Translations under genes and position numbers: made by a program
The notes under the pieces: model-generated
What the model saw: the letters and a program-made list of their open reading frames with translations, nothing else
Told to the model about the DNA's origin: nothing
Database searches by the model: none
Virus record (IMG/VR): IMGVR_UViG_3300025087_000039
Location: 62,001-125,597 of that record
Reading direction: 5' to 3' (one strand)
DNA from: an uncultured virus (IMG/VR IMGVR_UViG_3300025087_000039)
Taxonomy: Duplodnaviria; Heunggongvirae; Uroviricota; Caudoviricetes
DNA length: 63,597 bases
Part shown: positions 1-63,597 of the stretch, piece after piece
Layout of the letters: each line of letters starts with the position of its first letter
Position numbering within the stretch: the stretch's first letter is position 1

Positions 1-879
1 ATATATCAAAAATACGGAAAAGAAATAACTCTAAATACATTTTTAAAGGTTGAAAATATAGGATTTAAATGGGCTACGATTTTTGGAGATAGCCTTCCCC
101 TAGATGAATTAACAATTCCTGATTCTATAATTCAATTAAAGAAAAAAATGAGTGGGGCCACTATAGAAGAGGCTTCAGACCTTTTAGAAAAAATGAAAAA
201 AATATTAATCGAACATTTAAAAGATACTGGATTATATGAAATAATTGAATCTGGTGCTGGAAAAGGATGGGATTCTCCTATGCAAATTTTAGTGGCAAAG
301 GGTATCATCGCTGATCCAAAAGGAAACGTTTTGCCCCCAATTGAAAGTTCTTTTTCTGAAGGGTTAACAAATAAACAATATTTTGAAGCATCCTCTGGAT
401 CAAGACATGGCATCATTTCACGGGTTATATCGACTAGTCAAACTGGCTATTTTGCAAGAAAATTAGTTTATCTTTTAAACTCTGTTGAAGCTGATCCTAT
501 ATTAAAGGATTGCAAAACAAAAAGAACTTTAAATATTAGACTTACCAAAGAAATGGTCTCTAGATTTATGGGCCGTTATATTTTAAAGAATGATAAAATT
601 ATAAAATTTGAAGAATCTGGTTTGAAAGAAGGCGATATAGCAAATATCAGAACACCGATTTTTTGCGAATCTTTAAAAATTTGTCATACATGTTATGGAG
701 ATTTATTGAAGGTTAACAAAACCCCGTACATTGGAATTTTTACTGCTTTAAAATTGGGACAAATGAGTACTCAAAATATTATGAGAGTTTTTCATACTGG
801 AGGCAAAGTAACAATCGCAAAAAGAAATATGCTTAAAGATATTCTTGAAAACAACCCGTCTGACGATTTGGAACTTTAA
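1..879 (+). CDS. RNA polymerase beta'-like subunit, set 1, middle fragment (5'-partial; bridge helix and first trigger helix)
   Basis: Frame is open from base 1 (IYQKYGKE...GFKWATIFG) into ORF 148..879; motifs EGLTNKQYFEASSGSRHGI..TSQTGYFARKL (bridge helix), DCKT, RTPIFC..ICHTCYG (Zn site), TQNIMRVFHTGG (trigger loop). Confidence 0.92.
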   Translation: MYQKYGKEITLNTFLKVENIGFKWATIFGDSLPLDELTIPDSIIQLKKKMSGATIEEASDLLEKMKKILIEHLKDTGLYEIIESGAGKGWDSPMQILVAKGIIADPKGNVLPPIESSFSEGLTNKQYFEASSGSRHGIISRVISTSQTGYFARKLVYLLNSVEADPILKDCKTKRTLNIRLTKEMVSRFMGRYILKNDKIIKFEESGLKEGDIANIRTPIFCESLKICHTCYGDLLKVNKTPYIGIFTALKLGQMSTQNIMRVFHTGGKVTIAKRNMLKDILENNPSDDLEL

Positions 880-1214
880 TGGATAGATTTGAAGTAAAAA
901 AATATTTTTTAGAAAAGAATATTAAAAATCCTGGGTCTTTTAGACAAACTATTAAAAAGTATGATAGAAAAATATATGATTTCATCATTAGTGAAACTAA
1001 GTATCTAAAAAAAGATAATTTTAGTGAAAGAATATATCATATTTTAAATGATTTATATGAAATACCTAAATGTGAATGCGGAAACATATTAAAATATATT
1101 AATTCTTCATTGACATACAGAAAATTTTGTGGAGTTAAATGTTTTTTTAAAAATGAAGAAATGAAAAGAAAATTAAAAATTACACTATTTATATTAAAAA
1201 CGAGGAGATCATAA
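879..1214 (+). CDS. Small Cys-cluster protein between beta' fragments, possibly remnant of a mobile endonuclease-associated domain
   Basis: 111 aa ORF, TAATG-coupled to the upstream gene; RIYHILN..EIPKCECG...YRKFCGVKC pattern; no nuclease motif visible. Confidence 0.45.
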   Translation: MDRFEVKKYFLEKNIKNPGSFRQTIKKYDRKIYDFIISETKYLKKDNFSERIYHILNDLYEIPKCECGNILKYINSSLTYRKFCGVKCFFKNEEMKRKLKITLFILKTRRS

Positions 1215-1877
1215 ATGTATAAAATCTCTGATTATTTAACTCAGGAAAATAATTTTTTAATAGCAAAAAAAGATTGTTCTTTAATATTAAATTTAGATGA
1301 CTACGAAATTGACAATAATATACAATTTTTAGAAAATCAAATTTGGCTAGGATCTTTAATCAGTCGTATTCAATTTAGTGACAAAAATAAATTTGATTTA
1401 ATTCTCGACTACTCAGTTGAAATAAATGGTTCCAATATGGAAAAAACTGAGAATTTAATTATATTGACATTTTCTGAGGGTGAAATTATTTTATCAACTA
1501 GTTATGGGACTGATAACATAAAAGAACAGGTCCAATATGTAGAGAGACTTTTAGGCGGAAAAGAGATTTATAAAGACGTGTCTCATCTTTATAATAAACT
1601 TTTTAAAATATTTGAATCTTCTGGCTCGGATTCAGTTCATATTGAAACTTTAATTTCTCAAGTTTTACGTGATCAAGCAAATACAGCTTTTCCCGCTAGA
1701 ATGGGAAAAACTTGGAATCCAATTATGATGAATATAAAAGAATTAGTTTTTCAAACAGGATTCTTACAGTCCTTAGCTTTTGAAAATGTGAATAAAGCTA
1801 TTGTCACCGGGTTAATAACTGAGGAACAATTAGAAGCGTCTCCTCTTGAAAAAATTCTGACTGGAGAATTGAAATAA
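1215..1877 (+). CDS. RNA polymerase beta'-like subunit, set 1, C-terminal fragment
   Basis: SDSVHIETLISQVLR (cf. bacterial DKHIEVIVRQM), GFLQSLAFENVNKAI..LEKILTG (cf. SFISAASFQET..ENVIVG); own GAGGAG RBS. Confidence 0.88.
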   Translation: MYKISDYLTQENNFLIAKKDCSLILNLDDYEIDNNIQFLENQIWLGSLISRIQFSDKNKFDLILDYSVEINGSNMEKTENLIILTFSEGEIILSTSYGTDNIKEQVQYVERLLGGKEIYKDVSHLYNKLFKIFESSGSDSVHIETLISQVLRDQANTAFPARMGKTWNPIMMNIKELVFQTGFLQSLAFENVNKAIVTGLITEEQLEASPLEKILTGELK

Positions 1878-4800
1878 TGCTTTGGATAGATAAGTTTAGA
1901 CAATATACACAAACTACCGATGTGGTTCGTTATAAAAGGAGCAAAATTAAACCTTATCTTATTGTGTATTTTCCTGAAAACTCCATGTTAATAGATGATT
2001 ATAAAAGTTTAAATATTTCTTTTACCGATATGAAAAATGTGGTAATTCCAAATACAAATTTTCCAAGATCGAGATTATATCCAGAAATTCAAAAAGCCTT
2101 TCGAAAATATAGTTTAAAGTCATTTCAATCTGTAAATTATCCTCCCAATGAACCTTTGATTTTTGATTTAAGTTATTATTTAAAGGCAATTGATAATTCT
2201 TTAAAACCAGGAAATTATCGTCAGAGGGGTGGGTTATTTATTAAAAATATTTTATTAAAAACTTTTTCAATGTTTCCATCAAATTATACAAAAGTTTTTC
2301 TATATTCAATAAATGTAAATAATGAATTTCCAGAATATATTAACAGGAAGTTTTATCCTATTCTTGAGATGTTAAAAAATGAAGAGGTATTTTTTGATGA
2401 TTTACTTTTTTGTATATTAAAAGATAAACCTAATTATAGACTATTAGTTAAAGAAAGAGAATATAATCTACAAAGAATTATTCCCTATTTAAGATCTTTA
2501 AAATATGAAGAAACAGATTTAGAGGAAGAAAAAGACGAAGAAATAAAAGACGCCTCTGAAAAAGTTTTGAATACAGTGAGAAAAGATGAGATTCCAATTC
2601 AAAATACTGACAAGTTAAAAAACATTGTAAAAGATTATTTAAAGTCAAATAAGAAAGAAGTTGAAAAAATCTTTAATAAACCAGATGATAAAAATATACA
2701 AAAAAAGATTGCGGTATCATCGATATTACAAAAGATTAATAACAATCCCTTAGAAACAAAAAAGATTGTAAAAAATATTCCAATAAAAAGATTAAATAAA
2801 GCTGTTCATGTTATAGATAAAACATATACAGATAAAATTTTAATGAGAGAAAAAACTGTATCAAACTCTAAAGATTTAGTTACCAAAGAAACAAATATAC
2901 CCATGTTAGTTGATAATAAATCTCCAAAACATATTTTTGAAAAAAGAAAAATTGACTTTGAAAAGAATTTAAAAACTGATATGATAAATTCTTTTAAAGT
3001 TCTCGAAAGAAAAGAAATACCTTTAAAGATTGAACATTTAGAAATACAAGATAAACCGCAAAGACCTGGAGAAGTCGAAAAATCTGATATATCTATTATA
3101 AAAACTATTTTAAGAGATCAATTAAATAATGAGCATTTAATCGAAATGGAAATTCCTAGAATTGACCCAAATACTGGGGCTTTTAGAATTAATGGAAGAA
3201 AGAAATGTTTGATAAATCAAATAGTACAAGATCCAATTACATTTCCAAAACCATACGATTCTAAATTTGAAAGCTCATATTCTTCTTTTCATATTTCGAG
3301 TCGTAGATTAAAAGCTGGAAATTATCTTGAAATTTATATGGCATCATATAAATTACCTTTATTAGTTTTATTATCATTTAGCTTTGGGTTTGAAAATACT
3401 TTGAAGAGGTATGGAATAGAATATGAATTTGTTAACGCTAAAACAAAAAAGGATTTATTTATTACGAAGATTTCTGAAGATAAATTTATTTTATTTAAAA
3501 ATGTAGATAATGAATTGAAGAAAGAATTGGTGAGTTCATTGATACGGGCCGATCTTTCTTCTTTAAAAATCAATAAACCATTTCCATCAAAAGAATTTTT
3601 TAATTTAGTAATAATTAAATTATCTGGACGAATCAATTCTACATTTTTAATTCAGTCAAACCTTGAAAATATAGTTGACCCAATTGTCAAAGAAGTTTTA
3701 ATTGATAAACAACAACCATTTATTTTAGAAGATATCATTCAATATATGACAGAGAATGTCATTAAAGGAACTGTAATCGATAGAAATGATATTTCAAACC
3801 AGAGAATTAGAAATTCAGAAATTATTGTGCATTTAGCACAAAAACAAATTTTAATGACATATACACAATATAAAGAACAGGTTTTGTCGGGAAATAAAAA
3901 CGCGAAATTTTTACTTTCTCCAACAAAGGTTTTGAGCGAGTTCTTAAATTCTGAAATTGTTACAGATATGGAATATGCAAACCCAATAGAAGAAATGTCA
4001 ACTATGACAAGGGTTTCCCCTGTTGGAAAAAAGGTAGGTGGCATTCCAGATAAAATGGTTGTTCAAGTTGAAGCTAGAAATATTCATCCTTCATATTTTG
4101 GAAATATTGATCCGTTGGACACTCCGGAAGGTTCTAATATTGGAGTCGTTCAACATTTAACAATTGACTCACAGTTAACTACAACCCGAGGACTTTTTGC
4201 ATTAAAGGAAATAAATAATGAAGAGAGAAGTGGAATTTTATCGACAACTGCCGTGATGATTCCATTCGTGGAAAATAATGAAGGCGCTCGTATTATCATG
4301 TCAGTTAACCAAGCGAGACAAGCCTTGCCTTTAAAAAATCCAGAGCCGCCAATTATACAAACAGGCTATGAGTCTATTTTAAGCGGAGTGCTTTCAGATA
4401 ATTTTGTAAAAAAATCTCCATGCAATGGAAAAGTTGAAAAAGTGAATAAAGATGAAATTCATTTAAGATGTGAAAAAGGCGAAAGAAAAATTATTAGTAC
4501 AATTCCTGTTCATTTAAGATCAGGCTCTGGAAAAAATACATTAAGCGTTTTTAATCATACTGTGAAGAGTGGAGATAATGTAAAAAAAGATGAAATTATA
4601 TCTGAAGGAAGTTGCATTTCAAAAGGGTCCATTGCGTTAGGCAGAACATTGGCAACTTGCTATATGTCATATAAGGGATATAATTTTGAAGATGGTCTTG
4701 TGATAAGTGAAGATTTAGTTGAAAGTCAAAAAATGGTTTCACTCCATGGAATCATTGAAGATATATTTATGTCTGAAAATGATAGATTATTATATTTAGC

Positions 4801-5977
4801 AGAAATTGGATCTTATATTAAAAAAGGTGATCCAATAATAAGAAAAACTGTTGGAGAGATAGAACAATTGATTGGGTTTGATAATATTGATGACGACGAT
4901 TCAAGTTTAATTTCTTCAGGACAATATATTAAAAAGAGTCCGGGTGGAAGAATAGTTGATATTGAGGTTTTGTCAAATCTTCCAAGTTCAAAGTTTCAAA
5001 AATTGAATGAATTAATTCAAAGAACTAATCAGAGATATGGAAAACCTGATAAACAAAATTTCACAATAAAAGGAAATCCTTTTAAAGGATTAATTATAAG
5101 ATTTAAAATTGAACAAGAATTGAATATAAATATCGGAGATAAATTATGTGGAAGATTTGGTAATAAAGGAATAGTTTCGTTAGTTGAAAAAAGAGAAAAT
5201 ATGCCAAGGACACCTTGGGGAGAAAGAGTTGAAATTATTATGAATCCTATTGGTGTCATTTCTCGAATGAATATTGGTCAAATGTACGAAATGTATTGTG
5301 GATTAATTTCTAAAAAACTATCTCAGGTGATTATCGAAAATCCCAAAAGAATAAATGTTTTAAATATTTTTGATAAGACATTGAGTTTATTAGATAATAC
5401 AAAAAATAAAAAATATACTGTTGATTTTATAAATAGAATAAAAAATCTTTCAGATCAAAATTATAATTTATTAATTGAGCAAATTAAAAAAGAGTCATTT
5501 GTTCCAATCATAGTTCCACCATTTAAATCACCAAATAAAGAACAGATAACAAAAGCCTTGAAATCTCTTGGCTTACAAGATTCTTATTATTTAACATTAC
5601 CTGAATATGGGACAAAAACAATTAAGCCAGTTCCCTTTGGATATAGTTATATTTATAAGTTAGAACATATTGGAGAAATGAAAGTTCACGTAAGAAGTAC
5701 AGGCCCCGTCGCTGGAAAAACATTACAACCTTTAGCTGGAAAGAAAAAGGAAGGTGGACAACGAGTTGGAGAGGGTGATACGTGGGCTTTACTGAGCTAC
5801 AATTGCCCCACTATTCTTTCAGAATTATTTGGGCCTCTTTCTGATGATCACGCTATGAAAAATGAAATGGTTTCAGATATAATTCAAACCGGTCAAACAA
5901 AATGGAAAGAATCAAAAACGAGTCCAACAAAAGATATTTTGAATAGTTATTTTATTTCTTTAATGCTCTCAAAGTGA
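1877..5977 (+). CDS. RNA polymerase beta-like subunit, set 1, with long N-terminal extension
   Basis: GAFRINGRKKCLINQ, RNIHPSYFGNIDPLDTPEGSNIG, GYNFEDG, GDKLCGRFGNKG, NPIGVISRMNIGQ, KLEH, QPLAGKKKEGGQRVGE. Confidence 0.95.
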   Translation: MLWIDKFRQYTQTTDVVRYKRSKIKPYLIVYFPENSMLIDDYKSLNISFTDMKNVVIPNTNFPRSRLYPEIQKAFRKYSLKSFQSVNYPPNEPLIFDLSYYLKAIDNSLKPGNYRQRGGLFIKNILLKTFSMFPSNYTKVFLYSINVNNEFPEYINRKFYPILEMLKNEEVFFDDLLFCILKDKPNYRLLVKEREYNLQRIIPYLRSLKYEETDLEEEKDEEIKDASEKVLNTVRKDEIPIQNTDKLKNIVKDYLKSNKKEVEKIFNKPDDKNIQKKIAVSSILQKINNNPLETKKIVKNIPIKRLNKAVHVIDKTYTDKILMREKTVSNSKDLVTKETNIPMLVDNKSPKHIFEKRKIDFEKNLKTDMINSFKVLERKEIPLKIEHLEIQDKPQRPGEVEKSDISIIKTILRDQLNNEHLIEMEIPRIDPNTGAFRINGRKKCLINQIVQDPITFPKPYDSKFESSYSSFHISSRRLKAGNYLEIYMASYKLPLLVLLSFSFGFENTLKRYGIEYEFVNAKTKKDLFITKISEDKFILFKNVDNELKKELVSSLIRADLSSLKINKPFPSKEFFNLVIIKLSGRINSTFLIQSNLENIVDPIVKEVLIDKQQPFILEDIIQYMTENVIKGTVIDRNDISNQRIRNSEIIVHLAQKQILMTYTQYKEQVLSGNKNAKFLLSPTKVLSEFLNSEIVTDMEYANPIEEMSTMTRVSPVGKKVGGIPDKMVVQVEARNIHPSYFGNIDPLDTPEGSNIGVVQHLTIDSQLTTTRGLFALKEINNEERSGILSTTAVMIPFVENNEGARIIMSVNQARQALPLKNPEPPIIQTGYESILSGVLSDNFVKKSPCNGKVEKVNKDEIHLRCEKGERKIISTIPVHLRSGSGKNTLSVFNHTVKSGDNVKKDEIISEGSCISKGSIALGRTLATCYMSYKGYNFEDGLVISEDLVESQKMVSLHGIIEDIFMSENDRLLYLAEIGSYIKKGDPIIRKTVGEIEQLIGFDNIDDDDSSLISSGQYIKKSPGGRIVDIEVLSNLPSSKFQKLNELIQRTNQRYGKPDKQNFTIKGNPFKGLIIRFKIEQELNINIGDKLCGRFGNKGIVSLVEKRENMPRTPWGERVEIIMNPIGVISRMNIGQMYEMYCGLISKKLSQVIIENPKRINVLNIFDKTLSLLDNTKNKKYTVDFINRIKNLSDQNYNLLIEQIKKESFVPIIVPPFKSPNKEQITKALKSLGLQDSYYLTLPEYGTKTIKPVPFGYSYIYKLEHIGEMKVHVRSTGPVAGKTLQPLAGKKKEGGQRVGEGDTWALLSYNCPTILSELFGPLSDDHAMKNEMVSDIIQTGQTKWKESKTSPTKDILNSYFISLMLSK

Positions 5978-6030
5978 TAGTACATTTAGATTAAATTAAA
6001 ATAATTTTTTTGTAACTTTTTGGAGAAAAG

Positions 6031-6624
6031 ATGAATAATGAAAATTCTCAAATTTTAATTGGAGACACGACTCCAATTCCATCGGTAGATCAAGATCAAA
6101 AAGAAATAGATCAAAGAATTGATAGTGGTCTTTTAAATTATCAAGAAATAGAAATAATTGATAATATTGGGAAAGACACTTTTGAAAATATTTATCGAAT
6201 TGAGATTAAAGATATATTAAAACTACCAGATGAATATTTACAAATTTTTTGTGAAAAGATTTTAGATAAAATAGAGAATGTTTATAATTTTAGTTTTCCA
6301 TCTAAGAAGGAATTTTATACCAAAGAAGATATTAAATTATTTATGGAATTTTTAGAATTTTTACATTTTAAAAATCTTGATTTTTTAATAGAATTATGGG
6401 AGGGCGTTGTTCCTACAATTTTCATTGATATTAAAAAATTTTCTATCGAGAATAGAAATAAAATAATTAATAGAGTTTCTTTATTATCTAATAAATATTT
6501 AAACAATATGTTCATTTTTCTTTTTTTAAGAACATATTTTAAAGATGGAATATTATCTTGGATAGTATATATTTCAGATAAACAAAAACCACAAATTGAA
6601 CTTGGGATTCGAGAAAGGAAATGA
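6031..6624 (+). CDS. hypothetical protein
   Basis: 197 aa ORF with GGAG RBS. Confidence 0.7.
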   Translation: MNNENSQILIGDTTPIPSVDQDQKEIDQRIDSGLLNYQEIEIIDNIGKDTFENIYRIEIKDILKLPDEYLQIFCEKILDKIENVYNFSFPSKKEFYTKEDIKLFMEFLEFLHFKNLDFLIELWEGVVPTIFIDIKKFSIENRNKIINRVSLLSNKYLNNMFIFLFLRTYFKDGILSWIVYISDKQKPQIELGIRERK

Positions 6625-6878
6625 CGATGGAAGAATTTATGGTTACAATTAAGAAAGGAAACGTTATTTTAACGTGCCCCAGAAAAACATTAACTGGAGT
6701 TCAAGAAACACATGATGGTGTTGTTTTTAATTTTTCAAATGGGAGTTTTCTTTATTTTGTGGATACCCAGATGCCCATTGATACAAAACATCTTATTTCT
6801 AATTCAAGTAAAATTCCTAAGGGAAATTTGTTTTTTGATTTATTAAATTATAGGCAACCTGCACGAATCGAAACCTAA
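6621..6878 (+). CDS. hypothetical protein
   Basis: 85 aa ORF, ATGA-coupled to upstream gene. Confidence 0.65.
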   Translation: MTMEEFMVTIKKGNVILTCPRKTLTGVQETHDGVVFNFSNGSFLYFVDTQMPIDTKHLISNSSKIPKGNLFFDLLNYRQPARIET

Positions 6879-6896
6879 TATGTATTAACCTTTTAT

Positions 6897-6910
6897 CTAT
6901 ATATATTAAT
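6897..6910 (+). promoter_or_regulatory. candidate phage promoter element (CTATATATATTAAT) in an intergenic gap
   Basis: AT-alternating motif in a ~150 bp gap before a new gene block; only one clear copy seen. Confidence 0.25.
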
Positions 6911-7032
6911 AAATGAAGAGAAGGTTTATTAATTTTTTTAATTGAATTGATGAACTAATTTTTAAAAATTGTAAACCTATTTTTTGAACTTTTTATTTTC
7001 TCTTTAAACTTTTTTTGAAAGGTTCGAGAACG

Positions 7033-7593
7033 ATGTTAGATGCTTTTAGCCTTGAAAAAATGGTTGAGAATGAAGAAGTTTACCCTATCACTTTAATGAA
7101 ATTTATCTTGTCGAAGCAGAGAATTATGAGCTTTTTTCAAAAGGCATCAGATCCAAATTTTGAAATCTTTACTGAAATTAAAATTGATAATTCAGATTGT
7201 GAAGCTTGTAAAGATACTAAGAAAAAGAACCTTTTGTGCCGCAGACATACCTCAATCACTCGAATTATAGGATCGGGGTCTGGTCGAATTATGAGAGATT
7301 TGGATACTAATTTATTTTTTTACAAGAACGAAATTTATCGAATGGTTGGGGATAAATTGGTAATTGTGTATTGCCCCCATACAAAATTAATTCCCTCAAT
7401 AACCGTAGATAATGTAAAGAAGGTATCTCCCATTACAATTCAAATGGCCCCAGATTTTAAACTTCCTGAGCCAAAAGAAATTAGGGATTTTATTTCAACA
7501 GAACTTTCTGGAAAAAGATTGAAGTGCTGGTTTAATGATGTATTTACAATTTATTCAGAAGGAGAAAACTTTTTCCTAACCCCAAATAAATAG
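7033..7593 (+). CDS. hypothetical protein with CxxC..CxxH putative Zn site
   Basis: ORF track 7015; ATG at 7033 more likely; CEAC...CRRH. Confidence 0.65.
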   Translation: MLDAFSLEKMVENEEVYPITLMKFILSKQRIMSFFQKASDPNFEIFTEIKIDNSDCEACKDTKKKNLLCRRHTSITRIIGSGSGRIMRDLDTNLFFYKNEIYRMVGDKLVIVYCPHTKLIPSITVDNVKKVSPITIQMAPDFKLPEPKEIRDFISTELSGKRLKCWFNDVFTIYSEGENFFLTPNK

Positions 7594-7605
7594 AGGTGAT
7601 AAAAC

Positions 7606-8484
7606 ATGAAGGATGAATTTGAAGGACTGTATGGGGAATCTTCCAGTAAGAAAAAAATGGTGGCGCCTGAGGATGAAATTTTTCATTCAATTTATATTAG
7701 TGGAATCTCAAGATTTAATGAAAGTTCTGGGGTAAAAGAAGAACCAGGCAAATTACAAATACGTGGGGTTTCTTCAAATCACAATGATGTAAATATGATA
7801 ATTTTACATGTTAAAAAAGTTTTTGTAAATGAAATTAGTATGGGAACTCAGAGAAAATTAAAATGTTTTTCTTATAAAAATAGTTCTCCATTTAAAGGAT
7901 CATCAGAAAAAGTTTGTCCAGAAAATAGCTCGGAACGAAGAAATGATAGTTTTTGTTCAACATGTAGAGAACATATTATTTTGTCAGGTATTTATACTGA
8001 CCAAACAGGAAAGCCGATTATAGATAAAGATAATAAACCGATTTTAGTTTTTATCCGAGCGAATGGAATGAAATATAAAAATGTTGGAGATTATCTTGAT
8101 AAACTTTCTGAAGAAAACTTTGATTTAGTTTTATTTCCTGGTGAAGAAGAATTTGAAAAAAGGGTCGTGAATAATAAGAAGGTTGTAACAAAGATCACAG
8201 TCGGTAAAGAAGATTCAAATTACGGGCCTAAAAGTGTATTCTTACTTGAGGCCATCAATGAAGTTTCAAAAGAAAATGTACTCACCGTATTAAAAATTGC
8301 TAAAAAGTTTTTACCTGACTTCGATGAAAAATTTGATTGGTCAAAAAATAATAAGCAAGTATCTAAGGATCAAATGTTTTCTGAATCGGCAAAGACGCAA
8401 GAAAAGTCAAAAGAAGAAAATACCTCAACCAATTCTCAAAAAGAAAAAATCGCTAACATGTTTGATTTTAATTTAGATATTTAA
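7606..8484 (+). CDS. hypothetical protein, possible single-stranded DNA-binding protein
   Basis: GAGGTG RBS; Cys cluster (KC..VCP..FCSTC), polar linker and acidic-hydrophobic tail MFDFNLDI; followed by a terminator. Confidence 0.4.
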   Translation: MKDEFEGLYGESSSKKKMVAPEDEIFHSIYISGISRFNESSGVKEEPGKLQIRGVSSNHNDVNMIILHVKKVFVNEISMGTQRKLKCFSYKNSSPFKGSSEKVCPENSSERRNDSFCSTCREHIILSGIYTDQTGKPIIDKDNKPILVFIRANGMKYKNVGDYLDKLSEENFDLVLFPGEEEFEKRVVNNKKVVTKITVGKEDSNYGPKSVFLLEAINEVSKENVLTVLKIAKKFLPDFDEKFDWSKNNKQVSKDQMFSESAKTQEKSKEENTSTNSQKEKIANMFDFNLDI

Positions 8485-8503
8485 TAATACGAAACCAAAT
8501 AAA

Positions 8504-8541
8504 AAAATAAGGCGAGGGGATGAAACCTCTCGCCTTATTTT
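8504..8541 (+). terminator. intrinsic (probably bidirectional) terminator
   Basis: AAAATAAGGCGAGGGG-ATGAAA-CCTCTCGCCTTATTTT inverted repeat with A/T tails. Confidence 0.8.
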
Positions 8542-8560
8542 CCACAGAAGGGAATAGGTT

Positions 8561-9757
8561 ATGGACTATATCAAGAAGCTGAATATACAAAAAACAAGTA
8601 TAGGTAAAGCTAAAATAATTTTGAAAAAATATTTTACCCAAATGACTAAAAAAATACTTAATGGAGAATCACCAATTAAAATTTCTATTCGTTTGATTGG
8701 AAATGCGGGAATTGGAAAAACTGATATTTTAAGGCAAATTGCATTGGAACTTCAAGAAGAATTGAAAGTTGAGTTTGGATTTATTGAATTAAAGTGCCCG
8801 GTTATTACAAGAGATGATTTTTTGATTCCTTATCCGATTGGGGAATCCGATCAATTTAAGATGCTTTATTCAGATTTTGTTCCTTCAAAGGAAGAATTTG
8901 GAATTTTGGTTTTAGACGAATTTTCAAGGGGCGACACGAATCTTCAAATGCTTCTTTGGCAAGCTCAGAATGAATGCCGAATTCATACAAAATCTTTTCC
9001 AAGAGGATGGTTTGTGGTCTCTATTGATAACCCAGATGACGATAATTATTCAATGAATACGATTGACGACTCCGCTGGAATGAGACGGTCGTTGCATATT
9101 GGATGTGAATGCAGTACTTCAGAATGGATCAATTATGCAATAAATTCTAAATTTCATCCATTTGTTACAAACTTTATTATGAATTTTACAGACAGACTTT
9201 ATGATAATCAATCTCATCATAATGGGCAGGCATTTGCAAATCCATCATCTTGGGAAAAGGTATCAGAAATTTTAAAATTGATGGAAATTAGAAGCACGAA
9301 TGCTTCGGAGATAGAAAGCATTGATTTACTTATTTCTGGATTGATAAATACTGGGATGTCATCACAATTCATTGAATATGTACAGAAAAATGAAACCATT
9401 AGCCCTGATAAAATTATTTTTAATTTTGAAACAATAAAGGACGCGGTGAAGGTAATTTGTGAAACTGATAATTTTAGTGCCTCAGAATTGACAGTTGGAT
9501 TATTTTTGACTTTGAAAAATAATACCCCTGGGTTAACTGATGCTCAAAAGGAAGGCATCTCTGAATTCTTTTGTATGATTCCAAGGGATATTTTTCAAAT
9601 ATTTTTGTCTGAATTTAATAAAATAAAGGCTGAAGAGTCTTTTAAATATATAGCTTTATTGATGAGAGATCTAACGAGGTTTGAAAAATTCAGAGTCGAA
9701 GTTCATGAAAGGACCCTTAATGGATCAGATTCAGAAACAGATAAAGGAAAAAGTTGA
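8561..9757 (+). CDS. MoxR-like AAA+ ATPase
   Basis: Walker A GNAGIGKT, Walker B ILVLDEFSR, NP sensor, D.AGMRR, NPSSWE; adjacent vWA partner. Confidence 0.85.
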   Translation: MDYIKKLNIQKTSIGKAKIILKKYFTQMTKKILNGESPIKISIRLIGNAGIGKTDILRQIALELQEELKVEFGFIELKCPVITRDDFLIPYPIGESDQFKMLYSDFVPSKEEFGILVLDEFSRGDTNLQMLLWQAQNECRIHTKSFPRGWFVVSIDNPDDDNYSMNTIDDSAGMRRSLHIGCECSTSEWINYAINSKFHPFVTNFIMNFTDRLYDNQSHHNGQAFANPSSWEKVSEILKLMEIRSTNASEIESIDLLISGLINTGMSSQFIEYVQKNETISPDKIIFNFETIKDAVKVICETDNFSASELTVGLFLTLKNNTPGLTDAQKEGISEFFCMIPRDIFQIFLSEFNKIKAEESFKYIALLMRDLTRFEKFRVEVHERTLNGSDSETDKGKS

Positions 9758-10937
9758 GGGTGTAATTTGTGATTTAATTGTCAGAAACAGTTTCTGGGGC
9801 TTTCTATTTTCAAGGGTCAATAAAAAATATCATTTTCCGGGACAAATATGTGCTGTTGCGCTTGAAAATAAAGAGATAAACCTTTGCGTAAATTCTGAAT
9901 ATTTTTCTACAATGTCAAAGGAAGATATTGAGAAAGTTTTGGTTCATGAGGGATATCATTTAATTTTAAAACACTTATTTAGATTAAGAGAATTGAAGGA
10001 GATAAAAAAAGAGAAATTTAATTATGAAATTTTTGCTATTGCGGTTGATATGGCAGCTAATGACGTTGGAGATATTAAAGGCGGTGTTACATGCATGGGA
10101 AAATTTTTTCCTGTCGCAAGACCTGAAATGTTTAATTTACCAAGAAATATGGCTTTTGAATGGTATTATCATGAATTAGAAAAGAAAATGAAAGATGAAT
10201 CCATCCCCCAGGAATTCAAATTTGATGAGCATCTTATTCCTAAAGATATCGAAAAAGAATTAAGAAATTTACAAAATGTTATGTCAAAAGCAGCAGATGA
10301 ATGGAAACGAATAAGTAATAGAGGATCTGATGGGGGAAACTTAGAAGAACTTTTAAATCAATTTTTTAATGCGTCATTGCCATATTATGAATTAATTCGA
10401 AGGTTTGTTAAGAAAAGTAGAAGAGCTATAATGCAACGAAGAATGATTTTAAATAAAAAGAAAATTTATATTGTCAAGGAGAAAATGACAAGGATTCTTC
10501 CTTATCCTGGCTATAAAAGGAAAAGGACTTTTTCCATAGGGGTTTTAATTGATACCTCTGGATCAATGGGTTTGCGCGACATGGCTGAAGGATTATCATC
10601 GATTAAAAATATTTTAGAAAAGGATCCAGATGTCTCAATCACCGTTTTAGAAAATGATACACAAGTTCAAAAAGAATATTCAGTTAAAAAAATATCAGAC
10701 ATTCAACCTAAATTTCATGGGCGGCATGGAACTACTTTACAACCAGGTCTTGCAAGATTAAAAGAAATTAATTCTGATGTTAATTTAGTCTTTACCGATG
10801 GAGAGTGTGATAAACATTCTCGTGGAGATAGTCATTTGCCACATTCGATTTTATGGATTTTAAATCACAGAGGCAGTGAATCTCAAATTGAAGGGACAGG
10901 CCCGATAATTAGGCTTCCGGAATTTTTCGAAGAATGA
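9720..10937 (+). CDS. HExxH metallopeptidase-like / vWA-like domain protein (MoxR partner)
   Basis: VLVHEGYH..HL, AVDMAAN, MIDAS DTSGSM, GTTLQP, VFTDG; ATG at 9720 with AAAGGA RBS. Confidence 0.85.
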   Translation: MDQIQKQIKEKVEGVICDLIVRNSFWGFLFSRVNKKYHFPGQICAVALENKEINLCVNSEYFSTMSKEDIEKVLVHEGYHLILKHLFRLRELKEIKKEKFNYEIFAIAVDMAANDVGDIKGGVTCMGKFFPVARPEMFNLPRNMAFEWYYHELEKKMKDESIPQEFKFDEHLIPKDIEKELRNLQNVMSKAADEWKRISNRGSDGGNLEELLNQFFNASLPYYELIRRFVKKSRRAIMQRRMILNKKKIYIVKEKMTRILPYPGYKRKRTFSIGVLIDTSGSMGLRDMAEGLSSIKNILEKDPDVSITVLENDTQVQKEYSVKKISDIQPKFHGRHGTTLQPGLARLKEINSDVNLVFTDGECDKHSRGDSHLPHSILWILNHRGSESQIEGTGPIIRLPEFFEE

Positions 10938-10948
10938 GTTAGAAATAT

Positions 10949-10982
10949 ATGTGGTGGGAAGGGGAAACTCTTCCCACCACAT
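10949..10982 (+). terminator. strong hairpin (15 bp stem, GAAA loop), no U-tail
   Basis: ATGTGGTGGGAAGGG-GAAA-CTCTTCCCACCACAT. Confidence 0.6.
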
Positions 10983-11001
10983 CAATATAATAGAGAGGAA
11001 T

Positions 11002-11373
11002 ATGAAAAAGTTTAATCGAAAACTTCATCAAAAACGTATAGATAGAAATGATGTTCAAATTAGATTTAAAGGAAAAACTATTTATATTAGAGAATCTATC
11101 GTTGATGACATACAACGTAGTGCAAGAAGGTTTGATACATTTTTTCAAAAAGGATCTTATGACGAATTTTTCCAATTTTCTTCTGATCTTTTTATAATGG
11201 GAATCAGAAGAATAATTAATAAAACCTTTCCAAAAAAATCTTGGGTCTCTGAAAGTGTTAAAGTCGAACTTCATACGGATCATGGAATTTATATTTTTGA
11301 AGGAACATCCTCATGGGCGCAATGTATTCATGCACCACAGTGGACCAGTCTTAAAATAACAGATGGGGTATAA
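11002..11373 (+). CDS. hypothetical protein
   Basis: ATG at 11002 with AGAGGA RBS (track start 10951 lies inside the hairpin). Confidence 0.65.
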   Translation: MKKFNRKLHQKRIDRNDVQIRFKGKTIYIRESIVDDIQRSARRFDTFFQKGSYDEFFQFSSDLFIMGIRRIINKTFPKKSWVSESVKVELHTDHGIYIFEGTSSWAQCIHAPQWTSLKITDGV

Positions 11374-11391
11374 AATCTCTGGAGGAAAAAT

Positions 11392-13197
11392 ATGTCTTAT
11401 GACCATAATTCTATTGAAGTTATAGATCATATAAGTCACATTCAAATAAATCCAACAATGTATATAGGGAGTACAGAAACTCCCACACATCTTTTGGAAG
11501 AATGTTTTGATAATTCCTTAGATGAGTGTTTAGGAAAACACGCTGACATTGTTGCAATTAATATGGATACAAAAAATAATGAATTTTCTGTAATTGATAA
11601 TGGCAGAGGAATTCCTATAGAAAAAGATATGCCAAAAGTTGTTTCCTATGAAATGTTTTCTGGAGCAAAATTTAAAGGTCGAAAAACCGCATATGAAATT
11701 TCTAGCGGCCTTCATGGTGTTGGATTGGTTGCTGTAAATGCCCTAAGTGAAAAATATATTGTTGAAGTTTATAGAAACAAAAGACACGCAATTTACGAAT
11801 TTAATAATGCAAAATTAATTCAAGAGAAAAAAGAAGAATTTACAGGCGAGCCACCCTTTTCAACAAGAATTCTTTTTAAACCAATGAAAAACATTTTTGA
11901 AGAACTTTTACCTTCTATCGAAAGAATTAGGGAAAGGTTATTTGTTGCCTCAGTAGAGATGCCGAAAGTTAAATTTGTATTGATCATAGATAATAAAAAA
12001 GAAGTTATAAATATTTCCAAACAAAACTTTTTTAAAGAATATTGTCTAGCCAACGGAGATAAAGATTGTACTCCAATTATTGAGATATTTTCTGATAAAT
12101 CTCCAGAATTATTTAGAGCGTCTTTTTGTTATTCATTCGATGGATCTTCTTCTCCAAAAATACGGTCTAGTGTAAATTTATTACCTGTTCAAAAGGGCGG
12201 AACTCATGTTAATCTTTTTATCGATTTATTAAGAGAATTTTTTATTTCTAAGGCTAAAAAATATAATTTTAAGTTTCAGCCAAATTGTGCAATTTGTGGG
12301 TTAAGAGGTTATTTTTCTTTGTCATTAGTCAAGCCTGATTTTTCAGGACAAACAAAAGATAGTTTGACAAATAAAAAAACAGATTTAGTAAAATTTATTC
12401 CTCAATTGAAAACTGGGTTAGAAGATTTTTTTAAAGATCATGAAGAAGATTTGTTAATTCCTTTATTAACGCACATGGAAAATTATCAAAGAAGATTAGA
12501 TTCTAAAAAAATCATTACCGTAGATTCTAATAGAAGAGTCTCTGTTAAATATACAAAATTAAGAGATTGTAATAAACCAAATGGTGAATTATTTATTGTC
12601 GAAGGACAAAGCGCCGGCGGAAGTTTAATTCAAGCCAGAGACCCTTCATTACATGCAATATTGCCTTTAAAAGGAAAACCCCCTTCTACGATTAATAAAG
12701 ATATATTACAAAATAAAGAAATGTTTGAATTGATTCAAAGTATTGGGACTGGGTATGGGCCAGATTTTAATATTGATAATATTAGATATAATAAAATTAT
12801 TTGTGCCGCCGATGCTGATGACGATGGATTTCATATATTCTGTTTGTTGACTTTGAATTTGGTTGCAACAATTCCTGAGATTATCAAAAAAGGATTTTAT
12901 TATTTAGCGATGACTCCTCTTTTCGCTATAAATAAAAAGACTGTTTTTACTCCGTTATGGACAAAAGATGAATTAGAAAAAGCTCGAAAAAATAATGAGC
13001 CAATTTCGAGATTTAAAGGATTAGGAGAATTAACTCCTCAACAATTAAAGAAATGTTTATTAGATGAAAAAAATCGCAGATTAATTCAAATTGAATATTC
13101 GGAAAATATTGAAGATATGTTTAAATTATTTTCTGACGCAGAGGAAAAAAGAAGCTTGATTTATAACCAAGATATAAAAATAGAGGAGATGTTTTAA
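11392..13197 (+). CDS. type IIA DNA topoisomerase, B (ATPase/TOPRIM) subunit
   Basis: PTMYIG, EECFDNSLDE, DNGRGIP, SSGLHGVG, VEGQSAGG, PLKGK, DADDDG, RFKGLGE. Confidence 0.95.
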   Translation: MSYDHNSIEVIDHISHIQINPTMYIGSTETPTHLLEECFDNSLDECLGKHADIVAINMDTKNNEFSVIDNGRGIPIEKDMPKVVSYEMFSGAKFKGRKTAYEISSGLHGVGLVAVNALSEKYIVEVYRNKRHAIYEFNNAKLIQEKKEEFTGEPPFSTRILFKPMKNIFEELLPSIERIRERLFVASVEMPKVKFVLIIDNKKEVINISKQNFFKEYCLANGDKDCTPIIEIFSDKSPELFRASFCYSFDGSSSPKIRSSVNLLPVQKGGTHVNLFIDLLREFFISKAKKYNFKFQPNCAICGLRGYFSLSLVKPDFSGQTKDSLTNKKTDLVKFIPQLKTGLEDFFKDHEEDLLIPLLTHMENYQRRLDSKKIITVDSNRRVSVKYTKLRDCNKPNGELFIVEGQSAGGSLIQARDPSLHAILPLKGKPPSTINKDILQNKEMFELIQSIGTGYGPDFNIDNIRYNKIICAADADDDGFHIFCLLTLNLVATIPEIIKKGFYYLAMTPLFAINKKTVFTPLWTKDELEKARKNNEPISRFKGLGELTPQQLKKCLLDEKNRRLIQIEYSENIEDMFKLFSDAEEKRSLIYNQDIKIEEMF

Positions 13198-13200
13198 TAA

Positions 13201-14529
13201 ATGGTTAAAAAAGATTTGTTTAAAACAGTTCAATATTTTTATAAAAAATATGGAATGTATGTAAATATCAATCGAGCTTTTCCTGGACCCGATGGATTGA
13301 AGCCCGTTGAGCGCAGAGTACTTTACTCGTCGTATCTTATCGCAAAAAATAAATATGTTAAGTCTGCCAGAATAGAAGGAGATGTGATGGGTAGATTCCA
13401 CCCACACGGTTCTTCTTATGGCACAATAGTACAGTTAGCTCAACAGGATATCCTCGAAGGCCAGGGAAGCTTTGGATGCAATACCGGAATCGAACCGGTA
13501 GAGGCTTCCGCTTCGAGATATACTGAGTGCCGTTTGCCTGAAAAGACACAAGAATTGGCTTTTAATCTGATTAATTTTGTTCCATATTTTTTAAATCCAT
13601 TGGGTCAAAATGAACCTGTAATTTTACCAGTTAAATATCCTATTTGTTTAATTGGAAAAACTACAAGTTTTGGAATTGGTTTTGGTTTTAGAACTGTAAT
13701 TCCAAGTTATGAAGTTAAAGATTTATATAAAAGGCTATTATGGCTTTTAGGAGAAAAGAAAGAAAAGCCTTTGATTTTACCAAGAATGGAATTGGATATT
13801 TTATCACCACCTGAAGAACTTGAAAAATTATTAACAACTGGCGAAGCAAAATTAGAAGTGATGGGGAAATATAAAGAAAATAAAGAAGCATTTGAAATAG
13901 AAATTTATTCTTGGCCATTTCCTAAAAGATTTGAAAAATTTTTAAAGTGTTTAGAAACAGAATTGAAAAACGGAGATGTTGGATTTAGAGATGATTCTAC
14001 AACAGAAACAAAAATAGTATTTTCAATTTTAAGACAAAGAAATAAAGAAGTCACTTATGAAAAGGTTAAGCAAAAGATTTTAAGGGAATTACACGGAACA
14101 CAAAATTTTCAAATTACAATTGTAAATGAAAATGACGAAATTGAGGTTATTGGTGTCGATGATTATTTAAAAAGGACTTTTTCGAGATATGAAAATTTTC
14201 TAAAAATCTCTATCGAGGATCAAATAGAAAAATTAAAAGGTTCAATTAAAGAATATGAAATATTACAAAAAATTAGGCCTTATTTATCACAAGCATTGTT
14301 AAAAATCATTAAAGATTCTGACAAAGAAATTAAAATAATTTCTGAAAAATCCGGTGTTTCATTTGAAGAAGTAAAAGAAATATTAGGAAAATATAAATTG
14401 TTACAAATTCTAAATATGGATATACGTACTGAAGAAATGTTAGATCTTTTAAAATTTGAAAATCAAAAGTTAAAAGAGATAAGAAAAAGCGCTTTAGAAG
14501 AATATCAACAAACAACAAGGAGATGGTAA
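13201..14529 (+). CDS. type IIA DNA topoisomerase, A (breakage-reunion) subunit, lacking CTD
   Basis: RAFP..DGLKPVERR, KSARI, FHPHG, catalytic SRYTE; only 442 aa. Confidence 0.93.
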   Translation: MVKKDLFKTVQYFYKKYGMYVNINRAFPGPDGLKPVERRVLYSSYLIAKNKYVKSARIEGDVMGRFHPHGSSYGTIVQLAQQDILEGQGSFGCNTGIEPVEASASRYTECRLPEKTQELAFNLINFVPYFLNPLGQNEPVILPVKYPICLIGKTTSFGIGFGFRTVIPSYEVKDLYKRLLWLLGEKKEKPLILPRMELDILSPPEELEKLLTTGEAKLEVMGKYKENKEAFEIEIYSWPFPKRFEKFLKCLETELKNGDVGFRDDSTTETKIVFSILRQRNKEVTYEKVKQKILRELHGTQNFQITIVNENDEIEVIGVDDYLKRTFSRYENFLKISIEDQIEKLKGSIKEYEILQKIRPYLSQALLKIIKDSDKEIKIISEKSGVSFEEVKEILGKYKLLQILNMDIRTEEMLDLLKFENQKLKEIRKSALEEYQQTTRRW

Positions 14530-14530
14530 T

Positions 14531-14959
14531 ATGTATTATATAGAAAAGAAGTTTTCCATTCCAATTGGACATAGACTTTATTTGAATAAGAATCGGTGCC
14601 AAAACCCTCATGGCCACAATTTCTCAATATTGGTTGGGATTAAGTCTGAAGAAGTAAATAATGAAGGAATGGTCATGGATTTTACAGTGTTAAAAGAAAT
14701 TTGTAATAAAGTTTTGGATAAATTTGATCACGCTTTTATGTTAAATTCATTGGATGAGGAACTTATAGATTTGTATATAAGGCGAAATTTTAAGGTTATT
14801 GTATTTGATGGAGAACCCACAGCTGAAAATTTATCATGTAATCTGTATAATGAGATAGAATGGGCTTTGAAGAATTATCAATTTAGCAATAAAATATACA
14901 TGGACTATGTAACGGTATATGAAAATGAAAATTCAAAAGCGACTTATAGAGTTTCCTAA
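14531..14959 (+). CDS. queD: 6-carboxy-5,6,7,8-tetrahydropterin synthase (QueD/PTPS)
   Basis: GHRL..CQNPHGHNF, GMVMDF, FDH, PTAENL, VYEN. Confidence 0.92.
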   Translation: MYYIEKKFSIPIGHRLYLNKNRCQNPHGHNFSILVGIKSEEVNNEGMVMDFTVLKEICNKVLDKFDHAFMLNSLDEELIDLYIRRNFKVIVFDGEPTAENLSCNLYNEIEWALKNYQFSNKIYMDYVTVYENENSKATYRVS

Positions 14960-16349
14960 AACATCGGGAATATTAATTCCCTCAAAATATCAAAAAGAAG
15001 ATTTTTATCAAAATATAAAGAATGATCTAACTCGTCTCTCTGTTGATTGGCAAGATCCCTCTCTAAAGATAAAACAAGAATATTTTTATGAAGCAGAAGA
15101 TTATCTTTTAATTCCAAGAAATTTTCCAATAAAAGATTTTTGTGATGAAATTGAAATAAAAAATATGTTACCAAAGGGGAAAGATATTGAAATTAATCAT
15201 AATATCATTCCAAGAAGTGAGGTTCAAAAGACTTCAATTGATTATATGTTAAAAAATGAAAATTGCATTTTACAATTAGATCCTGGAGTTGGAAAAACGG
15301 TAATTGCTATTTATGTTATCTCTATGTTAAAGAAAAGAAGTTTGATAATTGCTCATAGAGATTCTCTTGTTGAACAGTGGATGAATCGAATTTTAGAATT
15401 TACCGATTGTAAAAAAGAAGATATTATGAGGTTAACCTCTAATAATTATAAAGAAGGAATCAATAAAAAAATAATGGTTACCACAGTTCAGACTATTTTA
15501 TCTTTACTTAGAAGAGATAAAGAAGAATTTATAAAAAGTTTAATTGAAATGAAATTAGGAATTTTGATAGCCGATGAAATTCATATATCTGTTGGGGCAT
15601 ATGAGTTTTCAAAATGTTCATTGTGGATTCCTTCATATAGATCATATGGCTTGAGCGCGACCCCTTATAGATATGATGGAAATACTGATATTATTAAATA
15701 TCATTTGGGAGAAACATTTCAAGGAGAGGATTTAGAAAATACAATAAATCCTACCGTTAATATTTTACTTTTAGATTATAATATTTATACAGAAAAGAGA
15801 GTTAGGTATTTAATGTGGGGAGGACAATTTCAGAGATCAAGATATTTAAATTTAATGAAAAAATCAGTTCAATTTTTGAGTTTATCAAAGACTTTAATTG
15901 ATAAATTAAAAGAAAAAAGAAAAATAATTTTTGTTGCTGAAAGAATAAAATTATTAGATTTTATGTATGAGATAATTGAAGGAGATAAAGGAAAATTTTA
16001 TGGGCCTGGTGGATTAGAGAATATGGATAATAAAATTACATTTGCGACTCCTGGAAAAGTCCGAGATGGCATTGATAAACCTGAAAAAGATTGTTTAATT
16101 ATGACGTCTCCAATAAAAAATATCAATCAGATTTCAGGAAGAATTTCAAGAACTTTTAAAGATAAAATGAATGCAGAGATTTATGATATTGTTGATATTG
16201 GGTGCAGATTTATTTATCAAACTCTATTTCAGAGGATTAAATATTATGAATCTAAAAAATGGGATATAAATTTTATAGTATGTTTTCAGGATGGAAAAAC
16301 AGAAAAAGTAACAAAAAATGATGCAATAAAAATTCTTGGAAGGAAATAG
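14919..16349 (+). CDS. superfamily 2 DExH helicase (UvsW/A18-like)
   Basis: PGVGKT, IADEIH, GLSATP, QISGRISR. Confidence 0.88.
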   Translation: MKMKIQKRLIEFPKTSGILIPSKYQKEDFYQNIKNDLTRLSVDWQDPSLKIKQEYFYEAEDYLLIPRNFPIKDFCDEIEIKNMLPKGKDIEINHNIIPRSEVQKTSIDYMLKNENCILQLDPGVGKTVIAIYVISMLKKRSLIIAHRDSLVEQWMNRILEFTDCKKEDIMRLTSNNYKEGINKKIMVTTVQTILSLLRRDKEEFIKSLIEMKLGILIADEIHISVGAYEFSKCSLWIPSYRSYGLSATPYRYDGNTDIIKYHLGETFQGEDLENTINPTVNILLLDYNIYTEKRVRYLMWGGQFQRSRYLNLMKKSVQFLSLSKTLIDKLKEKRKIIFVAERIKLLDFMYEIIEGDKGKFYGPGGLENMDNKITFATPGKVRDGIDKPEKDCLIMTSPIKNINQISGRISRTFKDKMNAEIYDIVDIGCRFIYQTLFQRIKYYESKKWDINFIVCFQDGKTEKVTKNDAIKILGRK

Positions 16350-16350
16350 A

Positions 16351-17373
16351 ATGAAATTTGCTTTTATTGCAGATTTACATCTTTCTGGTTTTGGAAATGA
16401 TCCTATAGACTCAGTTGAAAATTTACCTTTAAGAATCGCCAGCATTAAAAGATGTTTGGAATTTATTATTCTTGAATGTAAAAAAAGAAATATCAATACG
16501 TTGGAAATTGGTGGAGATTTATTAAATGATAAATCTTTAATATATGTAGTTGCGCAAAATCTTTTATTACAGTTTTTTCGAAATCACAAGGACTTTAAAT
16601 TTATTATTATAGATGGAAATCATGATGTTACGGATAAAGGAAAATATTTAAAATCAGGTCTAGAATGTTTAGATAGCGAATCAAATGTAGTTAGAATAAA
16701 AAATTCTTCTTTTATGAATATAGAAGATAAAAAGATTTTTCATGTTCCCTGGACTTTTGGGATGTTTGAAGACATAAAGAATAATAAAGCGGATATTTTA
16801 ATATCCCACTTCGGACTTTCTGAAGCGGTTTTATCTTCAGGGATTAGCGTAAAATCTGAAATAAGTGTAAAAGATCTTATTGGAAAATATAAATTAGTTT
16901 TGTTGGGACATTATCATAAACCCCAAGAAATGATTCTTCCAGAAATATCATTATATTATTCTGGATCTATTATACAAAAAGATTGGGGTGAAAAAGGCGA
17001 GGAAAAAAGATTTTTAATTATTGATACAGATAATTTATCTGTCGAGAGTATCCCTATTGAAGGTTATAAAAAACATTATTATTTTAGTTTAAATGAAGAA
17101 AATAAAAATGAGATTTTAAAAAATGCTTTAAAATTAAGAGATGAAGGACATTATGTAAAAATTGAAAGTGAAGAAAATATTGATGTGGTTGACAATAAAG
17201 GAATTATTTTTATTAAAAATGAAACGTCCGATTTAACGAATAGAGGAATGTCAATGAATATGAGTGAGAGAGAAAGAATGGAAAAATATTGTAAATTTAA
17301 AGAAGTTAAAAATTCGGATATAGAAGAATTTATTCAAGTTGGAATAGAAATAATAGAAAAGGACATAAAATGA
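16351..17373 (+). CDS. Mre11/SbcD-like metallophosphoesterase nuclease
   Basis: ADLH, GGDL, GNHD, SHFG, LGHYH, YSGS; paired with Rad50. Confidence 0.92.
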   Translation: MKFAFIADLHLSGFGNDPIDSVENLPLRIASIKRCLEFIILECKKRNINTLEIGGDLLNDKSLIYVVAQNLLLQFFRNHKDFKFIIIDGNHDVTDKGKYLKSGLECLDSESNVVRIKNSSFMNIEDKKIFHVPWTFGMFEDIKNNKADILISHFGLSEAVLSSGISVKSEISVKDLIGKYKLVLLGHYHKPQEMILPEISLYYSGSIIQKDWGEKGEEKRFLIIDTDNLSVESIPIEGYKKHYYFSLNEENKNEILKNALKLRDEGHYVKIESEENIDVVDNKGIIFIKNETSDLTNRGMSMNMSERERMEKYCKFKEVKNSDIEEFIQVGIEIIEKDIK

Positions 17374-19571
17374 AAACAGTAAAATTTACTGAGATAGGGA
17401 TGAAAAATTTTAAAGGATATAAAGGGCAAATATCATTGCCCATTTATGATAATAAATTAGTTTTAATTATGGGGAAAAATGGGATTGGAAAAACTACCCT
17501 TTTTGATTCGATTCCATTTACTTGGTATGGAGCAACCCCTGAAGCTTCTGGAGACGAGTGTGTAAATCGAGAAATAGGGAAAAACTGCAAAACATGGACT
17601 AAATTTATTTTGGCTCCAGAAAATATAAATTATACAATCGAAAGATATCAAAAATATGATAAGATGGGGAACACAGTAATTTTATTGAAAGAAAATGAAA
17701 AAATTAAAGTTGGACAAAGAGATGTTATAGCTGAAATTGAACGTCTTTTAGTTCCAAAAAATCTGTTCTTTAATACATTTTATTTTGCTCAGCAAGTAAA
17801 AACATTTTTCACAAATCTTCCAGACTCAAACAAAAAAGAAATTTTTAGAACCATTTTAAAGCTAGAAAAATATGTTGAATATCAAAAGAAAGCAAATAAG
17901 TTTTTAAAAGAATTAGAGGATTTAATTAAAGATCTTGAAATTCAAAAAAGAATCAAATTAGAATTGATTAATCAATATGAAAATGATATAATGAGTTTTA
18001 ATAGAAATATACGAGATATAGTTATAAGAAGAGAAAAAGAAATTGAAAATATAAATCATAAAATATCTGAATTAAATATTAAAAAAGAAACTATTAAAGA
18101 TGATATAAAAAAATTGGAACATGAAATAGAATCATTTAATGATTTATCAGGAAATATAAATTTGACGGAAAATAAAATTCGAAAAATTGAAGAAAAAATA
18201 AGAACTGTATTTTTAAAGATAGAAAATGAAAAAAATATTAAGATCAATGATGCGAATAAAGAATATTATAAATTAAAGGAAGACGTTGAAGAAGTAAAGG
18301 AATATAAATTATTAGAATGTCAAAAACAATACGATTTATTTATAGAGCATCTTTCAGAAAAAAATAAAGAAATAGATATAGCTATTTCTAAAAATCTTTT
18401 AAACTCTCAAGAGGTAAATATTTTTATTAAAAATCTAGAAAATAAAATAAAAGAGATAACTGAGAGAATTATTAAAACAGATGTCCCACAGTGCCCAACA
18501 TGTGAATCTCTTTTAGATAAAAAAGCAAAAGATGTTCTTGAGAAAAAAGTGCAAAAATATCAAACAGAAAAAGATCTTTTATGTACAGAGTTAGAAGTGT
18601 TAAAAGCTGAAAGACTCGATCTAGAAGAAAAGAAAACAAAATTAAGAAAAATCGAAGATGTAAATAGAAAAAAGTTTATTGAAGAAAAAGATAAAATTAA
18701 TGTACAAAATAAAAATGATATAAAAGGAATAAAGGAAGCATTAGATAATAAATTAAATTTAATATCAGATTTAATGTTAAGAGAAAAAGAAAATTTAACA
18801 AGAGAATTTCTTTCTGATTTAAAAACTAACAGATTTCTTTTATCTGAGTTAAATGAAAAACAAGAAGTATTAAATAGAAAAAAAGAAATGCTACCTTATT
18901 GTAAATTAGATTTAGTTAAAATAGATTCGACAATTGAGAATACTGAAAAAGAATTGGAAAATTTAAAAGATTCTAAGGTTTATGAAGATTATAATTTTAA
19001 AATCATTGAAATTAAAGAGAAAATTTTGATTGAAAAAGGTTCTATTGAGAATATAGATTTATTAATGTTAAAAAATATAAAGAAAAAAGATATTATAGAT
19101 TTTTGGTCAACAGGCTTTTCTAGCCAAGGTATTCAGAGTTTATTAATAGATGAATCAATTCCTTTTATGAATCGAAATGTTAAGAGATATTTAGATGAAA
19201 TTTCTAATGGAAGATATAAGGTTTCTTTTGATACATTATCTGAGACAAAAGATAAAGAAAAATTAAAAGATAAAATATCGGTAAATGTTTTTGATAATGT
19301 CACAAAAGCAAATTCCGTATCTATGCTTTCAGGTGGCCAAAAAAGATTGATTGATCTGGCAACTATTTTAACATTGAGCGATCTTCAATCAAATATTTAT
19401 GGAATCGATTTTAATATTCTTTTATTTGATGAAATATTTGATAGTTTGGATGAGGAAAATACTGAGAGTGTTTCGTTCCTTTTAAAAGAAAAGTCTAAAG
19501 AGAAGTCGATATATATCATCAGCCATATGCACAATGAAAAAATAGAATATGATGAGCTCATAAAACTGTAA
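17370..19571 (+). CDS. Rad50/SbcC-like ABC ATPase
   Basis: GKNGIGKT, coiled coils, CPTC zinc hook, LSGGQ signature, LLFDEIFD, ISH. Confidence 0.93.
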   Translation: MKTVKFTEIGMKNFKGYKGQISLPIYDNKLVLIMGKNGIGKTTLFDSIPFTWYGATPEASGDECVNREIGKNCKTWTKFILAPENINYTIERYQKYDKMGNTVILLKENEKIKVGQRDVIAEIERLLVPKNLFFNTFYFAQQVKTFFTNLPDSNKKEIFRTILKLEKYVEYQKKANKFLKELEDLIKDLEIQKRIKLELINQYENDIMSFNRNIRDIVIRREKEIENINHKISELNIKKETIKDDIKKLEHEIESFNDLSGNINLTENKIRKIEEKIRTVFLKIENEKNIKINDANKEYYKLKEDVEEVKEYKLLECQKQYDLFIEHLSEKNKEIDIAISKNLLNSQEVNIFIKNLENKIKEITERIIKTDVPQCPTCESLLDKKAKDVLEKKVQKYQTEKDLLCTELEVLKAERLDLEEKKTKLRKIEDVNRKKFIEEKDKINVQNKNDIKGIKEALDNKLNLISDLMLREKENLTREFLSDLKTNRFLLSELNEKQEVLNRKKEMLPYCKLDLVKIDSTIENTEKELENLKDSKVYEDYNFKIIEIKEKILIEKGSIENIDLLMLKNIKKKDIIDFWSTGFSSQGIQSLLIDESIPFMNRNVKRYLDEISNGRYKVSFDTLSETKDKEKLKDKISVNVFDNVTKANSVSMLSGGQKRLIDLATILTLSDLQSNIYGIDFNILLFDEIFDSLDEENTESVSFLLKEKSKEKSIYIISHMHNEKIEYDELIKL

Positions 19572-19585
19572 GAAAGGTCTTTAGA

Positions 19586-19879
19586 ATGATTCTTTATCGT
19601 ACCTTGGATTTAGGTTATGATTTCTTTGACGAATCTCTGGAAAAAATACAAGAAAAAATTAATTTTCTCATTGATCAGAACGGAAAAGATTCTACCATTG
19701 CTATCAGGGAAGATTATGGAGATATAAATATTTCATTACATACATGTAGGGAAGAAACTAAAGAAGAAGAAGCGTTACGTCTTAAAAAAGTAGAGTATTA
19801 TTCTATCTTAAAAGAATTAGAAAAAGATAAAAAAGTTAAACAATATTTAGATCTTAAAGAAAAAATTAATAATGGATAG
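19586..19879 (+). CDS. small coiled-coil protein, 'ETDEEF' paralog family (copy 1)
   Basis: REETKEEEALRLKK...QYLDLKEK resembles copies at 39091, 39422, 40565, 61415. Confidence 0.65.
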   Translation: MILYRTLDLGYDFFDESLEKIQEKINFLIDQNGKDSTIAIREDYGDINISLHTCREETKEEEALRLKKVEYYSILKELEKDKKVKQYLDLKEKINNG

Positions 19880-20909
19880 AATTCAAATTGTAAATTGGCT
19901 TTTAACGAGGCGATGTAATTTAAATTGTTCATATTGTCGAATATCTGATCCAAAATATAAAAATAGAAATTATCCATCATTTAAATATTTTATAAATTAT
20001 GAAATGTCCACCCAATATGTTCTTGATTCATTAGATATTTTAAAAGAACATAATCCAAATTGTTTTCATATTTTTTATGGTGGAGAGCCTTTTTTAAGAA
20101 AAGACTTAATTGAGATTATTGATTTTTGCAATAAGAAAAATATTCATTATACAATTATCTCAAATAATAGTGATCAAGTTCAAGAACGAATAATTAAATT
20201 GATTGATAATGTTGAAGTTAAAGGTTTTACTTCATCCGTTGATCCAGTTTTATTTTCTACAAACTATGATAAAGATCGATATGAAAAAAGTAAAAAAGGT
20301 CTTGAACGTTTAACAAAATTAACGGAGAAAATAAAAGACGTTGTAGCCGAGGTTACGATAGATAGAGAAACGATAAATTATTTAAAGCCTTTATTAAAAG
20401 ATTTAACCAACAGAAAAATTTCTAGCAGCGTGACATCTATAGATATTGCAAAGAATGATTTTTATGATTTTTCAAATGTAACAGATAAAAATTTATTAGT
20501 ATTGCCTGATGAAAACACAAAGAAAATTTTTGATGAAATAAAACAAGAAGACTTTAATATTCATATGGGAAAAGAATTTTTAGATAGATTATTTGAAATA
20601 TTACCCTCAAACTACGATTGTAAATTAGAAGAAGATCTTCATAATATTACAATTGATTCGGACGGTTCATTGAGATTGTGTTTAAGAATTATGGGATACG
20701 TTGGGTTACCTTTTAAAATTCAAAATATTTTTAATTCGGATTTAACCTTTAATAAAGGTTTTTTAGAATTATTAAAAGAGGATAAAAAGAGATTTTGTCA
20801 AGGTTGTAATTGGACATGCCCGATATTTAGCAAACTTTCTCAAAAAGATGAATATAGGGATTTAGTCATCCATACAAAAAATAGGGAGAATGAAAATGGA
20901 AATCATTGA
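19872..20909 (+). CDS. radical SAM protein with C-terminal Cys cluster
   Basis: CNLNCSYC, GGEPF, IDSDG..RLC, CQGCNWTC. Confidence 0.9.
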   Translation: MDRIQIVNWLLTRRCNLNCSYCRISDPKYKNRNYPSFKYFINYEMSTQYVLDSLDILKEHNPNCFHIFYGGEPFLRKDLIEIIDFCNKKNIHYTIISNNSDQVQERIIKLIDNVEVKGFTSSVDPVLFSTNYDKDRYEKSKKGLERLTKLTEKIKDVVAEVTIDRETINYLKPLLKDLTNRKISSSVTSIDIAKNDFYDFSNVTDKNLLVLPDENTKKIFDEIKQEDFNIHMGKEFLDRLFEILPSNYDCKLEEDLHNITIDSDGSLRLCLRIMGYVGLPFKIQNIFNSDLTFNKGFLELLKEDKKRFCQGCNWTCPIFSKLSQKDEYRDLVIHTKNRENENGNH

Positions 20910-21195
20910 CAAGGCTATTGATTTTATTCGTATTTTGAGAGTTGATGAATCAAAAGTTTCTTTTATTAAAAAAGACGGAACTGCAAGAATAATGAAATGC
21001 ACTTTAGATTTTGATAAGATACCAAAAGAAAAGAGACCAAAAGGAATTGATATTACAAAAATTTTAAGTTTGATAAGCAAGTCAAATCTTTTACATGTTT
21101 TTGATCTCGAGAAAAAAGAATGGAGATCTATACCTTTTGACAGGACTGAATATGTTGAAAACGGGAATAAAAAATTTAAAATAAGCATAAGATAG
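20890..21195 (+). CDS. WYL_2/DUF2693-like SH3-fold protein
   Basis: VSFIKKDGTARIMKCTL...VFDLEKKEWRSI. Confidence 0.75.
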   Translation: MKMEIIDKAIDFIRILRVDESKVSFIKKDGTARIMKCTLDFDKIPKEKRPKGIDITKILSLISKSNLLHVFDLEKKEWRSIPFDRTEYVENGNKKFKISIR

Positions 21196-21209
21196 AAAGG
21201 GCTTAAAAA

Positions 21210-21572
21210 ATGATAATGAAGCCTTTAATCGGTCAAATAGTTTTAGATATATATGGAAAAAAAGTTTGGATCAATTCAATAGGTGGTTGTATTTTACGAA
21301 TTAATAATGTTAATTTTGTAAGAAATAATAATGAAGAACTGGATGAAAATATTATAGAAAAATTCAATATGATAGATATTAATTGTTCAGATAGTAATAG
21401 CGCTGTTGTATTAAATAATAATATAGGAAGTGAAAAAAATATAAATAAATTTACGTTTTTAGAAAAGAGTTTATTTTGTTTATCTCAAATAGACAATGAA
21501 GAACTTCAAAAAGAAATAATAGATTTTTTTGAAAAGGTTAGAACGAAAGGGCTAACAACGGATGGAAAATAA
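21210..21572 (+). CDS. hypothetical protein
   Basis: 120 aa ORF overlapping the start of the E2-like gene. Confidence 0.6.
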   Translation: MIMKPLIGQIVLDIYGKKVWINSIGGCILRINNVNFVRNNNEELDENIIEKFNMIDINCSDSNSAVVLNNNIGSEKNINKFTFLEKSLFCLSQIDNEELQKEIIDFFEKVRTKGLTTDGK

Positions 21573-23919
21573 TTGGATCTATAAGTTAGATTCAAGAATA
21601 GTTATCGATAAAAATTTTGTGATAAAGGAATATGGTTATAAAAAAGATGATCTATTTTTAAAACTTGGAGATGTAAAATTTCCTGCTGCAAAATTTTCAA
21701 ATCAATTTATTAATAAAGATTCAGAAGATTTATTGATGTTACCTGGGGTTAGGTTTTTGAAAAAAATTTCTGGAAATCAATGGAAATTTTTATTTGAGGA
21801 ACCTCCTCAAATAAAAACAGTTTATGTTTCACCAGCATTGATTGATTATGAAAAAGGAATGATACAGAATCCAGAAATTGTTGAACTCTTTTTGAAAAAT
21901 ATTTATAAAATAAAGGGACGATATGCGGTTCGATTATCTTTTCCTTTTGTCATCTTTACTGGGGTAATTAGAAAAATAAAGGAAAATGTTTTTGACTCAA
22001 TGTCATTATCAGCTTACATTGCTCCAAGACAATTAAATAGTTTTGATGATAAATTATATTTGCCACCTTTGTCAAATATTATGTTTACTGGATCGGTATG
22101 TTGCCCGAGAACTTCTGGAGATACGATAGGGAGCACAATTTTAAATCAATTAAGAGTTTTTTGGGAATCTGAATTTAATACAGATTATTATAATGGAAGA
22201 AAATATACAAGTGAAAGTGGAAATGAGTTAGGAACAATTTTAGCTTGGAATTATAATACAAAGATTGATCCATTATTTATTTATGATAAAAAATTTGTCC
22301 AAGCGGATTCTTTGTTGAGTAATCTTTTTAATGGTGAAAATTTAATAACTGTTAAAACTCTTTTTGAAAGAATACAAAGTTCTTTTTCGAATATTGAATC
22401 AGATAATTTTTCTAGGATAGAAAGAACATTGACATATTTAGAAATTCAGAAAGATAATAATATTATCAGGTTGGATATTGGTGATGAGATTGTAATAGGG
22501 GATAAAGTTTTATATATTTTAAATATATTTTTAGAAAACAATATATCTGTTATAGATTATGACACAAATGAAACGAAAGAAATTAAATTAACAAAGAAAA
22601 TTTCTCATGATACTTATGATTATTATATTAAGAAAAAGTTTTTGATTAATAATTTAGAATTTTCTAGAGGAGATTTAATTCATATCACTTCTCCTATGAA
22701 TTATTTTGGATCGATTAATAGAATTGTCCAAAGGGCAGATGGAAGTCAATATTTAAAATTAGATAATAGTTATTTTAATTTTAATATCAAAAATTTAGTT
22801 TTTGAAAAATATCAAGATTCTAGTAAAGATTATTGTGGTGAGTCAATCAAATTAAATAAGAAATATTTTTATTTCAGGTCAGGTCATACTCCTTATGAAA
22901 TTGAATTGTCAGATATTTTTATAAAAGATGGAAATATAATGTATAAAACTTTAAGAGATGGATATAATAATAATAATACCATTATCCCAGATACAAAAAA
23001 TCTCGTTCCTATAGAAAAAGTTAAAACACACAAAGAAGAGTTTTTCTATAACGGAGCACAGATTTTTCATATAAGCGAATATTATAGTATCGATGATTAT
23101 AAGTTTGTAGATAACGGCTTCGACCTTTTTTTAGATTTTTCAAATGTTTTAAAAAATAATTCGATAAATATTTCTGGTAGAAAGAATTTTTCTTTTAAAG
23201 AGGGTGATCTTGTTATCGAAACAAGAAATACAAAATATAAAGTATATGAAATCAAAAAAATTACATCTTCAAGAAATAATAATTTAGAGGTCACTTATCA
23301 AGATGGTAAAATATCTCCTCTACTTATTTATAATACAAATGTTAATCCATTTATAAATAAATTTTATATGAAATACAATGAGTTATATAGCGGTATAGAA
23401 TTTAAAGCAATAAATAGTGATATTCCCGGTTTTGTAAAAAATAAAATATACAAATTAATAGGTTTTGTAGATGGATTTAAAAATATTCCACTGTGTTACA
23501 TGTCAAATGGAATGACTGTTTGGCCACACAATTTAATTCAATCTTTTAATGTCGTTTCAATAAATGAATTGAAAATTGAAGATTTAAATAGTCATGCAAT
23601 AGGAGAGAAATTTCCTAAAGTTGAAGGCCCAAAAGCAAGAGTCCCTCATTTGGACGGAGAAGTGTCCTTCAAATATATAAACGGAAGATTTACAGAAAAA
23701 ATTATAAATGGACAAATAAAATTGTACATGGGAGAAAAAAACTTTATTCCAAAAATAGATGAAGACGATTTAGATAATCAAATTTGTAGAGGAATAATTT
23801 TTCCAAGGTTGACTGGTGAAAAAAATGTATTTTTAAATCAAAATTACATAGAACATAATTTATTAGGGCTGATTCCGAATTATTTTATTCCTGAAGAGGT
23901 TTTAAAAGGAGCAGCTTAA
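21562..23919 (+). CDS. large protein with prokaryotic E2 family D (PRTRC protein B)-like domain, paralog 1
   Basis: LSFPFVIF..LYLPPLSNIMFTGSVCC..FWESEFN pattern; next to JAB, ThiF and Ubl genes. Confidence 0.7.
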   Translation: MENNWIYKLDSRIVIDKNFVIKEYGYKKDDLFLKLGDVKFPAAKFSNQFINKDSEDLLMLPGVRFLKKISGNQWKFLFEEPPQIKTVYVSPALIDYEKGMIQNPEIVELFLKNIYKIKGRYAVRLSFPFVIFTGVIRKIKENVFDSMSLSAYIAPRQLNSFDDKLYLPPLSNIMFTGSVCCPRTSGDTIGSTILNQLRVFWESEFNTDYYNGRKYTSESGNELGTILAWNYNTKIDPLFIYDKKFVQADSLLSNLFNGENLITVKTLFERIQSSFSNIESDNFSRIERTLTYLEIQKDNNIIRLDIGDEIVIGDKVLYILNIFLENNISVIDYDTNETKEIKLTKKISHDTYDYYIKKKFLINNLEFSRGDLIHITSPMNYFGSINRIVQRADGSQYLKLDNSYFNFNIKNLVFEKYQDSSKDYCGESIKLNKKYFYFRSGHTPYEIELSDIFIKDGNIMYKTLRDGYNNNNTIIPDTKNLVPIEKVKTHKEEFFYNGAQIFHISEYYSIDDYKFVDNGFDLFLDFSNVLKNNSINISGRKNFSFKEGDLVIETRNTKYKVYEIKKITSSRNNNLEVTYQDGKISPLLIYNTNVNPFINKFYMKYNELYSGIEFKAINSDIPGFVKNKIYKLIGFVDGFKNIPLCYMSNGMTVWPHNLIQSFNVVSINELKIEDLNSHAIGEKFPKVEGPKARVPHLDGEVSFKYINGRFTEKIINGQIKLYMGEKNFIPKIDEDDLDNQICRGIIFPRLTGEKNVFLNQNYIEHNLLGLIPNYFIPEEVLKGAA

Positions 23920-26363
23920 TGCTGAAAAAGCAGATTTTCATATGCGGAAATGAAGCTGGAATAAACTATTTAAACGGTACGACTATTTTTGCAAAAAAAT
24001 CATGGTTCTATCAACCAATAGCAGAAAAACCTTTTCAATTAACAAAAGAAATGTCAGAATTGGATTTTTATATTTCTGATTCTAATAAAAATAAATATAT
24101 TGTTTTTCATGATGAACCACAAAAAAGAACAATACGCCTTCATAGCTATTTAGTTCAGAGACATTTAGAAGAATTAAATGAAATAAATCCTGAAGGGTTT
24201 AAAACATTACGTGAAATAAAAAAGAATGAATTGATTGAACCGATGAACTTTTTTCTTTCGTTTCCTTATATTTATTTTGGAGCAAAATTATTTGAAGATG
24301 AAGGTGATATTCATGCTGAAAGGGTTTGTGCATTTGTCTCTAAAACTCCAATTAAATCTATGGAAGAAAAAGTATTTAGAGTTCCATTACCTAATATAGA
24401 GCCTAGTGGAAAAATTTGTATGGGAACAGGAATTAGAAGCAAAAATATTTCTGGACTTATAAAAACAATACGAACGGTATTTTGGACATCGACATTTAAT
24501 GATGATATTTTACAAAATGTTATTGCATATTCATCATATCCAACATTCAAAAACTTTTTTCAGTGGCAAATTCTAACAAAAAGCTCAGAAGAAAATATAG
24601 CTTTGAAATCTAAATATGTCCAAATTGGATCATTATATGATGCTTTAGTTTTTGGAAGATCTCAGAATAATCGACCGTCTGAGGAACCTGTAAGACGTCA
24701 AAGTTCTGAAGATTATAATTATAATAATTTTGAAGATTTATATCACTCAATTTTAAAAAAAATGGAACCTAAAAAGATTTCTTTATATGGCAAGGAATAT
24801 TATGTATATTCTACAAATTTTTACTATGGGGAGCCATTTTATTTATCAAAAAAGAAAAAAACATTTTTCTTAGCTTGTGTTCATGATAATAGAAGATTAT
24901 ATTTTATTTTAGAAAAAAATAAATATGGCAATACAGATCGTGAAAAATATTTTCTTATTAAACTTAGTGGTAAAAAGGATATGGATTTTTATATTAAAAA
25001 AAGAGGTATTCTTCATAAAAACACAGAAATTATAGTTGGGGGAATTCCATTTAAAAAAGATGATATGGTAAAAAATGAGAATCATATTAAAGATAATTTT
25101 TCTTTAATTTCAATGGTTTATACAGATTCTGATGGAAATAATGTTTATATAAAAGATAATTCTAATTTAACTTTTTTCATTAATAATGATAATACAATTA
25201 AAAAATTTATTCTAACAGATTGTTTTGATAAGCCAATAGATGGTAATAAAATATATTATAATCTTGATAATGTTCCTGGAACTAATTTATTAATTGGAGA
25301 TATGAGATTTTATGGGAGAGATTTGAAAGTTCAAAGTAATGGAAGCAATACATATCTTTCTTATAATAAAAATTTAATAGCAATAAAAAATATTATTTTA
25401 GCAGAGGATGTCGAAAAATTTACATGTATTGATAAGAAATTAGGTTTCATAGATAATCGTTCTAGAATATCTATGGGCGTAAATGTCTGTACATATGAGG
25501 ATGAAATATATTTAATAAAAAATACGTCAAGTTTTTGTCCCAATTTGAGAAAATTCTTTAAAGACGATAAAGTACAAATTGGTGGAATCACTGATTTTAA
25601 TTTACCTCTTAACGAAATATTCTTCTTTGGGCATGAATTTTTATTTGGAATTGATAGATTTAAGGAATATAGTTCTGAGTATATAACTGGACTTAAACAA
25701 AGACATGCCGTCATAGATTCAAATTGTAGTATTTTTAATCCTTTTATAAGGAAATTTTATACAAGTTATTTTAATTTACATACTGGAATGGTTATGAGAT
25801 ATATTTCAGGTTTGCCTAATTTTATAGAAAATGAAGAATATTGTATTTTAGGCTTTGTTGATGGTTTTATTGATATGGCCAAAAATATAAGAATTCCAGC
25901 CATTTTCATGTCAAATGGCGTTACGATATGGCCTCAAGATTTGATTAGATTTTTTCAATTTACAGAAAAGAAGAATGAAATTGATCTAGAGAAGTTTCAA
26001 TTCACTAATCATGTTCATTCGACTTTTCAAAAAGGAGATTTATTGTTTAAAAGATCAGCTTTTTATTTACATGATGATCAACCAGATTCAAATGAATTTG
26101 ATTGGTATAATTTCAATACTATTTGTGAATCGGCAATAGATTCAAAGATTAAAAGTATAAATTTATTTTTAAGACCAATTGTGTATCCAAGAGTTCCCTT
26201 AAATGAAGAAGGAACAAAAGATAGAGTTTTTATTGGACAAAGATGTATTACAAACTGTCCTAAAACTTTTGATTTAGAAGAAAAATATTTATATCCTTAT
26301 AAACCGGAATTTATAGATTCAAAAGTTCTTGATAAGTTTGTTTCGAAAAAGAAAGGAAAGTAA
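23919..26363 (+). CDS. large protein with prokaryotic E2 family D-like domain, paralog 2
   Basis: LSFPYIYF..VFRVPLPNIEPSGKICMG..FWTSTFN; shares GFVDGF..MSNG.T.WP..LI..F block with paralog 1. Confidence 0.75.
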   Translation: MLKKQIFICGNEAGINYLNGTTIFAKKSWFYQPIAEKPFQLTKEMSELDFYISDSNKNKYIVFHDEPQKRTIRLHSYLVQRHLEELNEINPEGFKTLREIKKNELIEPMNFFLSFPYIYFGAKLFEDEGDIHAERVCAFVSKTPIKSMEEKVFRVPLPNIEPSGKICMGTGIRSKNISGLIKTIRTVFWTSTFNDDILQNVIAYSSYPTFKNFFQWQILTKSSEENIALKSKYVQIGSLYDALVFGRSQNNRPSEEPVRRQSSEDYNYNNFEDLYHSILKKMEPKKISLYGKEYYVYSTNFYYGEPFYLSKKKKTFFLACVHDNRRLYFILEKNKYGNTDREKYFLIKLSGKKDMDFYIKKRGILHKNTEIIVGGIPFKKDDMVKNENHIKDNFSLISMVYTDSDGNNVYIKDNSNLTFFINNDNTIKKFILTDCFDKPIDGNKIYYNLDNVPGTNLLIGDMRFYGRDLKVQSNGSNTYLSYNKNLIAIKNIILAEDVEKFTCIDKKLGFIDNRSRISMGVNVCTYEDEIYLIKNTSSFCPNLRKFFKDDKVQIGGITDFNLPLNEIFFFGHEFLFGIDRFKEYSSEYITGLKQRHAVIDSNCSIFNPFIRKFYTSYFNLHTGMVMRYISGLPNFIENEEYCILGFVDGFIDMAKNIRIPAIFMSNGVTIWPQDLIRFFQFTEKKNEIDLEKFQFTNHVHSTFQKGDLLFKRSAFYLHDDQPDSNEFDWYNFNTICESAIDSKIKSINLFLRPIVYPRVPLNEEGTKDRVFIGQRCITNCPKTFDLEEKYLYPYKPEFIDSKVLDKFVSKKKGK

Positions 26364-27478
26364 TGTTCCCAATATATTTATACGATGATAAAAAACTAAT
26401 ACCAAAAGAAGACATTGCATATCTTATCGGAAAAAATGGAATTTTTATTAAAAAACATTCTCCTATCGTTGATGCTTTGGTTCCGGTCGATAAAATTTCT
26501 TGTCTGGAAGAAATCAAAAGTTATGGGGTAATAAACGTTCCAAAATTACCTAAAGAAATAGGGGGATTAACTTATAAATTTATGAAAAAAATGTATGAAA
26601 AATATCATTCAGAAAGTATTGTAATGCTTTTTTATTCTCCGGAAAAAGGGTTTAGATTATATTGTCCCTTTCAAAATATTTCATCTGCTTCAATTAAATA
26701 TTTAAAGCCTAAAACTTTTAGGGGGTATACATTAATTGGAACTATTCATAGTCATGCTGGATTTTCAGCATTTCATTCCGGAGTCGATGATTCAGATGAA
26801 TTTGGTTTTGATGGGTTACATGTCACTTTTGGAAATTTTAGTGATGAAAAAACTTTTACAATTTCTTGTAGTTGTGTGGTAAATGGAAAAAGGTTTATGT
26901 ATGATCCCAAAGATTATTTTGAGGGCTTAACGGTTATAAAGGAGTTTACAAAAACATGGGATTATCGCATCCAAGGATATAATACAACTCCTTCAAATAA
27001 ATTTATGTTTAAAGAAAAAGATTTAAAGAAAATTAATATTCCCACCTGTTGGGATCGAAGAATAAATCAGCCGAAAATTTCTCAACTTAAAGAAAATATT
27101 GGAGAACTTAAAGTAAATGATTTTCAATACAGTGGACGTTTTAGTGGGGCTTATAGAGAATTTTATGAAGGTTATGGAGATTATTTATTTGGAGCTGGTG
27201 GCTCCAATTATTATAAAAATTATGGGTTAATTGATTGGGCTGGAAAAACGCCAACCACCGATCAAAAATTACGACATGAAAATCAAAAGAAAATAAATGC
27301 ACTAACTGAGTTTTATAAAACTGAAGATTTTGAACCAAGTATGTTGGTCGATGAATTGATAGATAGAGGTCTTTGTTTTGAAATTGATAGGGATCAACTT
27401 GAAGCGGTTATCGATACATTTTTTAATGGAGAAATAGTTGAGGATGATGCTGAAGAAGGAGGTCTTGCTGTTTCATGA
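26363..27478 (+). CDS. JAB/JAMM metallo-isopeptidase (PRTRC protein A-like)
   Basis: YLIGKNGIF, catalytic E in HSESIV, JAMM motif GTIHSHAGFSAFHSGVDDSDE, GLHVTFG. Confidence 0.9.
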   Translation: MFPIYLYDDKKLIPKEDIAYLIGKNGIFIKKHSPIVDALVPVDKISCLEEIKSYGVINVPKLPKEIGGLTYKFMKKMYEKYHSESIVMLFYSPEKGFRLYCPFQNISSASIKYLKPKTFRGYTLIGTIHSHAGFSAFHSGVDDSDEFGFDGLHVTFGNFSDEKTFTISCSCVVNGKRFMYDPKDYFEGLTVIKEFTKTWDYRIQGYNTTPSNKFMFKEKDLKKINIPTCWDRRINQPKISQLKENIGELKVNDFQYSGRFSGAYREFYEGYGDYLFGAGGSNYYKNYGLIDWAGKTPTTDQKLRHENQKKINALTEFYKTEDFEPSMLVDELIDRGLCFEIDRDQLEAVIDTFFNGEIVEDDAEEGGLAVS

Positions 27479-28167
27479 ATATAAAAATTATAGGGTTGGG
27501 TGGAATAGGAACAGTTTTTTCTGAATTGGTAACGAGATATTTAACATATTCTGGAATTAATAATATTTCAATTTGTTTTATTGACGGTGATTCTTTTGAA
27601 AGAAAAAATTCTGAAAGACAAATTTTTCAAAATCTTGGGAATAAAGCAGAGATAAAATTTAGAGAAATTAATAATCCGATGGGAAGTATTAATTATACAT
27701 ATATTCCGGAATATATTAATGAAAATAATATCAACAGAATTATTTTTGAGGATGACATTGTATTTTTGTGTGTTGATAATCACGCAACAAGAAAATTAGT
27801 CTCAGATCATTGTGTATTGTTAAGGAACATAATATTAATATCTGGTGGCAATGAACTTTTGGATGGCAATGTTCAAATTTTTATTAGGAAAGATAACAAA
27901 AATATTACCCCAACCATAACTGATTATCATCCAGAGATCAATGAGCCATTGGATAAAAACCCCAATGATATGAGTTGCGAAGAATTATCAAGATTATCAG
28001 AACCCCAAATTTTCTTTACAAACGCTGGAGTCGCAATTTTTATGTGTTTTTCATTTTATAATATTTTAAATCAAAAAGATTTTAATGTTTCTGAAGTTTA
28101 TTTTGATATTCCGAAACTTGTGTCTGATTCAAAAATTAGGTCTCCATATGTCAGAAAGCATGCTTAA
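27475..28167 (+). CDS. ThiF/E1-like adenylating enzyme
   Basis: IIGLGGIG, IDGDSFERKNSERQ, CVDNHATR, SGGN, candidate catalytic Cys in MSCEE. Confidence 0.92.
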   Translation: MNIKIIGLGGIGTVFSELVTRYLTYSGINNISICFIDGDSFERKNSERQIFQNLGNKAEIKFREINNPMGSINYTYIPEYINENNINRIIFEDDIVFLCVDNHATRKLVSDHCVLLRNIILISGGNELLDGNVQIFIRKDNKNITPTITDYHPEINEPLDKNPNDMSCEELSRLSEPQIFFTNAGVAIFMCFSFYNILNQKDFNVSEVYFDIPKLVSDSKIRSPYVRKHA

Positions 28168-28252
28168 AAATTAAGTTTTTCGTTTTTTTACCTTCTGTTT
28201 TCCTCGCAGCAAAAACAAAACCACGAAGTACCACAAGAAAGGGTCTCACACC

Positions 28253-28690
28253 ATGTATACCGCCGAACAGCTGTCCGCCATGACCGTTCGTGAACTCCGT
28301 GACATCTGCGTCAGCCGTGGGATCACCGGGATGTCCAAGCGCCGGAAGGATGAGATCATCAGCGCCATCCTGGCCAACACCCGGAACGACGAAGCGGGTC
28401 AGCCTGGCCCCACCGCAATCCGTGGGCTCCAGTATGACGCGACCAGCACCCGGGTGTCCGGTGGGAACCAGATCACAACGACCATCCGGGTCACCTCCGG
28501 TGCAAGCTCGGGGAACTACCCCGTCGTCGGGAAGACCGTGGGCGAGGTTTCTCGCTTCCTGGCGGAAGCCCTCAACATCGACCGGATGGCCCAGGGTATC
28601 GTGAACGGTGACGTGAAGGACGACAACTACGTTCTCCAGGCCAACGACTCCCTCGAGTTCCTGAAGCCTGCCGGACGGAAGGGTTTCTAA
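28253..28690 (+). CDS. Rho-N-terminal-like domain fused to ubiquitin-like (beta-grasp) protein
   Basis: N-term LSAMTVRELRDIC..GITGMSKRRKDEIISAIL (Rho_N-like); C-term GKTVGEV..LNI..VNG..DDNYVL..DSLEFLKPAGRKGF; about 63% GC. Confidence 0.85.
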   Translation: MYTAEQLSAMTVRELRDICVSRGITGMSKRRKDEIISAILANTRNDEAGQPGPTAIRGLQYDATSTRVSGGNQITTTIRVTSGASSGNYPVVGKTVGEVSRFLAEALNIDRMAQGIVNGDVKDDNYVLQANDSLEFLKPAGRKGF

Positions 28691-28700
28691 ACCATCTAAC

Positions 28701-28732
28701 CATGAGGGGGGCTTCGGCCCCCCTCATGTTTT
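28701..28732 (+). terminator. intrinsic terminator with C(UUCG)G loop
   Basis: perfect 12 bp stem CATGAGGGGGGC-TTCG-GCCCCCCTCATG followed by TTTT. Confidence 0.9.
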
Positions 28733-28746
28733 AAAAGGGAATAAAA

Positions 28747-29385
28747 ATGACATTTTTTATTTTTTCTATTGTGGTGTTGTTTATGGCAGCGTTTTTACTT
28801 AAAATCCTAAAATTGAAGAAAAATAATAATATTATAGAAGCTGATTATATTGTAGAAGATTCATTAAATTTATGGGAAAAGTATTTTAGTAAAAGAATTG
28901 TATATGTTTTTAGGAAAAATTTTTTAGGTAAATTTATGACAATATGTCTTTTTCTTGATAGCGAAGGTAATGTTTTGTCCAGGGGTATTTCAATTTGTTC
29001 CTTAGATGATAATATGACAAATTATGGAGGAATTTCATTATCTGCGTCTAGAGCGTATAATGCGTTTATCACCACAAAAAATTCAGAAAGAATAATTCCA
29101 AGAAAAATGAAAAATTATACAAGAAGATATAATTTTAAAACAATTGAAGAAAGAGATATTTTTATAAAAGATATTGAACTAGAATTGGAAAGACTTTTAT
29201 TACCTCATGAATATTCTTTAAAAATAAGAAACTTAACTTTACATCTGACGATTCCTAAAAGTTATTTACTATTTTTTGCTAAACAATATTATGAATATAA
29301 ATCTGAATATCAACCTTTATTTTTAACGGAAGAAGAAAAACAAGAAATCAACAAAAGGATTGAAAAAGAAAGATTGAAAAAATGA
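28747..29385 (+). CDS. hypothetical protein with N-terminal hydrophobic segment
   Basis: MTFFIFSIVVLFMAAFLL; SRGISICS motif. Confidence 0.65.
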   Translation: MTFFIFSIVVLFMAAFLLKILKLKKNNNIIEADYIVEDSLNLWEKYFSKRIVYVFRKNFLGKFMTICLFLDSEGNVLSRGISICSLDDNMTNYGGISLSASRAYNAFITTKNSERIIPRKMKNYTRRYNFKTIEERDIFIKDIELELERLLLPHEYSLKIRNLTLHLTIPKSYLLFFAKQYYEYKSEYQPLFLTEEEKQEINKRIEKERLKK

Positions 29386-30269
29386 TTATTCGTGAAATAT
29401 GTATAATTGGAACCGGAACGTTCGGGAGTCATTTATCAATCAAATTTTCAGAGGCTAAAGAAATAAAAAAATTAATACTTATTGATTATGATTTAGTAAA
29501 TGAAAATGATATTTTAAAGGGTGATTTTACCACGTTAGGAAAAAGAAAAGTTTTTGATTTATCTGAAAGAATAGAAAAAACAAGGGGCTATGAATTTATA
29601 AAGCCCATTGATTCGAAGAACGGATTTGATTTTTCAAAAATACTTAGATATAGTTATGAAAATTTATTAATTATTGATTGTACTGATGTATTAAATAATA
29701 AAAATCAATCAGATATAAAAAGTTATATTTCTGGAAGAAAAGTTATTTTAGATTGCAGAAAAAATTTGAATTATAGCAATGGATTTGAAGGAAGATATTT
29801 TGAAGATTTATCAAAATATGAATTAGAACAAGCGGCAATTTTAGCAAGAAATACAATTCTTAATAAATCTTTTGAAAATATTTTGACTAAGGAATTAGTT
29901 CAAATTTTAGATATTCCTAGAATAGATAATTATCTTCAAAAGACTTTAAAAAATGAATCTGAAAAAGATGATTTAATAGTTCAAAACGATGGAAATTTAG
30001 AAAGATTTTATAATTTTTCAAGTTCAGTAAAACCGATCATAGAAAAGAATAAGAGGCAAGATATAGATTTTTATCTAGATTCTAAGTTTTCTACCTTCCC
30101 AATTAAAACTACATGTTTAAAAGAAAGACTACAAACTCCTTTAGATCTTTGTGAATTATTAAAAACCTTTTCTAGTTTTCCAACTGTTAAATATAATTAT
30201 ATTATTAACATCGTAGATGAAGGGAATGATTTTTATGTGGAATTAATAAGAGAATCGGGAGCAGCATGA
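29382..30269 (+). CDS. divergent ThiF/E1-like protein
   Basis: IIGTGTFGS, LILIDYDLVNENDI, GKRKV, IIDCTD; lacks the canonical N-L-x-R-Q. Confidence 0.72.
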   Translation: MIIREICIIGTGTFGSHLSIKFSEAKEIKKLILIDYDLVNENDILKGDFTTLGKRKVFDLSERIEKTRGYEFIKPIDSKNGFDFSKILRYSYENLLIIDCTDVLNNKNQSDIKSYISGRKVILDCRKNLNYSNGFEGRYFEDLSKYELEQAAILARNTILNKSFENILTKELVQILDIPRIDNYLQKTLKNESEKDDLIVQNDGNLERFYNFSSSVKPIIEKNKRQDIDFYLDSKFSTFPIKTTCLKERLQTPLDLCELLKTFSSFPTVKYNYIINIVDEGNDFYVELIRESGAA

Positions 30270-30700
30270 ATGATATCATCCTTCAAAATGGAGCGATAGT
30301 TATAAACAAAGATTCTAAAATAAAAATTGAGAAGATAAATAAAAAAATTATTCCTTCTTATTTTATTTTGAATAATGAATATTTTAAAATATTAGAAATA
30401 GATTTGCCATATATTATTAATGGTTATTATGTTAGGGTGATAGATCAAAGAATTCTATCAATTATTTTATGTGGTGTTCATCCGAACGCTGATTTATATT
30501 CTGGTTTATTATGTTTACCTAAGCCTTTTATTGGAAAACATTTTAACGAAAAATTTTTAAACATAATAGAGAATCGGTTTATTTCAATACATAATTTGGA
30601 TAATAGTTATTTTATAGATAAAGCTATTTATCTTAAATATGAAAAGGTAACACACAAACCAAAAATATATATTGTGGAGGATCAATGCCCAAACTCTTAG
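30266..30700 (+). CDS. putative E2/UBC-like protein
   Basis: HPNADLYSGLLCLP matches the HPN-x-G-x-x-C-L E2 active-site signature; in Ubl locus. Confidence 0.55.
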   Translation: MNDIILQNGAIVINKDSKIKIEKINKKIIPSYFILNNEYFKILEIDLPYIINGYYVRVIDQRILSIILCGVHPNADLYSGLLCLPKPFIGKHFNEKFLNIIENRFISIHNLDNSYFIDKAIYLKYEKVTHKPKIYIVEDQCPNS

Positions 30701-33411
30701 ATATTTCTAAGTTTTGTGAAAATCTTCCAGAGGTAACTACATTTGAGATTATTGATAAGAAAAAATTTCATCCAAATGGCCTTTTTTCAGAACAACTTTT
30801 TGGACCAATAAGAAATTATACATGTCAATGTAAAATTTATAGGGGCGTTTCAAAATCCGGAGGAAAATGTAATATTTGTAATGTTGACATAGTTAATAGT
30901 AATGTAAGAAGAAGAAGATTTGGAAAAATTGTTTTGCCTTTTCCAATTGTAAATCCAATGTTTTTTGAACTATTAAGTTTTGTTGGCGGAAAGAAAGTTA
31001 AAGAAATGATTTCTATGTTAATGAAAAATGATAAAAGTATTTTATATAAAGATGATAATGGAGAATTTGTTATAACCACAGATATTGAAAGCATCCCTAA
31101 AGAAAAAATATTTTTTGAAAAAACTGAGGCAATAAAAGAATTTATTACACAAATTACAAAAGAGATTTTAAAGGATGAAGAAAATCCAGAATTAAGTTAT
31201 TGGAATATAATAAAAGAAAATTTAAATAATATTTTAATAAACGAAGTAATTGTTTTACCTCCAGATTTAAGACCCCCATCAAAAACTACGGTAAAAAATG
31301 TTCCTGTCGCAGATCCAATAAATAGATTTTATGTTCAACTTTTAACAAATAAAAAGATCATTGAAAACACTTTGGTCGAAGTTCAAAAAAATAAAAAGAT
31401 ATATTATATGTATTTTAAAGAAATTCAAAAAACTGTAAATCAACTTTATGTTTTTATATTGGAAAAACTTTCTAAAAAAGAAGGATTGATAAGAGGAAAT
31501 ATTTTAGGAAAAAGAATTGATTTTTCAGGGAGAGCCGTAATAGTCCCATCTCCAACTATTAATATTGACGAATGTGTTTTACCCTATGTTATGATTTTAG
31601 AATTATTTAAAATTCAAATTGCACAAAAATTAGTGAATAATGAAAGTTTTAAAATTCTCAACGAGGCAATAGATTTTGTTGATAGATGCATTGATCTTAA
31701 AAGTTTGGATTTATATAAAGAAGCTGAAGAAATTGTAAAGGGTGAAGTTTGTATTTTAAATAGGCAACCCACGCTTCATAGATTAGGAATGCTTGGTTTC
31801 AAAATTAAAATATCCTCAGATAATGTTATAAAAATTCACCCTTTAGCATGTGAGCCATTTAATGCTGATTTTGATGGGGATCAGATGGCGGTATATTTAC
31901 CAATATCTCAAGAGGCAAAAGATGAAGTTCTTGATAAGTTATTGATAACAAATAATTTAAACAGTCCATCAAATGGACAATTAGCGACTATGCCAAATCA
32001 AGATATAATTTTGGGAATTTATATGTTAACAAATGATAAATTTCCTGATTTAACAAAAGAAACTATTTTTAAAAATATTAAAATCACAGAAGGAAGAAAA
32101 TTATTCAATGAGTGTTTTCCAGAAGACTATCCTATAATAAATTACTCTGTAGGCAAAAATGAATTATTAAAAATCTTAAGTGATATTTCACAAAATTATT
32201 CTAAAGAAATATTAGCCATAGTTTTAGATAAGATCAAATTATTGGGATTTAAATATTCAACAATTTTCGGAACCACTATGTCTTTAATTGATTGTACATC
32301 AAAAGATTCTAAGGAATATGTAGATAAAATATTTTCAGGAGAAAATATAAGAAAACAAATCGAAGATATATCTTCAAATGAAACTATAGAAACTTTAAAG
32401 AAAATATTTAAATATTCTTATATGGTTGAATCTGGAGCCAGAGGAACTTGGGACCAAGTTAGACAAATTGTTTTATCAAGAGGGTTTATCTCAAATTTTG
32501 AAGGACAAATTTTACCTGAACCAATTAAAAATAGTTTAATGAATGGGTTAACCAAAAGAGAATTTTTTATATCCACATATGGATGTCGAAAAGGTTTATT
32601 AGACGTTGCATTAAATACTGGAATCTCAGGCTATCTTTCAAGAAAGTTGATTTTTACCTGTTGTAATCTTCAACTTGATTTAAATTTAGAAGATTGTGGA
32701 ACTAAAGATTGTATAGAACTTTTTATTGAAAATGCAGATAAAAGTAAATCTTTAATAGGCAGAAATTATATAGAGAATAATGAATTGAAAAAAATTACAA
32801 TGTTAAATTTTAAAAGTTTAGTTGGAAAAACTTTAAAACTACGAAGTCCTATTTATTGTGAATCTGAAAATATTTGTAAAACTTGTTATGGAGATTTATA
32901 CAAAATTATCAATAGTAAATTTATTGGCGTAGTTGCGGCTCAGTGTCTTGGTGAAAGAGGAACTCAATTAGTTTTAAGAACTTTCCATACTTCTGGGTCT
33001 GCTATAATTAATGAAAAATCTGAAGAAAAAATTGATGAGATGAAACAGATGGATATTATTGGGGATTTAGAAACCGCTTCTGATTTATTACATAGATTTA
33101 AAGATAATAATTTTATGAATTCTTTAAATAATTTATTTAAAGTATATTCCTCTTCTGGAAAAATACATCATGTTCATTTTGAATGTGTGATTTCTCAGTT
33201 AATGTGGCATGGAATGAAAAAATGGAGATTAACCAAAGATCGTGATAAAAAATCTTTAGAAATGAAAAGTGTCCAATCGGTTCCCAGTTATGAAAGTTGG
33301 CTTTTAGCTTTAGCTTTTTCTAATCCAAAAAAGAGCATATTAAATGGAATGGTATATAAAGGTTTATATACTGGAATTATGGACCGAATATTAAAAGGGG
33401 AAAAAGTTTAA
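30685..33411 (+). CDS. RNA polymerase beta'-like subunit, set 2 (unsplit, compact)
   Basis: GLFSEQLFGP, CQC..CNIC, PPDLRP, LGKRIDFSGRAVI, LNRQPTLHRLG, catalytic NADFDGDQ, SGARG, RTFHTSG. Confidence 0.97.
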   Translation: MPKLLDISKFCENLPEVTTFEIIDKKKFHPNGLFSEQLFGPIRNYTCQCKIYRGVSKSGGKCNICNVDIVNSNVRRRRFGKIVLPFPIVNPMFFELLSFVGGKKVKEMISMLMKNDKSILYKDDNGEFVITTDIESIPKEKIFFEKTEAIKEFITQITKEILKDEENPELSYWNIIKENLNNILINEVIVLPPDLRPPSKTTVKNVPVADPINRFYVQLLTNKKIIENTLVEVQKNKKIYYMYFKEIQKTVNQLYVFILEKLSKKEGLIRGNILGKRIDFSGRAVIVPSPTINIDECVLPYVMILELFKIQIAQKLVNNESFKILNEAIDFVDRCIDLKSLDLYKEAEEIVKGEVCILNRQPTLHRLGMLGFKIKISSDNVIKIHPLACEPFNADFDGDQMAVYLPISQEAKDEVLDKLLITNNLNSPSNGQLATMPNQDIILGIYMLTNDKFPDLTKETIFKNIKITEGRKLFNECFPEDYPIINYSVGKNELLKILSDISQNYSKEILAIVLDKIKLLGFKYSTIFGTTMSLIDCTSKDSKEYVDKIFSGENIRKQIEDISSNETIETLKKIFKYSYMVESGARGTWDQVRQIVLSRGFISNFEGQILPEPIKNSLMNGLTKREFFISTYGCRKGLLDVALNTGISGYLSRKLIFTCCNLQLDLNLEDCGTKDCIELFIENADKSKSLIGRNYIENNELKKITMLNFKSLVGKTLKLRSPIYCESENICKTCYGDLYKIINSKFIGVVAAQCLGERGTQLVLRTFHTSGSAIINEKSEEKIDEMKQMDIIGDLETASDLLHRFKDNNFMNSLNNLFKVYSSSGKIHHVHFECVISQLMWHGMKKWRLTKDRDKKSLEMKSVQSVPSYESWLLALAFSNPKKSILNGMVYKGLYTGIMDRILKGEKV

Positions 33412-33418
33412 TTTTTTC

Positions 33419-36400
33419 ATGGAGGATTCAATGATTCGAAATCCTTTTTATGAGATTGACGATCCTGTAAATAATATGTTTTCAATCAGAAAAAATGAAT
33501 ATGATGAAATACTTAGCAAGGTTAATATAATTTTACAACCTGCTAGAGATCTTGATTTTATTGTCGAAGAATTGGATTTTTATGATCATAAATTTACTTC
33601 TGGTGAACTTCATAGAACATTGAGACGAAATTTGATTATCAAATTGAAGAAAAGAAATTCAACGATTGATTTAAGTATGTCTGTTCCAAAATTAATTGAT
33701 AATAATTATTTTTATATTAACGGTCGAAAGAAAATGCCTTTATTTCAAATGTTCGATTTACCTGTTGTGACAAGAGGAAAAATTATTAAATTAAGAACTT
33801 GTGTTTCTACATTAATGTTAATAAATGAAAAAACAGAGCCTTTTATAAAAGCATCTTTTTTGGGTAAAAAAGTCCCTTTAGTTTTATTGATGGCATGCTA
33901 TTTTTCTGAAAAAGAGTTGGAAGAAAGAAAACAAAAACTTTTAGGTATGAAAGAGCATAATGTTTTTTCAGAAAATTTATTAAAAGATATTGAGGAATTT
34001 CAGGTTGAAAATGAAGGAATTGAAGAAGAATTTTTGATGGAAATGTTAGGGCGGCATTACACAAAATATAATATTAAATCAAAAGGTTATGATGTTATAT
34101 ATGCTCTTGATATAATTCCAAAAGTTGATATTATGTCTTCCCAATTCTTCAGAACTGAAAATGTTTTAGATGAAATTCTTTATCCTTTAATTAATGGATT
34201 TTATAATGATTTAGATTTAAGAAATAAAAGAATAAGATGTTTTGAATATGTTGTTTTAGAAAAGGTTGCTAAAGCCGTTTTTGATTTATGCGTTACAAAT
34301 AGAACAACACGAAATCCAAATTTCAATATTAATACTAGCCATATAATTTCTGAATGTAATGTTTCAGATATTGTTCAATTTGATTTTGCGATAAATCCAA
34401 TTGAAGAATTAACCAGTTTATCAAGAACCAGTTTAGTTGGGCCTGGTGGTTTTAAGAGAGAAAATGTTCCAAGGGGGTTGAGAGATATAAATGACTCTAT
34501 GTATAATCGAATCTGTCCTGTTGATACCCCAGATAGAGAAAATTGTGGAGTTTTACAAAATCTTCTAATAAATACAAAATTAGATAATAATTTAAGATTT
34601 TCAGAAGAGAGAAGCAATCAACCAATTTCTATCCCAGTATCATTTGTCCCATTTCTTGAAAGAGATGACCAGACGAGATTGCAAATGGCATCATCACAAA
34701 TGAGACAAACAATTCTTTTAAAAAATAATGATTCACAATTAATCAAAACAGGTTGTGAAGGATTATATACCGATAAAACTCAATTTGTAAAAACTGCAAA
34801 AAATAAAGGAACTGTAATTTATTTGGATCAAAAGATTTTAATTGTAAAATATGAGGATGAAACGCCTGACTTTTTTGAGGTTGGCCATAGAGAAATATAT
34901 GTAAAAAATTTAGACATTTATAAAGTTTATGTGAAAGTTGGAGATACATTTAATAAAGGAGATATTTTAGCGGAGAGTTTATTTTGTAGAAATGGTGAAA
35001 TAAATTTTGGAAAAAATCTTCTGACCGGAGTTATGGTTTATTATGGATATAATTATGAAGACGGCATTGTAATTTCAGATCGATTGATAAAAGATGATTC
35101 ATTTACCTCAGTTCATTTTAAAGATTTATCTTTTAATATTCCATCAAATAAAGTTCTTTTATCTTTAGAAAAAAATTCATATAAACCTCTTCCAGAAAAA
35201 TTTGAAAGAATTTATAAAGGGCAAGCATATGCCAAAACTAAAAGTATTTTATCTGGAACTGAATTTACTAGTGTTTTTGAAGAAGTGGAAGAACAAACTA
35301 CAGATAAAAATGTTATAATCACAGACCTCAATTTATATATAAATGATTGGAACAAAGAAATTCCAGAATATTCAAGATGGGTTGAAACCGTTAAAAATGA
35401 ACAGATACGAAATGAAGATATTTTTAGAGAATCTCTAAAAGATCATTTTGAAAAAAGAGATATTGAAGATATTATTAGAGATAATTTTCTAAATAAATTT
35501 TCTCAGGCTGGAAGATATAAAATTAAGGGAGAAAGAATAAGCGGTATACTTGTTGAAATGTCAGGAATATTTTTTAGAAAAATCCAGGTTGGAGATAAGA
35601 TAGCTAACAGACATGGAAATAAAGGGGTTATCTCAGCAATAATTCCTGAAGAAAAAATGCCTGTTTTGGAAGATGGAAGACATTTAGATATCTGTATAAA
35701 TCCTCTTGGAATAATTTCCAGAATGAATATTGGACAATTATTTGAACTTCATTTGGGGATGGCAGTTAATACCCTTAAAATGAAATCTTTAGAGATGTTA
35801 AAAAATTCAGAACCTCAGGAAAAAATAAAGGAATTTTTAATTGAGTTTATTAAAATAATTGATAGAACAGAAGGCAATTGGTATACAAAACAATTTATTG
35901 AAAATTTTCCAGAAAATATTGAAAAAGAATTTTTAGAGAATTTTTCAGTTCATCAGCCACCTTTTGAGTCAACAGATATGAAGGGAATTGAAGACGCTTT
36001 AAAATATACAAATGAGAATTTTAAGTATAAGGTTTTTGATCCAATTTCTAAGATGGATATTTTAAATGAGGTTGCAGTAGGGTTTTTAACTTTTTTTAGA
36101 ATTGCACATATTGCTGAAGATAAGCTCGCCGCCAGAGGAATCGGCTCATATACAAAGAAAACTCTTCAACCGTTAGGTGGAAGAAAGAATAAAGGCGGAC
36201 AAAGATGTGGTGAAATGGAGTCCGCTAGTTTGATTGGGTACGAAGCGAGCACAAATCTTTTTGAGATGTTTACCACAAAATCTGATTGTATAGATTTAAA
36301 AAATCAACATATTAAAAATAGTATTAGAAATACTGGAATGACGATGTTTGATGAAGAAATAAATATTTCCCCTGAATCTGTAAATCTCTTATATTCATAT

Positions 36401-36427
36401 TTAAAGGCAATCGGAATAGAGCCGTGA
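33419..36427 (+). CDS. RNA polymerase beta-like subunit, set 2
   Basis: FYINGRKK, GPGG, RICPVDTPD, GYNYEDG, GDKIANRHGNKG, SRMNIGQ, QPLGGRKNKGGQRCGEME. Confidence 0.96.
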   Translation: MEDSMIRNPFYEIDDPVNNMFSIRKNEYDEILSKVNIILQPARDLDFIVEELDFYDHKFTSGELHRTLRRNLIIKLKKRNSTIDLSMSVPKLIDNNYFYINGRKKMPLFQMFDLPVVTRGKIIKLRTCVSTLMLINEKTEPFIKASFLGKKVPLVLLMACYFSEKELEERKQKLLGMKEHNVFSENLLKDIEEFQVENEGIEEEFLMEMLGRHYTKYNIKSKGYDVIYALDIIPKVDIMSSQFFRTENVLDEILYPLINGFYNDLDLRNKRIRCFEYVVLEKVAKAVFDLCVTNRTTRNPNFNINTSHIISECNVSDIVQFDFAINPIEELTSLSRTSLVGPGGFKRENVPRGLRDINDSMYNRICPVDTPDRENCGVLQNLLINTKLDNNLRFSEERSNQPISIPVSFVPFLERDDQTRLQMASSQMRQTILLKNNDSQLIKTGCEGLYTDKTQFVKTAKNKGTVIYLDQKILIVKYEDETPDFFEVGHREIYVKNLDIYKVYVKVGDTFNKGDILAESLFCRNGEINFGKNLLTGVMVYYGYNYEDGIVISDRLIKDDSFTSVHFKDLSFNIPSNKVLLSLEKNSYKPLPEKFERIYKGQAYAKTKSILSGTEFTSVFEEVEEQTTDKNVIITDLNLYINDWNKEIPEYSRWVETVKNEQIRNEDIFRESLKDHFEKRDIEDIIRDNFLNKFSQAGRYKIKGERISGILVEMSGIFFRKIQVGDKIANRHGNKGVISAIIPEEKMPVLEDGRHLDICINPLGIISRMNIGQLFELHLGMAVNTLKMKSLEMLKNSEPQEKIKEFLIEFIKIIDRTEGNWYTKQFIENFPENIEKEFLENFSVHQPPFESTDMKGIEDALKYTNENFKYKVFDPISKMDILNEVAVGFLTFFRIAHIAEDKLAARGIGSYTKKTLQPLGGRKNKGGQRCGEMESASLIGYEASTNLFEMFTTKSDCIDLKNQHIKNSIRNTGMTMFDEEINISPESVNLLYSYLKAIGIEP

Positions 36428-36433
36428 GATAAT

Positions 36434-36468
36434 GTGGGATGGGAGATTTGGCATTTCTCCCATCCCAC
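36434..36468 (+). terminator. strong hairpin (13 bp stem) after RNAP operon, no U-tail
   Basis: GTGGGATGGGAGA-TTTGGCATT-TCTCCCATCCCAC. Confidence 0.6.
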
Positions 36469-36573
36469 TAAAAAGGTAATAAAATTGTAAGAAGTACAAA
36501 TAAAGTTGTTATGTTTTAAGGTAAATGATTGTTTAACGAAGAACTTCCTCAATGAAATCAGGAGCGTATAAAT

Positions 36574-37419
36574 ATGACACTGCCGGACATTCAAAAAACA
36601 GAGCCAGAGATTAAAAGATATATTAATCAGGTTGGGGTTGAAAATATTGAGCTTCCGTTTATTCTTCAATTAAAATCAGGTGGTTATACGGATGTCTTAG
36701 CTTCAGTTTCTTTAAAAACAAATTTAAAAGAAGATATTAAAGGCATTTCCATGTCAAGACTTTTATTAACCCTAAAACCATTTTTAGGAAAACCGTTAAA
36801 ACATTTTTTAATTCTTGAAATTTTAAAAGATATTGCAAAAAATCTTGAAACAAAAAATAGTATGTTAACATTTAAGTTTAAACTTCCTATTATTAAAAAA
36901 TCTCCAATTTCAAACAATGAATTTCCTTTATATTATAAAAGTATGTTTGAAGGGCATCTATTAGATGATAAATTTTCATTTTATCAGGGCGTAACAGTTC
37001 AATATTCTTCATATTGTCCATGTTCTGCTGAATTATGTAAAGATTTAAAAAATAATGGCTTAGAAGGTTTTCCTCATGCACAGAGATCTTTCTCATCAAT
37101 CATAGCAAAAATAAAAGAGAATAATTATATATGGTTAGAGGATCTAATATTTACTGTCGAAAACTCGATACGAACTCAGCCATACCCTATAATCAAAAGA
37201 ATAGATGAGCAAGAGATCGCTAGAATCGCAGCAGAAAATCCCATTTTTGTTGAAGATGCAATTCGAGTTATTTCTCAAAAAATCGATTCGATAGATGGGA
37301 TAGAGGATTGGATCATAAAATGTTCTCATGAGGAATCAATCCATACATCAGAGGCAGTTGCAAGTTCTTGGAAAGGAATTCAAGGAGGATTTGATGAAAA
37401 ATATTTTCTTCAGGTTTGA
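36574..37419 (+). CDS. folE2: GTP cyclohydrolase IB (FolE2/MptA family)
   Basis: LPDIQ, VGV, KGISMSR, CPCS, HAQRS, KRIDE, NPIFVEDAIR, EESIH. Confidence 0.93.
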   Translation: MTLPDIQKTEPEIKRYINQVGVENIELPFILQLKSGGYTDVLASVSLKTNLKEDIKGISMSRLLLTLKPFLGKPLKHFLILEILKDIAKNLETKNSMLTFKFKLPIIKKSPISNNEFPLYYKSMFEGHLLDDKFSFYQGVTVQYSSYCPCSAELCKDLKNNGLEGFPHAQRSFSSIIAKIKENNYIWLEDLIFTVENSIRTQPYPIIKRIDEQEIARIAAENPIFVEDAIRVISQKIDSIDGIEDWIIKCSHEESIHTSEAVASSWKGIQGGFDEKYFLQV

Positions 37420-37823
37420 TGTTGTTTCCTTGCAATAATTGCATTTTACAAAAATTTTGTTCCGAACCTTGTATAAATTTTTTAAATGATTTTGATATAA
37501 AAACTTTTATTGAATTAAATGTTATTGAAGATTGTATTATAAAGTGTTGTTTTTGTAAAAATAACATTAATGTTAATGTAGATAAAGAACATAGTCATAT
37601 TGAATTTTTTGATGGAATTTGTTCAAAATGTTCTTTTGAAATTGAATTTGATTTTAAAATTTATAAGGATTTAATAAGATATACTAGATTATTTTTAATA
37701 ACTTATGGATTTAAAATTGTTATTTTAAAATCTTTTAAAAAAATAGATCAATGGAAACCAGTTTCCAGTTGGACAACATTATTTGAAGATGATGAAATTC
37801 TTATAACATGGGCTCTATGTTAG
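37419..37823 (+). CDS. Cys-rich hypothetical protein
   Basis: FPCNNC..CSEPC, CCFC, CSKC; TGATG coupling. Confidence 0.6.
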   Translation: MLFPCNNCILQKFCSEPCINFLNDFDIKTFIELNVIEDCIIKCCFCKNNINVNVDKEHSHIEFFDGICSKCSFEIEFDFKIYKDLIRYTRLFLITYGFKIVILKSFKKIDQWKPVSSWTTLFEDDEILITWALC

Positions 37824-37911
37824 AATTTAATTGTATAAAATTTTTATCAGAATCTTTTAAAAAACTTCTTTTAACTTCACCTATAAAATCAAAACCTAAG
37901 GCGGAATACAT

Positions 37912-39027
37912 ATGATTTCTTTTCCTATTCTTTATGGTAGATCGTCAAAAGATCTTGTTAAAATATGGGAAATATTTGTAGAAGAAAAAAATGGAGTTCC
38001 AACCATTATTACAAAACATGGTTATCAAGGAAAGAAAATTATAACCACAGCAAAAGAAATTACAGAAGGAAAAAATATTGGAAAATCGAATGAAACAACT
38101 CCGTTTGAGCAAGCGGTTTCTGAGGCTCAATCAACCTGGACAAATAAAAAAGATCATGGCTATCAGGAAGATAATCCTCCTGAAATAGGTTCGATTTTAT
38201 ATCTTCCTATGTTAGCTCAAGATTATAAAAATAGTAAACGACATATTGTTTATCCATGTTATGCCCAACCAAAAATGAATGGGGTTCGAAGTATCTCAAA
38301 TTTAATTGATAAACAAAAAGTAAAATATATTTCAAGAAATGGAAAATTATATAATACGGTTCAACATTTAGATGAAGAATTAAGTGAATTTTTAGAGGGA
38401 CGTTCTGATATATTTGGAGATGGGGAATTATATAAACATACATGGAGTTTTCAAGAAATTATAAGAAACGTAAAGAAACAAAGAGAAACATCTAATGAGA
38501 TTGAATATTGGATTTATGATATGGCTGAGTTGGCTCCTAAAATGAATTTTGAGAAGAGATTAGATTATATTTCAAATAAATTTTCTAAAATAAATTTCAA
38601 AAAATTAATTCAAGTTCCAACTATAAAAATAAATAATGAAAATGAAATGTTAAAATTACATGATAAATTTATTTCTGAAATGTATGAGGGAATTATTTTA
38701 AGAAATATAAATGGTCAATACACATTTGATTATAGAAATAAAGATTTGCAAAAATATAAAGTTTTTGAAGATTCTGAATTTATGATTGTTGGTGGAGAAG
38801 AGGGAACTGGTGTCGAAAAAGGTTGTGTTATTTTTATAGTACAATTAGACGTCAATCCTTCAGAAACTTTTAGTGTTAGACCAAAAGGTTCAAGAGAATT
38901 AAGAAAATCATGGCTCCAAAATATTCAATCTTTAAAGGGATTGCCTTTAACGGTTAGATTTATTGGAAGATCTGAAACTGGAGTTCCAGTTCATGCTACG
39001 GGTATAGCGATAAGGGATTATGAATAG
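37912..39027 (+). CDS. ATP-dependent DNA ligase
   Basis: motif I QPKMNGVR, SRNGK, DGELY, YD, EGIILR, KYK; OB-fold C-terminus. Confidence 0.9.
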   Translation: MISFPILYGRSSKDLVKIWEIFVEEKNGVPTIITKHGYQGKKIITTAKEITEGKNIGKSNETTPFEQAVSEAQSTWTNKKDHGYQEDNPPEIGSILYLPMLAQDYKNSKRHIVYPCYAQPKMNGVRSISNLIDKQKVKYISRNGKLYNTVQHLDEELSEFLEGRSDIFGDGELYKHTWSFQEIIRNVKKQRETSNEIEYWIYDMAELAPKMNFEKRLDYISNKFSKINFKKLIQVPTIKINNENEMLKLHDKFISEMYEGIILRNINGQYTFDYRNKDLQKYKVFEDSEFMIVGGEEGTGVEKGCVIFIVQLDVNPSETFSVRPKGSRELRKSWLQNIQSLKGLPLTVRFIGRSETGVPVHATGIAIRDYE

Positions 39028-39090
39028 TATTTGAAAAAAGAAAGGAACAAAGGAGAATGAAAAAAGAGATCCTAAAGGAGAAGTTAAAAA

Positions 39091-39435
39091 TTGAATGACG
39101 TTTTGAGAAAAGAAAAGAAACTTTTATATAAAGAAATTTATCTGGATGATGATGTTTTTAACATCTCTTTAAAAGATATTATAAAAACTGTAGAGGATCT
39201 TTCGGAAAAATATGGAGAATCTGCTGTAGTAAATATGACTGGACATGATCGTTCAATAGAATTATCTTATAAAAGAATTGAGACAGATGAAGAATTTGAG
39301 GCAAGGAAAAAAGACGAGGAATCAATTAAAATCTATAGAAATAAAATGCAAGAACGTGAAAGGAAAAACCGGTATAATAAATATTTGGAATTAAAAAAAG
39401 AGTTCGATAAGGAGATCATAGATGGGAAAAAATAA
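39091..39435 (+). CDS. 'ETDEEF' paralog family (copy 2)
   Basis: YG..KRIETDEEFEAR...YLELKKEFD. Confidence 0.7.
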   Translation: MNDVLRKEKKLLYKEIYLDDDVFNISLKDIIKTVEDLSEKYGESAVVNMTGHDRSIELSYKRIETDEEFEARKKDEESIKIYRNKMQERERKNRYNKYLELKKEFDKEIIDGKK

Positions 39436-39763
39436 AAATAAATGTTCTTCAGAAAAAGAAGTTGTCACCTTAGTTGTAGATTTAGATCAAGATGATTTTA
39501 TTGGACATACATTAAAAGAAAATATCATAAAAATAAATGAATTAATTAAAAACTTTGGAGAAAATGCGAGAACAGAGTTGGATTATAGTAGACTTATCTT
39601 GAGATATCAACGGTTGGAAACTGATGATGAATTTAAAGAGAGAATGAGGAAAGAAGAGATAATTAAAATGAGATGTAAAAGGGAAAAAGAATTAAAGGAA
39701 GAATACGAACGTAAAGAATATATAAGATTAAGGAAAAAGTTTGAAAAGGATTCGAAAATTTGA
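39422..39763 (+). CDS. 'ETDEEF' paralog family (copy 3)
   Basis: FG..QRLETDDEFKER...YIRLRKKFE. Confidence 0.7.
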   Translation: MGKNKNKCSSEKEVVTLVVDLDQDDFIGHTLKENIIKINELIKNFGENARTELDYSRLILRYQRLETDDEFKERMRKEEIIKMRCKREKELKEEYERKEYIRLRKKFEKDSKI

Positions 39764-40572
39764 AAACATGTGACTTTTGTTTTGAGGAAGAATGTAAGAA
39801 AACAAATACCCCATTTTCTTGTAATTGTGAAACATGTGAAAGGTTCGATACATGTTATAGAATTTTACAACCCACGGTTAGAATGACTTTGAAATGTACT
39901 CAAGAATGTTCACATTGTTGTTATGAGTGTTCTCCTCAAAAAGAAAGTCACATGTCAATTTTAATGTCTGAAAAAATCTCTGAATTTTTGAAAAAATATG
40001 AAATATCAACTGTGAATTTAATGGGTGGTGAATTTTCTTGTAATCCAAATTGGTTAGAAATAATTAGAAATATCACTATGAACACAAATGTTCGTTTAGT
40101 TACCAATGGAGATTTTGGAGAAGATATTATTGATAAACTTCAAGAATTTAAAACAAATTTAAGAATAGCCGTTTCTAAAGATAGGTGGCATTCAAATAAA
40201 AATGTTAAAAGAGCTGAGAAACTTTTAAAAAAATATAAATTTAATTATAGAATTACGACTGAAGAAGAAGGAAGCTCAAACTCAATTGTTCCCATCGGAA
40301 GATCATTTTTCTTCCTTGAAGGGCCATATTCTCAATTTAGTTGTTATTGTCGAAATCCAATAAGAAAGTATAGTTTTTTAATTGATGAAAAAGGAATAAT
40401 TTTTAAATGTCCTTTTGGATTATGGGAGATTGATGATATAGAAAATGATATAAAGGAAAATAGTTTTCTTGAAAGTTTTAAAGATTTTAATAAAAAATTT
40501 CATTCTTGTTTTATTCCTAATTGCTATAGATGTGTCATGATAACTAAGTTTAGGGGAAAAAAAGATGTCTGA
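39760..40572 (+). CDS. radical SAM protein with N-terminal Cys-rich region
   Basis: CTQECSHC, MGGEF, VTNG, C-terminal C..KCP..CYRC; N-term CDFC..C..CNCETC. Confidence 0.88.
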   Translation: MKTCDFCFEEECKKTNTPFSCNCETCERFDTCYRILQPTVRMTLKCTQECSHCCYECSPQKESHMSILMSEKISEFLKKYEISTVNLMGGEFSCNPNWLEIIRNITMNTNVRLVTNGDFGEDIIDKLQEFKTNLRIAVSKDRWHSNKNVKRAEKLLKKYKFNYRITTEEEGSSNSIVPIGRSFFFLEGPYSQFSCYCRNPIRKYSFLIDEKGIIFKCPFGLWEIDDIENDIKENSFLESFKDFNKKFHSCFIPNCYRCVMITKFRGKKDV

Positions 40573-40906
40573 AAGATTGATGGTAGAAAGAAGAGTTGAT
40601 GTTTCAATGGAAGATTTTGAAGAAGAATATAGAGTTTTATCATTAAAAAATTTATTAGCATATGTCAATAATTTAATTGATAGATTTGGAATTGATTATC
40701 TTTTAGAAACAGATGATGATCCTGAAAAAGAACGAAACTATCGAATAACATTTAAAAGTTTAGAAACGGATCTGGAATTTGAACGTAGAAAAAAACGTGA
40801 AGCTGAATTTGAAAAAAGAACAAAAGAAAGTGAAGATAGGGTTAAAAAAGTTCAATATGAATTATATTTAAATTTAAAGAAAAAGTTTGAGGGAGAGAAT
40901 GGATGA
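40565..40906 (+). CDS. 'ETDEEF' paralog family (copy 4)
   Basis: FG..KSLETDLEFERR...YLNLKKKFE. Confidence 0.7.
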   Translation: MSERLMVERRVDVSMEDFEEEYRVLSLKNLLAYVNNLIDRFGIDYLLETDDDPEKERNYRITFKSLETDLEFERRKKREAEFEKRTKESEDRVKKVQYELYLNLKKKFEGENG

Positions 40907-41349
40907 AAAGGATTTTGAAATTTTTTATATTTCATATTCAATCAGATTGGCTTAATTATAAGGTTAATAATCTTTATTTTAAACATCCGAATTTATTCTA
41001 TTTCTTTCATTATCTGATTGTTTTTCTTACAAATATACTTTGTTATTTGTCTGGGTATAGAAATAGAAAAAATATTATTTTTCCAGGAATGATTTATTTA
41101 GCTTGTAATAGCCACCCAACTATTTGTACTGAAACAGACGGTTTTGTTATTTGTGGAATATCTTTGATAGATGGGGTCAAACACATAGGAAGTGTCGATC
41201 AATGTTCCAGAGGAAAATTAAATATCAATGATGTTATTTTTATTAGATTAAATTGGAAAGAAAAATATAAAGAAAGTGCAGATTATATGATTAAAAATGG
41301 ATGGTGGGATGAAGAATATAGATATAAATATGATAACTTTGAACCTTAG
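40903..41349 (+). CDS. hypothetical protein
   Basis: 148 aa coupled ORF. Confidence 0.6.
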   Translation: MKRILKFFIFHIQSDWLNYKVNNLYFKHPNLFYFFHYLIVFLTNILCYLSGYRNRKNIIFPGMIYLACNSHPTICTETDGFVICGISLIDGVKHIGSVDQCSRGKLNINDVIFIRLNWKEKYKESADYMIKNGWWDEEYRYKYDNFEP

Positions 41350-41358
41350 GAGAAGAAG

Positions 41359-41622
41359 ATGAATCTTGAAGAAAGGATCATAAATTTAGAAAAAATTGTT
41401 GGAGGAGTTCCTGGAACGATCTTACAAAAAAATTTGAAAGAAATAGAATATACTGGAAGCGAATGGACATTGGGTATTGGAAAATCATCATGTCCAAAAA
41501 TATTTTTTAAGGGAGACACAATTGAAGAATGTGTTCAGAAGGCTGAAAAATTATTAATAAATAAAAATATACCTTTTGAAGAAGTGCTTGAGTTATTTTT
41601 AAGTGGAGAATTTAATGGATGA
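41359..41622 (+). CDS. hypothetical protein
   Basis: AGGAG RBS, 87 aa. Confidence 0.6.
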   Translation: MNLEERIINLEKIVGGVPGTILQKNLKEIEYTGSEWTLGIGKSSCPKIFFKGDTIEECVQKAEKLLINKNIPFEEVLELFLSGEFNG

Positions 41623-41839
41623 AAAGCAATGTAAAACATGTTCTATATTTAAAAGAGGTAGATACATAAATATGAATACTGAAAAAGATGAAGGCCCAAG
41701 ATCTGATGGACATTGTGAATTACTTTTAAAACTTCTACAGATAGAAAATTATAGTTTAATTTCTTTAGAAAAAATTTATATTCAAGATACATTTAGGTGT
41801 GTATTTCATAAAGAGAAGGAAGAAATAATTGAAAAATAA
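41615..41839 (+). CDS. small Cys-containing hypothetical protein
   Basis: CKTC..GHC..RC; ATG at 41615 with GGAG RBS. Confidence 0.55.
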   Translation: MDEKQCKTCSIFKRGRYINMNTEKDEGPRSDGHCELLLKLLQIENYSLISLEKIYIQDTFRCVFHKEKEEIIEK

Positions 41840-41913
41840 AATTATTATATCAAATTTAAAAAGGATAAAAACTCTTTTAGAATGTCGTGATTTGAAAGGG
41901 GATAATATAAAAG

Positions 41914-42243
41914 ATGGGTTATAATTCTTGTATCTTAGTTTTAAATGATGCTTTGAATGAAATAAAAGAAGATAAAGATTTTGGAGAAAAGGTATATCAT
42001 GCAGTTTTAAAATTATCAGTTTTGAAAGAAAAAATTGTTGACATTCCTTCTGGAATTTTTATAAATGCGGCTTCAGCGATATCTTCTGAACATGCTGATG
42101 TAACACAGATAATTTCTATTGGTGGAAACATGGGGCAAACAATTGCAAATTTATATTATACCCCATCAAATAATAAAATTAAAATTTTAAAACAACTTGC
42201 TGATCAACACGGATATGAAATTAGGAAAAAGAAACGAAGTTAG
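41914..42243 (+). CDS. hypothetical protein
   Basis: 109 aa ORF with purine-rich RBS. Confidence 0.6.
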   Translation: MGYNSCILVLNDALNEIKEDKDFGEKVYHAVLKLSVLKEKIVDIPSGIFINAASAISSEHADVTQIISIGGNMGQTIANLYYTPSNNKIKILKQLADQHGYEIRKKKRS

Positions 42244-42269
42244 ATGGAGAATTTTTCTTCCTTTTAATC

Positions 42270-42665
42270 ATGGGGCATTTATTCGGAGATTATCTTTTTC
42301 AAACAAATAAGATGGCTTTTTTTAAAAAGAAAAAGATAGAATATTTACTTTTACATTGTTGGATATATTCTATATCAGTTTTAATTTTTGTAAGTCCATA
42401 TTATAAATCTCATAATGGACTTATATTTCTATTTTTAATTTTTATTTCTCATGCAATTTTAGATGGGACGAATTTTATTGAGTGGTATCTTTCAAAAATT
42501 AAAAGTCGATCATGGAAAACCATTAAAGATAATCCTTTAAATTTAGAAAAATATCATACTGAAATAAACATATCATTTGTTTCTTTGGTTCAAACAATTG
42601 CAGATAACACAATCCATTTATTTCTCATGTATTTGATCTTTAAATATTCATATTTATTCTTTTGA
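42270..42665 (+). CDS. DUF3307-like membrane protein
   Basis: HLFGDYLFQT, LLLH, SHAILD, DNTIH with hydrophobic helices. Confidence 0.75.
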   Translation: MGHLFGDYLFQTNKMAFFKKKKIEYLLLHCWIYSISVLIFVSPYYKSHNGLIFLFLIFISHAILDGTNFIEWYLSKIKSRSWKTIKDNPLNLEKYHTEINISFVSLVQTIADNTIHLFLMYLIFKYSYLFF

Positions 42666-43073
42666 GATTATGGACTTTTCACCCATCATATCTAGATAAA
42701 AAAGGTTTGCAAGGTTTGTGGTATGACTCAATTGTAGTCCAGGGAATTTTAAAAAAAATTAATAAATGGTGAAGGACATTGTTGTAAAAATCATCCTTGT
42801 GTTAAATCCTTCTTAACTACGGAGTTTCCTCTAAAAACTTTATCAACATATATGCAGGATATAATTTTGGAAGGAGAAAAGTTCAATATAAATTTTGATA
42901 GAAAAAAGATTTTAGAAAATGGATTAAATTTAAAATTGTTTGTTAATAAAAATATAACTCAAGAAGAAATTTCAATTTTAATGGAAAGATTAAAAACTCG
43001 TTCTCCAGAAATTTATAATCAAAACTCTATAAAATTAAAAGAAGAAATACTATTAAATAGTTTGTATATTTAA
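42662..43073 (+). pseudogene. pyrimidine dimer DNA glycosylase/endonuclease V family gene with a +1 frameshift
   Basis: TTG at 42662 reads MRLWTFHPSYLDKKGLQGLW (family N-terminus); removing one A from the A8 run at 42751-42758 joins it to KNHP..YMQDIILEG..FDRKKI..RLKTRSP of ORF 42852..43073. Confidence 0.75.
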
Positions 43074-43143
43074 TCCAACATCTATATGAATTTAGGTTTC
43101 CCTCTTCTTTAGAACATAAAAGATCTTTGAAAAAGGAAAAAAG

Positions 43144-44250
43144 ATGACCGAGAAAAAGAAAGTTTCAATGGCGCTTCTTTCTATCCTTGAAAACCCAATG
43201 GTTCTTGACATTATTAATAGAGAAAAAGATGTTATGGATTTAATTCCAGAGGTATTAAATTTTTGGAAATACGATTTAATGAATCGAAAACCTTCTCCAG
43301 CCTATAATGACGGAAATACTTTTCAAAGTACTGATTTAGATTTGGCGACATTTCTTTATTCTCTATCAGGACGTTCCGCAATTATCAATCTTCCAGTTTA
43401 TAAAAGTAGAACCGCTAAAACCATTAACGAAGAACAAATGATTGTTTCTTCGAAAAATCGACATGGAAAATTAGTTGGCGTTATGTCAAATAAAGAAACA
43501 TTTGCATTTTCAGTTAGAGTCATTGATATGAATGTCATGACAACTGATAAAGTCGGGTTTCCCAGAAATTTCAACATCACAGATCCTTCTGGAGAATTTT
43601 ATGATGGGTGGCATGAAATTCAATTTCTGCCAAATAATGATGAAAATAAATTTCTTCAAGAAACCCAAATTTTGACAGAGAACAAAATTATCTTTAAAAA
43701 CTTTGTTCACCCAAATAGATGGATTAGTTTTTATGGTCAATATTATTTCATTACAAAAATTTTAGAGAAGAGACTCACAGAAGAATGTCAAAATATTTTT
43801 GAACAGATTAAAGAGATGAAGAAAAAAATTCCTTTAACTTCCTCTGATAAAGATTTTACTCCATCGCCTAAAAAAGATACCTCAGATTTAGTATCAAATA
43901 AAGTTCAGTGTTTTGAATGCGATATTGATATAGATTTTTCAGGAGATTTTAAGAAATATGATATAACGAAAGAAATTATGCTTGATCTAATTGATAAAAG
44001 AAATTATTATTTGTATACAGCCCTTCCATTGCTTAGATTTAATACAAGACTTACAGAATTTGCATTCTATAAATATGGAGAGGGAAAATTTCCATCCTGG
44101 TTGAAAAATGTTAAATGGGAAGAAGGTTATCGAGAAAAAGGAAAGAGGACTGATTGGGAAAGATTAGTTCTTTTTCAACCAAAGCCATTTCAACCAGGAA
44201 TTGCAATTAGAAAAAGAACTTTTGAAAGGACAATTCAAGAGAGGGAATAG
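43144..44250 (+). CDS. hypothetical protein
   Basis: 368 aa ORF with AAGGA RBS, no recognised motif. Confidence 0.75.
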   Translation: MTEKKKVSMALLSILENPMVLDIINREKDVMDLIPEVLNFWKYDLMNRKPSPAYNDGNTFQSTDLDLATFLYSLSGRSAIINLPVYKSRTAKTINEEQMIVSSKNRHGKLVGVMSNKETFAFSVRVIDMNVMTTDKVGFPRNFNITDPSGEFYDGWHEIQFLPNNDENKFLQETQILTENKIIFKNFVHPNRWISFYGQYYFITKILEKRLTEECQNIFEQIKEMKKKIPLTSSDKDFTPSPKKDTSDLVSNKVQCFECDIDIDFSGDFKKYDITKEIMLDLIDKRNYYLYTALPLLRFNTRLTEFAFYKYGEGKFPSWLKNVKWEEGYREKGKRTDWERLVLFQPKPFQPGIAIRKRTFERTIQERE

Positions 44251-44882
44251 TGTTAGAAAAATATCCAAAAACATTTCATCTTCCATGGAGTCCCGGGAAA
44301 ACAAAAGATGATAGGACTCTTTTTGATTTAGAAAATTTTAAAAACAAAATTGTAGTGATGACTGAAAAAATGGATGGTGAAAATACATCCATGACTAGAG
44401 AGAAAATTTGGCACAGAAGTTTAGATTCATTTTCTGGACATTTTTCAAGACATTATGTAAATAGAATTCATGGAAATATTAAATCTTTAATTCCAGAAAA
44501 TATAAGAATATGTGGTGAGAATCTTCATTATCAAAAAAGTATAAAATATGATAACTTAAAAGATTTCTTTTTAGTGTTTTCGATTTGGGAAAATAATATA
44601 TGTTTAAGTTTGGATGATACAAAAAGACTATGTAGTTATTTTGGTTTAACTTTTGTTCCAATTTTTAAAATATTTTTATGGGATGAAGAAGAAATATTAC
44701 ATGTTCAAAATGATTTAAATTTTGAAAAAACTGAAGGGTATGTCATAAGATTATTTGACTCTTTTAAATTTGAAGATTTTAATAAATCAGTTGTTAAATA
44801 TGTTAGGAAACATCATGTTCAAACTGATGAGCATTGGATGAATAATAAGAATCTAAAAAAGAACCTTTTAGAAAAAATCTAA
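44250..44882 (+). CDS. RNA ligase family protein (short Rnl2-like)
   Basis: KYPKTFHLPWSPG, TEKMDGEN, CGENL, EGYVIR, KYVR. Confidence 0.88.
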   Translation: MLEKYPKTFHLPWSPGKTKDDRTLFDLENFKNKIVVMTEKMDGENTSMTREKIWHRSLDSFSGHFSRHYVNRIHGNIKSLIPENIRICGENLHYQKSIKYDNLKDFFLVFSIWENNICLSLDDTKRLCSYFGLTFVPIFKIFLWDEEEILHVQNDLNFEKTEGYVIRLFDSFKFEDFNKSVVKYVRKHHVQTDEHWMNNKNLKKNLLEKI

Positions 44883-44898
44883 AAAGAAAGATCTTTGG

Positions 44899-45570
44899 AT
44901 GCCCGATCCATTTCGGATTTTTTCTGTTTTTTGCCCTTGCTGCAATAAAAGATTTCAAGTCAAAGGAGATAAATTTTGGCCAAGCCGAAATATGAATTTT
45001 TTAATTTGTAAACGTTGTTATGAAACTGTTGAAGAGGGATCAGTTTTTGTAGTTAATGAAAAAGAAATTAAAATTATTAAATGTCCAAAATGTAATATAA
45101 AAAGAGGAGTCTCATTAAATGAATTTAATATTAAAAAAGAAAGATATATTAAGGGAGAAATTATTTGTATTTCTTGTAGAAGGATTGAGAATTCAACAGG
45201 AATCAAAACAAGAAGTGATAATAATTTAAAACCTTTTTCTTTGAAATGTTCTAATTGTCAAGAATCTAGAATGGTTTCATCTCCAATTTATCAAAAGTCT
45301 CAAGTGGAAATTTTAGAAAAATATAACATTTGTTTTAAATGTGTAAAAGCTATTAAAGAAAATCCTTATTTTGAAAAACAACAAATTAAAAATGGGAAGT
45401 GTATTTTGATTTCAGGAAAAGTCGAAGATCGTTGTTCTAACTTTTTAAAATCTGGAAAAAATCAATATGAAAAAGATTGTGAATATTATGATTCTTGTTT
45501 AACTTTAGCAGGAAAATTAAATTGGCCAGGATTTAAAAATATTGTTATTGAAGATATAAAAAATGTCTAA
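44899..45570 (+). CDS. multi-CxxC zinc-ribbon protein
   Basis: CPCC, CKRC, CPKC, CISC, CSNC, CFKC plus C-terminal Cys cluster. Confidence 0.65.
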   Translation: MPDPFRIFSVFCPCCNKRFQVKGDKFWPSRNMNFLICKRCYETVEEGSVFVVNEKEIKIIKCPKCNIKRGVSLNEFNIKKERYIKGEIICISCRRIENSTGIKTRSDNNLKPFSLKCSNCQESRMVSSPIYQKSQVEILEKYNICFKCVKAIKENPYFEKQQIKNGKCILISGKVEDRCSNFLKSGKNQYEKDCEYYDSCLTLAGKLNWPGFKNIVIEDIKNV

Positions 45571-45820
45571 TATATTTCATGTATATAAAGACACCAAATT
45601 AAATATTATGATAAAAATTCCACCTGATTCTGAATTGTGTTCATTTTTAGAATTAGGACTAGGTTATCCAAAATTTTATAGGAGAGATGTTTCAAAGGAA
45701 ATTGAAGATTTCACATTTGTTAAAAGAGTATTGAGCACAGAAAAAGACGATAATATTTTATCATTATCTGAATACTTTTCACTGAGAGACAACAATAAAA
45801 AACGGAGAGAGAAAAAATGA
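45563..45820 (+). CDS. hypothetical protein
   Basis: 85 aa coupled ORF. Confidence 0.55.
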   Translation: MSNIFHVYKDTKLNIMIKIPPDSELCSFLELGLGYPKFYRRDVSKEIEDFTFVKRVLSTEKDDNILSLSEYFSLRDNNKKRREKK

Positions 45821-46587
45821 ATTTAGCAGATCTTGTGAAGAATGAGAATCCAGACAATATGGTAAATCAATCTAAAGAATCAATTGAACAGACAGAAAAA
45901 AATCCTGTCGAAGAAAAAAAAGAAATTAGTCAAACGACAAATAATTTTTCTGCGCCAATTATAGATTTTTCATCTTGGTTTTTAAAATATAGTAAACAAC
46001 TTCCAAATATTAATCATTCTCAAATTGACATTAGGGGCATTGACCCTATGGAAACTATGGTGTGTTCATACCTTGATCCAAAAGGTGGGGAATTCAAAGG
46101 AAATCCAAAGAAATTGATTAAGGTTATTACTAGGGCAAATACCACACCGGTTTTGTCCCTACCTCCTGTTGGAATGAAAATTTTTAATAATGGATTTTTT
46201 ATTCTTTATGGAATAAATGAAAAACTTTTTATTAAAACGTATGGAACAAAAACTGGCCTTTTTTATCGTTTATGTGGCATCACTGAAGATGGGTGTGTAC
46301 CGTTTCCCATTGGAAATAAAATCAAAAGAAAAGATATCGGCAAAGCTTCAATTTCTATTCCAATCGAGAATATTGAAGCGATTCAATCTCAAATGAATAA
46401 ACCTGTAAATATGGAAGATATCGTTTTACTTTACCCCCAGATTTCAAAAACAAATATTGAATTTAAAACTTTGGGTGAAGTGGTTAAATGGTTTAATGAA
46501 AGACTTACAAATATTTTTGACGTTAATCATTATATTCAGATTGATGAAGTTTTGTTAAATTTGTTTTTTAATGTTGAAAAAAGTTAA
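45817..46587 (+). CDS. hypothetical protein
   Basis: 256 aa ORF followed by hairpin. Confidence 0.7.
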   Translation: MNLADLVKNENPDNMVNQSKESIEQTEKNPVEEKKEISQTTNNFSAPIIDFSSWFLKYSKQLPNINHSQIDIRGIDPMETMVCSYLDPKGGEFKGNPKKLIKVITRANTTPVLSLPPVGMKIFNNGFFILYGINEKLFIKTYGTKTGLFYRLCGITEDGCVPFPIGNKIKRKDIGKASISIPIENIEAIQSQMNKPVNMEDIVLLYPQISKTNIEFKTLGEVVKWFNERLTNIFDVNHYIQIDEVLLNLFFNVEKS

Positions 46588-46621
46588 GCGAATATGAACA
46601 ACTAAACCCGTAAACGATAAA

Positions 46622-46659
46622 AGGGGGTTGGGAGAAAACTAAATTTCTCCCAACCCCCT
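46622..46659 (+). terminator. strong hairpin (16 bp stem), no U-tail
   Basis: AGGGGGTTGGGAGAAA-ACTAAA-TTTCTCCCAACCCCCT. Confidence 0.6.
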
Positions 46660-46680
46660 AGAATTGAAGGGAGAAAAATA

Positions 46681-47643
46681 ATGAAAGAAAAAAAAGATGA
46701 TTATAAAAAAATTGATTACAGAGGAAAAAATGTTTTAATTTTTGGAGACTTAATGTTAGATTATTATATTTGGGGAAATGTTGAAAGAATTTCCCCAGAA
46801 GCTCCAGTTCCAATTGTCGAAGTGGTTGACAAATCTTATAATCTTGGTGGGTGTGGAAATGTTGCAAATAATATTTCTTCATTGGGTGGAAATGCTTTTT
46901 TATGTAGTATTATTGGAGATGATAAATCATCAAGAAAAATTTTAGAGATTTGTGAAAGAAATAATATTAATACAGATGGAGTTTTAAGAACTAAAGAAAG
47001 AAAAACAACGACTAAAGTTAGAATTATGTCAAATAGACAACAACTTTTAAGAATTGATGAAGAAATAAAAACTATAGTGTCTGATAGTCAAATAAAAAAT
47101 TTTAAAGATATTATTGAAAAAATAAATGTAGAAATTCATGTCATATTAATTTCTGATTATTTAAAAGGAGTTGTTGAAAGTTCAATTATAAATTATCTTT
47201 CTAATAAGTTTAAAGACTCTTATATTTTGGTTGATCCAAAAGGAACTGATTATAAGAAATATGGAAAAGTTTATGCAATTACACCAAATTTAAAAGAAGC
47301 AAAAGAGTTTTCTAAAAAAGAAAAATTATCAGAGATGGGAAAATATATTTTAAATGAAGCAGATGTTCAAAATGTAATAATAACCAGAGGAAAAAATGGT
47401 ATGTCATTATATGGAAAAACTTATGAAAAACAGTTTCCAGCAAAAAGGCCAAGACAAGTTTTTGATGTATGCGGGGCTGGGGATACAGTTCTAGCCACAC
47501 TTGGTTTAGAGATATCCAAACAAAGTGAAATTTTTCAAGCGATAAAAATTGCAAATATTGCAGGAGGGATTGTAGTTGGAAAAATTGGAACTAGCTTTGT
47601 AACCCCTTTAGAAATAGAACGTGTCTTGAATGAAAATAAATGA
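46681..47643 (+). CDS. rfaE1: D-glycero-D-manno-heptose-7-phosphate kinase (RfaE/HldE kinase domain, PfkB family)
   Basis: GDLMLDYY.WG.VERISPEAPVP, GGCGNVA, SDYLKG, VDPKG, TPN, TRG, DVCGAGD. Confidence 0.9.
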   Translation: MKEKKDDYKKIDYRGKNVLIFGDLMLDYYIWGNVERISPEAPVPIVEVVDKSYNLGGCGNVANNISSLGGNAFLCSIIGDDKSSRKILEICERNNINTDGVLRTKERKTTTKVRIMSNRQQLLRIDEEIKTIVSDSQIKNFKDIIEKINVEIHVILISDYLKGVVESSIINYLSNKFKDSYILVDPKGTDYKKYGKVYAITPNLKEAKEFSKKEKLSEMGKYILNEADVQNVIITRGKNGMSLYGKTYEKQFPAKRPRQVFDVCGAGDTVLATLGLEISKQSEIFQAIKIANIAGGIVVGKIGTSFVTPLEIERVLNENK

Positions 47644-48361
47644 ATCGGTTTCATATTATTTAAATAATGTTTATTCTTATGACATAAGATCTTGTCATTA
47701 TTCTATTTTAAAAAATTTATGTACAGATTTATCTAATATAAATGAGAATGATAAAGAACAAAGAAATATTGAAATCGGTAAAAAAATGAGGGATAATCCT
47801 AAACTTATTAAATTACTTAGAAATACGACAGAAAAAATTATAGACGAATATATAAGAATAAATAATATTGATAATTCAGAAATCGTAATAAGACAATATG
47901 ATGGTTTGTTATTAACAAAAAAATTAAACAGAGAAAAAATAGATTTATTTTTACCATTAGAATTACAAAATATTTTTGATAAATTCTTGATTTCGATAAA
48001 TAGAAATATGTATATATCTTTTGATAGTCAAAAAAACAAACTTAAAATAAAAGGAGTTTCACATCAATATGAAAGAATGAATTATCTATATGAAAAAATA
48101 ATAAAACTAAATTTTGCTGAAAGGGGTTCAATTTTTAAAGGGTTACAAAAAATAAAAAATTATTTATTTGAATGCGATGATATAGAATTATTTTGCATTC
48201 CATTTGAAGATAAATATAGTATTCTCCTTAAAGAATATGGAGAAGTTTATCTAAACGAAAATTCTTTTAAATTGATTGATATAAATGAGGTTGACAAACA
48301 AAAATATTTTGATATTTATATATTACCTTTTTCAAAAAGTATTGTTTGGCAATTTTCTTAA
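47630..48361 (+). CDS. hypothetical protein, possible divergent DNA polymerase palm-like fragment
   Basis: YSYDIRSCHYSI (motif A-like), IRQYDGLL (motif C-like), LKIKGV. Confidence 0.4.
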   Translation: MKINESVSYYLNNVYSYDIRSCHYSILKNLCTDLSNINENDKEQRNIEIGKKMRDNPKLIKLLRNTTEKIIDEYIRINNIDNSEIVIRQYDGLLLTKKLNREKIDLFLPLELQNIFDKFLISINRNMYISFDSQKNKLKIKGVSHQYERMNYLYEKIIKLNFAERGSIFKGLQKIKNYLFECDDIELFCIPFEDKYSILLKEYGEVYLNENSFKLIDINEVDKQKYFDIYILPFSKSIVWQFS

Positions 48362-48413
48362 AAAAGAAAACTAAAAAATAGTTTTAAAACGGAGTAGAAA
48401 GGATAAAAAGCAA

Positions 48414-48668
48414 ATGAGTGAAGATCGTTGTAAAATCAAAGTTTCTGGTTTTTCTTTTCCAATGCTTTGTCCTCCTAATTGCAAATATTTCAAAATTTTG
48501 AATGACTGTGAAATTTGTTCTAAATGTCCTGTTCGTTTATGTTCAGTGGCATTAAATCCTTTAAGAAGAATGGGAACAGTTCATCCAAATATTTATCGAA
48601 AAGATTGGGCGGAAGAATGGCATAAGTTTTTCACTGGAATTATTGAAGAGCCAAATCTCGAGGAATAG
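48414..48668 (+). CDS. Cys-rich hypothetical protein
   Basis: CPPNC..CEICSKCP..C. Confidence 0.55.
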   Translation: MSEDRCKIKVSGFSFPMLCPPNCKYFKILNDCEICSKCPVRLCSVALNPLRRMGTVHPNIYRKDWAEEWHKFFTGIIEEPNLEE

Positions 48669-48677
48669 GAATATAGA

Positions 48678-48980
48678 ATGAAAGTCATCCCGACTTATGG
48701 GGAAGAACAAGTTATTTTTGCTGATCAATGTGATGATGAAAAATGGTTTATAGCTAGAAGAGACGATGAAAGTGGATTTTTGATCAAAACTAATGATAAT
48801 ATTTATTCATTTATTTCTTTGGAAACAAGAACTGAATTATTAGGGATTGAACCATCTGAGGATCTTAAGGAGTTTTTAGAGGAAGCAATTAAAAAAGGTT
48901 ATGAGGTTGAAATGTTCAACTCACTTATGGATTTTAAAAATTGGATTTATGAAACATTTATCAAAACTGAAATAAAGTGA
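48678..48980 (+). CDS. hypothetical protein
   Basis: 100 aa ORF, AGGA RBS. Confidence 0.6.
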   Translation: MKVIPTYGEEQVIFADQCDDEKWFIARRDDESGFLIKTNDNIYSFISLETRTELLGIEPSEDLKEFLEEAIKKGYEVEMFNSLMDFKNWIYETFIKTEIK

Positions 48981-49026
48981 GTATTTTTCTTGAATCTCAA
49001 AGATTAAAAGAAAGGAATCAATTTTT

Positions 49027-49326
49027 ATGACTCTTCTAGAAATGAAAGAAATAATTGAAGATCTTATTGATAAAGGTTTTGGAGAACGACAAGTTATTTT
49101 ACGAGGAAATATAATGCATGGTGCATTTGCTGGAGTTTTTACCTCAGAAGATTATGATGGAAACAATGAAGAAGATTTTGAAAAAGAAATTATTGAGCAT
49201 GGGGCAACTTGTCATAATGTACCTGGTATAATTTATATAGATTCTTCTTGGGATGAAAGAAATTATATTGAAGAAAAATGGGATGAAATAAATAGAAAGT
49301 TTCATCCAGAGGAATATAATGATTGA
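49027..49326 (+). CDS. hypothetical acidic protein
   Basis: 99 aa ORF. Confidence 0.6.
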   Translation: MTLLEMKEIIEDLIDKGFGERQVILRGNIMHGAFAGVFTSEDYDGNNEEDFEKEIIEHGATCHNVPGIIYIDSSWDERNYIEEKWDEINRKFHPEEYND

Positions 49327-49798
49327 TATAACATATACAAATGGAGATGCGACAAATCCCATAGGATCTGGGAAAAAATATATTATTCATGTTTGCAATG
49401 ATATTGGAAAATGGGGCGCTGGGTTTGTTTTAGCAATTTCTAAAAAATGGTCTTTTCCGCAAGCTAAATTTTTAGTTATATCCAAAGCTGGTAATTCTAT
49501 TTTGGGCAGTTGTCAATTTTGTAAAGTATCAGATGAAATCACAGTTATAAATATGATCGCTCAACATGGCATAAGATCAAAAAATAATATTTCACCAATA
49601 CGTTATGATGCGTTAGAAAAATGTTTAAAAGAAATTTCAGAATTTATTTTATATAAAAAGTTAAATAATATATCAATTCATGCCCCAAGAATAGGCTGTG
49701 GATTAGCCGGGGGAAAATGGGAAAAAATTGAACCTTTATTGATTAAATATTTTTCTAAAAATAATATTCCAATTTTTATTTATGATTATAAACCTTAA
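49319..49798 (+). CDS. macro domain protein (TARG1/DarG-like ADP-ribose hydrolase)
   Basis: GDAT, IIHVCNDIGKWGAGF..AISKKW, NMIAQ, APRIGCGLAGGKW. Confidence 0.9.
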   Translation: MIDITYTNGDATNPIGSGKKYIIHVCNDIGKWGAGFVLAISKKWSFPQAKFLVISKAGNSILGSCQFCKVSDEITVINMIAQHGIRSKNNISPIRYDALEKCLKEISEFILYKKLNNISIHAPRIGCGLAGGKWEKIEPLLIKYFSKNNIPIFIYDYKP

Positions 49799-49807
49799 AA
49801 ATATAAA

Positions 49808-50719
49808 ATGAATATTTTAGCTGACTTATTTAAAAAGGGTTTATTACCCAAAGGAATTAAAAAATGGATTATTGAAGATTGTCATTATTTAGTGACCATG
49901 GGAAGTTATGCGTACGGCATTTCCCAAGAATTATCTGATGTTGATTTATACGGTTTTTGTATCCCTCCAAGAGAAATTGTATTTCCTCATACTTTAGGAA
50001 TTATTCGTAGTTTTGGAAATCAAGGAGAGAGATTCGATCAATTTCAACAACATCATATTTTAGATAAAGAACAAAAGAAAGAATTTGATATTACAATATA
50101 TAATATTGTTAAATATTTTCAATTATGTATGGACAATAATCCAAACATGATTGACAGTTTGTTTGTCCCTTTCAATTGTATTAATCATATGACAAAGGTT
50201 GGAAATATTGTTAGAGAAAATAGAAAAATATTTTTAAGTAAAAAGGCATGGTGGAGTTTTAAAGGGTATTCTTTTTCACAAATTCATAAATTAAAAACTA
50301 AAAATCCGATTGGTAAAAGAAAATCCTTAATTGAAAAATATGGATGGGATACAAAATTTGGTAGCCATGCGGTTCGACTTCTTTTAGAAGTAGAGCAAAT
50401 ATTAAATGAAGGGGATATAGATCTTCAAAGAGATCGTGAACAATTAAAGGCAATACGTCGTGGCGAATGGACAATGGATGAATTAATTAAATATGTATCT
50501 GATAAAGAAAAACAATTAGAAGGGTTATATCTGAAAAGTAAATTGCCTCAATATCCAAGGGAAAGAGAGCTGAAAAATTTATTAATGTCATGTCTTGAAG
50601 AACATTATGGTTCTCTGGATTCTGCAATGAAATCGTTAGATGGATTGGGAGATTTTCAAAAATTATTTTTAGACCTTGAAAATATTTTATCTAAGTACGA
50701 TTGGAGAGGACCTTCCTAA
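49808..50719 (+). CDS. Pol-beta-family nucleotidyltransferase (RNA-repair-associated type)
   Basis: MGSYAYG..SDVDLYG, NPNMID.LF, GWDTKFGSHAVRL, AIRRG. Confidence 0.85.
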   Translation: MNILADLFKKGLLPKGIKKWIIEDCHYLVTMGSYAYGISQELSDVDLYGFCIPPREIVFPHTLGIIRSFGNQGERFDQFQQHHILDKEQKKEFDITIYNIVKYFQLCMDNNPNMIDSLFVPFNCINHMTKVGNIVRENRKIFLSKKAWWSFKGYSFSQIHKLKTKNPIGKRKSLIEKYGWDTKFGSHAVRLLLEVEQILNEGDIDLQRDREQLKAIRRGEWTMDELIKYVSDKEKQLEGLYLKSKLPQYPRERELKNLLMSCLEEHYGSLDSAMKSLDGLGDFQKLFLDLENILSKYDWRGPS

Positions 50720-50722
50720 ACG

Positions 50723-51085
50723 ATGTCAGAAAAAAAGATGACTAATCAGGAGATAATCAATAAAATAAAAGATTTAAAAAATGAATTGAATCAAAGACAA
50801 CAAGAATTGGAACTTGAGAATCTTAAAAAAGAACATAGAAGAAACACATTTGGATTTCAAAATATAGATCTCCTTTTAGAATATTTTAAAGATCATGAAA
50901 ATGTTAATTGTAATGACGTTAATAAAATTAATAAAAGACACTGTCCAAGATGCATATTATTAGAAATGAAAGATAGAGGTTTTTGGGATGATGATTTTAT
51001 TTTAGAAATCACAATTAAGAAATTCGATTTTCGTAATTATGCTGAAAAACTCAGAAGGCTACCAGACTTATCAAAAGGAGAATAG
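50723..51085 (+). CDS. hypothetical protein
   Basis: coiled N-terminus, H..NC..CPRC. Confidence 0.6.
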   Translation: MSEKKMTNQEIINKIKDLKNELNQRQQELELENLKKEHRRNTFGFQNIDLLLEYFKDHENVNCNDVNKINKRHCPRCILLEMKDRGFWDDDFILEITIKKFDFRNYAEKLRRLPDLSKGE

Positions 51086-51086
51086 A

Positions 51087-51332
51087 ATGAAAGGTTTAAG
51101 TCTTGAACTGAAAGATGCTTTTTATTGCAAAGGGTGTAAGGCATTATGGAATCTCGATGAAACAATGGATTGTGCCCTTCAATTTCCTCAGATCTTCAAA
51201 ATTAAAAAAGATGGAAAAAAGTTTAGTTCTGGATTTAACATGCAAGTAATTCCCGCTGGACCTTGTTTTAAGCCATTGACCAATGAAGAATTTGAAGAGA
51301 TTAAAAATAGTTTGAAAACAAGAAAAAGATAA
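51087..51332 (+). CDS. Cys-containing hypothetical protein
   Basis: ATG at 51087 with AGGAG RBS; CKGC..C..C. Confidence 0.55.
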   Translation: MKGLSLELKDAFYCKGCKALWNLDETMDCALQFPQIFKIKKDGKKFSSGFNMQVIPAGPCFKPLTNEEFEEIKNSLKTRKR

Positions 51333-51341
51333 TCACATAGC

Positions 51342-51563
51342 ATGAGTCTTAATTTAAGAGAGAGATTATTTTATCTTTCTAGCATTCTCTCATATCAAAG
51401 ATGTGAAAATTGTAAATTTTTTAAATCTAAAAAAAGATCCATAGATGGAAAATGTTCAAAATTAAATATAAGTGTTGAATGTTTTAAGTATTGTGTATAT
51501 TTTAAAGTTCTAAGTTGGGAAGACTTTATCAGGAAAGGATTAAAAATACTTTTTCCATGGTAG
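51342..51563 (+). CDS. small Cys-rich hypothetical protein
   Basis: CENCKFF..GKC..C..YC. Confidence 0.55.
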   Translation: MSLNLRERLFYLSSILSYQRCENCKFFKSKKRSIDGKCSKLNISVECFKYCVYFKVLSWEDFIRKGLKILFPW

Positions 51564-52600
51564 GAGATAAAAACTCCATTTTATCTGGAGAAGAAATACT
51601 TAAGATCAAGCATCCCGAGATATTATTCAAGGAGCCAGATCAAATAGATCAAATATTTATCAAGTTGGCTCATAGATGGCATCCTGATAAATGTAAAGAA
51701 AAAAATGCTGGTGAAGTATTTAAACATATAAATAAATTAAGAAAATTAGCAAAGGAAAAAGTAAAAGAAAATATTTGGGATTATCCAAATCTTTTAATTT
51801 TGAAAATTAAAGGAAAAATTATAAGGTTTAAATATTTAACTCAACATGAAATCAACGTAGGAAAAATGTATGTGGGTAATTCACTTGTCATGTTTGTAAT
51901 TGATCAGGATAAAAAAGATTTATATTTGAATGGATTTAAAAATATAAATAAGTTTAAATTTTATTCTGAAGATATGAAAAATGAAATGATTAAATATTTA
52001 CCTCAGATTGAAAAATCTTTTAGTACGGATGATAATAAATATGTTTTAATTTTAAAGAAAACTCCAGATGTTTTTGTTTTAAAGGATATATTAAATTATT
52101 TTAAAGGAAAGATTGACCCTGTGCATGTTGCCTGGATTTTAAATTCATTATACAATATAGCTTGTTATTTAAATTATGCAAAATTGGTTCATAATGATTT
52201 TTCCCAAACCTCAATATTTTTATCACCAAAATATCATAGTGGATTACTTTTGGGAGGATGGTGGTTTTCTTCTGATATTGGCTCAAAAATAGAATTAATT
52301 CCAAAAAGAACTAAAGAACTTTTACCCACAAGAATTATCAAAGAAAAAACTTATGATTCGATTATTGATTTAGAATTGATCAAACAAATCGGTAGAGAAT
52401 TATTAGGAGATCCAACAGGAATAAAATTAAGAACCATGAAAATACCTTTGCCTATTTGTGAATATTTATTAATGCCATCGACATCTAATCCAGTCGATGA
52501 ATATAAAAATTGGGGAGAAATTTTAACAGAGGTTTTTGGAAAAAGAAAATTTGTCAAAATGGACATAGAAAAAAAAGATCTGTACGAAAGGGTTGAATAG
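51557..52600 (+). CDS. J-domain (HPD) protein fused to kinase-like fold
   Basis: KLAHRWHPDK..EVFKHINKL; HVAWILNSL..LVHNDFS..IFL..LLLGGW. Confidence 0.75.
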   Translation: MVGDKNSILSGEEILKIKHPEILFKEPDQIDQIFIKLAHRWHPDKCKEKNAGEVFKHINKLRKLAKEKVKENIWDYPNLLILKIKGKIIRFKYLTQHEINVGKMYVGNSLVMFVIDQDKKDLYLNGFKNINKFKFYSEDMKNEMIKYLPQIEKSFSTDDNKYVLILKKTPDVFVLKDILNYFKGKIDPVHVAWILNSLYNIACYLNYAKLVHNDFSQTSIFLSPKYHSGLLLGGWWFSSDIGSKIELIPKRTKELLPTRIIKEKTYDSIIDLELIKQIGRELLGDPTGIKLRTMKIPLPICEYLLMPSTSNPVDEYKNWGEILTEVFGKRKFVKMDIEKKDLYERVE

Positions 52601-52601
52601 A

Positions 52602-53522
52602 ATGGGATATTCCCGGTGGGATGATAAATCGTGGTCGGCATATAGTTCGACAAAAACCAAAGGAAAATCAACTTCGGCAATTTTCACATCAAGTCGTTTA
52701 CATCCTGAATTTGATCCATCAAAAATCACTATTCGTGAATCAAGAGACTCAGATTTAAATCCAAAATCAAATGCAATTATCATCGCTTTGGATGTGTCTG
52801 GATCAATGGGAATTTTAGCTGACGCAATGATCAGAGAAGGCCTCAATATTCTCTTAACAGAAATTTATGCAAGAAAACCAGTTGAAGATCCTCATGTAAT
52901 GTTGATGGGCATTGATGATGTTGAAGTGGGAGATGAAGTTCCCCTTCAAGTCACTCAATTTGAGGCTGATATTAAATTGGCTGAACAGCTTCAGAAAATT
53001 TTTCTTGAACATGGTGGCGGCGGAAATCATTATGAATCTTATGCATTGGCGTGGTATTTTGCCGCGACAAGAACAAGCATTGATTGTTTTGAAAAACGAG
53101 GACAAAAAGGAGTTCTTTTCACCATCGGTGATGAAGAACCCACTCCTTATCTTCGTGCAAATGATATTAAAAAGGTTATGGGAACTGGACCCCAAACCGA
53201 TTTAAACTCTGAAGAATTGTTAACTATGGTTAGACGTCAATATGATGTTTATCATATTATGGTTGAACAAGGAAATCATTTTCGGAGTTATGGTGATAGA
53301 GTCACAAAAAAATGGCGTGATATTTTGGGACAAAATGCGATCCTTCTTCCTGATCATACCAAAATTTCTGAAACCATTGTTTCGATCCTTCAATTGAGAA
53401 GTGGAAAAGATAAGGATGAAATTTTATCAAGTTGGGATGGCAGTACAGCCGTTTCTGTTCGTAAATCAATTAATGATCTTGTTGTATCCAAAATTGATTC
53501 CTCAGAAATAGTTTCTTTATAA
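52602..53522 (+). CDS. vWA domain protein
   Basis: MG...W, RESRDS, ALDVSGSMG, QFE, GGGGN..ESY, LFTIGDE. Confidence 0.85.
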   Translation: MGYSRWDDKSWSAYSSTKTKGKSTSAIFTSSRLHPEFDPSKITIRESRDSDLNPKSNAIIIALDVSGSMGILADAMIREGLNILLTEIYARKPVEDPHVMLMGIDDVEVGDEVPLQVTQFEADIKLAEQLQKIFLEHGGGGNHYESYALAWYFAATRTSIDCFEKRGQKGVLFTIGDEEPTPYLRANDIKKVMGTGPQTDLNSEELLTMVRRQYDVYHIMVEQGNHFRSYGDRVTKKWRDILGQNAILLPDHTKISETIVSILQLRSGKDKDEILSSWDGSTAVSVRKSINDLVVSKIDSSEIVSL

Positions 53523-53529
53523 TTGGAAT

Positions 53530-53559
53530 GGGGGCATATCTCGAAAGGGATATGTCCCC
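53530..53559 (+). terminator. hairpin (13 bp stem with two G-U pairs, GAAA loop) between vWA and PurA-like genes
   Basis: GGGGGCATATCTC-GAAA-GGGATATGTCCCC; no U-tail. Confidence 0.5.
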
Positions 53560-53567
53560 CAACCATC

Positions 53568-54764
53568 ATGAAAGACGCTAAGGTTGTTATCGGCTCTAAT
53601 TTTGGTGATGAAGGCAAAGGACTTTTTACAGATTATCTTTCTAATAAATTTAAAGAAAGTGGGATAGTCATACGATTTAATGGAGGTTCTCAGGCAGCAC
53701 ATTCTGTACAATTAGAAAATGGAAAAAGACATGTTTTTGGACATTTTGGTGCAGGAACTTTTAATAATGTTCCAACTTTTTTAAGTAGATATTTTATTGT
53801 AAATCCTTATGTATTTTTAGATGAATATGAATTACTTAAAAATTATAACCCTATTGTTTTTGTTGATAAAGAATGTATTGTCACAACCCCATTTGATGTA
53901 TTGATAAATCATATAATTGAGGAAAAACGAGGAGATAAAAAACATGGTAGTTGTGGTCTAGGAATAAATGAAACAATTGAAAGATCTTTAAATAATAACA
54001 GATATTTAATCGAAGTTTCTGATCTATTAAAAAATCCAAAAGAACTTAAAGATAAATTAAGATTAATAAAAGAAGAATATTTTTTTAATAGATTACGAAT
54101 TTTAGGAATAGAAAATATTGATGATAAATATAAGGAAAGATTATATAATGAAAATATAATTGAAAATTTTATTTTGGATTGTCAAGAATTTATTAAAAAA
54201 ATTATAATTCCTTCTGATTTAAATTTTGTTAAAAATAAGAATATTATTTTTGAAGGGGCTCAAGGGCTTCTCTTAGATCAAAATCATAAATGGTTTCCTC
54301 ATGTCACCAGATCAAATACCGGATTAAAAAATGTAATTGAACTTTGTAATGATTTTGAAATTTCTAAGTTAGATATTTATTATATTACAAGAACATATAT
54401 GACGAGACATGGGGCTGGCCCATTTCCGACAGAACAACCAGAAAAAATATATTCTAAAATTATTGATAAAACTAATATCCCTAATAATTTTCAAGGTAGT
54501 TTGAGATTCGGATATTTAGATATTCCCTTAATGAATGACACAATAAATTTTGATTTAATATATGCAAATAAATTTATAATACGAAAAAATATTGTAATTA
54601 CTTGTATGGATCAGGTAGATGAAGATATACCTTTCAAAGATTTATATGATATTTTAAAATTAAGAAAAGAATTATTTCCTAATTTTCTAAAAGTAACTTT
54701 AGGGTTTGATAGATTTATTTGTAGTTATGGGCCAACAAGAAATGATATCTTAAATAGATTTTAG
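53568..54764 (+). CDS. adenylosuccinate synthetase-like protein (divergent)
   Basis: FGDEGKG, RFNGGSQAAH, GSCGLG, FEGAQG, PHVTRSNT, TRHGAGPFPTE; ATG at 53568. Confidence 0.88.
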   Translation: MKDAKVVIGSNFGDEGKGLFTDYLSNKFKESGIVIRFNGGSQAAHSVQLENGKRHVFGHFGAGTFNNVPTFLSRYFIVNPYVFLDEYELLKNYNPIVFVDKECIVTTPFDVLINHIIEEKRGDKKHGSCGLGINETIERSLNNNRYLIEVSDLLKNPKELKDKLRLIKEEYFFNRLRILGIENIDDKYKERLYNENIIENFILDCQEFIKKIIIPSDLNFVKNKNIIFEGAQGLLLDQNHKWFPHVTRSNTGLKNVIELCNDFEISKLDIYYITRTYMTRHGAGPFPTEQPEKIYSKIIDKTNIPNNFQGSLRFGYLDIPLMNDTINFDLIYANKFIIRKNIVITCMDQVDEDIPFKDLYDILKLRKELFPNFLKVTLGFDRFICSYGPTRNDILNRF

Positions 54765-54778
54765 AAAAAGGGGATCAT

Positions 54779-55957
54779 ATGCTAGATAAAGGAAAGTTTC
54801 TTAGTATCTTTCTTAAAAGATTTCCAACCTTTCCTCATAGAATGAGAAGTTGTTTACATTCTTATTCTTCAGAAAATTTATCTCCTTATCATTTAGAGGA
54901 TGATTGCTGGTCTCATACAATGATGGTTTATGAATCCATTAAAATTCATGATTTTACCGAAAATGAAGAATATAAAGTCATAGCGTGTTTAATCTCTGCA
55001 TTATGTCATGACGCTGGAAGACAATTTACAAGAGAATCTCATAAACCAGGGAGAATCAATTTTGGAGGGCATGAATATGCCGGAGTTCAATTTGCAATAG
55101 ATGTTTGTTTTGATTTATTTTATAAAGCTGAAATTAAAGATTCATGTTCTGAACTTTTTTTAAATAGAAAATATTTTAAAGATATTTTAGAAATTGTGGT
55201 TTATTGTGTTTCAGCACATAATAGTCTCGATGAACTTTATTTACCTGAACAATTCATATCATTTTTAAATCAAAATAAAGATCTCGCTGATGTTCTTTTG
55301 AGATTAAGGAATGCTGATATTCAAGGACAAATTAGCATTGATCTATATTCAAGAATAAGCAAATTGGAGACGGCTGAAAGATTGAGAAATAGTATTATTC
55401 ATTTTAAGGAAAAAGAACAAGATAATTATGGAGAAGTGATTTTATTTTGCGGAATTCCAGGGGTAGGAAAAGACTTTTATGGAAATGGTTATTCAGAAAT
55501 GTTTGGATCTAATTTTGAAGTTTTAACATATGATAAATGTAGGGTTGAATATTTTATTAGCAAACACCCAAAAATAAAAAATCATATGAACGATTTAGAA
55601 ATTTATAGCGAAGCGTATAAAACATGTACTGATGAAATTGCTTTAAATCTAATAGGAGAAAAAATTATTGAGAGAGTTAATAAGAATGAATTTCCAATTA
55701 TAATTTCAAATACTTATACCACTTTTAAAACAAGATCAAAAATTATTAAACTCATTCAAAATAAAATAAAAAGAAATATAAAAATTTCTTGTGTATATAT
55801 TTTATCTCCCTTAAATCAGGCAATTGATTTAGATTTTAATAGAAAAGATCATATAGTTGGAAAGGATGTTATAATGAAATTTGCTATGCATCAAGAATTG
55901 CCTTCAATGTCTGAAGGATTTATCTCAGTTGATTTTATTCCAAATATAATTATATGA
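54779..55957 (+). CDS. HD-domain phosphohydrolase fused to P-loop (polynucleotide-kinase-like) domain
   Basis: H.E..WSHT, ALCHDAGR, GHE, NAD; CGIPGVGKD. Confidence 0.8.
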   Translation: MLDKGKFLSIFLKRFPTFPHRMRSCLHSYSSENLSPYHLEDDCWSHTMMVYESIKIHDFTENEEYKVIACLISALCHDAGRQFTRESHKPGRINFGGHEYAGVQFAIDVCFDLFYKAEIKDSCSELFLNRKYFKDILEIVVYCVSAHNSLDELYLPEQFISFLNQNKDLADVLLRLRNADIQGQISIDLYSRISKLETAERLRNSIIHFKEKEQDNYGEVILFCGIPGVGKDFYGNGYSEMFGSNFEVLTYDKCRVEYFISKHPKIKNHMNDLEIYSEAYKTCTDEIALNLIGEKIIERVNKNEFPIIISNTYTTFKTRSKIIKLIQNKIKRNIKISCVYILSPLNQAIDLDFNRKDHIVGKDVIMKFAMHQELPSMSEGFISVDFIPNIII

Positions 55958-56214
55958 ACGAAATAGAAAGATTTCAACATATTCTTGAAAATGTGAACGA
56001 TTCATTAAAGAGGATTCAGGAGGCAGGCTCATATTTTTTAAATGGAGATAAAACAGAATCTTCAAATATTTTACATTCTGAAAATGTTAAATTATCTTTA
56101 GTAGGAAAAGAAATAGAATATTTAATAAATATGATCAAACCAAGAAAAGAATATTCTCAACCTAAACCAAAAGTAATATGCTTAGAGGATTCGAAAGGAA
56201 AAGTCTATGACTGA
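55954..56214 (+). CDS. hypothetical protein
   Basis: 86 aa coupled ORF. Confidence 0.55.
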   Translation: MNEIERFQHILENVNDSLKRIQEAGSYFLNGDKTESSNILHSENVKLSLVGKEIEYLINMIKPRKEYSQPKPKVICLEDSKGKVYD

Positions 56215-56815
56215 GCAATCCCGTATGCCAAAAACTATTCTGAATGTCGCAAGTGGAAAATTAATGCCATTTGATTCTGAAAATGATATTGTTGTAAATA
56301 TTGACCCAATATATTCAACCCCTCCTTTATACCCTGAAAGTTTAGAAAAAATATTGAATTCAAAAATTGGAAATCAAAAATACTTTTTTAAGTATCACTG
56401 GGATAATTTTTATATTGAAAATCCAACTCTTTTATTTGATAAAATATGTATTTATCGATTTTTGGAACATGTTGAATTTACGGCGGTTCCTTATTTTATT
56501 TATGTCATGTCACAACTTCTTAAACCAAATGGAATTATTGATGTCATTGTTCCTGACTATGAAAAATTATCAGGAATGATTTTAAATGAGTCGCCAGGAA
56601 CAGCAGGATGGGAATTACATAATATCATTTTGACAACTGAAATGTTAAATACCCCGGAAGACCCTCATGCAAGTATTTGGACTGAAGATCGTCTTATTTA
56701 TTATTTTGATCTTGAAAAATATTTTAGGGATATTGAAGTAAGATCTGATTTTTCATTGGATGGTCGTGATATTTATTTGCGGATGATAGCTAAAAGAAAT
56801 GAGCTTATATCATGA
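56207..56815 (+). CDS. class I SAM-dependent methyltransferase-like protein
   Basis: ILNVASG, VNID, FLEHV, LLKPNGIIDVIVPD. Confidence 0.75.
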   Translation: MTEQSRMPKTILNVASGKLMPFDSENDIVVNIDPIYSTPPLYPESLEKILNSKIGNQKYFFKYHWDNFYIENPTLLFDKICIYRFLEHVEFTAVPYFIYVMSQLLKPNGIIDVIVPDYEKLSGMILNESPGTAGWELHNIILTTEMLNTPEDPHASIWTEDRLIYYFDLEKYFRDIEVRSDFSLDGRDIYLRMIAKRNELIS

Positions 56816-57057
56816 TAATTATTTTAACGCCTTCAGATTTAAAAGCAAATCTCTCGGCTCATGATGCAATTGGGTTAGAACATTTTAATTCTATAATTTT
56901 TGATTGTTCTAAATATGCTGATTTAGTTTTATATATTCATATGAATGGCGGAAAGATTTTGAAATCCAGAAGTGATGAATATTTTAATAATGAATTGATC
57001 AATGATGAAAAAGTAGAAACTATAATTTTTAACGAAGTTAATAAAACAATTAATTAA
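56812..57057 (+). CDS. hypothetical protein
   Basis: 81 aa coupled ORF. Confidence 0.55.
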   Translation: MIIILTPSDLKANLSAHDAIGLEHFNSIIFDCSKYADLVLYIHMNGGKILKSRSDEYFNNELINDEKVETIIFNEVNKTIN

Positions 57058-57058
57058 A

Positions 57059-57247
57059 ATGATGAATTTTTTAGAAAATGATTTATTTCCGATAGCGTTT
57101 TTAATTATTGTCGTATCACTATTTTTATTAATTGAGTTTCCTGAAATAAAAAAATATATTATAATTAGAACAAAATGTATGATAATTAAAATAAAAACAA
57201 ATATGTTAAGAATTTGTAATTATAAAAAATTTACAGTTAAGCTATAA
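57059..57247 (+). CDS. small membrane protein
   Basis: single hydrophobic helix, basic tail. Confidence 0.5.
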   Translation: MMNFLENDLFPIAFLIIVVSLFLLIEFPEIKKYIIIRTKCMIIKIKTNMLRICNYKKFTVKL

Positions 57248-57251
57248 TAAA

Positions 57252-57653
57252 ATGAAAAAGACAAATGGTTTCACCCTTCTTGAGATTTTAATATCTATAT
57301 TTTTATTAGCAGTTGGACTTTTGGGAGTAATAACTTTAGTCTATACAATAATTAAAACAAATGATCTTTCCAAGAATATTACAAAATCAACAAAATTAGC
57401 AGAAAACACCATAGAGAGTGAAATCACACATATATTTCTTGAAGAAAATTTTCCTGAAACAGATATCTCATATACCAGAGATTATAATGAAATATATCAA
57501 TATGAAGAATTTAAAGAAGTCGTTAAAATTAAATCTAACAATCCAACAAAAAATATGTGTTCTTTAAATGTGATAATTTATTGGGATAATGATCAAAAAA
57601 AGACAGAATTTAATATGATCATAAAAGATACGAGGAGTGAAAAAGATGATTGA
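57252..57653 (+). CDS. prepilin-type N-terminal cleavage/methylation domain protein (PilV-like)
   Basis: MKKTNG|FTLLEILISIFLLAVGLLGV class III signal with E5. Confidence 0.88.
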   Translation: MKKTNGFTLLEILISIFLLAVGLLGVITLVYTIIKTNDLSKNITKSTKLAENTIESEITHIFLEENFPETDISYTRDYNEIYQYEEFKEVVKIKSNNPTKNMCSLNVIIYWDNDQKKTEFNMIIKDTRSEKDD

Positions 57654-57819
57654 AAATATAATTATTCATGTATCAATTTTACTTTCTTTTTCTATTATTT
57701 TTGTAATAGTTGGGACTGTAATTTCAGATGTCATTTCTAATGATTCAGAATTGATAAAAGGTATTTTCAATTCATTAAAAAAGAAAATTTTAAAACATAG
57801 AAAAATAGTTATAAAATAG
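57646..57819 (+). CDS. small membrane protein (paralog of 58359)
   Basis: TM helix then SD..NDSELIKGIF..KKKI..KIVIK. Confidence 0.55.
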   Translation: MIENIIIHVSILLSFSIIFVIVGTVISDVISNDSELIKGIFNSLKKKILKHRKIVIK

Positions 57820-57877
57820 TTTATACATATTTGTATTTTTTTTAAGACAGGAGTTCTTTCAAACTTAGGAGAAAAAT

Positions 57878-58321
57878 ATGGAGCAGATAAGCAATTTTAT
57901 AGGAGACTATGGATTTTTATCAAATTTTTATGATTCAGAAATTATAGATAATGATGGCATAAAATATAAAACCGTAGAACATTATTATCAAGCTCAAAAA
58001 ACTTTAGATTTGAATGATCAAGAAAAAATAAGAAATTCACCATCTCCGGGAATTGCTAAAAAATTAGGAAGAAAAGTTGTTATGAGAAACGACTGGGATA
58101 AAGTAAAAATATTTATTATGGAAAAAGCATTGAGAATGAAATTTAATCAAAACTTAGAACTAAAGAAAAAGTTAATAGAAACAAATGGTTATGAATTAAT
58201 TGAAGGAAATTGGTGGCATGATACATATTGGGGCGTTTGCAATGGAAAAGGACAAAACCATTTAGGACAATTATTAATGAAATTGAGAAATGAATATATT
58301 TTGGGGTTAACTAAATTCTAA
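57878..58321 (+). CDS. NADAR family protein (YbiA-like)
   Basis: FLSNFY, TVEHYYQAQK, AKKLGR, DWD, KFNQN, LIEGN, DTYWG, GQNHLGQLLM. Confidence 0.93.
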   Translation: MEQISNFIGDYGFLSNFYDSEIIDNDGIKYKTVEHYYQAQKTLDLNDQEKIRNSPSPGIAKKLGRKVVMRNDWDKVKIFIMEKALRMKFNQNLELKKKLIETNGYELIEGNWWHDTYWGVCNGKGQNHLGQLLMKLRNEYILGLTKF

Positions 58322-58358
58322 ATCTACGTTTCATAGTTTGCCGAAAAAGGAGAACGAG

Positions 58359-58559
58359 ATGATCACCTTAGGCTATGCGATGTTAGAAGTAATGTTAAAG
58401 ATAATTCTTGGAATTTCTATTTCTTTTATCACTATTCTTTTAGTTCTCATTATTACGGATATTATGTTTCGGGATTTTGAACTTATAAAAGAAATTTTTC
58501 AATTAGTAAAGAGAAAAATTGAAAAAATTACTAATTATAAAAGATTTGTTATTCGATGA
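58359..58559 (+). CDS. small membrane protein (paralog of 57646)
   Basis: TM helix then TD..RDFELIKEIF..KRKI..RFVIR; ATG 58359 with AGGAG RBS. Confidence 0.55.
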   Translation: MITLGYAMLEVMLKIILGISISFITILLVLIITDIMFRDFELIKEIFQLVKRKIEKITNYKRFVIR

Positions 58560-58942
58560 GTGATAATTTTAAAGATACTTTAAAATTAATTTCAATTGAA
58601 AAATCTATTGAAAGATTGGTTAACAAAAAAGAAAAATGTATTAAAAAAATTATAGAAGAATGGAAAGAAATTGTTTGGCTTTATTTAGAAGAAACTAATC
58701 CTGGACATTTTGAAGGACATAAAAAATCTTTTGGAAGAAATTCAAGAAAATTTGATGAGTATAAAGAAGGAGTTTTAAAACATTTAGAATTTGAAAAGAT
58801 AAATATGAAATATAATCAAATAGTTTTTAAAATTGGCGTAGACCATAAGGAATTAATATTTTTGAATCTAAGACTTATATATTTTAGACACATGACTCGA
58901 GAAGAATTAAAAGCAGAATTCAGAAGGTATATAAAAGATTAA
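58556..58942 (+). CDS. hypothetical protein
   Basis: 128 aa; its 3' end is duplicated downstream. Confidence 0.6.
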   Translation: MSDNFKDTLKLISIEKSIERLVNKKEKCIKKIIEEWKEIVWLYLEETNPGHFEGHKKSFGRNSRKFDEYKEGVLKHLEFEKINMKYNQIVFKIGVDHKELIFLNLRLIYFRHMTREELKAEFRRYIKD

Positions 58943-58986
58943 TATGAAAATTGATAATGTATGGTATATAAATGAGGAAAAATATA
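58869..58986 (+). repeat. 118 bp direct repeat, copy 1
   Basis: TAAGACTTATATATTTTAGACAC...GAGGAAAAATATA matches 59438-59555 with 5 mismatches. Confidence 0.95.
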
Positions 58987-59002
58987 TGATAAGGAGAGAG
59001 TT

Positions 59003-59413
59003 ATGAAAACATACGCGGTGGATAGTGATATGAACTATTTTCAGAAAGAAGTCTCTCTAAAGAAAATTCCTCTTAGTGAAGATTTCATGGTTATTTTCAA
59101 AGGAGAAATTAAAGAATTTCCTACTATTGAGTATCATCTTTCGACTCTTGAAGATGATAAAGAAAATATCATTCACGGTCTTGGTTTAATAATTGATAGA
59201 TCTGGAGACAAACACTTAGGAAATTGTTCTGTGTACATTCCGGCGGAAGCCATGAAATTTATTTTTCAATGGATTGAATGGGAAAAAGAAATTCTTCATA
59301 GAGATGAAATAATTAAAGATTTAAAAAAGAAAATAGAATTTTTGGAAAATATCATTCAATCTAACAAAAATCCAGAAATCTACTATACTCATAATATTGA
59401 GAGTGAGAAGTGA
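59003..59413 (+). CDS. hypothetical protein between the direct repeats
   Basis: 136 aa, AAGGAG RBS. Confidence 0.65.
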   Translation: MKTYAVDSDMNYFQKEVSLKKIPLSEDFMVIFKGEIKEFPTIEYHLSTLEDDKENIIHGLGLIIDRSGDKHLGNCSVYIPAEAMKFIFQWIEWEKEILHRDEIIKDLKKKIEFLENIIQSNKNPEIYYTHNIESEK

Positions 59414-59437
59414 AAAATAAAAAAGTAAAATATGGTT

Positions 59438-59555
59438 TAAGACTTATATATTTTAGACACATGACTTCTGAAGAATTAAAAGAAGAATTCAGAAGGTACA
59501 TAAAAGATTAATATGAAAATTGATAATGTATGGTATATAAATGAGGAAAAATATA
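59438..59555 (+). repeat. 118 bp direct repeat, copy 2
   Basis: matches 58869-58986. Confidence 0.95.
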
Positions 59556-59851
59556 AAGATTACTCCGAAAAATTAATTTTATATGAAAGAAAATTATTAG
59601 TTAAAGACCGTGACCTTCATGAAAGCATTAATGCGCTTAAAAAATATCCCATAGAAAAGAAAGAAATAAAAATTAATAAAACATTACTTTTATTTTGGAT
59701 GTTAAGTTCTATCTCAGCATTTATTATATCGGCTTTTTTGAATGATTTTTGGATATTGACATTTTCATTTATTTTATCATTATCTTTATTTTGGCATTGG
59801 TTTCCTAAATTTTTCAATAAATCTAAAAAATATATTACGTTTAAATTTTGA
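59513..59851 (+). CDS. membrane protein (two C-terminal TM helices)
   Basis: 112 aa; hydrophobic C-terminal hairpin. Confidence 0.6.
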   Translation: MKIDNVWYINEEKYKDYSEKLILYERKLLVKDRDLHESINALKKYPIEKKEIKINKTLLLFWMLSSISAFIISAFLNDFWILTFSFILSLSLFWHWFPKFFNKSKKYITFKF

Positions 59852-59901
59852 TTTATGAAATTTTTAACATTCTAAAAAGATTGTAGAAAAAAGAGGAGAT
59901 A

Positions 59902-60423
59902 ATGAATAAATATAAAATCTGTGAAAGTTGTGGTAGCACATTAGAATACAAACAAGATAAGCATTGTTATCTTGAATCTGGGTTAAATAAAATATATTTA
60001 AATAATGTTTTTGTTGCTAAATGCAAATATTGTACTGAAAAATATGTAAGTATAGGTTATATTACTGAATTACATAAAAAGATTTCTGAACTTTTAATTA
60101 AAAAATATTGGTCACTAACTGGGAATGAATTAAGATTTCTTAGAAAAAATATAAATTTTTCTACAACACTTTTGTCAACCTATATTGGAATCACAAATAA
60201 TCAAATTTTGGATTATGAAAAATCTAAAACTGAAATTCCTTTAATTTTAGATAGATTAATTAGGTGCCTTTCTATCATCATAAATAAATTTGAGGTTGAA
60301 AATATCAGAGATAAAGTTCTTAATGATATAGAAAATATAGATTCTGAAAAAGAAAGAGATGGTGAATTAAAAATCAATTTGACATATAATTTTTTAGAAA
60401 AAGACATGTGGACTGAAAGCTAG
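59902..60423 (+). CDS. MqsA-like antitoxin (zinc ribbon + Xre HTH), orphan
   Basis: CESCG..YLESGL..IYLNNV..CKYC; LTGNELRFLRKNI..LSTYIGI..ILDYEK. Confidence 0.78.
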   Translation: MNKYKICESCGSTLEYKQDKHCYLESGLNKIYLNNVFVAKCKYCTEKYVSIGYITELHKKISELLIKKYWSLTGNELRFLRKNINFSTTLLSTYIGITNNQILDYEKSKTEIPLILDRLIRCLSIIINKFEVENIRDKVLNDIENIDSEKERDGELKINLTYNFLEKDMWTES

Positions 60424-60436
60424 AAAGGCTATTCAT

Positions 60437-61411
60437 ATGATCTTGGAAGATATAGGGTTTTACACTCTTGAAGATGAAAGAGCAAAAACCTCAAATGAAA
60501 AAACTCCTTTATGGAGATGTGAATTGATTTTAACGGATCGATGTAATTTCAATTGTACTTATTGTCGTGGAATAAGAAAAGAAGATCAAGGTGATATTTC
60601 TCTTCAAGATGCAATTAAAATTATAGATCTTTGGACAGGGCAGGGATTGAGAAATGTCAGGTTTTCTGGCGGAGAACCCACCCTATGGGTAAATCTTCCT
60701 GAATTGATAAAATATTCAAAAACCAAAGGAATTAAGAGAATTGCTTTATCCACTAATGGTTCTAATGATCTTGACTTTTATCTTCATTTAATAGACTGTG
60801 GAATCAATGATTTTTCAATTTCATTAGATTCCTGTTGTTCAACAAATGGAGATAAAATTTCAGGAAATATTCAAGGGTCTTGGGAGAAGGTTATTTCGAA
60901 TATCAAAGAATTGTCTAAAAAGACTTATGTTACAATTGGAGTGGTTTTAACAAATGATAATATGAATGAAATTAACGAGATAATTAAATTTTCTTCATCA
61001 ATGAATGTTTCTGATATAAGGATTATAACCGCATCACAAAATAATTCTTTATTTGAAGATTTATTTATTGATGATATTATTTTAAATAAACATCCTATTT
61101 TAAAATATAGATATAATAATTTTAAAAATGGTCGAAGGGTTAGAGGGATAACGAGCGGAGATTATTATCGTTGTCCTTTAGTTTTGGATGATATGGCGGT
61201 ATTAAATGGACAACATTATCCCTGCATTATTTATCTTAGAGAACAAGGAAAGCCCATTGGGAAGGTTGGAGAAAATATGAGAGAAGAAAGAAAAAATTGG
61301 TTTGAAAATCATAGGACAGTTTTAGACCCAATTTGCAAGAAAAATTGTTTGGACGTTTATATAGATTTTAATAATAGATGGAAATTCTTTCACTCTTTTC
61401 AAGGAGAATAA
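60437..61411 (+). CDS. radical SAM protein (MoaA-like core)
   Basis: CNFNCTYC, FSGGEPT, STNG, SISLD, C-terminal CPL..PC..CKKNC. Confidence 0.9.
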   Translation: MILEDIGFYTLEDERAKTSNEKTPLWRCELILTDRCNFNCTYCRGIRKEDQGDISLQDAIKIIDLWTGQGLRNVRFSGGEPTLWVNLPELIKYSKTKGIKRIALSTNGSNDLDFYLHLIDCGINDFSISLDSCCSTNGDKISGNIQGSWEKVISNIKELSKKTYVTIGVVLTNDNMNEINEIIKFSSSMNVSDIRIITASQNNSLFEDLFIDDIILNKHPILKYRYNNFKNGRRVRGITSGDYYRCPLVLDDMAVLNGQHYPCIIYLREQGKPIGKVGENMREERKNWFENHRTVLDPICKKNCLDVYIDFNNRWKFFHSFQGE

Positions 61412-61414
61412 AAC

Positions 61415-61714
61415 ATGGAAAGAAAAATGGTTGATAAAAAGATTCCTGCATCTGATATTTTATATAATTCTTTAGGGGAGGCAATAAAAACTATAGAAGA
61501 ATGGCGAGATATGTATGGAGAAGAAGCTTATTTTGAAGTTGATCATGGAGAATATGGAATGGGTGAAACATTATATTTATGCTATAAAAGTTTAGAAACT
61601 GATGAAGAATTTGAAGAGAGAATTGAAAGAGAAAAAAAATATATAATAATTAATGAACATAGAGAAAAAGAAGAATATGAAAGACTGAAGAAAAAATATG
61701 AAGGAACAAAGTAA
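61415..61714 (+). CDS. 'ETDEEF' paralog family (copy 5)
   Basis: YG..KSLETDEEFEER...YERLKKKYE. Confidence 0.7.
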   Translation: MERKMVDKKIPASDILYNSLGEAIKTIEEWRDMYGEEAYFEVDHGEYGMGETLYLCYKSLETDEEFEERIEREKKYIIINEHREKEEYERLKKKYEGTK

Positions 61715-61762
61715 CATGAATAAAAAGATATATAAAACTAGAATCATGAAAAATATAATCTA

Positions 61763-61975
61763 ATGAAATTTATAAAAAGAGGAGTGAAAAAACAAATTCC
61801 TGAACTAAAAAAGGTCGATGATATTGTCAAACTTGAAGTTTCTAAAGATGTAAAGGTTAATGAAATTAGAGAAAACTATTTAAAAAAATTATCACACAAA
61901 TTTGTTATATTTTTTGATAATAAAGATATTTCAAAAGAACTTGTTATCAAAAGATATTTGGAACAAAAGATATAG
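61763..61975 (+). CDS. hypothetical protein
   Basis: 70 aa ORF. Confidence 0.45.
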   Translation: MKFIKRGVKKQIPELKKVDDIVKLEVSKDVKVNEIRENYLKKLSHKFVIFFDNKDISKELVIKRYLEQKI

Positions 61976-61986
61976 AAGAAATTTTT

Positions 61987-62334
61987 ATGGTATTAGAAGA
62001 GAAAAAATTTGATAGAGTACTTCAAATTGAATTTAGACAACTAGAAAGCGCAACTTATAAATGTTATTTAAGTTTTGATTTAGCTAAGGAACATTCAGTT
62101 TTTGATCATACGGATAATATATCTGTTTTCGTTGAAGGAGAATTATTAAACGAATTTCTTGTAGTAGATATTAATATTGAACATTGTATAATCTGTAGAT
62201 TTAGAGTTGACATGAAGCTCTTTTTAGATTTTTGGAAAAGCATTAATTATAAAACAGATATTAAATATCAAGATGTTAAAAAATGGAAATCTCAAATGGG
62301 GCAAACATCTGAAATAAAAGATGGAGATGAATAG
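61987..62334 (+). CDS. hypothetical protein
   Basis: 115 aa ORF. Confidence 0.55.
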   Translation: MVLEEKKFDRVLQIEFRQLESATYKCYLSFDLAKEHSVFDHTDNISVFVEGELLNEFLVVDINIEHCIICRFRVDMKLFLDFWKSINYKTDIKYQDVKKWKSQMGQTSEIKDGDE

Positions 62335-63496
62335 AATGGTCATATCCTATGCAAGGGATGTGTCTCATTGTGATATTTCCCCATATGTAAAAGAAGTTAC
62401 AATTTCTAAAATTATTCCTGCGGAGAATTCAGATAATTTAGAATGTATTATAGTTGAAGAAATGGGTTGGAGATTTATATCCCAAAAAGGACTTCATCAA
62501 ATTGGAAAAAAGGTATTTGTAATTCCAGCAGAATCAGTTCTTCCTGAAATTTTAGCAGAAGAGCTAAATATTACAAATTATCTATCCAGAGGAAAAGTGA
62601 AAGTCGTTAAATTAAGAGGAAATATTTCTGAAGGATTGATTGTTGATAAAGAAAAGGTTTTAAAATATTTACCATATATTATGAAATGGGAAGATCCACC
62701 TGAATTATTTATGGAGCAATTATTTCCTTCTGAAAAAAATACTTTAGTTGGAAAAATTTTAAGTTTTCATTTTAGAAGAAATGTTCCTAATATTTTTAAA
62801 CAGTTATTTCATGTTAATAATAATATCTTAAATGATACAACCCTATTAAAAGAAGGAGAGGAAATCAATTATTCAGAAAAAATACATGGAACTCAATTTA
62901 GATGTGGTCGTTTAGAAAATCCTAAATCTAAATCCTTTGAGGATTTTGTCGGGACACACAATTCAACTCTTTTTAACCCATATGATCCAATACCATTATG
63001 GCTTAAATATTTTGTTATATTTATAAACTTCATTAGAAAATTTATTTCTAAAAGAAAAGCTATTAATTTAGATTTGGAGCCATCTATTTATTGGAAGGTT
63101 TATTCTAAATTATTAAAAACTAAAATTGAACCTGGATTAGTTTATTATGGAGAATTATATGGTGGTAAAGTTCAACATTTAAATTATGGTTTAAAAATTG
63201 GGGAGGAAACAATTAGAATTTTTGCTATCAGAGATAAAAATAGATTATGGAGTCCTGAAGAAATTATAGAACATTGTAAAGAAAGGGAAATTCCTGTTGT
63301 TCAGATTCATACGACTACTTTTAAGTCAATCGATCAATTAAGAGAATTAGCCGATAGTCCATCAGAAATAACTAATAAACATCTTAGGGAAGGAATTGTT
63401 ATTATTCCAAAAAAATATTCAATCAGTTTTTCCAACTATATAAAATGTTTAGGGTTTTCTTATTTATCTTCTAAAAATAGAACTGAAAGGCATTAA
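62321..63496 (+). CDS. RNA ligase, DRB0094 family
   Basis: N-terminal OB-like IIPAENSDNLE..KLRGNISEGL; SEKIHGT, YGELYG, FAI, REGIVI. Confidence 0.85.
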   Translation: MEMNRMVISYARDVSHCDISPYVKEVTISKIIPAENSDNLECIIVEEMGWRFISQKGLHQIGKKVFVIPAESVLPEILAEELNITNYLSRGKVKVVKLRGNISEGLIVDKEKVLKYLPYIMKWEDPPELFMEQLFPSEKNTLVGKILSFHFRRNVPNIFKQLFHVNNNILNDTTLLKEGEEINYSEKIHGTQFRCGRLENPKSKSFEDFVGTHNSTLFNPYDPIPLWLKYFVIFINFIRKFISKRKAINLDLEPSIYWKVYSKLLKTKIEPGLVYYGELYGGKVQHLNYGLKIGEETIRIFAIRDKNRLWSPEEIIEHCKEREIPVVQIHTTTFKSIDQLRELADSPSEITNKHLREGIVIIPKKYSISFSNYIKCLGFSYLSSKNRTERH

Positions 63497-63499
63497 AAA

Positions 63500-63597
63500 A
63501 TGAATGATAAGGGATTTTTGATTTTTAATATCTTAGCATGTATTATATTTATAATTTTATTATTTATATTTAAAAGTTTATTCATATTTTTTATATG
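63500..63597 (+). CDS. 3'-partial hydrophobic ORF
   Basis: ATG at 63500, open to window end, MNDKGFLIFNILACIIFIILLFIF. Confidence 0.35.
   Translation, partial: MNDKGFLIFNILACIIFIILLFIFKSLFIFFI

What the first reader, a model, noticed from the sequence alone, without database searches (positions are those of the whole stretch)
28253..28690. Ubl fused to a Rho-N-like nucleic-acid-binding domain, with a one-residue cap after the terminal Gly
Seen: residues ~1-41 match the Rho termination factor N-terminal helical motif (L..MTV.ELR..C...GI.G.SK.RKDE.I.AIL); a flexible linker follows, then a Ubl ending G-R-K-G-F. Known: PRTRC-type Ubls end in G-x-K-G, and JAB proteases mature pro-Ubls. Inference: JAB removes the terminal Phe to expose Gly, and conjugation would graft a nucleic-acid-binding module onto target proteins. 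That would be a covalent tether to RNA/DNA rather than a degradation tag.
Basis: partly seen in the sequence, partly recalled or inferred. Interest (0 to 1): 0.82.

Follow-up and report, generated by a model that had tools for sequence, protein, structure and literature searches.

The report
Phage ubiquitin-like tag with nucleic-acid anchor
A group of large uncultured phages that bring their own RNA polymerase also carries an intact-looking kit for attaching a small ubiquitin-like tag to other proteins, and the tag has a built-in helical module of a DNA/RNA-binding type, so tagging may pin proteins onto nucleic acid instead of marking them for destruction.

Summary
ORF 28253-28690 (145 aa) is a Rho_N/HEH domain (Pfam E 1.8e-9; best fold match is the Rho N-terminal bundle, Z 9.2), then a linker, then a beta-grasp-like domain ending GRKG-F. 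It ends an E2-E2-JAB-E1-Ubl operon in a large phage with two RNA polymerases; close relatives are listed mReC contigs.

The fusion and terminal Gly are conserved and catalytic residues of E1, E2 and JAB are invariant. The module stands before the RNAP genes in 59 of 63 loci found by RNAP alone.

Correction: the one-residue cap is optional. 42 of 65 viral relatives end at Gly, and Phe is rare. Cleavage after KG is still well supported by poly-Ubl precursors with G-x-K-G at each junction.

Added: signs of high expression (GC3 0.81 vs 0.10-0.30, conserved terminator), tandem Rho_N variants, bacterial relatives lacking Rho_N, and a second E1-like/E2-like pair that is present or absent together with the module.

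It works like a 6d/PRTRC cassette but fails the membership tests. Conjugation is likely (~0.8); the nucleic-acid tether is plausible but unshown (~0.5); targets are unknown. I found no paper describing it.

The parts
28253..28690 (+). Rho_N/HEH-linker-Ubl gene, 145 aa, ending GRKG-F; GC 0.62, GC3 0.81
28253..28378 (+). Rho_N/HEH domain (residues 1-42); invariant basic surface K/R16, G26, K/R29, K32
   Evidence: Pfam E 1.8e-9; Z 9.2 to 1a62; each of the four positions 62 of 62
28379..28468 (+). Variable linker (about residues 43-57) plus a partly conserved beta extension (about 58-72)
   Evidence: pLDDT under 50 at 45-53, strand at 61-67 in the full-length model; length 27-64
28469..28684 (+). 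Ubl (beta-grasp-like) domain ending at Gly144
   Evidence: G141, K143, G144 invariant
28685..28687 (+). Phe145 cap; optional in the family
   Evidence: confirmed in run X8
28238..28243 (+). Ribosome-binding site after an A-rich leader
   Evidence: sequence; relatives printed show AGGAG-type sites
28701..28732 (+). 12-bp GC hairpin with UUCG loop and T run (terminator-like)
   Evidence: hairpin of -12 kcal/mol or stronger after the Ubl in 59 of 64 relatives
27475..28167 (+). ThiF-family E1 with GxGGxG, N45-R48-Q49, D101 and catalytic-type Cys168
   Evidence: Pfam E 3e-20; C168 65 of 65
26363..27478 (+). JAB/JAMM peptidase, E84...H129-S-H131...S139...D142, plus a variable tail
   Evidence: Prok-JAB E 2.9e-5; all five 63 of 63
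23919..26363 (+). Prok-E2_D-like E2 (N159, C167, D196) fused to about 550 aa of unknown function; copy 2
   Evidence: E 2.5e-5; Cys and Asn 59 of 59
21562..23919 (+). Prok-E2_D-like E2 (N172, C180, D208); copy 1; relatives have one copy
   Evidence: E 0.0022; no locus with two E2 among 80
28747..29385 (+). Accessory ORF of unknown function, patchy in relatives
   Evidence: 26 of 80 loci; no Pfam hit
29382..30269 (+). Second E1-like protein: keeps GxGxxG, D35, D37, K56, D99; lacks the R-Q motif and the catalytic-Cys loop; C-terminal domain with a fixed T-G-A-A-type end
   Evidence: TIGR02354 E 3.7e-7; 80 of 80 loci
30266..30700 (+). Small protein with invariant H72, N74, C83 (HPN-x8-C, classical E2 signature); a lead only
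   Evidence: motif ORF at this place in 71 of 80 loci; PDB E2s at E 0.4; UQ_con in 1 of 62 members
30685..36427 (+). Phage RNAP beta-prime and beta genes, the constant downstream neighbours (context)
   Evidence: 80 of 80 loci

Best explanation
This is the modifier of a phage-encoded ubiquitin-like conjugation system. JAB trims whatever follows Gly144 (here Phe) and probably also removes the tag from conjugates. The E1 adenylates Gly144 and takes it as a Cys168 thioester. An E2 (Cys167 or Cys180) receives it and transfers it to lysines of target proteins, with the long E2 tail as a candidate target selector. The tag is made in large amounts and carries a basic HEH module on a flexible arm, so each conjugation gives the target a reversible, low-specificity DNA/RNA anchor. 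That would gather phage or host transcription/replication proteins on phage nucleic acid, or hold host factors in place. Shown: anatomy, conservation, intact catalytic motifs, synteny, precursor forms. Inferred: cleavage, conjugation, high expression, nucleic-acid binding. Guessed: targets; the neighbouring RNAP is the first candidate.
For: Catalytic residues are invariant in E1 (65 sequences), JAB (63) and E2 (59). JAB-E1-Ubl order holds in 72 of 72 loci that have all three. Six of 9 poly-Ubl proteins have G-x-K-G at every detected repeat end, L059 is a tandem [HEH-Ubl]x2, and two Ubl-E2 fusion sequences have the KG junction (P0228, P0234). JAB cleavage after the Ubl glycine is shown for Bub (PMC11601596, passages). 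The HEH keeps K/R16, K/R29 and K32 in 62 of 62 and K/R30 in 55 of 62, and 21 of 190 proteins carry it twice, as expected for avidity. Rho's own bundle is described as positively charged and aiding RNA binding (PMC11347177, passage). Chloroflexota operons have the same Ubl without the HEH (4 of 4), so it is an add-on to a working modifier.
Against: There is no experiment on any member. The Ubl fold scores are modest (Foldseek best E 0.049, VIA Z 5.2) and the two models disagree on the first strands. E2 hits are under the Pfam cut-off, and the E2 profile finds nothing in the PDB sequences. The HEH's net charge is a median +2 and is not positive in 11 of 62. Fold neighbours include protein-binding LEM-BAF and MANF/CDNF-BiP domains. 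One lineage lacks the whole block at this place and one record has a frameshifted Ubl, so it is not shown to be essential. Adjacency to RNAP is not evidence of a target.
Confidence: 0.5

Rival explanations
1. Conjugation is real, but the HEH is a protein-binding adaptor (for a phage or host factor such as RNAP, NusA or a chaperone), so the tag builds protein complexes instead of nucleic-acid tethers.
For: LEM-BAF and MANF/CDNF-BiP complexes are among the fold matches at Z 5.2-6.2; the net charge is low.
Against: The best matches are Rho, EndoVII, FAN1 and SAP domains; the invariant residues are basic, not hydrophobic surface.
Confidence: 0.2
2. The abundant Ubl is itself the product: it is linked to other copies (K138/K143 or the N-domain lysines), or to one scaffold, to form a multivalent nucleic-acid-binding polymer that organises or shields phage DNA; JAB dissolves it.
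For: Signs of far higher expression than its enzymes; K138 and K143 invariant; tandem HEH forms; other bacterial Ubls form filaments (PMC11601603, abstract and first section).
Against: High expression also fits a tag for many targets; the invariant lysines may serve E1/JAB recognition; no oligomer test was run.
Confidence: 0.12
3. It is a ThiS/Urm1-like sulfur carrier: the C-terminal thiocarboxylate delivers sulfur for thiolation of phage DNA or RNA, and the HEH brings it to the nucleic acid.
For: The closest Pfam family of the domain is ThiS; the phage has cofactor and base-modification genes nearby (radical SAM, FolE2, PTPS).
Against: An E2 with invariant Cys is in the operon and occurs fused to the Ubl. 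No desulfurase, rhodanese or thiolase appeared among the window proteins scanned. The lineage without the block keeps the radical SAM and FolE2 genes.
Confidence: 0.1
4. It is a counter-defence decoy or jammer: the phage Ubl, E1 or JAB saturates or reverses host Bil/CBASS/Bub conjugation, and the phage cascade's own conjugation is secondary.
For: Hosts use such systems against phages (PMC11601603 and PMC11601596, passages); the block is absent from one lineage.
Against: A fixed position and a Ubl tree that follows the RNAP tree (Mantel rho 0.81, 0 of 999 permutations, 62 taxa) are unlike fast-turnover counter-defence genes; a complete cascade is not needed for a decoy.
Confidence: 0.08

Closest known systems
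Operon type 6d of Iyer, Burroughs and Aravind 2006 (PMC1779556) / PRTRC cassette (NCBIfam TIGR03735-03737)
   Same: Stand-alone Ubl, JAB, E1 and Prok-E2_D. Two plasmid operons of this type have small ORFs ending GSKG-VK and GGAKG, so the G-x-K-G end, capped or not, is shared.
   Different: All scores are far below the cut-offs. The Ubl is not detected by PRTRC or Prok_Ub models, and its profile does not detect those plasmid ORFs. The E2 has N-x-D where the plasmid E2s have N-x-H. No ParB was seen. It has an HEH fusion, an 800-aa E2, a second E1/E2-like pair and a fixed phage position.
Chloroflexota mobile-element operons L083-L086 (unpublished relatives found here)
   Same: Same Ubl subfamily (31-37% identity) with E2, JAB and E1 that are homologous to the window's.
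   Different: 78-81 aa Ubl without the HEH, capped in 4 of 4; order Ubl-E2-X-JAB-E1; short E2; beside relaxase-like and coupling-protein-like genes.
Bil (types I/II) and Bub (6e) bacterial conjugation systems
   Same: Ubl-E1-E2-JAB logic; JAB exposes the Gly of a precursor (PMC11601596); Ubls carry varied N-terminal domains (PMC11601603).
   Different: These are host-encoded defence or stress systems. The N-terminal domains listed are N/G-rich tails, coiled coils, DUF1508 and extra beta-grasps; 'Rho' and 'DNA-binding' do not occur in that paper's main text. Bub uses a Ser E2 and lacks the E1 Cys, whereas both Cys are invariant here.
mReC phages (Weinheimer and Aylward 2020, PMC7481178)
   Same: Contigs behind L041/L170, L050 and L061 match mReC contigs by sample number and length; their supplement lists ThiF, Prok-JAB, Rho_N and Prok-E2_D Pfam hits as separate rows.
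   Different: The main text has no 'ubiquitin', 'ThiF', 'JAB' or 'Rho'; the Rho_N protein is not recognised there as a Ubl.
Rho N-terminal helix bundle and HEH relatives (SAP, LEM, T4 endonuclease VII C-terminal domain)
   Same: Same three-helix fold and basic motif.
   Different: No OB-fold RNA site or ATPase; it is appended to a conjugatable domain.

Membership tests
Rho_N / HEH domain | Pfam PF07498 above cut-off and three-helix fold | tested here: met
   37.8 vs 24.9 bits; Z 9.2, rmsd 1.3 A, 47 residues to 1a62
Rho_N / HEH domain | Binds DNA or RNA | not testable with these tools
   Only invariant basic residues
Conjugatable beta-grasp Ubl | Beta-grasp fold | tested here: met
   Topology; hit lists dominated by beta-grasp proteins, with modest scores; a homologue passes the ThiS cut-off
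Conjugatable beta-grasp Ubl | Conserved C-terminal Gly, free or exposed by cleavage | tested here: met
   G144 in 43 of 43; free in 42 of 65 relatives
Conjugatable beta-grasp Ubl | Forms thioesters and target conjugates | not testable with these tools
   Needs biochemistry
PRTRC (NCBIfam) | ThiF, A and B proteins above curated cut-offs | tested here: not met
   45.6/144.75, 37/101.8 and 14.8/131.45 bits
PRTRC (NCBIfam) | Protein C / Prok_Ub-type Ubl (model names recalled) | tested here: not met
   No such family among the hits of 63 members at E up to 1
PRTRC (NCBIfam) | ParB, E and F partners (recalled) | tested here: not met
   None among the 10 ORFs from 20890 to 30700 scanned in NCBIfam or in the Pfam scans
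Operon type 6d (Iyer 2006) | Separate Ubl, JAB, E1-like and E2-like genes in one operon | tested here: met
Operon type 6d (Iyer 2006) | E2 has an absolutely conserved His downstream of the Cys | tested here: not met
   No His conserved at 85% or more; Asp in 58 of 59 at F-N-x-D, against N-x-H in two plasmid E2s
Operon type 6d (Iyer 2006) | Alpha-helical partner protein; JAB-N with conserved Arg and Trp | tested here: inconclusive
   JAB has an N-terminal extension but no Arg or Trp conserved there; no partner assigned
Bil / Bub | Bub: Ser E2, Cys-less E1, DUF6527. Bil II: E1 with fused inactive and active domains | tested here: not met
   Cys E1 and Cys E2; single-domain 230-aa E1; no DUF6527 hit
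mReC phages | Phage-clade beta and beta-prime RNAP plus Gp23-type capsid | tested here: inconclusive
   RpoC is 53-59% identical to loci that include listed mReC contigs; Gp23 is in 3 of 3 relatives but not in the 40%-complete own record; no tree against cellular RNAPs was built

The most novel reading that the evidence does not exclude
mReC jumbo phages carry, as a near-core and vertically inherited module, a two-tier ubiquitin-like system (E1/E2/JAB plus a second E1-like and HPN-Cys E2-like pair). It reversibly and covalently grafts a Rho-type nucleic-acid-binding domain onto proteins, for instance their own RNA polymerase, to localise or commandeer transcription and replication. This would be a modifier whose function is nucleic-acid anchoring, which I did not find described in any domain of life.
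Probability: 0.3. Interest if true: 0.92.

Novelty: new variant of a known kind. Interest (0 to 1): 0.74.

Why it matters
The bacterial ubiquitin-like systems tested so far are host defence or stress systems. This one is on the phage side, fixed next to the RNA polymerase genes across a whole clade, and its modifier brings a functional domain with it. The proteins of the 6d/PRTRC-like class have had no test that I could find since their prediction in 2006. Here the tag itself points to a function (nucleic-acid anchoring), and natural controls exist: capped and uncapped, one or two HEH domains, HEH-less bacterial relatives and tandem precursors. All parts are small enough to rebuild in vitro or in E. 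coli. A reversible covalent DNA/RNA anchor would also be a useful tool.

Tried and rejected
Assembly chimera (the gene is 62% GC in a 27% GC genome): rejected. One contig spans 26500-30500 unchanged (X2, possibly the source), a contig of another study bridges the 3' junction with 0 differences (X8), and relatives have the gene at the same place. X8 and X10 have no cover over most of the gene, which proves nothing; the 5' junction has no independent bridge.

Recent transfer of the Ubl gene from outside the clade: not favoured. The Ubl tree follows the RpoC tree (L059, L078 and duplicates left out), although the window's own branch is weakly placed.

Cap as a conserved regulatory feature: rejected. 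Cys caps as simple TGA read-through: not supported, since only 1 of 42 uncapped genes ends in TGA.

C-terminal domain of 29382-30269 as a second Ubl or ubiquitin-fold domain: no profile match to the Ubl (probability 0.1); Atlas leads under 0.9 only.

30266-30700 as an E2: only weak support. Complex prediction of 29382-30269 with 30266-30700 gave no verdict.

Foldseek of the full-length model: nothing at E 0.001 or better. No match for the Ubl in 50,697 phage records; JAB matched one unannotated record. No RNA holder was listed.

Loss or never-gained for the lineage without the block: the tree does not resolve it, and its records are not held for a whole-record search. Whether the S1 fragment at the contig start belongs to the phage is open.

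Literature: ten searches listed no paper on a phage-encoded system of this kind or on an HEH-Ubl fusion. Only top listings were seen, most subscription papers are not held, and the supplements of the two Corbett-lab preprints were not opened (their Table S1 lists Ubl architectures).

Full report
Observation. The ORF is as described: 28253-28690, 145 aa, ending PAGRKGF. Residues 6-42 pass the Pfam Rho_N cut-off (E 1.8e-9). The AlphaFold model's best match among 48,161 chains is the Rho N-terminal bundle (Z 9.2, rmsd 1.3 A, 47 residues), followed by other HEH folds: TFIID, EndoVII, LEM, FAN1, SAP. The C-terminal domain has no Pfam hit above cut-off in this protein. Folded alone it has beta-beta-alpha-beta-beta order (mean pLDDT 67). 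Its neighbours are TGS, MoaD, ubiquitin, SUMO and SAMP proteins, but with modest scores (best Foldseek E 0.049, best Z 5.2). ThiS hits at E up to 1 occur in 54 of 63 family members, and a Chloroflexota homologue passes the ThiS cut-off. The full-length model arranges the first strands differently, so the fold call leans on family context as well. The G-F-stop end is read unchanged in a contig from another study.

Setting. The own genome is a virus record of 125.6 kb, estimated 40% complete; the protein also lies on a contig of 273.8 kb. The window holds two beta-type RNAP genes and beta-prime genes for both sets, topoisomerase II subunits and SbcCD-like genes. Named relatives match mReC contigs of Weinheimer and Aylward. 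Their supplement lists ThiF, Prok-JAB, Rho_N and Prok-E2_D hits as separate rows, but the main text never mentions ubiquitin, ThiF, JAB or Rho. The best annotated phage match of the RNAP is 30% identical, and no record among 50,697 phages matched the Ubl.

The operon. Upstream, abutting or overlapping, lie two Prok-E2_D-like proteins of 785 and 814 aa, a JAB and a ThiF E1. Among 80 viral loci fetched with the Ubl profile (the best 80 of 81), all 80 have the RNAP pair and a second E1-like gene downstream. 74 have the E1, 72 the JAB and 65 an E2, with many loci cut short; JAB-E1-Ubl order holds in 72 of 72, and none has two E2s. As a less biased test I fetched loci with RpoC alone (best 80 of 301). 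Of the 63 with at least 4.5 kb upstream, 59 have E1, JAB and the second E1-like gene, 58 an intact HEH-Ubl and 1 a frameshifted one. The two sets share many contigs. Four records of one lineage (three of them over 99.7% alike where compared) lack the whole block from E2 to the small Cys protein while keeping both flanks; whether it was lost, never gained or moved is unresolved. Catalytic motifs are intact: E1 Cys168 65 of 65; JAB E84, H129, H131, S139, D142 63 of 63; E2 Asn and Cys 59 of 59.

The cap. G141, K143 and G144 are invariant in 43 of 43 homologues, but 35 of the 43 stop at Gly. So do 42 of 65 distinct viral relatives; 15 add Cys, 7 add other tails and 1 is broken. Among 73 distinct metagenome relatives 52 stop at Gly, 17 add Cys, 2 add Phe (one is this protein), 1 adds SK and 1 did not fit the motif. 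Caps are scattered over the tree. The cap is thus tolerated, not required. Cleavage after KG is nonetheless well supported. Six of 9 poly-Ubl proteins have G-x-K-G at every detected repeat end, and three do not. L059 encodes HEH-Ubl twice in one chain. Two sequences join the Ubl to an E2 through GVKG, one of which looks frameshifted and either could be an error. JAB cleavage behind the Ubl glycine is shown for the Bub system (PMC11601596, passages). Because JAB stays intact where the Ubl is uncapped, I infer it also deconjugates.

The HEH. Among 190 proteins from the two protein searches, 132 are HEH-Ubl, 21 have two HEH domains, 21 were scored Ubl only (several with a diverged N-domain), 9 are poly-Ubl and 7 are HEH repeats. 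In 62 phage sequences K/R16, G26, K/R29 and K32 are invariant and K/R30 occurs in 55, but the net charge is only a median +2 and is positive in 51. Four Chloroflexota MAG loci hold the same Ubl subfamily in a Ubl-E2-X-JAB-E1 operon without the HEH, so the HEH is a payload added to a working modifier. Rho's bundle is described as positively charged and assisting RNA binding (PMC11347177, passage). LEM and MANF/CDNF relatives bind proteins. Nucleic-acid binding is the likelier reading, about 60:40, and is unshown.

Expression signs. The gene has GC3 0.81, against 0.10-0.30 for the other 66 window genes tested. In relatives the Ubl has the highest GC3 of the named genes in 51 of 65 loci (mean 0.37, maximum 0.68). 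A strong hairpin follows it in 59 of 64 relatives, against medians of -3.7 to -8.5 kcal/mol after the other genes, except the patchy 212-aa ORF, which also has one in 17 of 22. Its codon choices resemble two other GC-rich ORFs of this genome, including an S1-domain fragment. The Ubl tree follows the RpoC tree (Mantel rho 0.81). I infer a vertically inherited gene tuned for heavy translation in a GC-rich host; no RNA data were available.

A second tier. 29382-30269 is E1-like without the R-Q motif or the catalytic-Cys loop, and ends in ETGAA in 51 of 80 loci, with close variants in most others. 30266-30700 has invariant H72, N74 and C83, and an HPN-Cys ORF stands at this place in 71 of 80 loci. 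Its E2 status rests on the motif (recalled as the classical E2 signature) and weak hits: two PDB E2s at E 0.4, UQ_con in 1 of 62 members. Both genes are absent together with the block, so they probably belong to it. They may be an inactive E1 partner and a second E2, or a separate self-modifier module.

Mechanism. Most likely JAB exposes Gly144, the E1 adenylates it, Cys168 and then an E2 Cys carry it, and target lysines receive a tag bearing a nucleic-acid-binding HEH on a flexible arm; JAB reverses this. Anatomy, conservation and synteny are shown. Chemistry is inferred from Bil/Bub and ubiquitin precedent (about 0.8), the tether from fold and basic surface (about 0.5 overall). Targets are a guess. 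Rivals: protein adaptor 0.2, Ubl polymer 0.12, sulfur carrier 0.1, counter-defence decoy 0.08.

Comparison. It works like operon type 6d/PRTRC (PMC1779556, section 14 and passages) but fails membership. Scores are far under the cut-offs, the Ubl is of another subfamily, Asp stands where plasmid 6d-type E2s have His, and no ParB was seen. The survey of Bil/Bub Ubl architectures lists no Rho/HEH fusion (PMC11601603, part 1 of 6 and a term search; its Table S1 was not seen). The jumbo-phage review of Iyer et al. has no 'JAB', 'Ubl' or 'HEH' (PMC7824862, term search). PMC12619734, PMC13444090 and PMC12360218 (term searches) were not relevant. Ten library searches listed nothing on this system. Earlier notes of this scan report PRTRC-like cassettes in other phages and the duplicated E2 in a near-identical genome; they are unchecked leads and lower the surprise of 'Ubl cassette in a phage' as such.

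Verdict. Real, conserved and apparently undescribed: a new variant of the 6d/PRTRC-like kind, near-core in mReC phages, with a payload-bearing modifier. Interest 0.74.

Noticed in passing
window 29382-30700: Second E1-like protein with a fixed T-G-A-A-type C-terminus, followed by a small HPN-x8-C (E2-like) protein; present or absent together with the Ubl block.
   Followed up: partly
window 21562-26363: The 800-aa E2 is duplicated only in this genome (no duplicate in 80 relative loci). The copies are about 19% identical in the first 300 residues and share a conserved FPKKD...P-L-x-L-CSN-x-x-T-x-W motif near residues 620-670.
   Followed up: partly
G000:C1:3-587, 10243-11175 and about 9000-9450: Other GC-rich islands in the AT-rich genome: a two-S1-domain fragment at the contig start (GC3 0.84) and an ORF of about 290-310 aa without a Pfam hit (GC3 0.74), with codon choices like the Ubl's. 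The S1 piece may be host DNA.
   Followed up: partly
window 148-5977 with G000:C1:60534-62879, and window 30685-36427: Two multisubunit RNAP sets; the two beta-prime proteins are only 30% identical, and the first is split into two ORFs.
   Followed up: no
L170:3161-3523: A second, stand-alone Rho_N-like ORF with an acidic low-complexity tail directly before the E2 in a complete 277-kb relative.
   Followed up: no
L218, L221, L222, L224: A lineage with WYL_2 almost directly before RpoC and no Ubl block; its RpoC has an insertion of about 165 aa, possibly an intein.
   Followed up: partly
L078 / L213: Ubl gene frameshifted between the HEH and the Ubl in an otherwise intact operon (error or pseudogene).
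   Followed up: no
L083-L086: Chloroflexota mobile elements with a Ubl-E2-X-JAB-E1 operon of the same subfamily, next to relaxase-like and coupling-protein-like genes.
   Followed up: partly
window 14531-14959, 19872-20909, 36574-37419; G000:C1:8098-8676: PTPS/QueD, radical SAM, FolE2 and a QueC-like ORF (last label from recall of its start motif): a possible 7-deazaguanine DNA modification pathway.
   Followed up: no
window 44250-44882, 49808-50719, 57878-58321, 62321-63496: RNA-repair and related genes: two RNA ligases, an RlaP nucleotidyltransferase and a NADAR protein.
   Followed up: no
window 57252-57653: Pilin-like ORF with an N-methylation motif.
   Followed up: no

Follow-up and report, generated by a model that had tools for sequence, protein, structure and literature searches.

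The stretch of DNA analysed here (the window, 63,597 nt with an overall G+C content of 27.5%) is part of a 125.6-kb IMG/VR record of an AT-rich giant groundwater phage. ORFs were called crudely, as the longest ATG ORFs with overlaps pruned. On its plus strand the window carries what appears, from motifs and profile matches, to be a phage-encoded E1/E2/JAB/Ubl cassette whose Ubl is of a nucleic-acid-binding type. The first gene of the cassette encodes a large E2-like protein (23919..26363, 814 aa) with a UBC-type PNI...GKIC motif, which matched Prok-E2_D at 2.5e-5 (24.5 bits, cut-off 25) and whose Cys167 is present in each of the 63 distinct relatives compared. It is followed by a JAB/JAMM peptidase (26363..27478, 371 aa; Prok-JAB 2.9e-5, 24.4 bits, cut-off 25), in which HSHAGFSAFHSGVD at residues 129-142 fits HxHx7SxxD, a motif kept in all 96 distinct relatives. 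The next gene encodes an E1-like adenylating enzyme of the ThiF family (27475..28167, 230 aa, GC3 0.20; ThiF 3.3e-20) with a GLGGIG loop at residue 7 and sub-cut-off matches to the MoeB/ThiF and PRTRC_ThiF models. Then comes the Ubl gene itself (28253..28690, 145 aa, 62% G+C), recognised by its ORF, a Rho_N profile, ThiS family matches and a conserved C-terminus.

Downstream, three conserved genes (28747..30700, plus strand) encode a 212-aa protein of unknown function, a 295-aa second ThiF-like protein with weak ThiF-type matches, and a 144-aa protein of unknown function. Identified by synteny in loci L002-L007, they sit between the Ubl gene and a phage multisubunit RNA polymerase (RNAP) beta'-like gene (30685..33411, plus strand; an ORF with NADFDGDQ), the downstream anchor of the cassette. 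Huge phages of a large family share the order E2-like, JAB, E1, Ubl and then RNAP beta' (L002-L012), and wherever a locus had flanks, an orthologue occupied this position. The Ubl is genomically linked to E1, E2 and JAB peptidase. Identity of RNAP beta' to the relatives is 53-62%, with 301 relatives in IMG/VR. The relatives examined were the best 80 of 214 from metagenomes and the best 80 of 301 from IMG/VR; some locus sets contain duplicate records, and deduplicated counts are marked as distinct.

Regarding the protein, the Ubl consists of an N-terminal Rho_N/SAP-like domain, a linker and a putative ThiS/MoaD-like beta-grasp domain. Rho_N (PF07498) matched it with 37.8 bits (cut-off 24.9) and matched 26 of 26 family members, and the N-terminal domain of the predicted model resembles Rho 1a62 (Z 9.2, rmsd 1.2 A over 47 residues). 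Profile and predicted fold together point to a helix-extended-helix domain of the Rho_N/SAP type. In the case of the C-terminal domain, matches to Pfam ThiS with E <= 1 were obtained for 22 of 26 sequences in the family (the best at 6.4e-5; the phage's own protein 12.8 bits, cut-off 22.5) and matches to TGS for 17 of 26. The predicted model (pLDDT 80) has a strand-strand-helix-strand-strand order over residues 62-138. A fold search with the whole two-domain model related the C-terminal part to TrkA-C/RCK_C and to ribosomal proteins at Z about 5, with no beta-grasp entry among the matches listed, and Foldseek with the same model returned nothing at E <= 0.001. The chain closes with LEFLKPAGRKG and one extra Phe. 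This LEFLKPAGxKG ending is conserved, G141, K143 and G144 being invariant in 26 sequences; the chain ends at that Gly in 19 of them and runs 1-2 residues further in 7, including this phage. Such an ending provides the exposed, or exposable, C-terminal Gly of a Ubl modifier. The protein would presumably be conjugated to targets. The JAB peptidase is the likely trimmer that would remove the terminal Phe, and probably also acts as a deconjugase.

A hairpin at 28701..28732 (plus strand) closes the gene. It consists of a 12-bp stem with a UUCG loop (CATGAGGGGGGC-UUCG-GCCCCCCUCAUG, 28701-28728) and is followed by UUUU (28729-32), in agreement with the UUCG terminator described in the initial annotation. 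Its folding energy is -27.5 kcal/mol (z = -4.4; equally good folds in 0 of 200 shuffles), and a consensus scan flagged 28701..28732 as terminator-like. The sequence has the G+C-rich stem-loop and U tract of an intrinsic terminator, with a U tract of only four U, and reads as a predicted intrinsic terminator or 3' mRNA stabiliser. In the family, minimum free energies of -20 kcal/mol or below were found 3' of 94 of 117 distinct Ubl genes, compared with 20 of 300 control genes. Stems of a G-run and a C-run follow 34 of the 117 (against 20 of 936) and UUCG-type loops 11 (against 2 of 936). The G-run/C-run hairpin is a feature of the family, with a UUCG loop in some lineages.

Extent and borders of the G+C-rich island

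The maximal-scoring G+C segment of the window is 28221-28725, with 61.8% G+C and z = 10.1 when compared to 2,474 other 505-nt segments (mean 0.273, sd 0.034, maximum 0.386). Flanking genes are AT-rich, with G+C fractions of 0.277 (E1), 0.306 (JAB), 0.258 (E2-like) and 0.238 (downstream gene). A sharp island at the Ubl gene had been proposed from hand counts of 38, 36 and 41 G+C in the 60-mers starting at 28261, 28321 and 28381; a recount gave identical numbers, and the island holds. By codon position, the Ubl ORF has GC1 0.59, GC2 0.47 and GC3 0.81, so that its third positions are indeed mostly G/C, while the GC3 of the other 61 window ORFs of at least 100 aa is 0.09-0.28. The borders likewise lie where they had been placed, near the ATG and at the terminator: the rise begins about 30 nt 5' of the ATG, and the end coincides with the hairpin. 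In the E1-Ubl spacer and 5' leader (28168..28252, plus strand, 38% G+C), the last 40 nt before the ATG are C- and A-rich and reach 45% G+C, against 28% (sd 9) 5' of 155 ORFs, and AAAGGG stands 9 nt 5' of the ATG. As to the island being confined to the Ubl gene, this is true of the window, in which it is the sole island of its kind, but not of the genome, as two more such genes were found in the 125.6-kb record.

An RNA gene as cause of the island was rejected: scans of the window and of the complete record revealed neither tRNA nor tmRNA, and with Rfam there were no hits at gathering scores across the window or at E <= 0.01 in the first 13 kb. RNA structure of the coding sequence is not the requirement behind its G+C richness either: the sequence folds no better than its shuffles (z -0.77).

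Integrity of the junctions was checked with assembled contigs across the borders; the runs listed for this stretch include no RNA run. An assembly chimera between the phage and GC-rich DNA from a different organism would fit the abruptness of the composition shift. It would also fit the low-depth contigs of run X8, which stop at 28195 and resume at 28605, although we attach no meaning to this gap in contig cover (28196-28604), nor to the one in run X10 (28065-29167). However, two long Logan contigs of 91,544 nt (run X2) and 49,409 nt (run X4), from runs that are possibly source samples, each extend across 26500-30500 with 0 differences, and an X8 contig, from another study, bridges the 3' border (28605-29399), again with 0 differences. 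Moreover, the same sequence lies in a separate metagenome contig of 265,532 nt, which encodes all eight cassette proteins at 100% identity, and the exact Ubl protein is found on 11 contigs. The supposed insert is also the expected orthologue, in the expected slot and in the expected reading frame. Because long contigs span both borders, a chimera is very unlikely.

Codon usage in the phage family and in other genes of this phage

A G+C excess of the Ubl gene is a general trait of the family. Its G+C content surpasses that of the flanks at every one of 91 other loci (duplicates not removed), by +0.124 on average (sd 0.036, maximum 0.25), compared with +0.36 in this phage. Compared with its neighbouring genes, the Ubl ranks first in GC3 at 44 of 61 loci (duplicates and this phage included) and, when the sample was chosen by RNAP beta', in 33 of 49 distinct genes, or 25 of the 37 not seen before. 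Its GC3 across the phage family ranges from 0.09 to 0.81. Intermediates are represented by L253 and L248, loci of 34% G+C whose Ubl genes have a GC3 of 0.62-0.65; there, too, the island covers just the coding sequence plus hairpin, and the four-fold sites carry C at 0.42-0.52 and G at 0.22-0.27. When 61 distinct Ubl genes were pooled and compared with their neighbours, C at NNY sites amounted to 0.36 vs 0.20, and at four-fold sites C was 0.20 vs 0.09, A 0.28 vs 0.43 and T 0.41 vs 0.40. With a milder form of the same bias present in the relatives, the G+C richness appears to be a trait that the gene has retained and not a sign of stolen DNA. It had been suggested that the Ubl is under different pressure from its enzymes, and this is what we found: its silent sites are shifted, those of E1, JAB and the E2-like gene are not, and the contrast recurs in the family.

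The Ubl of this phage departs from those of its relatives in kind as well as in degree. G at NNR sites is 0.79, compared to 0.34 in the pooled relatives, CGG accounts for 6 of its 12 Arg codons, and R/(R+K) is 0.67 (family range 0.12-0.72). These three values are the pattern expected from long residence in a GC-rich genome.

GC3 was also scanned genome-wide in this phage, that is, over the 125.6-kb record, which lacks the capsid gene. The distribution is bimodal, with three genes at 0.78-0.84, the rest at or below about 0.33, and no gradient. Two of the three lie outside the window: an S1-domain gene and a 290-aa gene for an orphan membrane protein. All three share one codon dialect (RSCU r 0.67-0.80), and given the bimodal GC3, import from one donor would fit this sharing as well. 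The 290-aa gene retrieved only itself among 5.8 billion clusters and nothing in IMG/VR. The S1-domain gene, with 3 weak loci in IMG/VR, has a terminal branch of 0.84 (bacterial median 0.058) and its nearest relatives in Desulfobacterota. Searches of the family loci and of the complete relative G001 revealed no homologue of either, and neither gene looks freshly captured. Additionally, the non-coding stretches 3' of the two genes were compared with 80 bacterial rpsA loci by blastn and tblastx without a match, and a comparison of the GC-rich islands for shared repeats or cassette ends yielded just chance matches of 11-15 nt.

Origin of the gene and explanations of its bias

Sharp G+C islands are usually read as foreign DNA. 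In composition, with a z of 10.1, the present one is as atypical as a recently transferred genomic island, and the initial annotation had considered a recent capture or swap of the Ubl from a host system. Host capture is not supported, since the gene is orthologous and syntenic with those of the relatives, in an ancestral slot and with a hairpin of the family type, its tree agrees with that of E1, and bacterial homologues are more distant. Absence at the site, or a conflicting tree, as would be expected after recent transfer, is not apparent in the sequences. Identity to the relatives is 40-52% for Ubl and 47-53% for E1. In FastTree trees of 32 distinct loci the phage groups with L018, L020, L021, L023, L062 and L002 for both proteins (supports 0.34-0.99), with terminal branches of 0.74 for E1, 0.68 for Ubl and 0.61 for RNAP. 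No meaning is attached to a weak negative correlation of E1 with Ubl scores over 77 loci (rho -0.24), as the relatives are all about equally distant. Within the one phylum sampled for bacterial homologues, which the S1 gene had suggested, 5 of 401 genomes contain them; they are partial, 35-42% identical over the beta-grasp part and without Rho_N. No close donor was found among the 5.8 billion clusters (best homologue 56% identical), these 401 genomes or 50,697 phage records, where neither blastn nor tblastn gave a similar sequence. As no relative is closer than 59% identity in RNAP beta' (among the best 80 of 301 in IMG/VR), dating is impossible.

A subtler form of transfer would be xenologous replacement, in which the resident Ubl was swapped for the homologue of an unsampled GC-rich family member, or of a host-resident element, and the incoming gene has not yet drifted back to phage composition. 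The codons do resemble those of a GC-rich bacterium (RSCU r against GC-rich Desulfobacterota loci of up to 0.94 when the three islands are pooled, and of 0.84-0.86 when Ubl is taken alone), and CGG, G at NNR sites and the Arg share indicate G+C pressure beyond silent sites. Such a swap would also account for the bimodal GC3 with two accessory genes, missing from G001, in the same dialect, for sharp borders closely fitting the gene, and for an E1-Ubl spacer of 85 nt, compared with a gap of about 35-50 nt between the E1 and Ubl matches in L002-L012. Against it, the best homologue is only 56% identical, and flanks have 24-41% G+C in all 92 loci of the first sets and 25-40% in the 49 of the second, without a GC-rich member. 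Position and branch length in the Ubl tree agree with E1, the hairpin type is ancestral, flanking repeats and mobility genes were looked for and none were found, and the bacterial homologues are the few and distant ones described above. Replacement would furthermore leave the family-wide bias and its intermediates in need of a separate explanation, and altogether we regard it as rather unlikely. A search for a GC-rich family member via P0013, which is high in Arg/Lys, returned only one ordinary relative.

Two explanations without transfer seem less probable still. In neutral GC-biased gene conversion, the Ubl would be a recombination hot spot between co-infecting relatives, where A/T turns into G/C without benefit. 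The rise of G+C at all three codon positions, the favouring of Arg over Lys, the continuum of the effect in the family and borders that match a small exchangeable module, from the conserved E1 end to the hairpin, are all in line with it. However, at four-fold sites of the pooled relatives T is unchanged, A is down and C is doubled, and C exceeds G throughout; the shift is therefore strand- and codon-specific rather than a symmetric one from A/T to G/C. E1 and Ubl trees are also congruent at the available resolution, with no sign of frequent exchange, and conversion is thus improbable. Ordinary translational selection would instead make the Ubl one of the most abundant phage proteins, written in the preferred codons of a GC-rich host. 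This corresponds to the earlier suggestion of codon adaptation of an abundant protein, which fared unevenly. In its favour, the pooled rise of C-ending and fall of A-ending codons is the classic signature, many of the Desulfobacterota to which the S1 gene is nearest are GC-rich, and in G001 both the major head gene (GC3 0.47) and Ubl (0.41) lie above the genome mean (0.30, sd 0.07). Phage structural genes lean to host-preferred codons, as the accessible part of PMC2266997 describes. On the other hand, the proposed check, that the capsid gene share the shift, turned out negative in the relatives: the head gene of G409 stays at background (0.29) with a Ubl at 0.65, those of G411 and G413 are at or below background, and over six genomes head gene and Ubl do not rise and fall together. 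In this phage, a virion structural protein (1215-1874) has a GC3 of 0.20, and the record shows no gradient, the range from about 0.33 to 0.78 being empty. An argument from abundance alone is weak because the head genes of relatives do not follow the Ubl, and we consider it doubtful that such selection explains the island.

On balance, we lean towards the reading that the Ubl gene is a vertically inherited phage gene with its own codon dialect, kept by selection and extreme in this lineage. We infer that selection rather than mutation bias maintains the dialect, and it probably acts through expression. The Ubl is the last gene of an E2-like/JAB/E1/Ubl unit, closed by a very stable hairpin. A bias that is milder across the phage family would have been pushed to the extreme in this lineage, where the shift extends to purine-ending codons (AAG, GAG, CAG), to CGG for Arg and to Lys-to-Arg replacements. 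Its most likely purpose would be to uncouple the output of Ubl from that of the three enzymes, the Ubl presumably being consumed at one molecule per conjugation. Translation of Ubl would then rely on other codons and tRNAs than the AT-rich bulk of the genome, from an mRNA segment that is G+C-rich and hairpin-capped.

More tentatively, a second, G/C-ending dialect reserved for very few genes (here Ubl, the S1-domain gene and the orphan membrane protein) could be a deliberate layer of expression control in the huge phages of this family. If so, these mRNAs would be decoded by tRNAs hardly used by the AT-rich bulk, and their translation could be independent of, or timed against, a tRNA pool reshaped by the phage or by host defences; the GC3 of the Ubl would then track the host of each phage. 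A graded bias of the same gene in about a hundred related phages offers a good system for studying a codon dialect against an opposing mutation bias, and for asking whether phages use codon choice to regulate how much of one protein is made, or when, separately from the other products of the operon.

Comparison with known systems

The closest comparison is with the Bil operons, which consist of BilA (Ubl), BilB (E2), BilC (JAB) and BilD (E1), as given in the accessible part of PMC11601603. The phage locus has the same four parts: a Ubl with a variable N-terminal domain and a single beta-grasp domain (putative in the phage), an E2 with catalytic Cys, a JAB with HxHx7SxxD and a ThiF-type E1. Differences are that the present locus lies in a huge phage beside RNA polymerase genes instead of in a bacterial defence island, that the N-terminal domain of its Ubl is Rho_N, that its E2-like protein measures 814 aa, and that a second ThiF-like gene follows. 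PADLOC did not assign the locus to Bil, giving no match for Ubl, E2-like or JAB, and E 0.0017 with 15.2 bits for E1 against BilD. The portion of PMC11601603 available to us makes no mention of codon bias in Bil operons. The second comparison is with the PRTRC cassette of plasmids and integrative elements: the best named NCBIfam relative of the JAB is TIGR03735 PRTRC_A (2.5e-9), and TIGR03736 PRTRC_ThiF is among the best NCBIfam matches of E1 (5.2e-12). Both scores stay far from family membership (37 vs a cut-off of 101.8 and 45.6 vs 144.75). In the text portions covered by our full-text literature searches, no description was found of a phage E1/E2/JAB/Ubl cassette beside phage RNA polymerase genes.

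Genomic islands and phage morons are recognised by atypical G+C and their own terminator. The Ubl gene resembles them in its sharp single-gene composition shift with its own terminator, but differs in that it is orthologous to the genes which relatives carry at this conserved position, its tree is congruent and its bias is graded among the relatives; no donor or mobility signature was found. An island that is orthologous and syntenic means that composition alone misleads, which matters for the annotation of phages and metagenomes. Regarding codon heterogeneity within phages, T4 has codon classes linked to expression time. Here too genes of one phage differ in synonymous codons, which is read as translation selection. 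Head and tail genes of phages use host-preferred codons, according to the accessible part of PMC2266997. In the present case, by contrast, the shift concerns one small non-structural gene, its size is much greater (GC3 of 0.81 vs about 0.17), and the capsid gene of the relatives is without it.

Composition of the Ubl gene across the family

On balance, we lean towards a G+C-rich coding that is specific to the Ubl gene and kept by selection, as a trait of the family that is extreme in the window's phage. The initial annotation had described an island of about 63% G+C confined to this gene, and its hand counts were reproduced exactly: the 60-mers starting at 28261, 28321 and 28381 contain 38, 36 and 41 G+C. 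The top-scoring G+C segment lies at 28221-28725 (61.8% G+C, in a window of 27.5% G+C), with a z of 10.1 relative to 2,474 other 505-nt windows (mean 0.273, sd 0.034, maximum 0.386). The Ubl ORF itself (28253-28690, + strand) showed GC1, GC2 and GC3 values of 0.59, 0.47 and 0.81; the window's 61 other ORFs that are 100 aa or longer range from 0.09 to 0.28 in GC3. The neighbouring E1 gene has 27.7% G+C and the first gene downstream of Ubl 23.8%. At four-fold sites the Ubl gene uses C, G, T and A at 0.46, 0.30, 0.19 and 0.05, and folding of the coding sequence is no better than that of shuffles (z -0.77).

The gene is followed by a hairpin (CAUGAGGGGGGC-UUCG-GCCCCCCUCAUG, 28701-28728; -27.5 kcal/mol, z -4.4) and then UUUU. 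This agrees with the ‘perfect UUCG terminator’ noted initially. Such hairpins are frequent across the Ubl genes of the family, which makes the terminator an old feature of the locus that was not brought in by foreign DNA. In detail, a fold of -20 kcal/mol or stronger within 70 nt downstream was found for 94 of 117 distinct Ubl genes versus 20 of 300 other genes of the same loci, with median downstream folds of -23.9 and -7.8 kcal/mol, respectively. G-run/C-run stems (34/117 Ubl genes versus 20/936 others) and UUCG-type loops (11/117 versus 2/936) followed the same distribution.

The compositional pattern is also shared. The Ubl gene exceeded its flanks in G+C in every one of the 91 other loci, counted without deduplication, by a mean of +0.124 (sd 0.036, maximum 0.25); the excess in the window's phage is +0.36. 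Flank G+C across all family loci seen was 24-41%. Among 61 loci (duplicates and the window's phage included), Ubl had the top neighbourhood GC3 in 44 and ranked first or second in 55. In a second sample, picked via RNA polymerase beta' and thus independent of Ubl, it was top in 33 of 49 distinct genes, and in 25 of 37 among the new ones. Pooling 61 distinct Ubl genes, C at NNY codons was 0.36 versus 0.20 in neighbours and G at NNR codons 0.34 versus 0.23; at four-fold sites A fell from 0.43 in neighbours to 0.28, C rose from 0.09 to 0.20 and T was unchanged. Two related loci from other huge phages, L253 and L248, are the bridge between this family norm and the window's phage. Their Ubl genes (4920-5381 and 4903-5373) reach 55-57% G+C and GC3 values of 0.62-0.65 in loci of 34% G+C, with C at 0.42-0.52 and G at 0.22-0.27 of four-fold sites. 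These islands are sharp, restricted to the single coding sequence and its hairpin, and end in a G-run/C-run hairpin.

Other G+C-rich genes of the source record

The window belongs to a 125.6-kb IMG/VR virus record with a CheckV completeness of 40%, whose genes include those for a phage RNA polymerase, a topoisomerase, a helicase, a ligase and the like. Beyond the window, this record has two further G+C-rich genes. One is a 5'-open ORF at 3-587, at the record's 5' end (G000:C1, also L013), for a ribosomal-protein-S1-like protein of which the C-terminal half is present, with two S1 domains (1.3e-31; rpsA models 2.7e-54), about 60% G+C and a GC3 of 0.84. Its best bacterial relatives are all Desulfobacterota/Thermodesulfobacteriota (42-57% identity), which may be a clue to the phage host; its terminal branch measures 0.84 compared to a bacterial median of 0.058. 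Since the gene touches the contig end, a junction with host DNA may lie here. Genes of this type are reported in huge phages in the available text of PMC7162821. The other is an orphan gene at G000:C1:10282-11175 (290-297 aa, one predicted membrane helix, GC3 0.78), whose homologue search returned only itself.

The S1 gene, the orphan gene and Ubl share a codon dialect (mutual RSCU r of 0.67-0.80; -0.14 to -0.27 versus background), and neither of the former two looks freshly captured. Each of these two genes is followed by a highly structured non-coding stretch of about 570 nt. The one after the orphan gene (G000:C1:11176-11740) folds at -244.6 kcal/mol (z -9.4 versus shuffles) and had no Rfam match. 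The one after the S1 gene (G000:C1:588-1160; 45-58% G+C, z -5.2 on either strand) gave neither an Rfam match nor similarity to sequence downstream of bacterial rpsA genes.

Origin and proposed role of the Ubl codon bias

An assembly chimera as origin of the island is highly improbable, as Logan contigs of 91,544 nt (run X2) and 49,409 nt (run X4) span 26500-30500, and thus both island borders, with 0 differences; both runs are possibly source samples of the record. A contig from another study (run X8) covers 28605-29399 with 0 differences, bridging the 3' border and leaving the 5' border unbridged. Additionally, all eight cassette proteins, each 100% identical, occur on one separate 265,532-nt metagenome contig, and the exact Ubl protein is recorded on 11 contigs. 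This evidence is strong but not final, because it is based on contigs rather than raw reads. Capture of Ubl from a host system, proposed initially, found no support given the synteny, the parallel identities to relatives (Ubl 40-52%, E1 47-53%, RNA polymerase beta' 53-62%), the agreeing trees, the lack of a close homologue and the lack of repeats common to the G+C islands. With FastTree, 32 distinct loci gave E1 and Ubl trees that both group the phage with L018, L020, L021, L023, L062 and L002, with terminal branches of 0.74 for E1 and 0.68 for Ubl. The closest Ubl homologue in a search of 5.8 billion clusters has 56% identity, and a search of phage records with the Ubl stretch gave no match. 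Among 401 genomes of the phylum pointed to by the S1 gene, five had distant homologues of the beta-grasp part only (35-42% identity) and seven had Rho_N-only matches. Replacement of Ubl by a homologue from an unsampled GC-rich relative is unlikely, yet some observations sustain it and weaken selection: the window's Ubl uses CGG codons, has G at 0.79 of NNR sites and an R/(R+K) of 0.67, GC3 is bimodally distributed in this phage, and no relative comes nearer than 59%.

Host-preferred codons are reported as favoured in phage structural genes (PMC2266997, available text). Ordinary codon adaptation driven by abundance is nevertheless doubtful for Ubl, as head genes do not share its GC3 shift; the sharing raised as a check in the initial annotation was answered negatively in six genomes. 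GC3 of the major head gene, Ubl and background was 0.47, 0.41 and 0.30 (sd 0.07) in the complete relative G001, 0.29, 0.65 and 0.30 in G409 (the genome of L253), 0.16, 0.22 and 0.19 in G411, 0.20, 0.26 and 0.18 in G412, 0.23, 0.18 and 0.16 in G410, and 0.22, 0.15 and 0.20 in G413. The 125.6-kb record lacks the head gene of the window's phage; one virion structural protein has a GC3 of 0.20. Biased gene conversion as the source of the Ubl G+C is about as doubtful.

Under selection on the Ubl gene, the most likely role of the codon bias is to uncouple Ubl output from the enzymes, a selective agent that we infer. Ubl output would be set apart from that of the enzymes consuming it by a distinct set of codons and tRNAs and by a G+C-rich mRNA segment capped by a hairpin. 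A gene matching phrog_1211 (53568-54761, + strand; 1.5e-61; annotated as aminoadenine-pathway adenylosuccinate synthetase), which we take to be PurZ-type, and a QueD-like gene (14531-14956, + strand; 1.9e-26) hint that the phage DNA may contain modified bases. If so, this could bear on why composition matters at the Ubl gene.

The Ubl protein and its cassette

The 145-aa Ubl carries a Rho_N domain (37.8 bits, cut-off 24.9), whose predicted model superposes on Rho 1a62 with a Z of 9.2 (rmsd 1.2 Å, 47 residues). In the model, a linker and a C-terminal domain ordered strand-strand-helix-strand-strand follow. Of the 26 family members, 22 are matched by Pfam ThiS at E <= 1 (6.4e-5 at best); taken by itself, the window's Ubl scores below the cut-off. 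A beta-grasp fold is likely for this domain but not settled, because fold searches with the two-domain model named no beta-grasp entry. The conserved C-terminus is LEFLKPAGxKG, with the Gly terminal in 19 of 26 sequences and followed by one or two residues in seven; in the window's Ubl the extra residue is Phe145. The proteins from the five bacterial genomes mentioned above (about 100-134 aa; L196:1420-1764, - strand, and L197-L200) match only the beta-grasp half; they are without Rho_N, and their short loci gave no E1, E2 or JAB match. The L196 protein ends in a similar motif, LEFVRLAGEKG.

Upstream of Ubl lie an E2-like gene (814 aa; Prok-E2_D 24.5 bits, cut-off 25) with Cys167 of its PNI..GKIC motif invariant in 63/63 distinct relatives, a JAB peptidase keeping HxHx7SxxD in 96/96, and a ThiF-type E1 (3.3e-20). 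The order E2-like, JAB, E1, Ubl, second ThiF-like, 144-aa gene and RNA polymerase beta' is common to L002-L007, and L008-L012 share the part from E2-like to Ubl. A 212-aa gene directly follows Ubl in the window's phage and in L002. The second ThiF-like gene (29382-30269, + strand; thiF_fam2 3.7e-7, N-terminal part only), two genes past Ubl, is more divergent and is conserved in relatives with 24-31% identity. RNA polymerase beta/beta'-like genes form two separate sets (148-5974 and 30685-36424), the second directly downstream of the cassette in all relatives checked; two such sets also occur in phages that encode a virion polymerase alongside a non-virion one.

A full-text literature search brought up no account of an E1/E2/JAB/Ubl cassette in phages whose Ubl carries Rho_N, nor of an AT-rich phage with a GC-rich Ubl gene. 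In the available text of the jumbo-phage review PMC7824862, JAB and ThiF are absent as terms and ‘ubiquitin’ occurs twice in an unrelated context. With PADLOC and PRTRC models the cassette proteins stay short of membership level. The four-part make-up of the phage cassette is the same as that of Bil-type bacterial operons, as these are described in the available text of PMC11601603.
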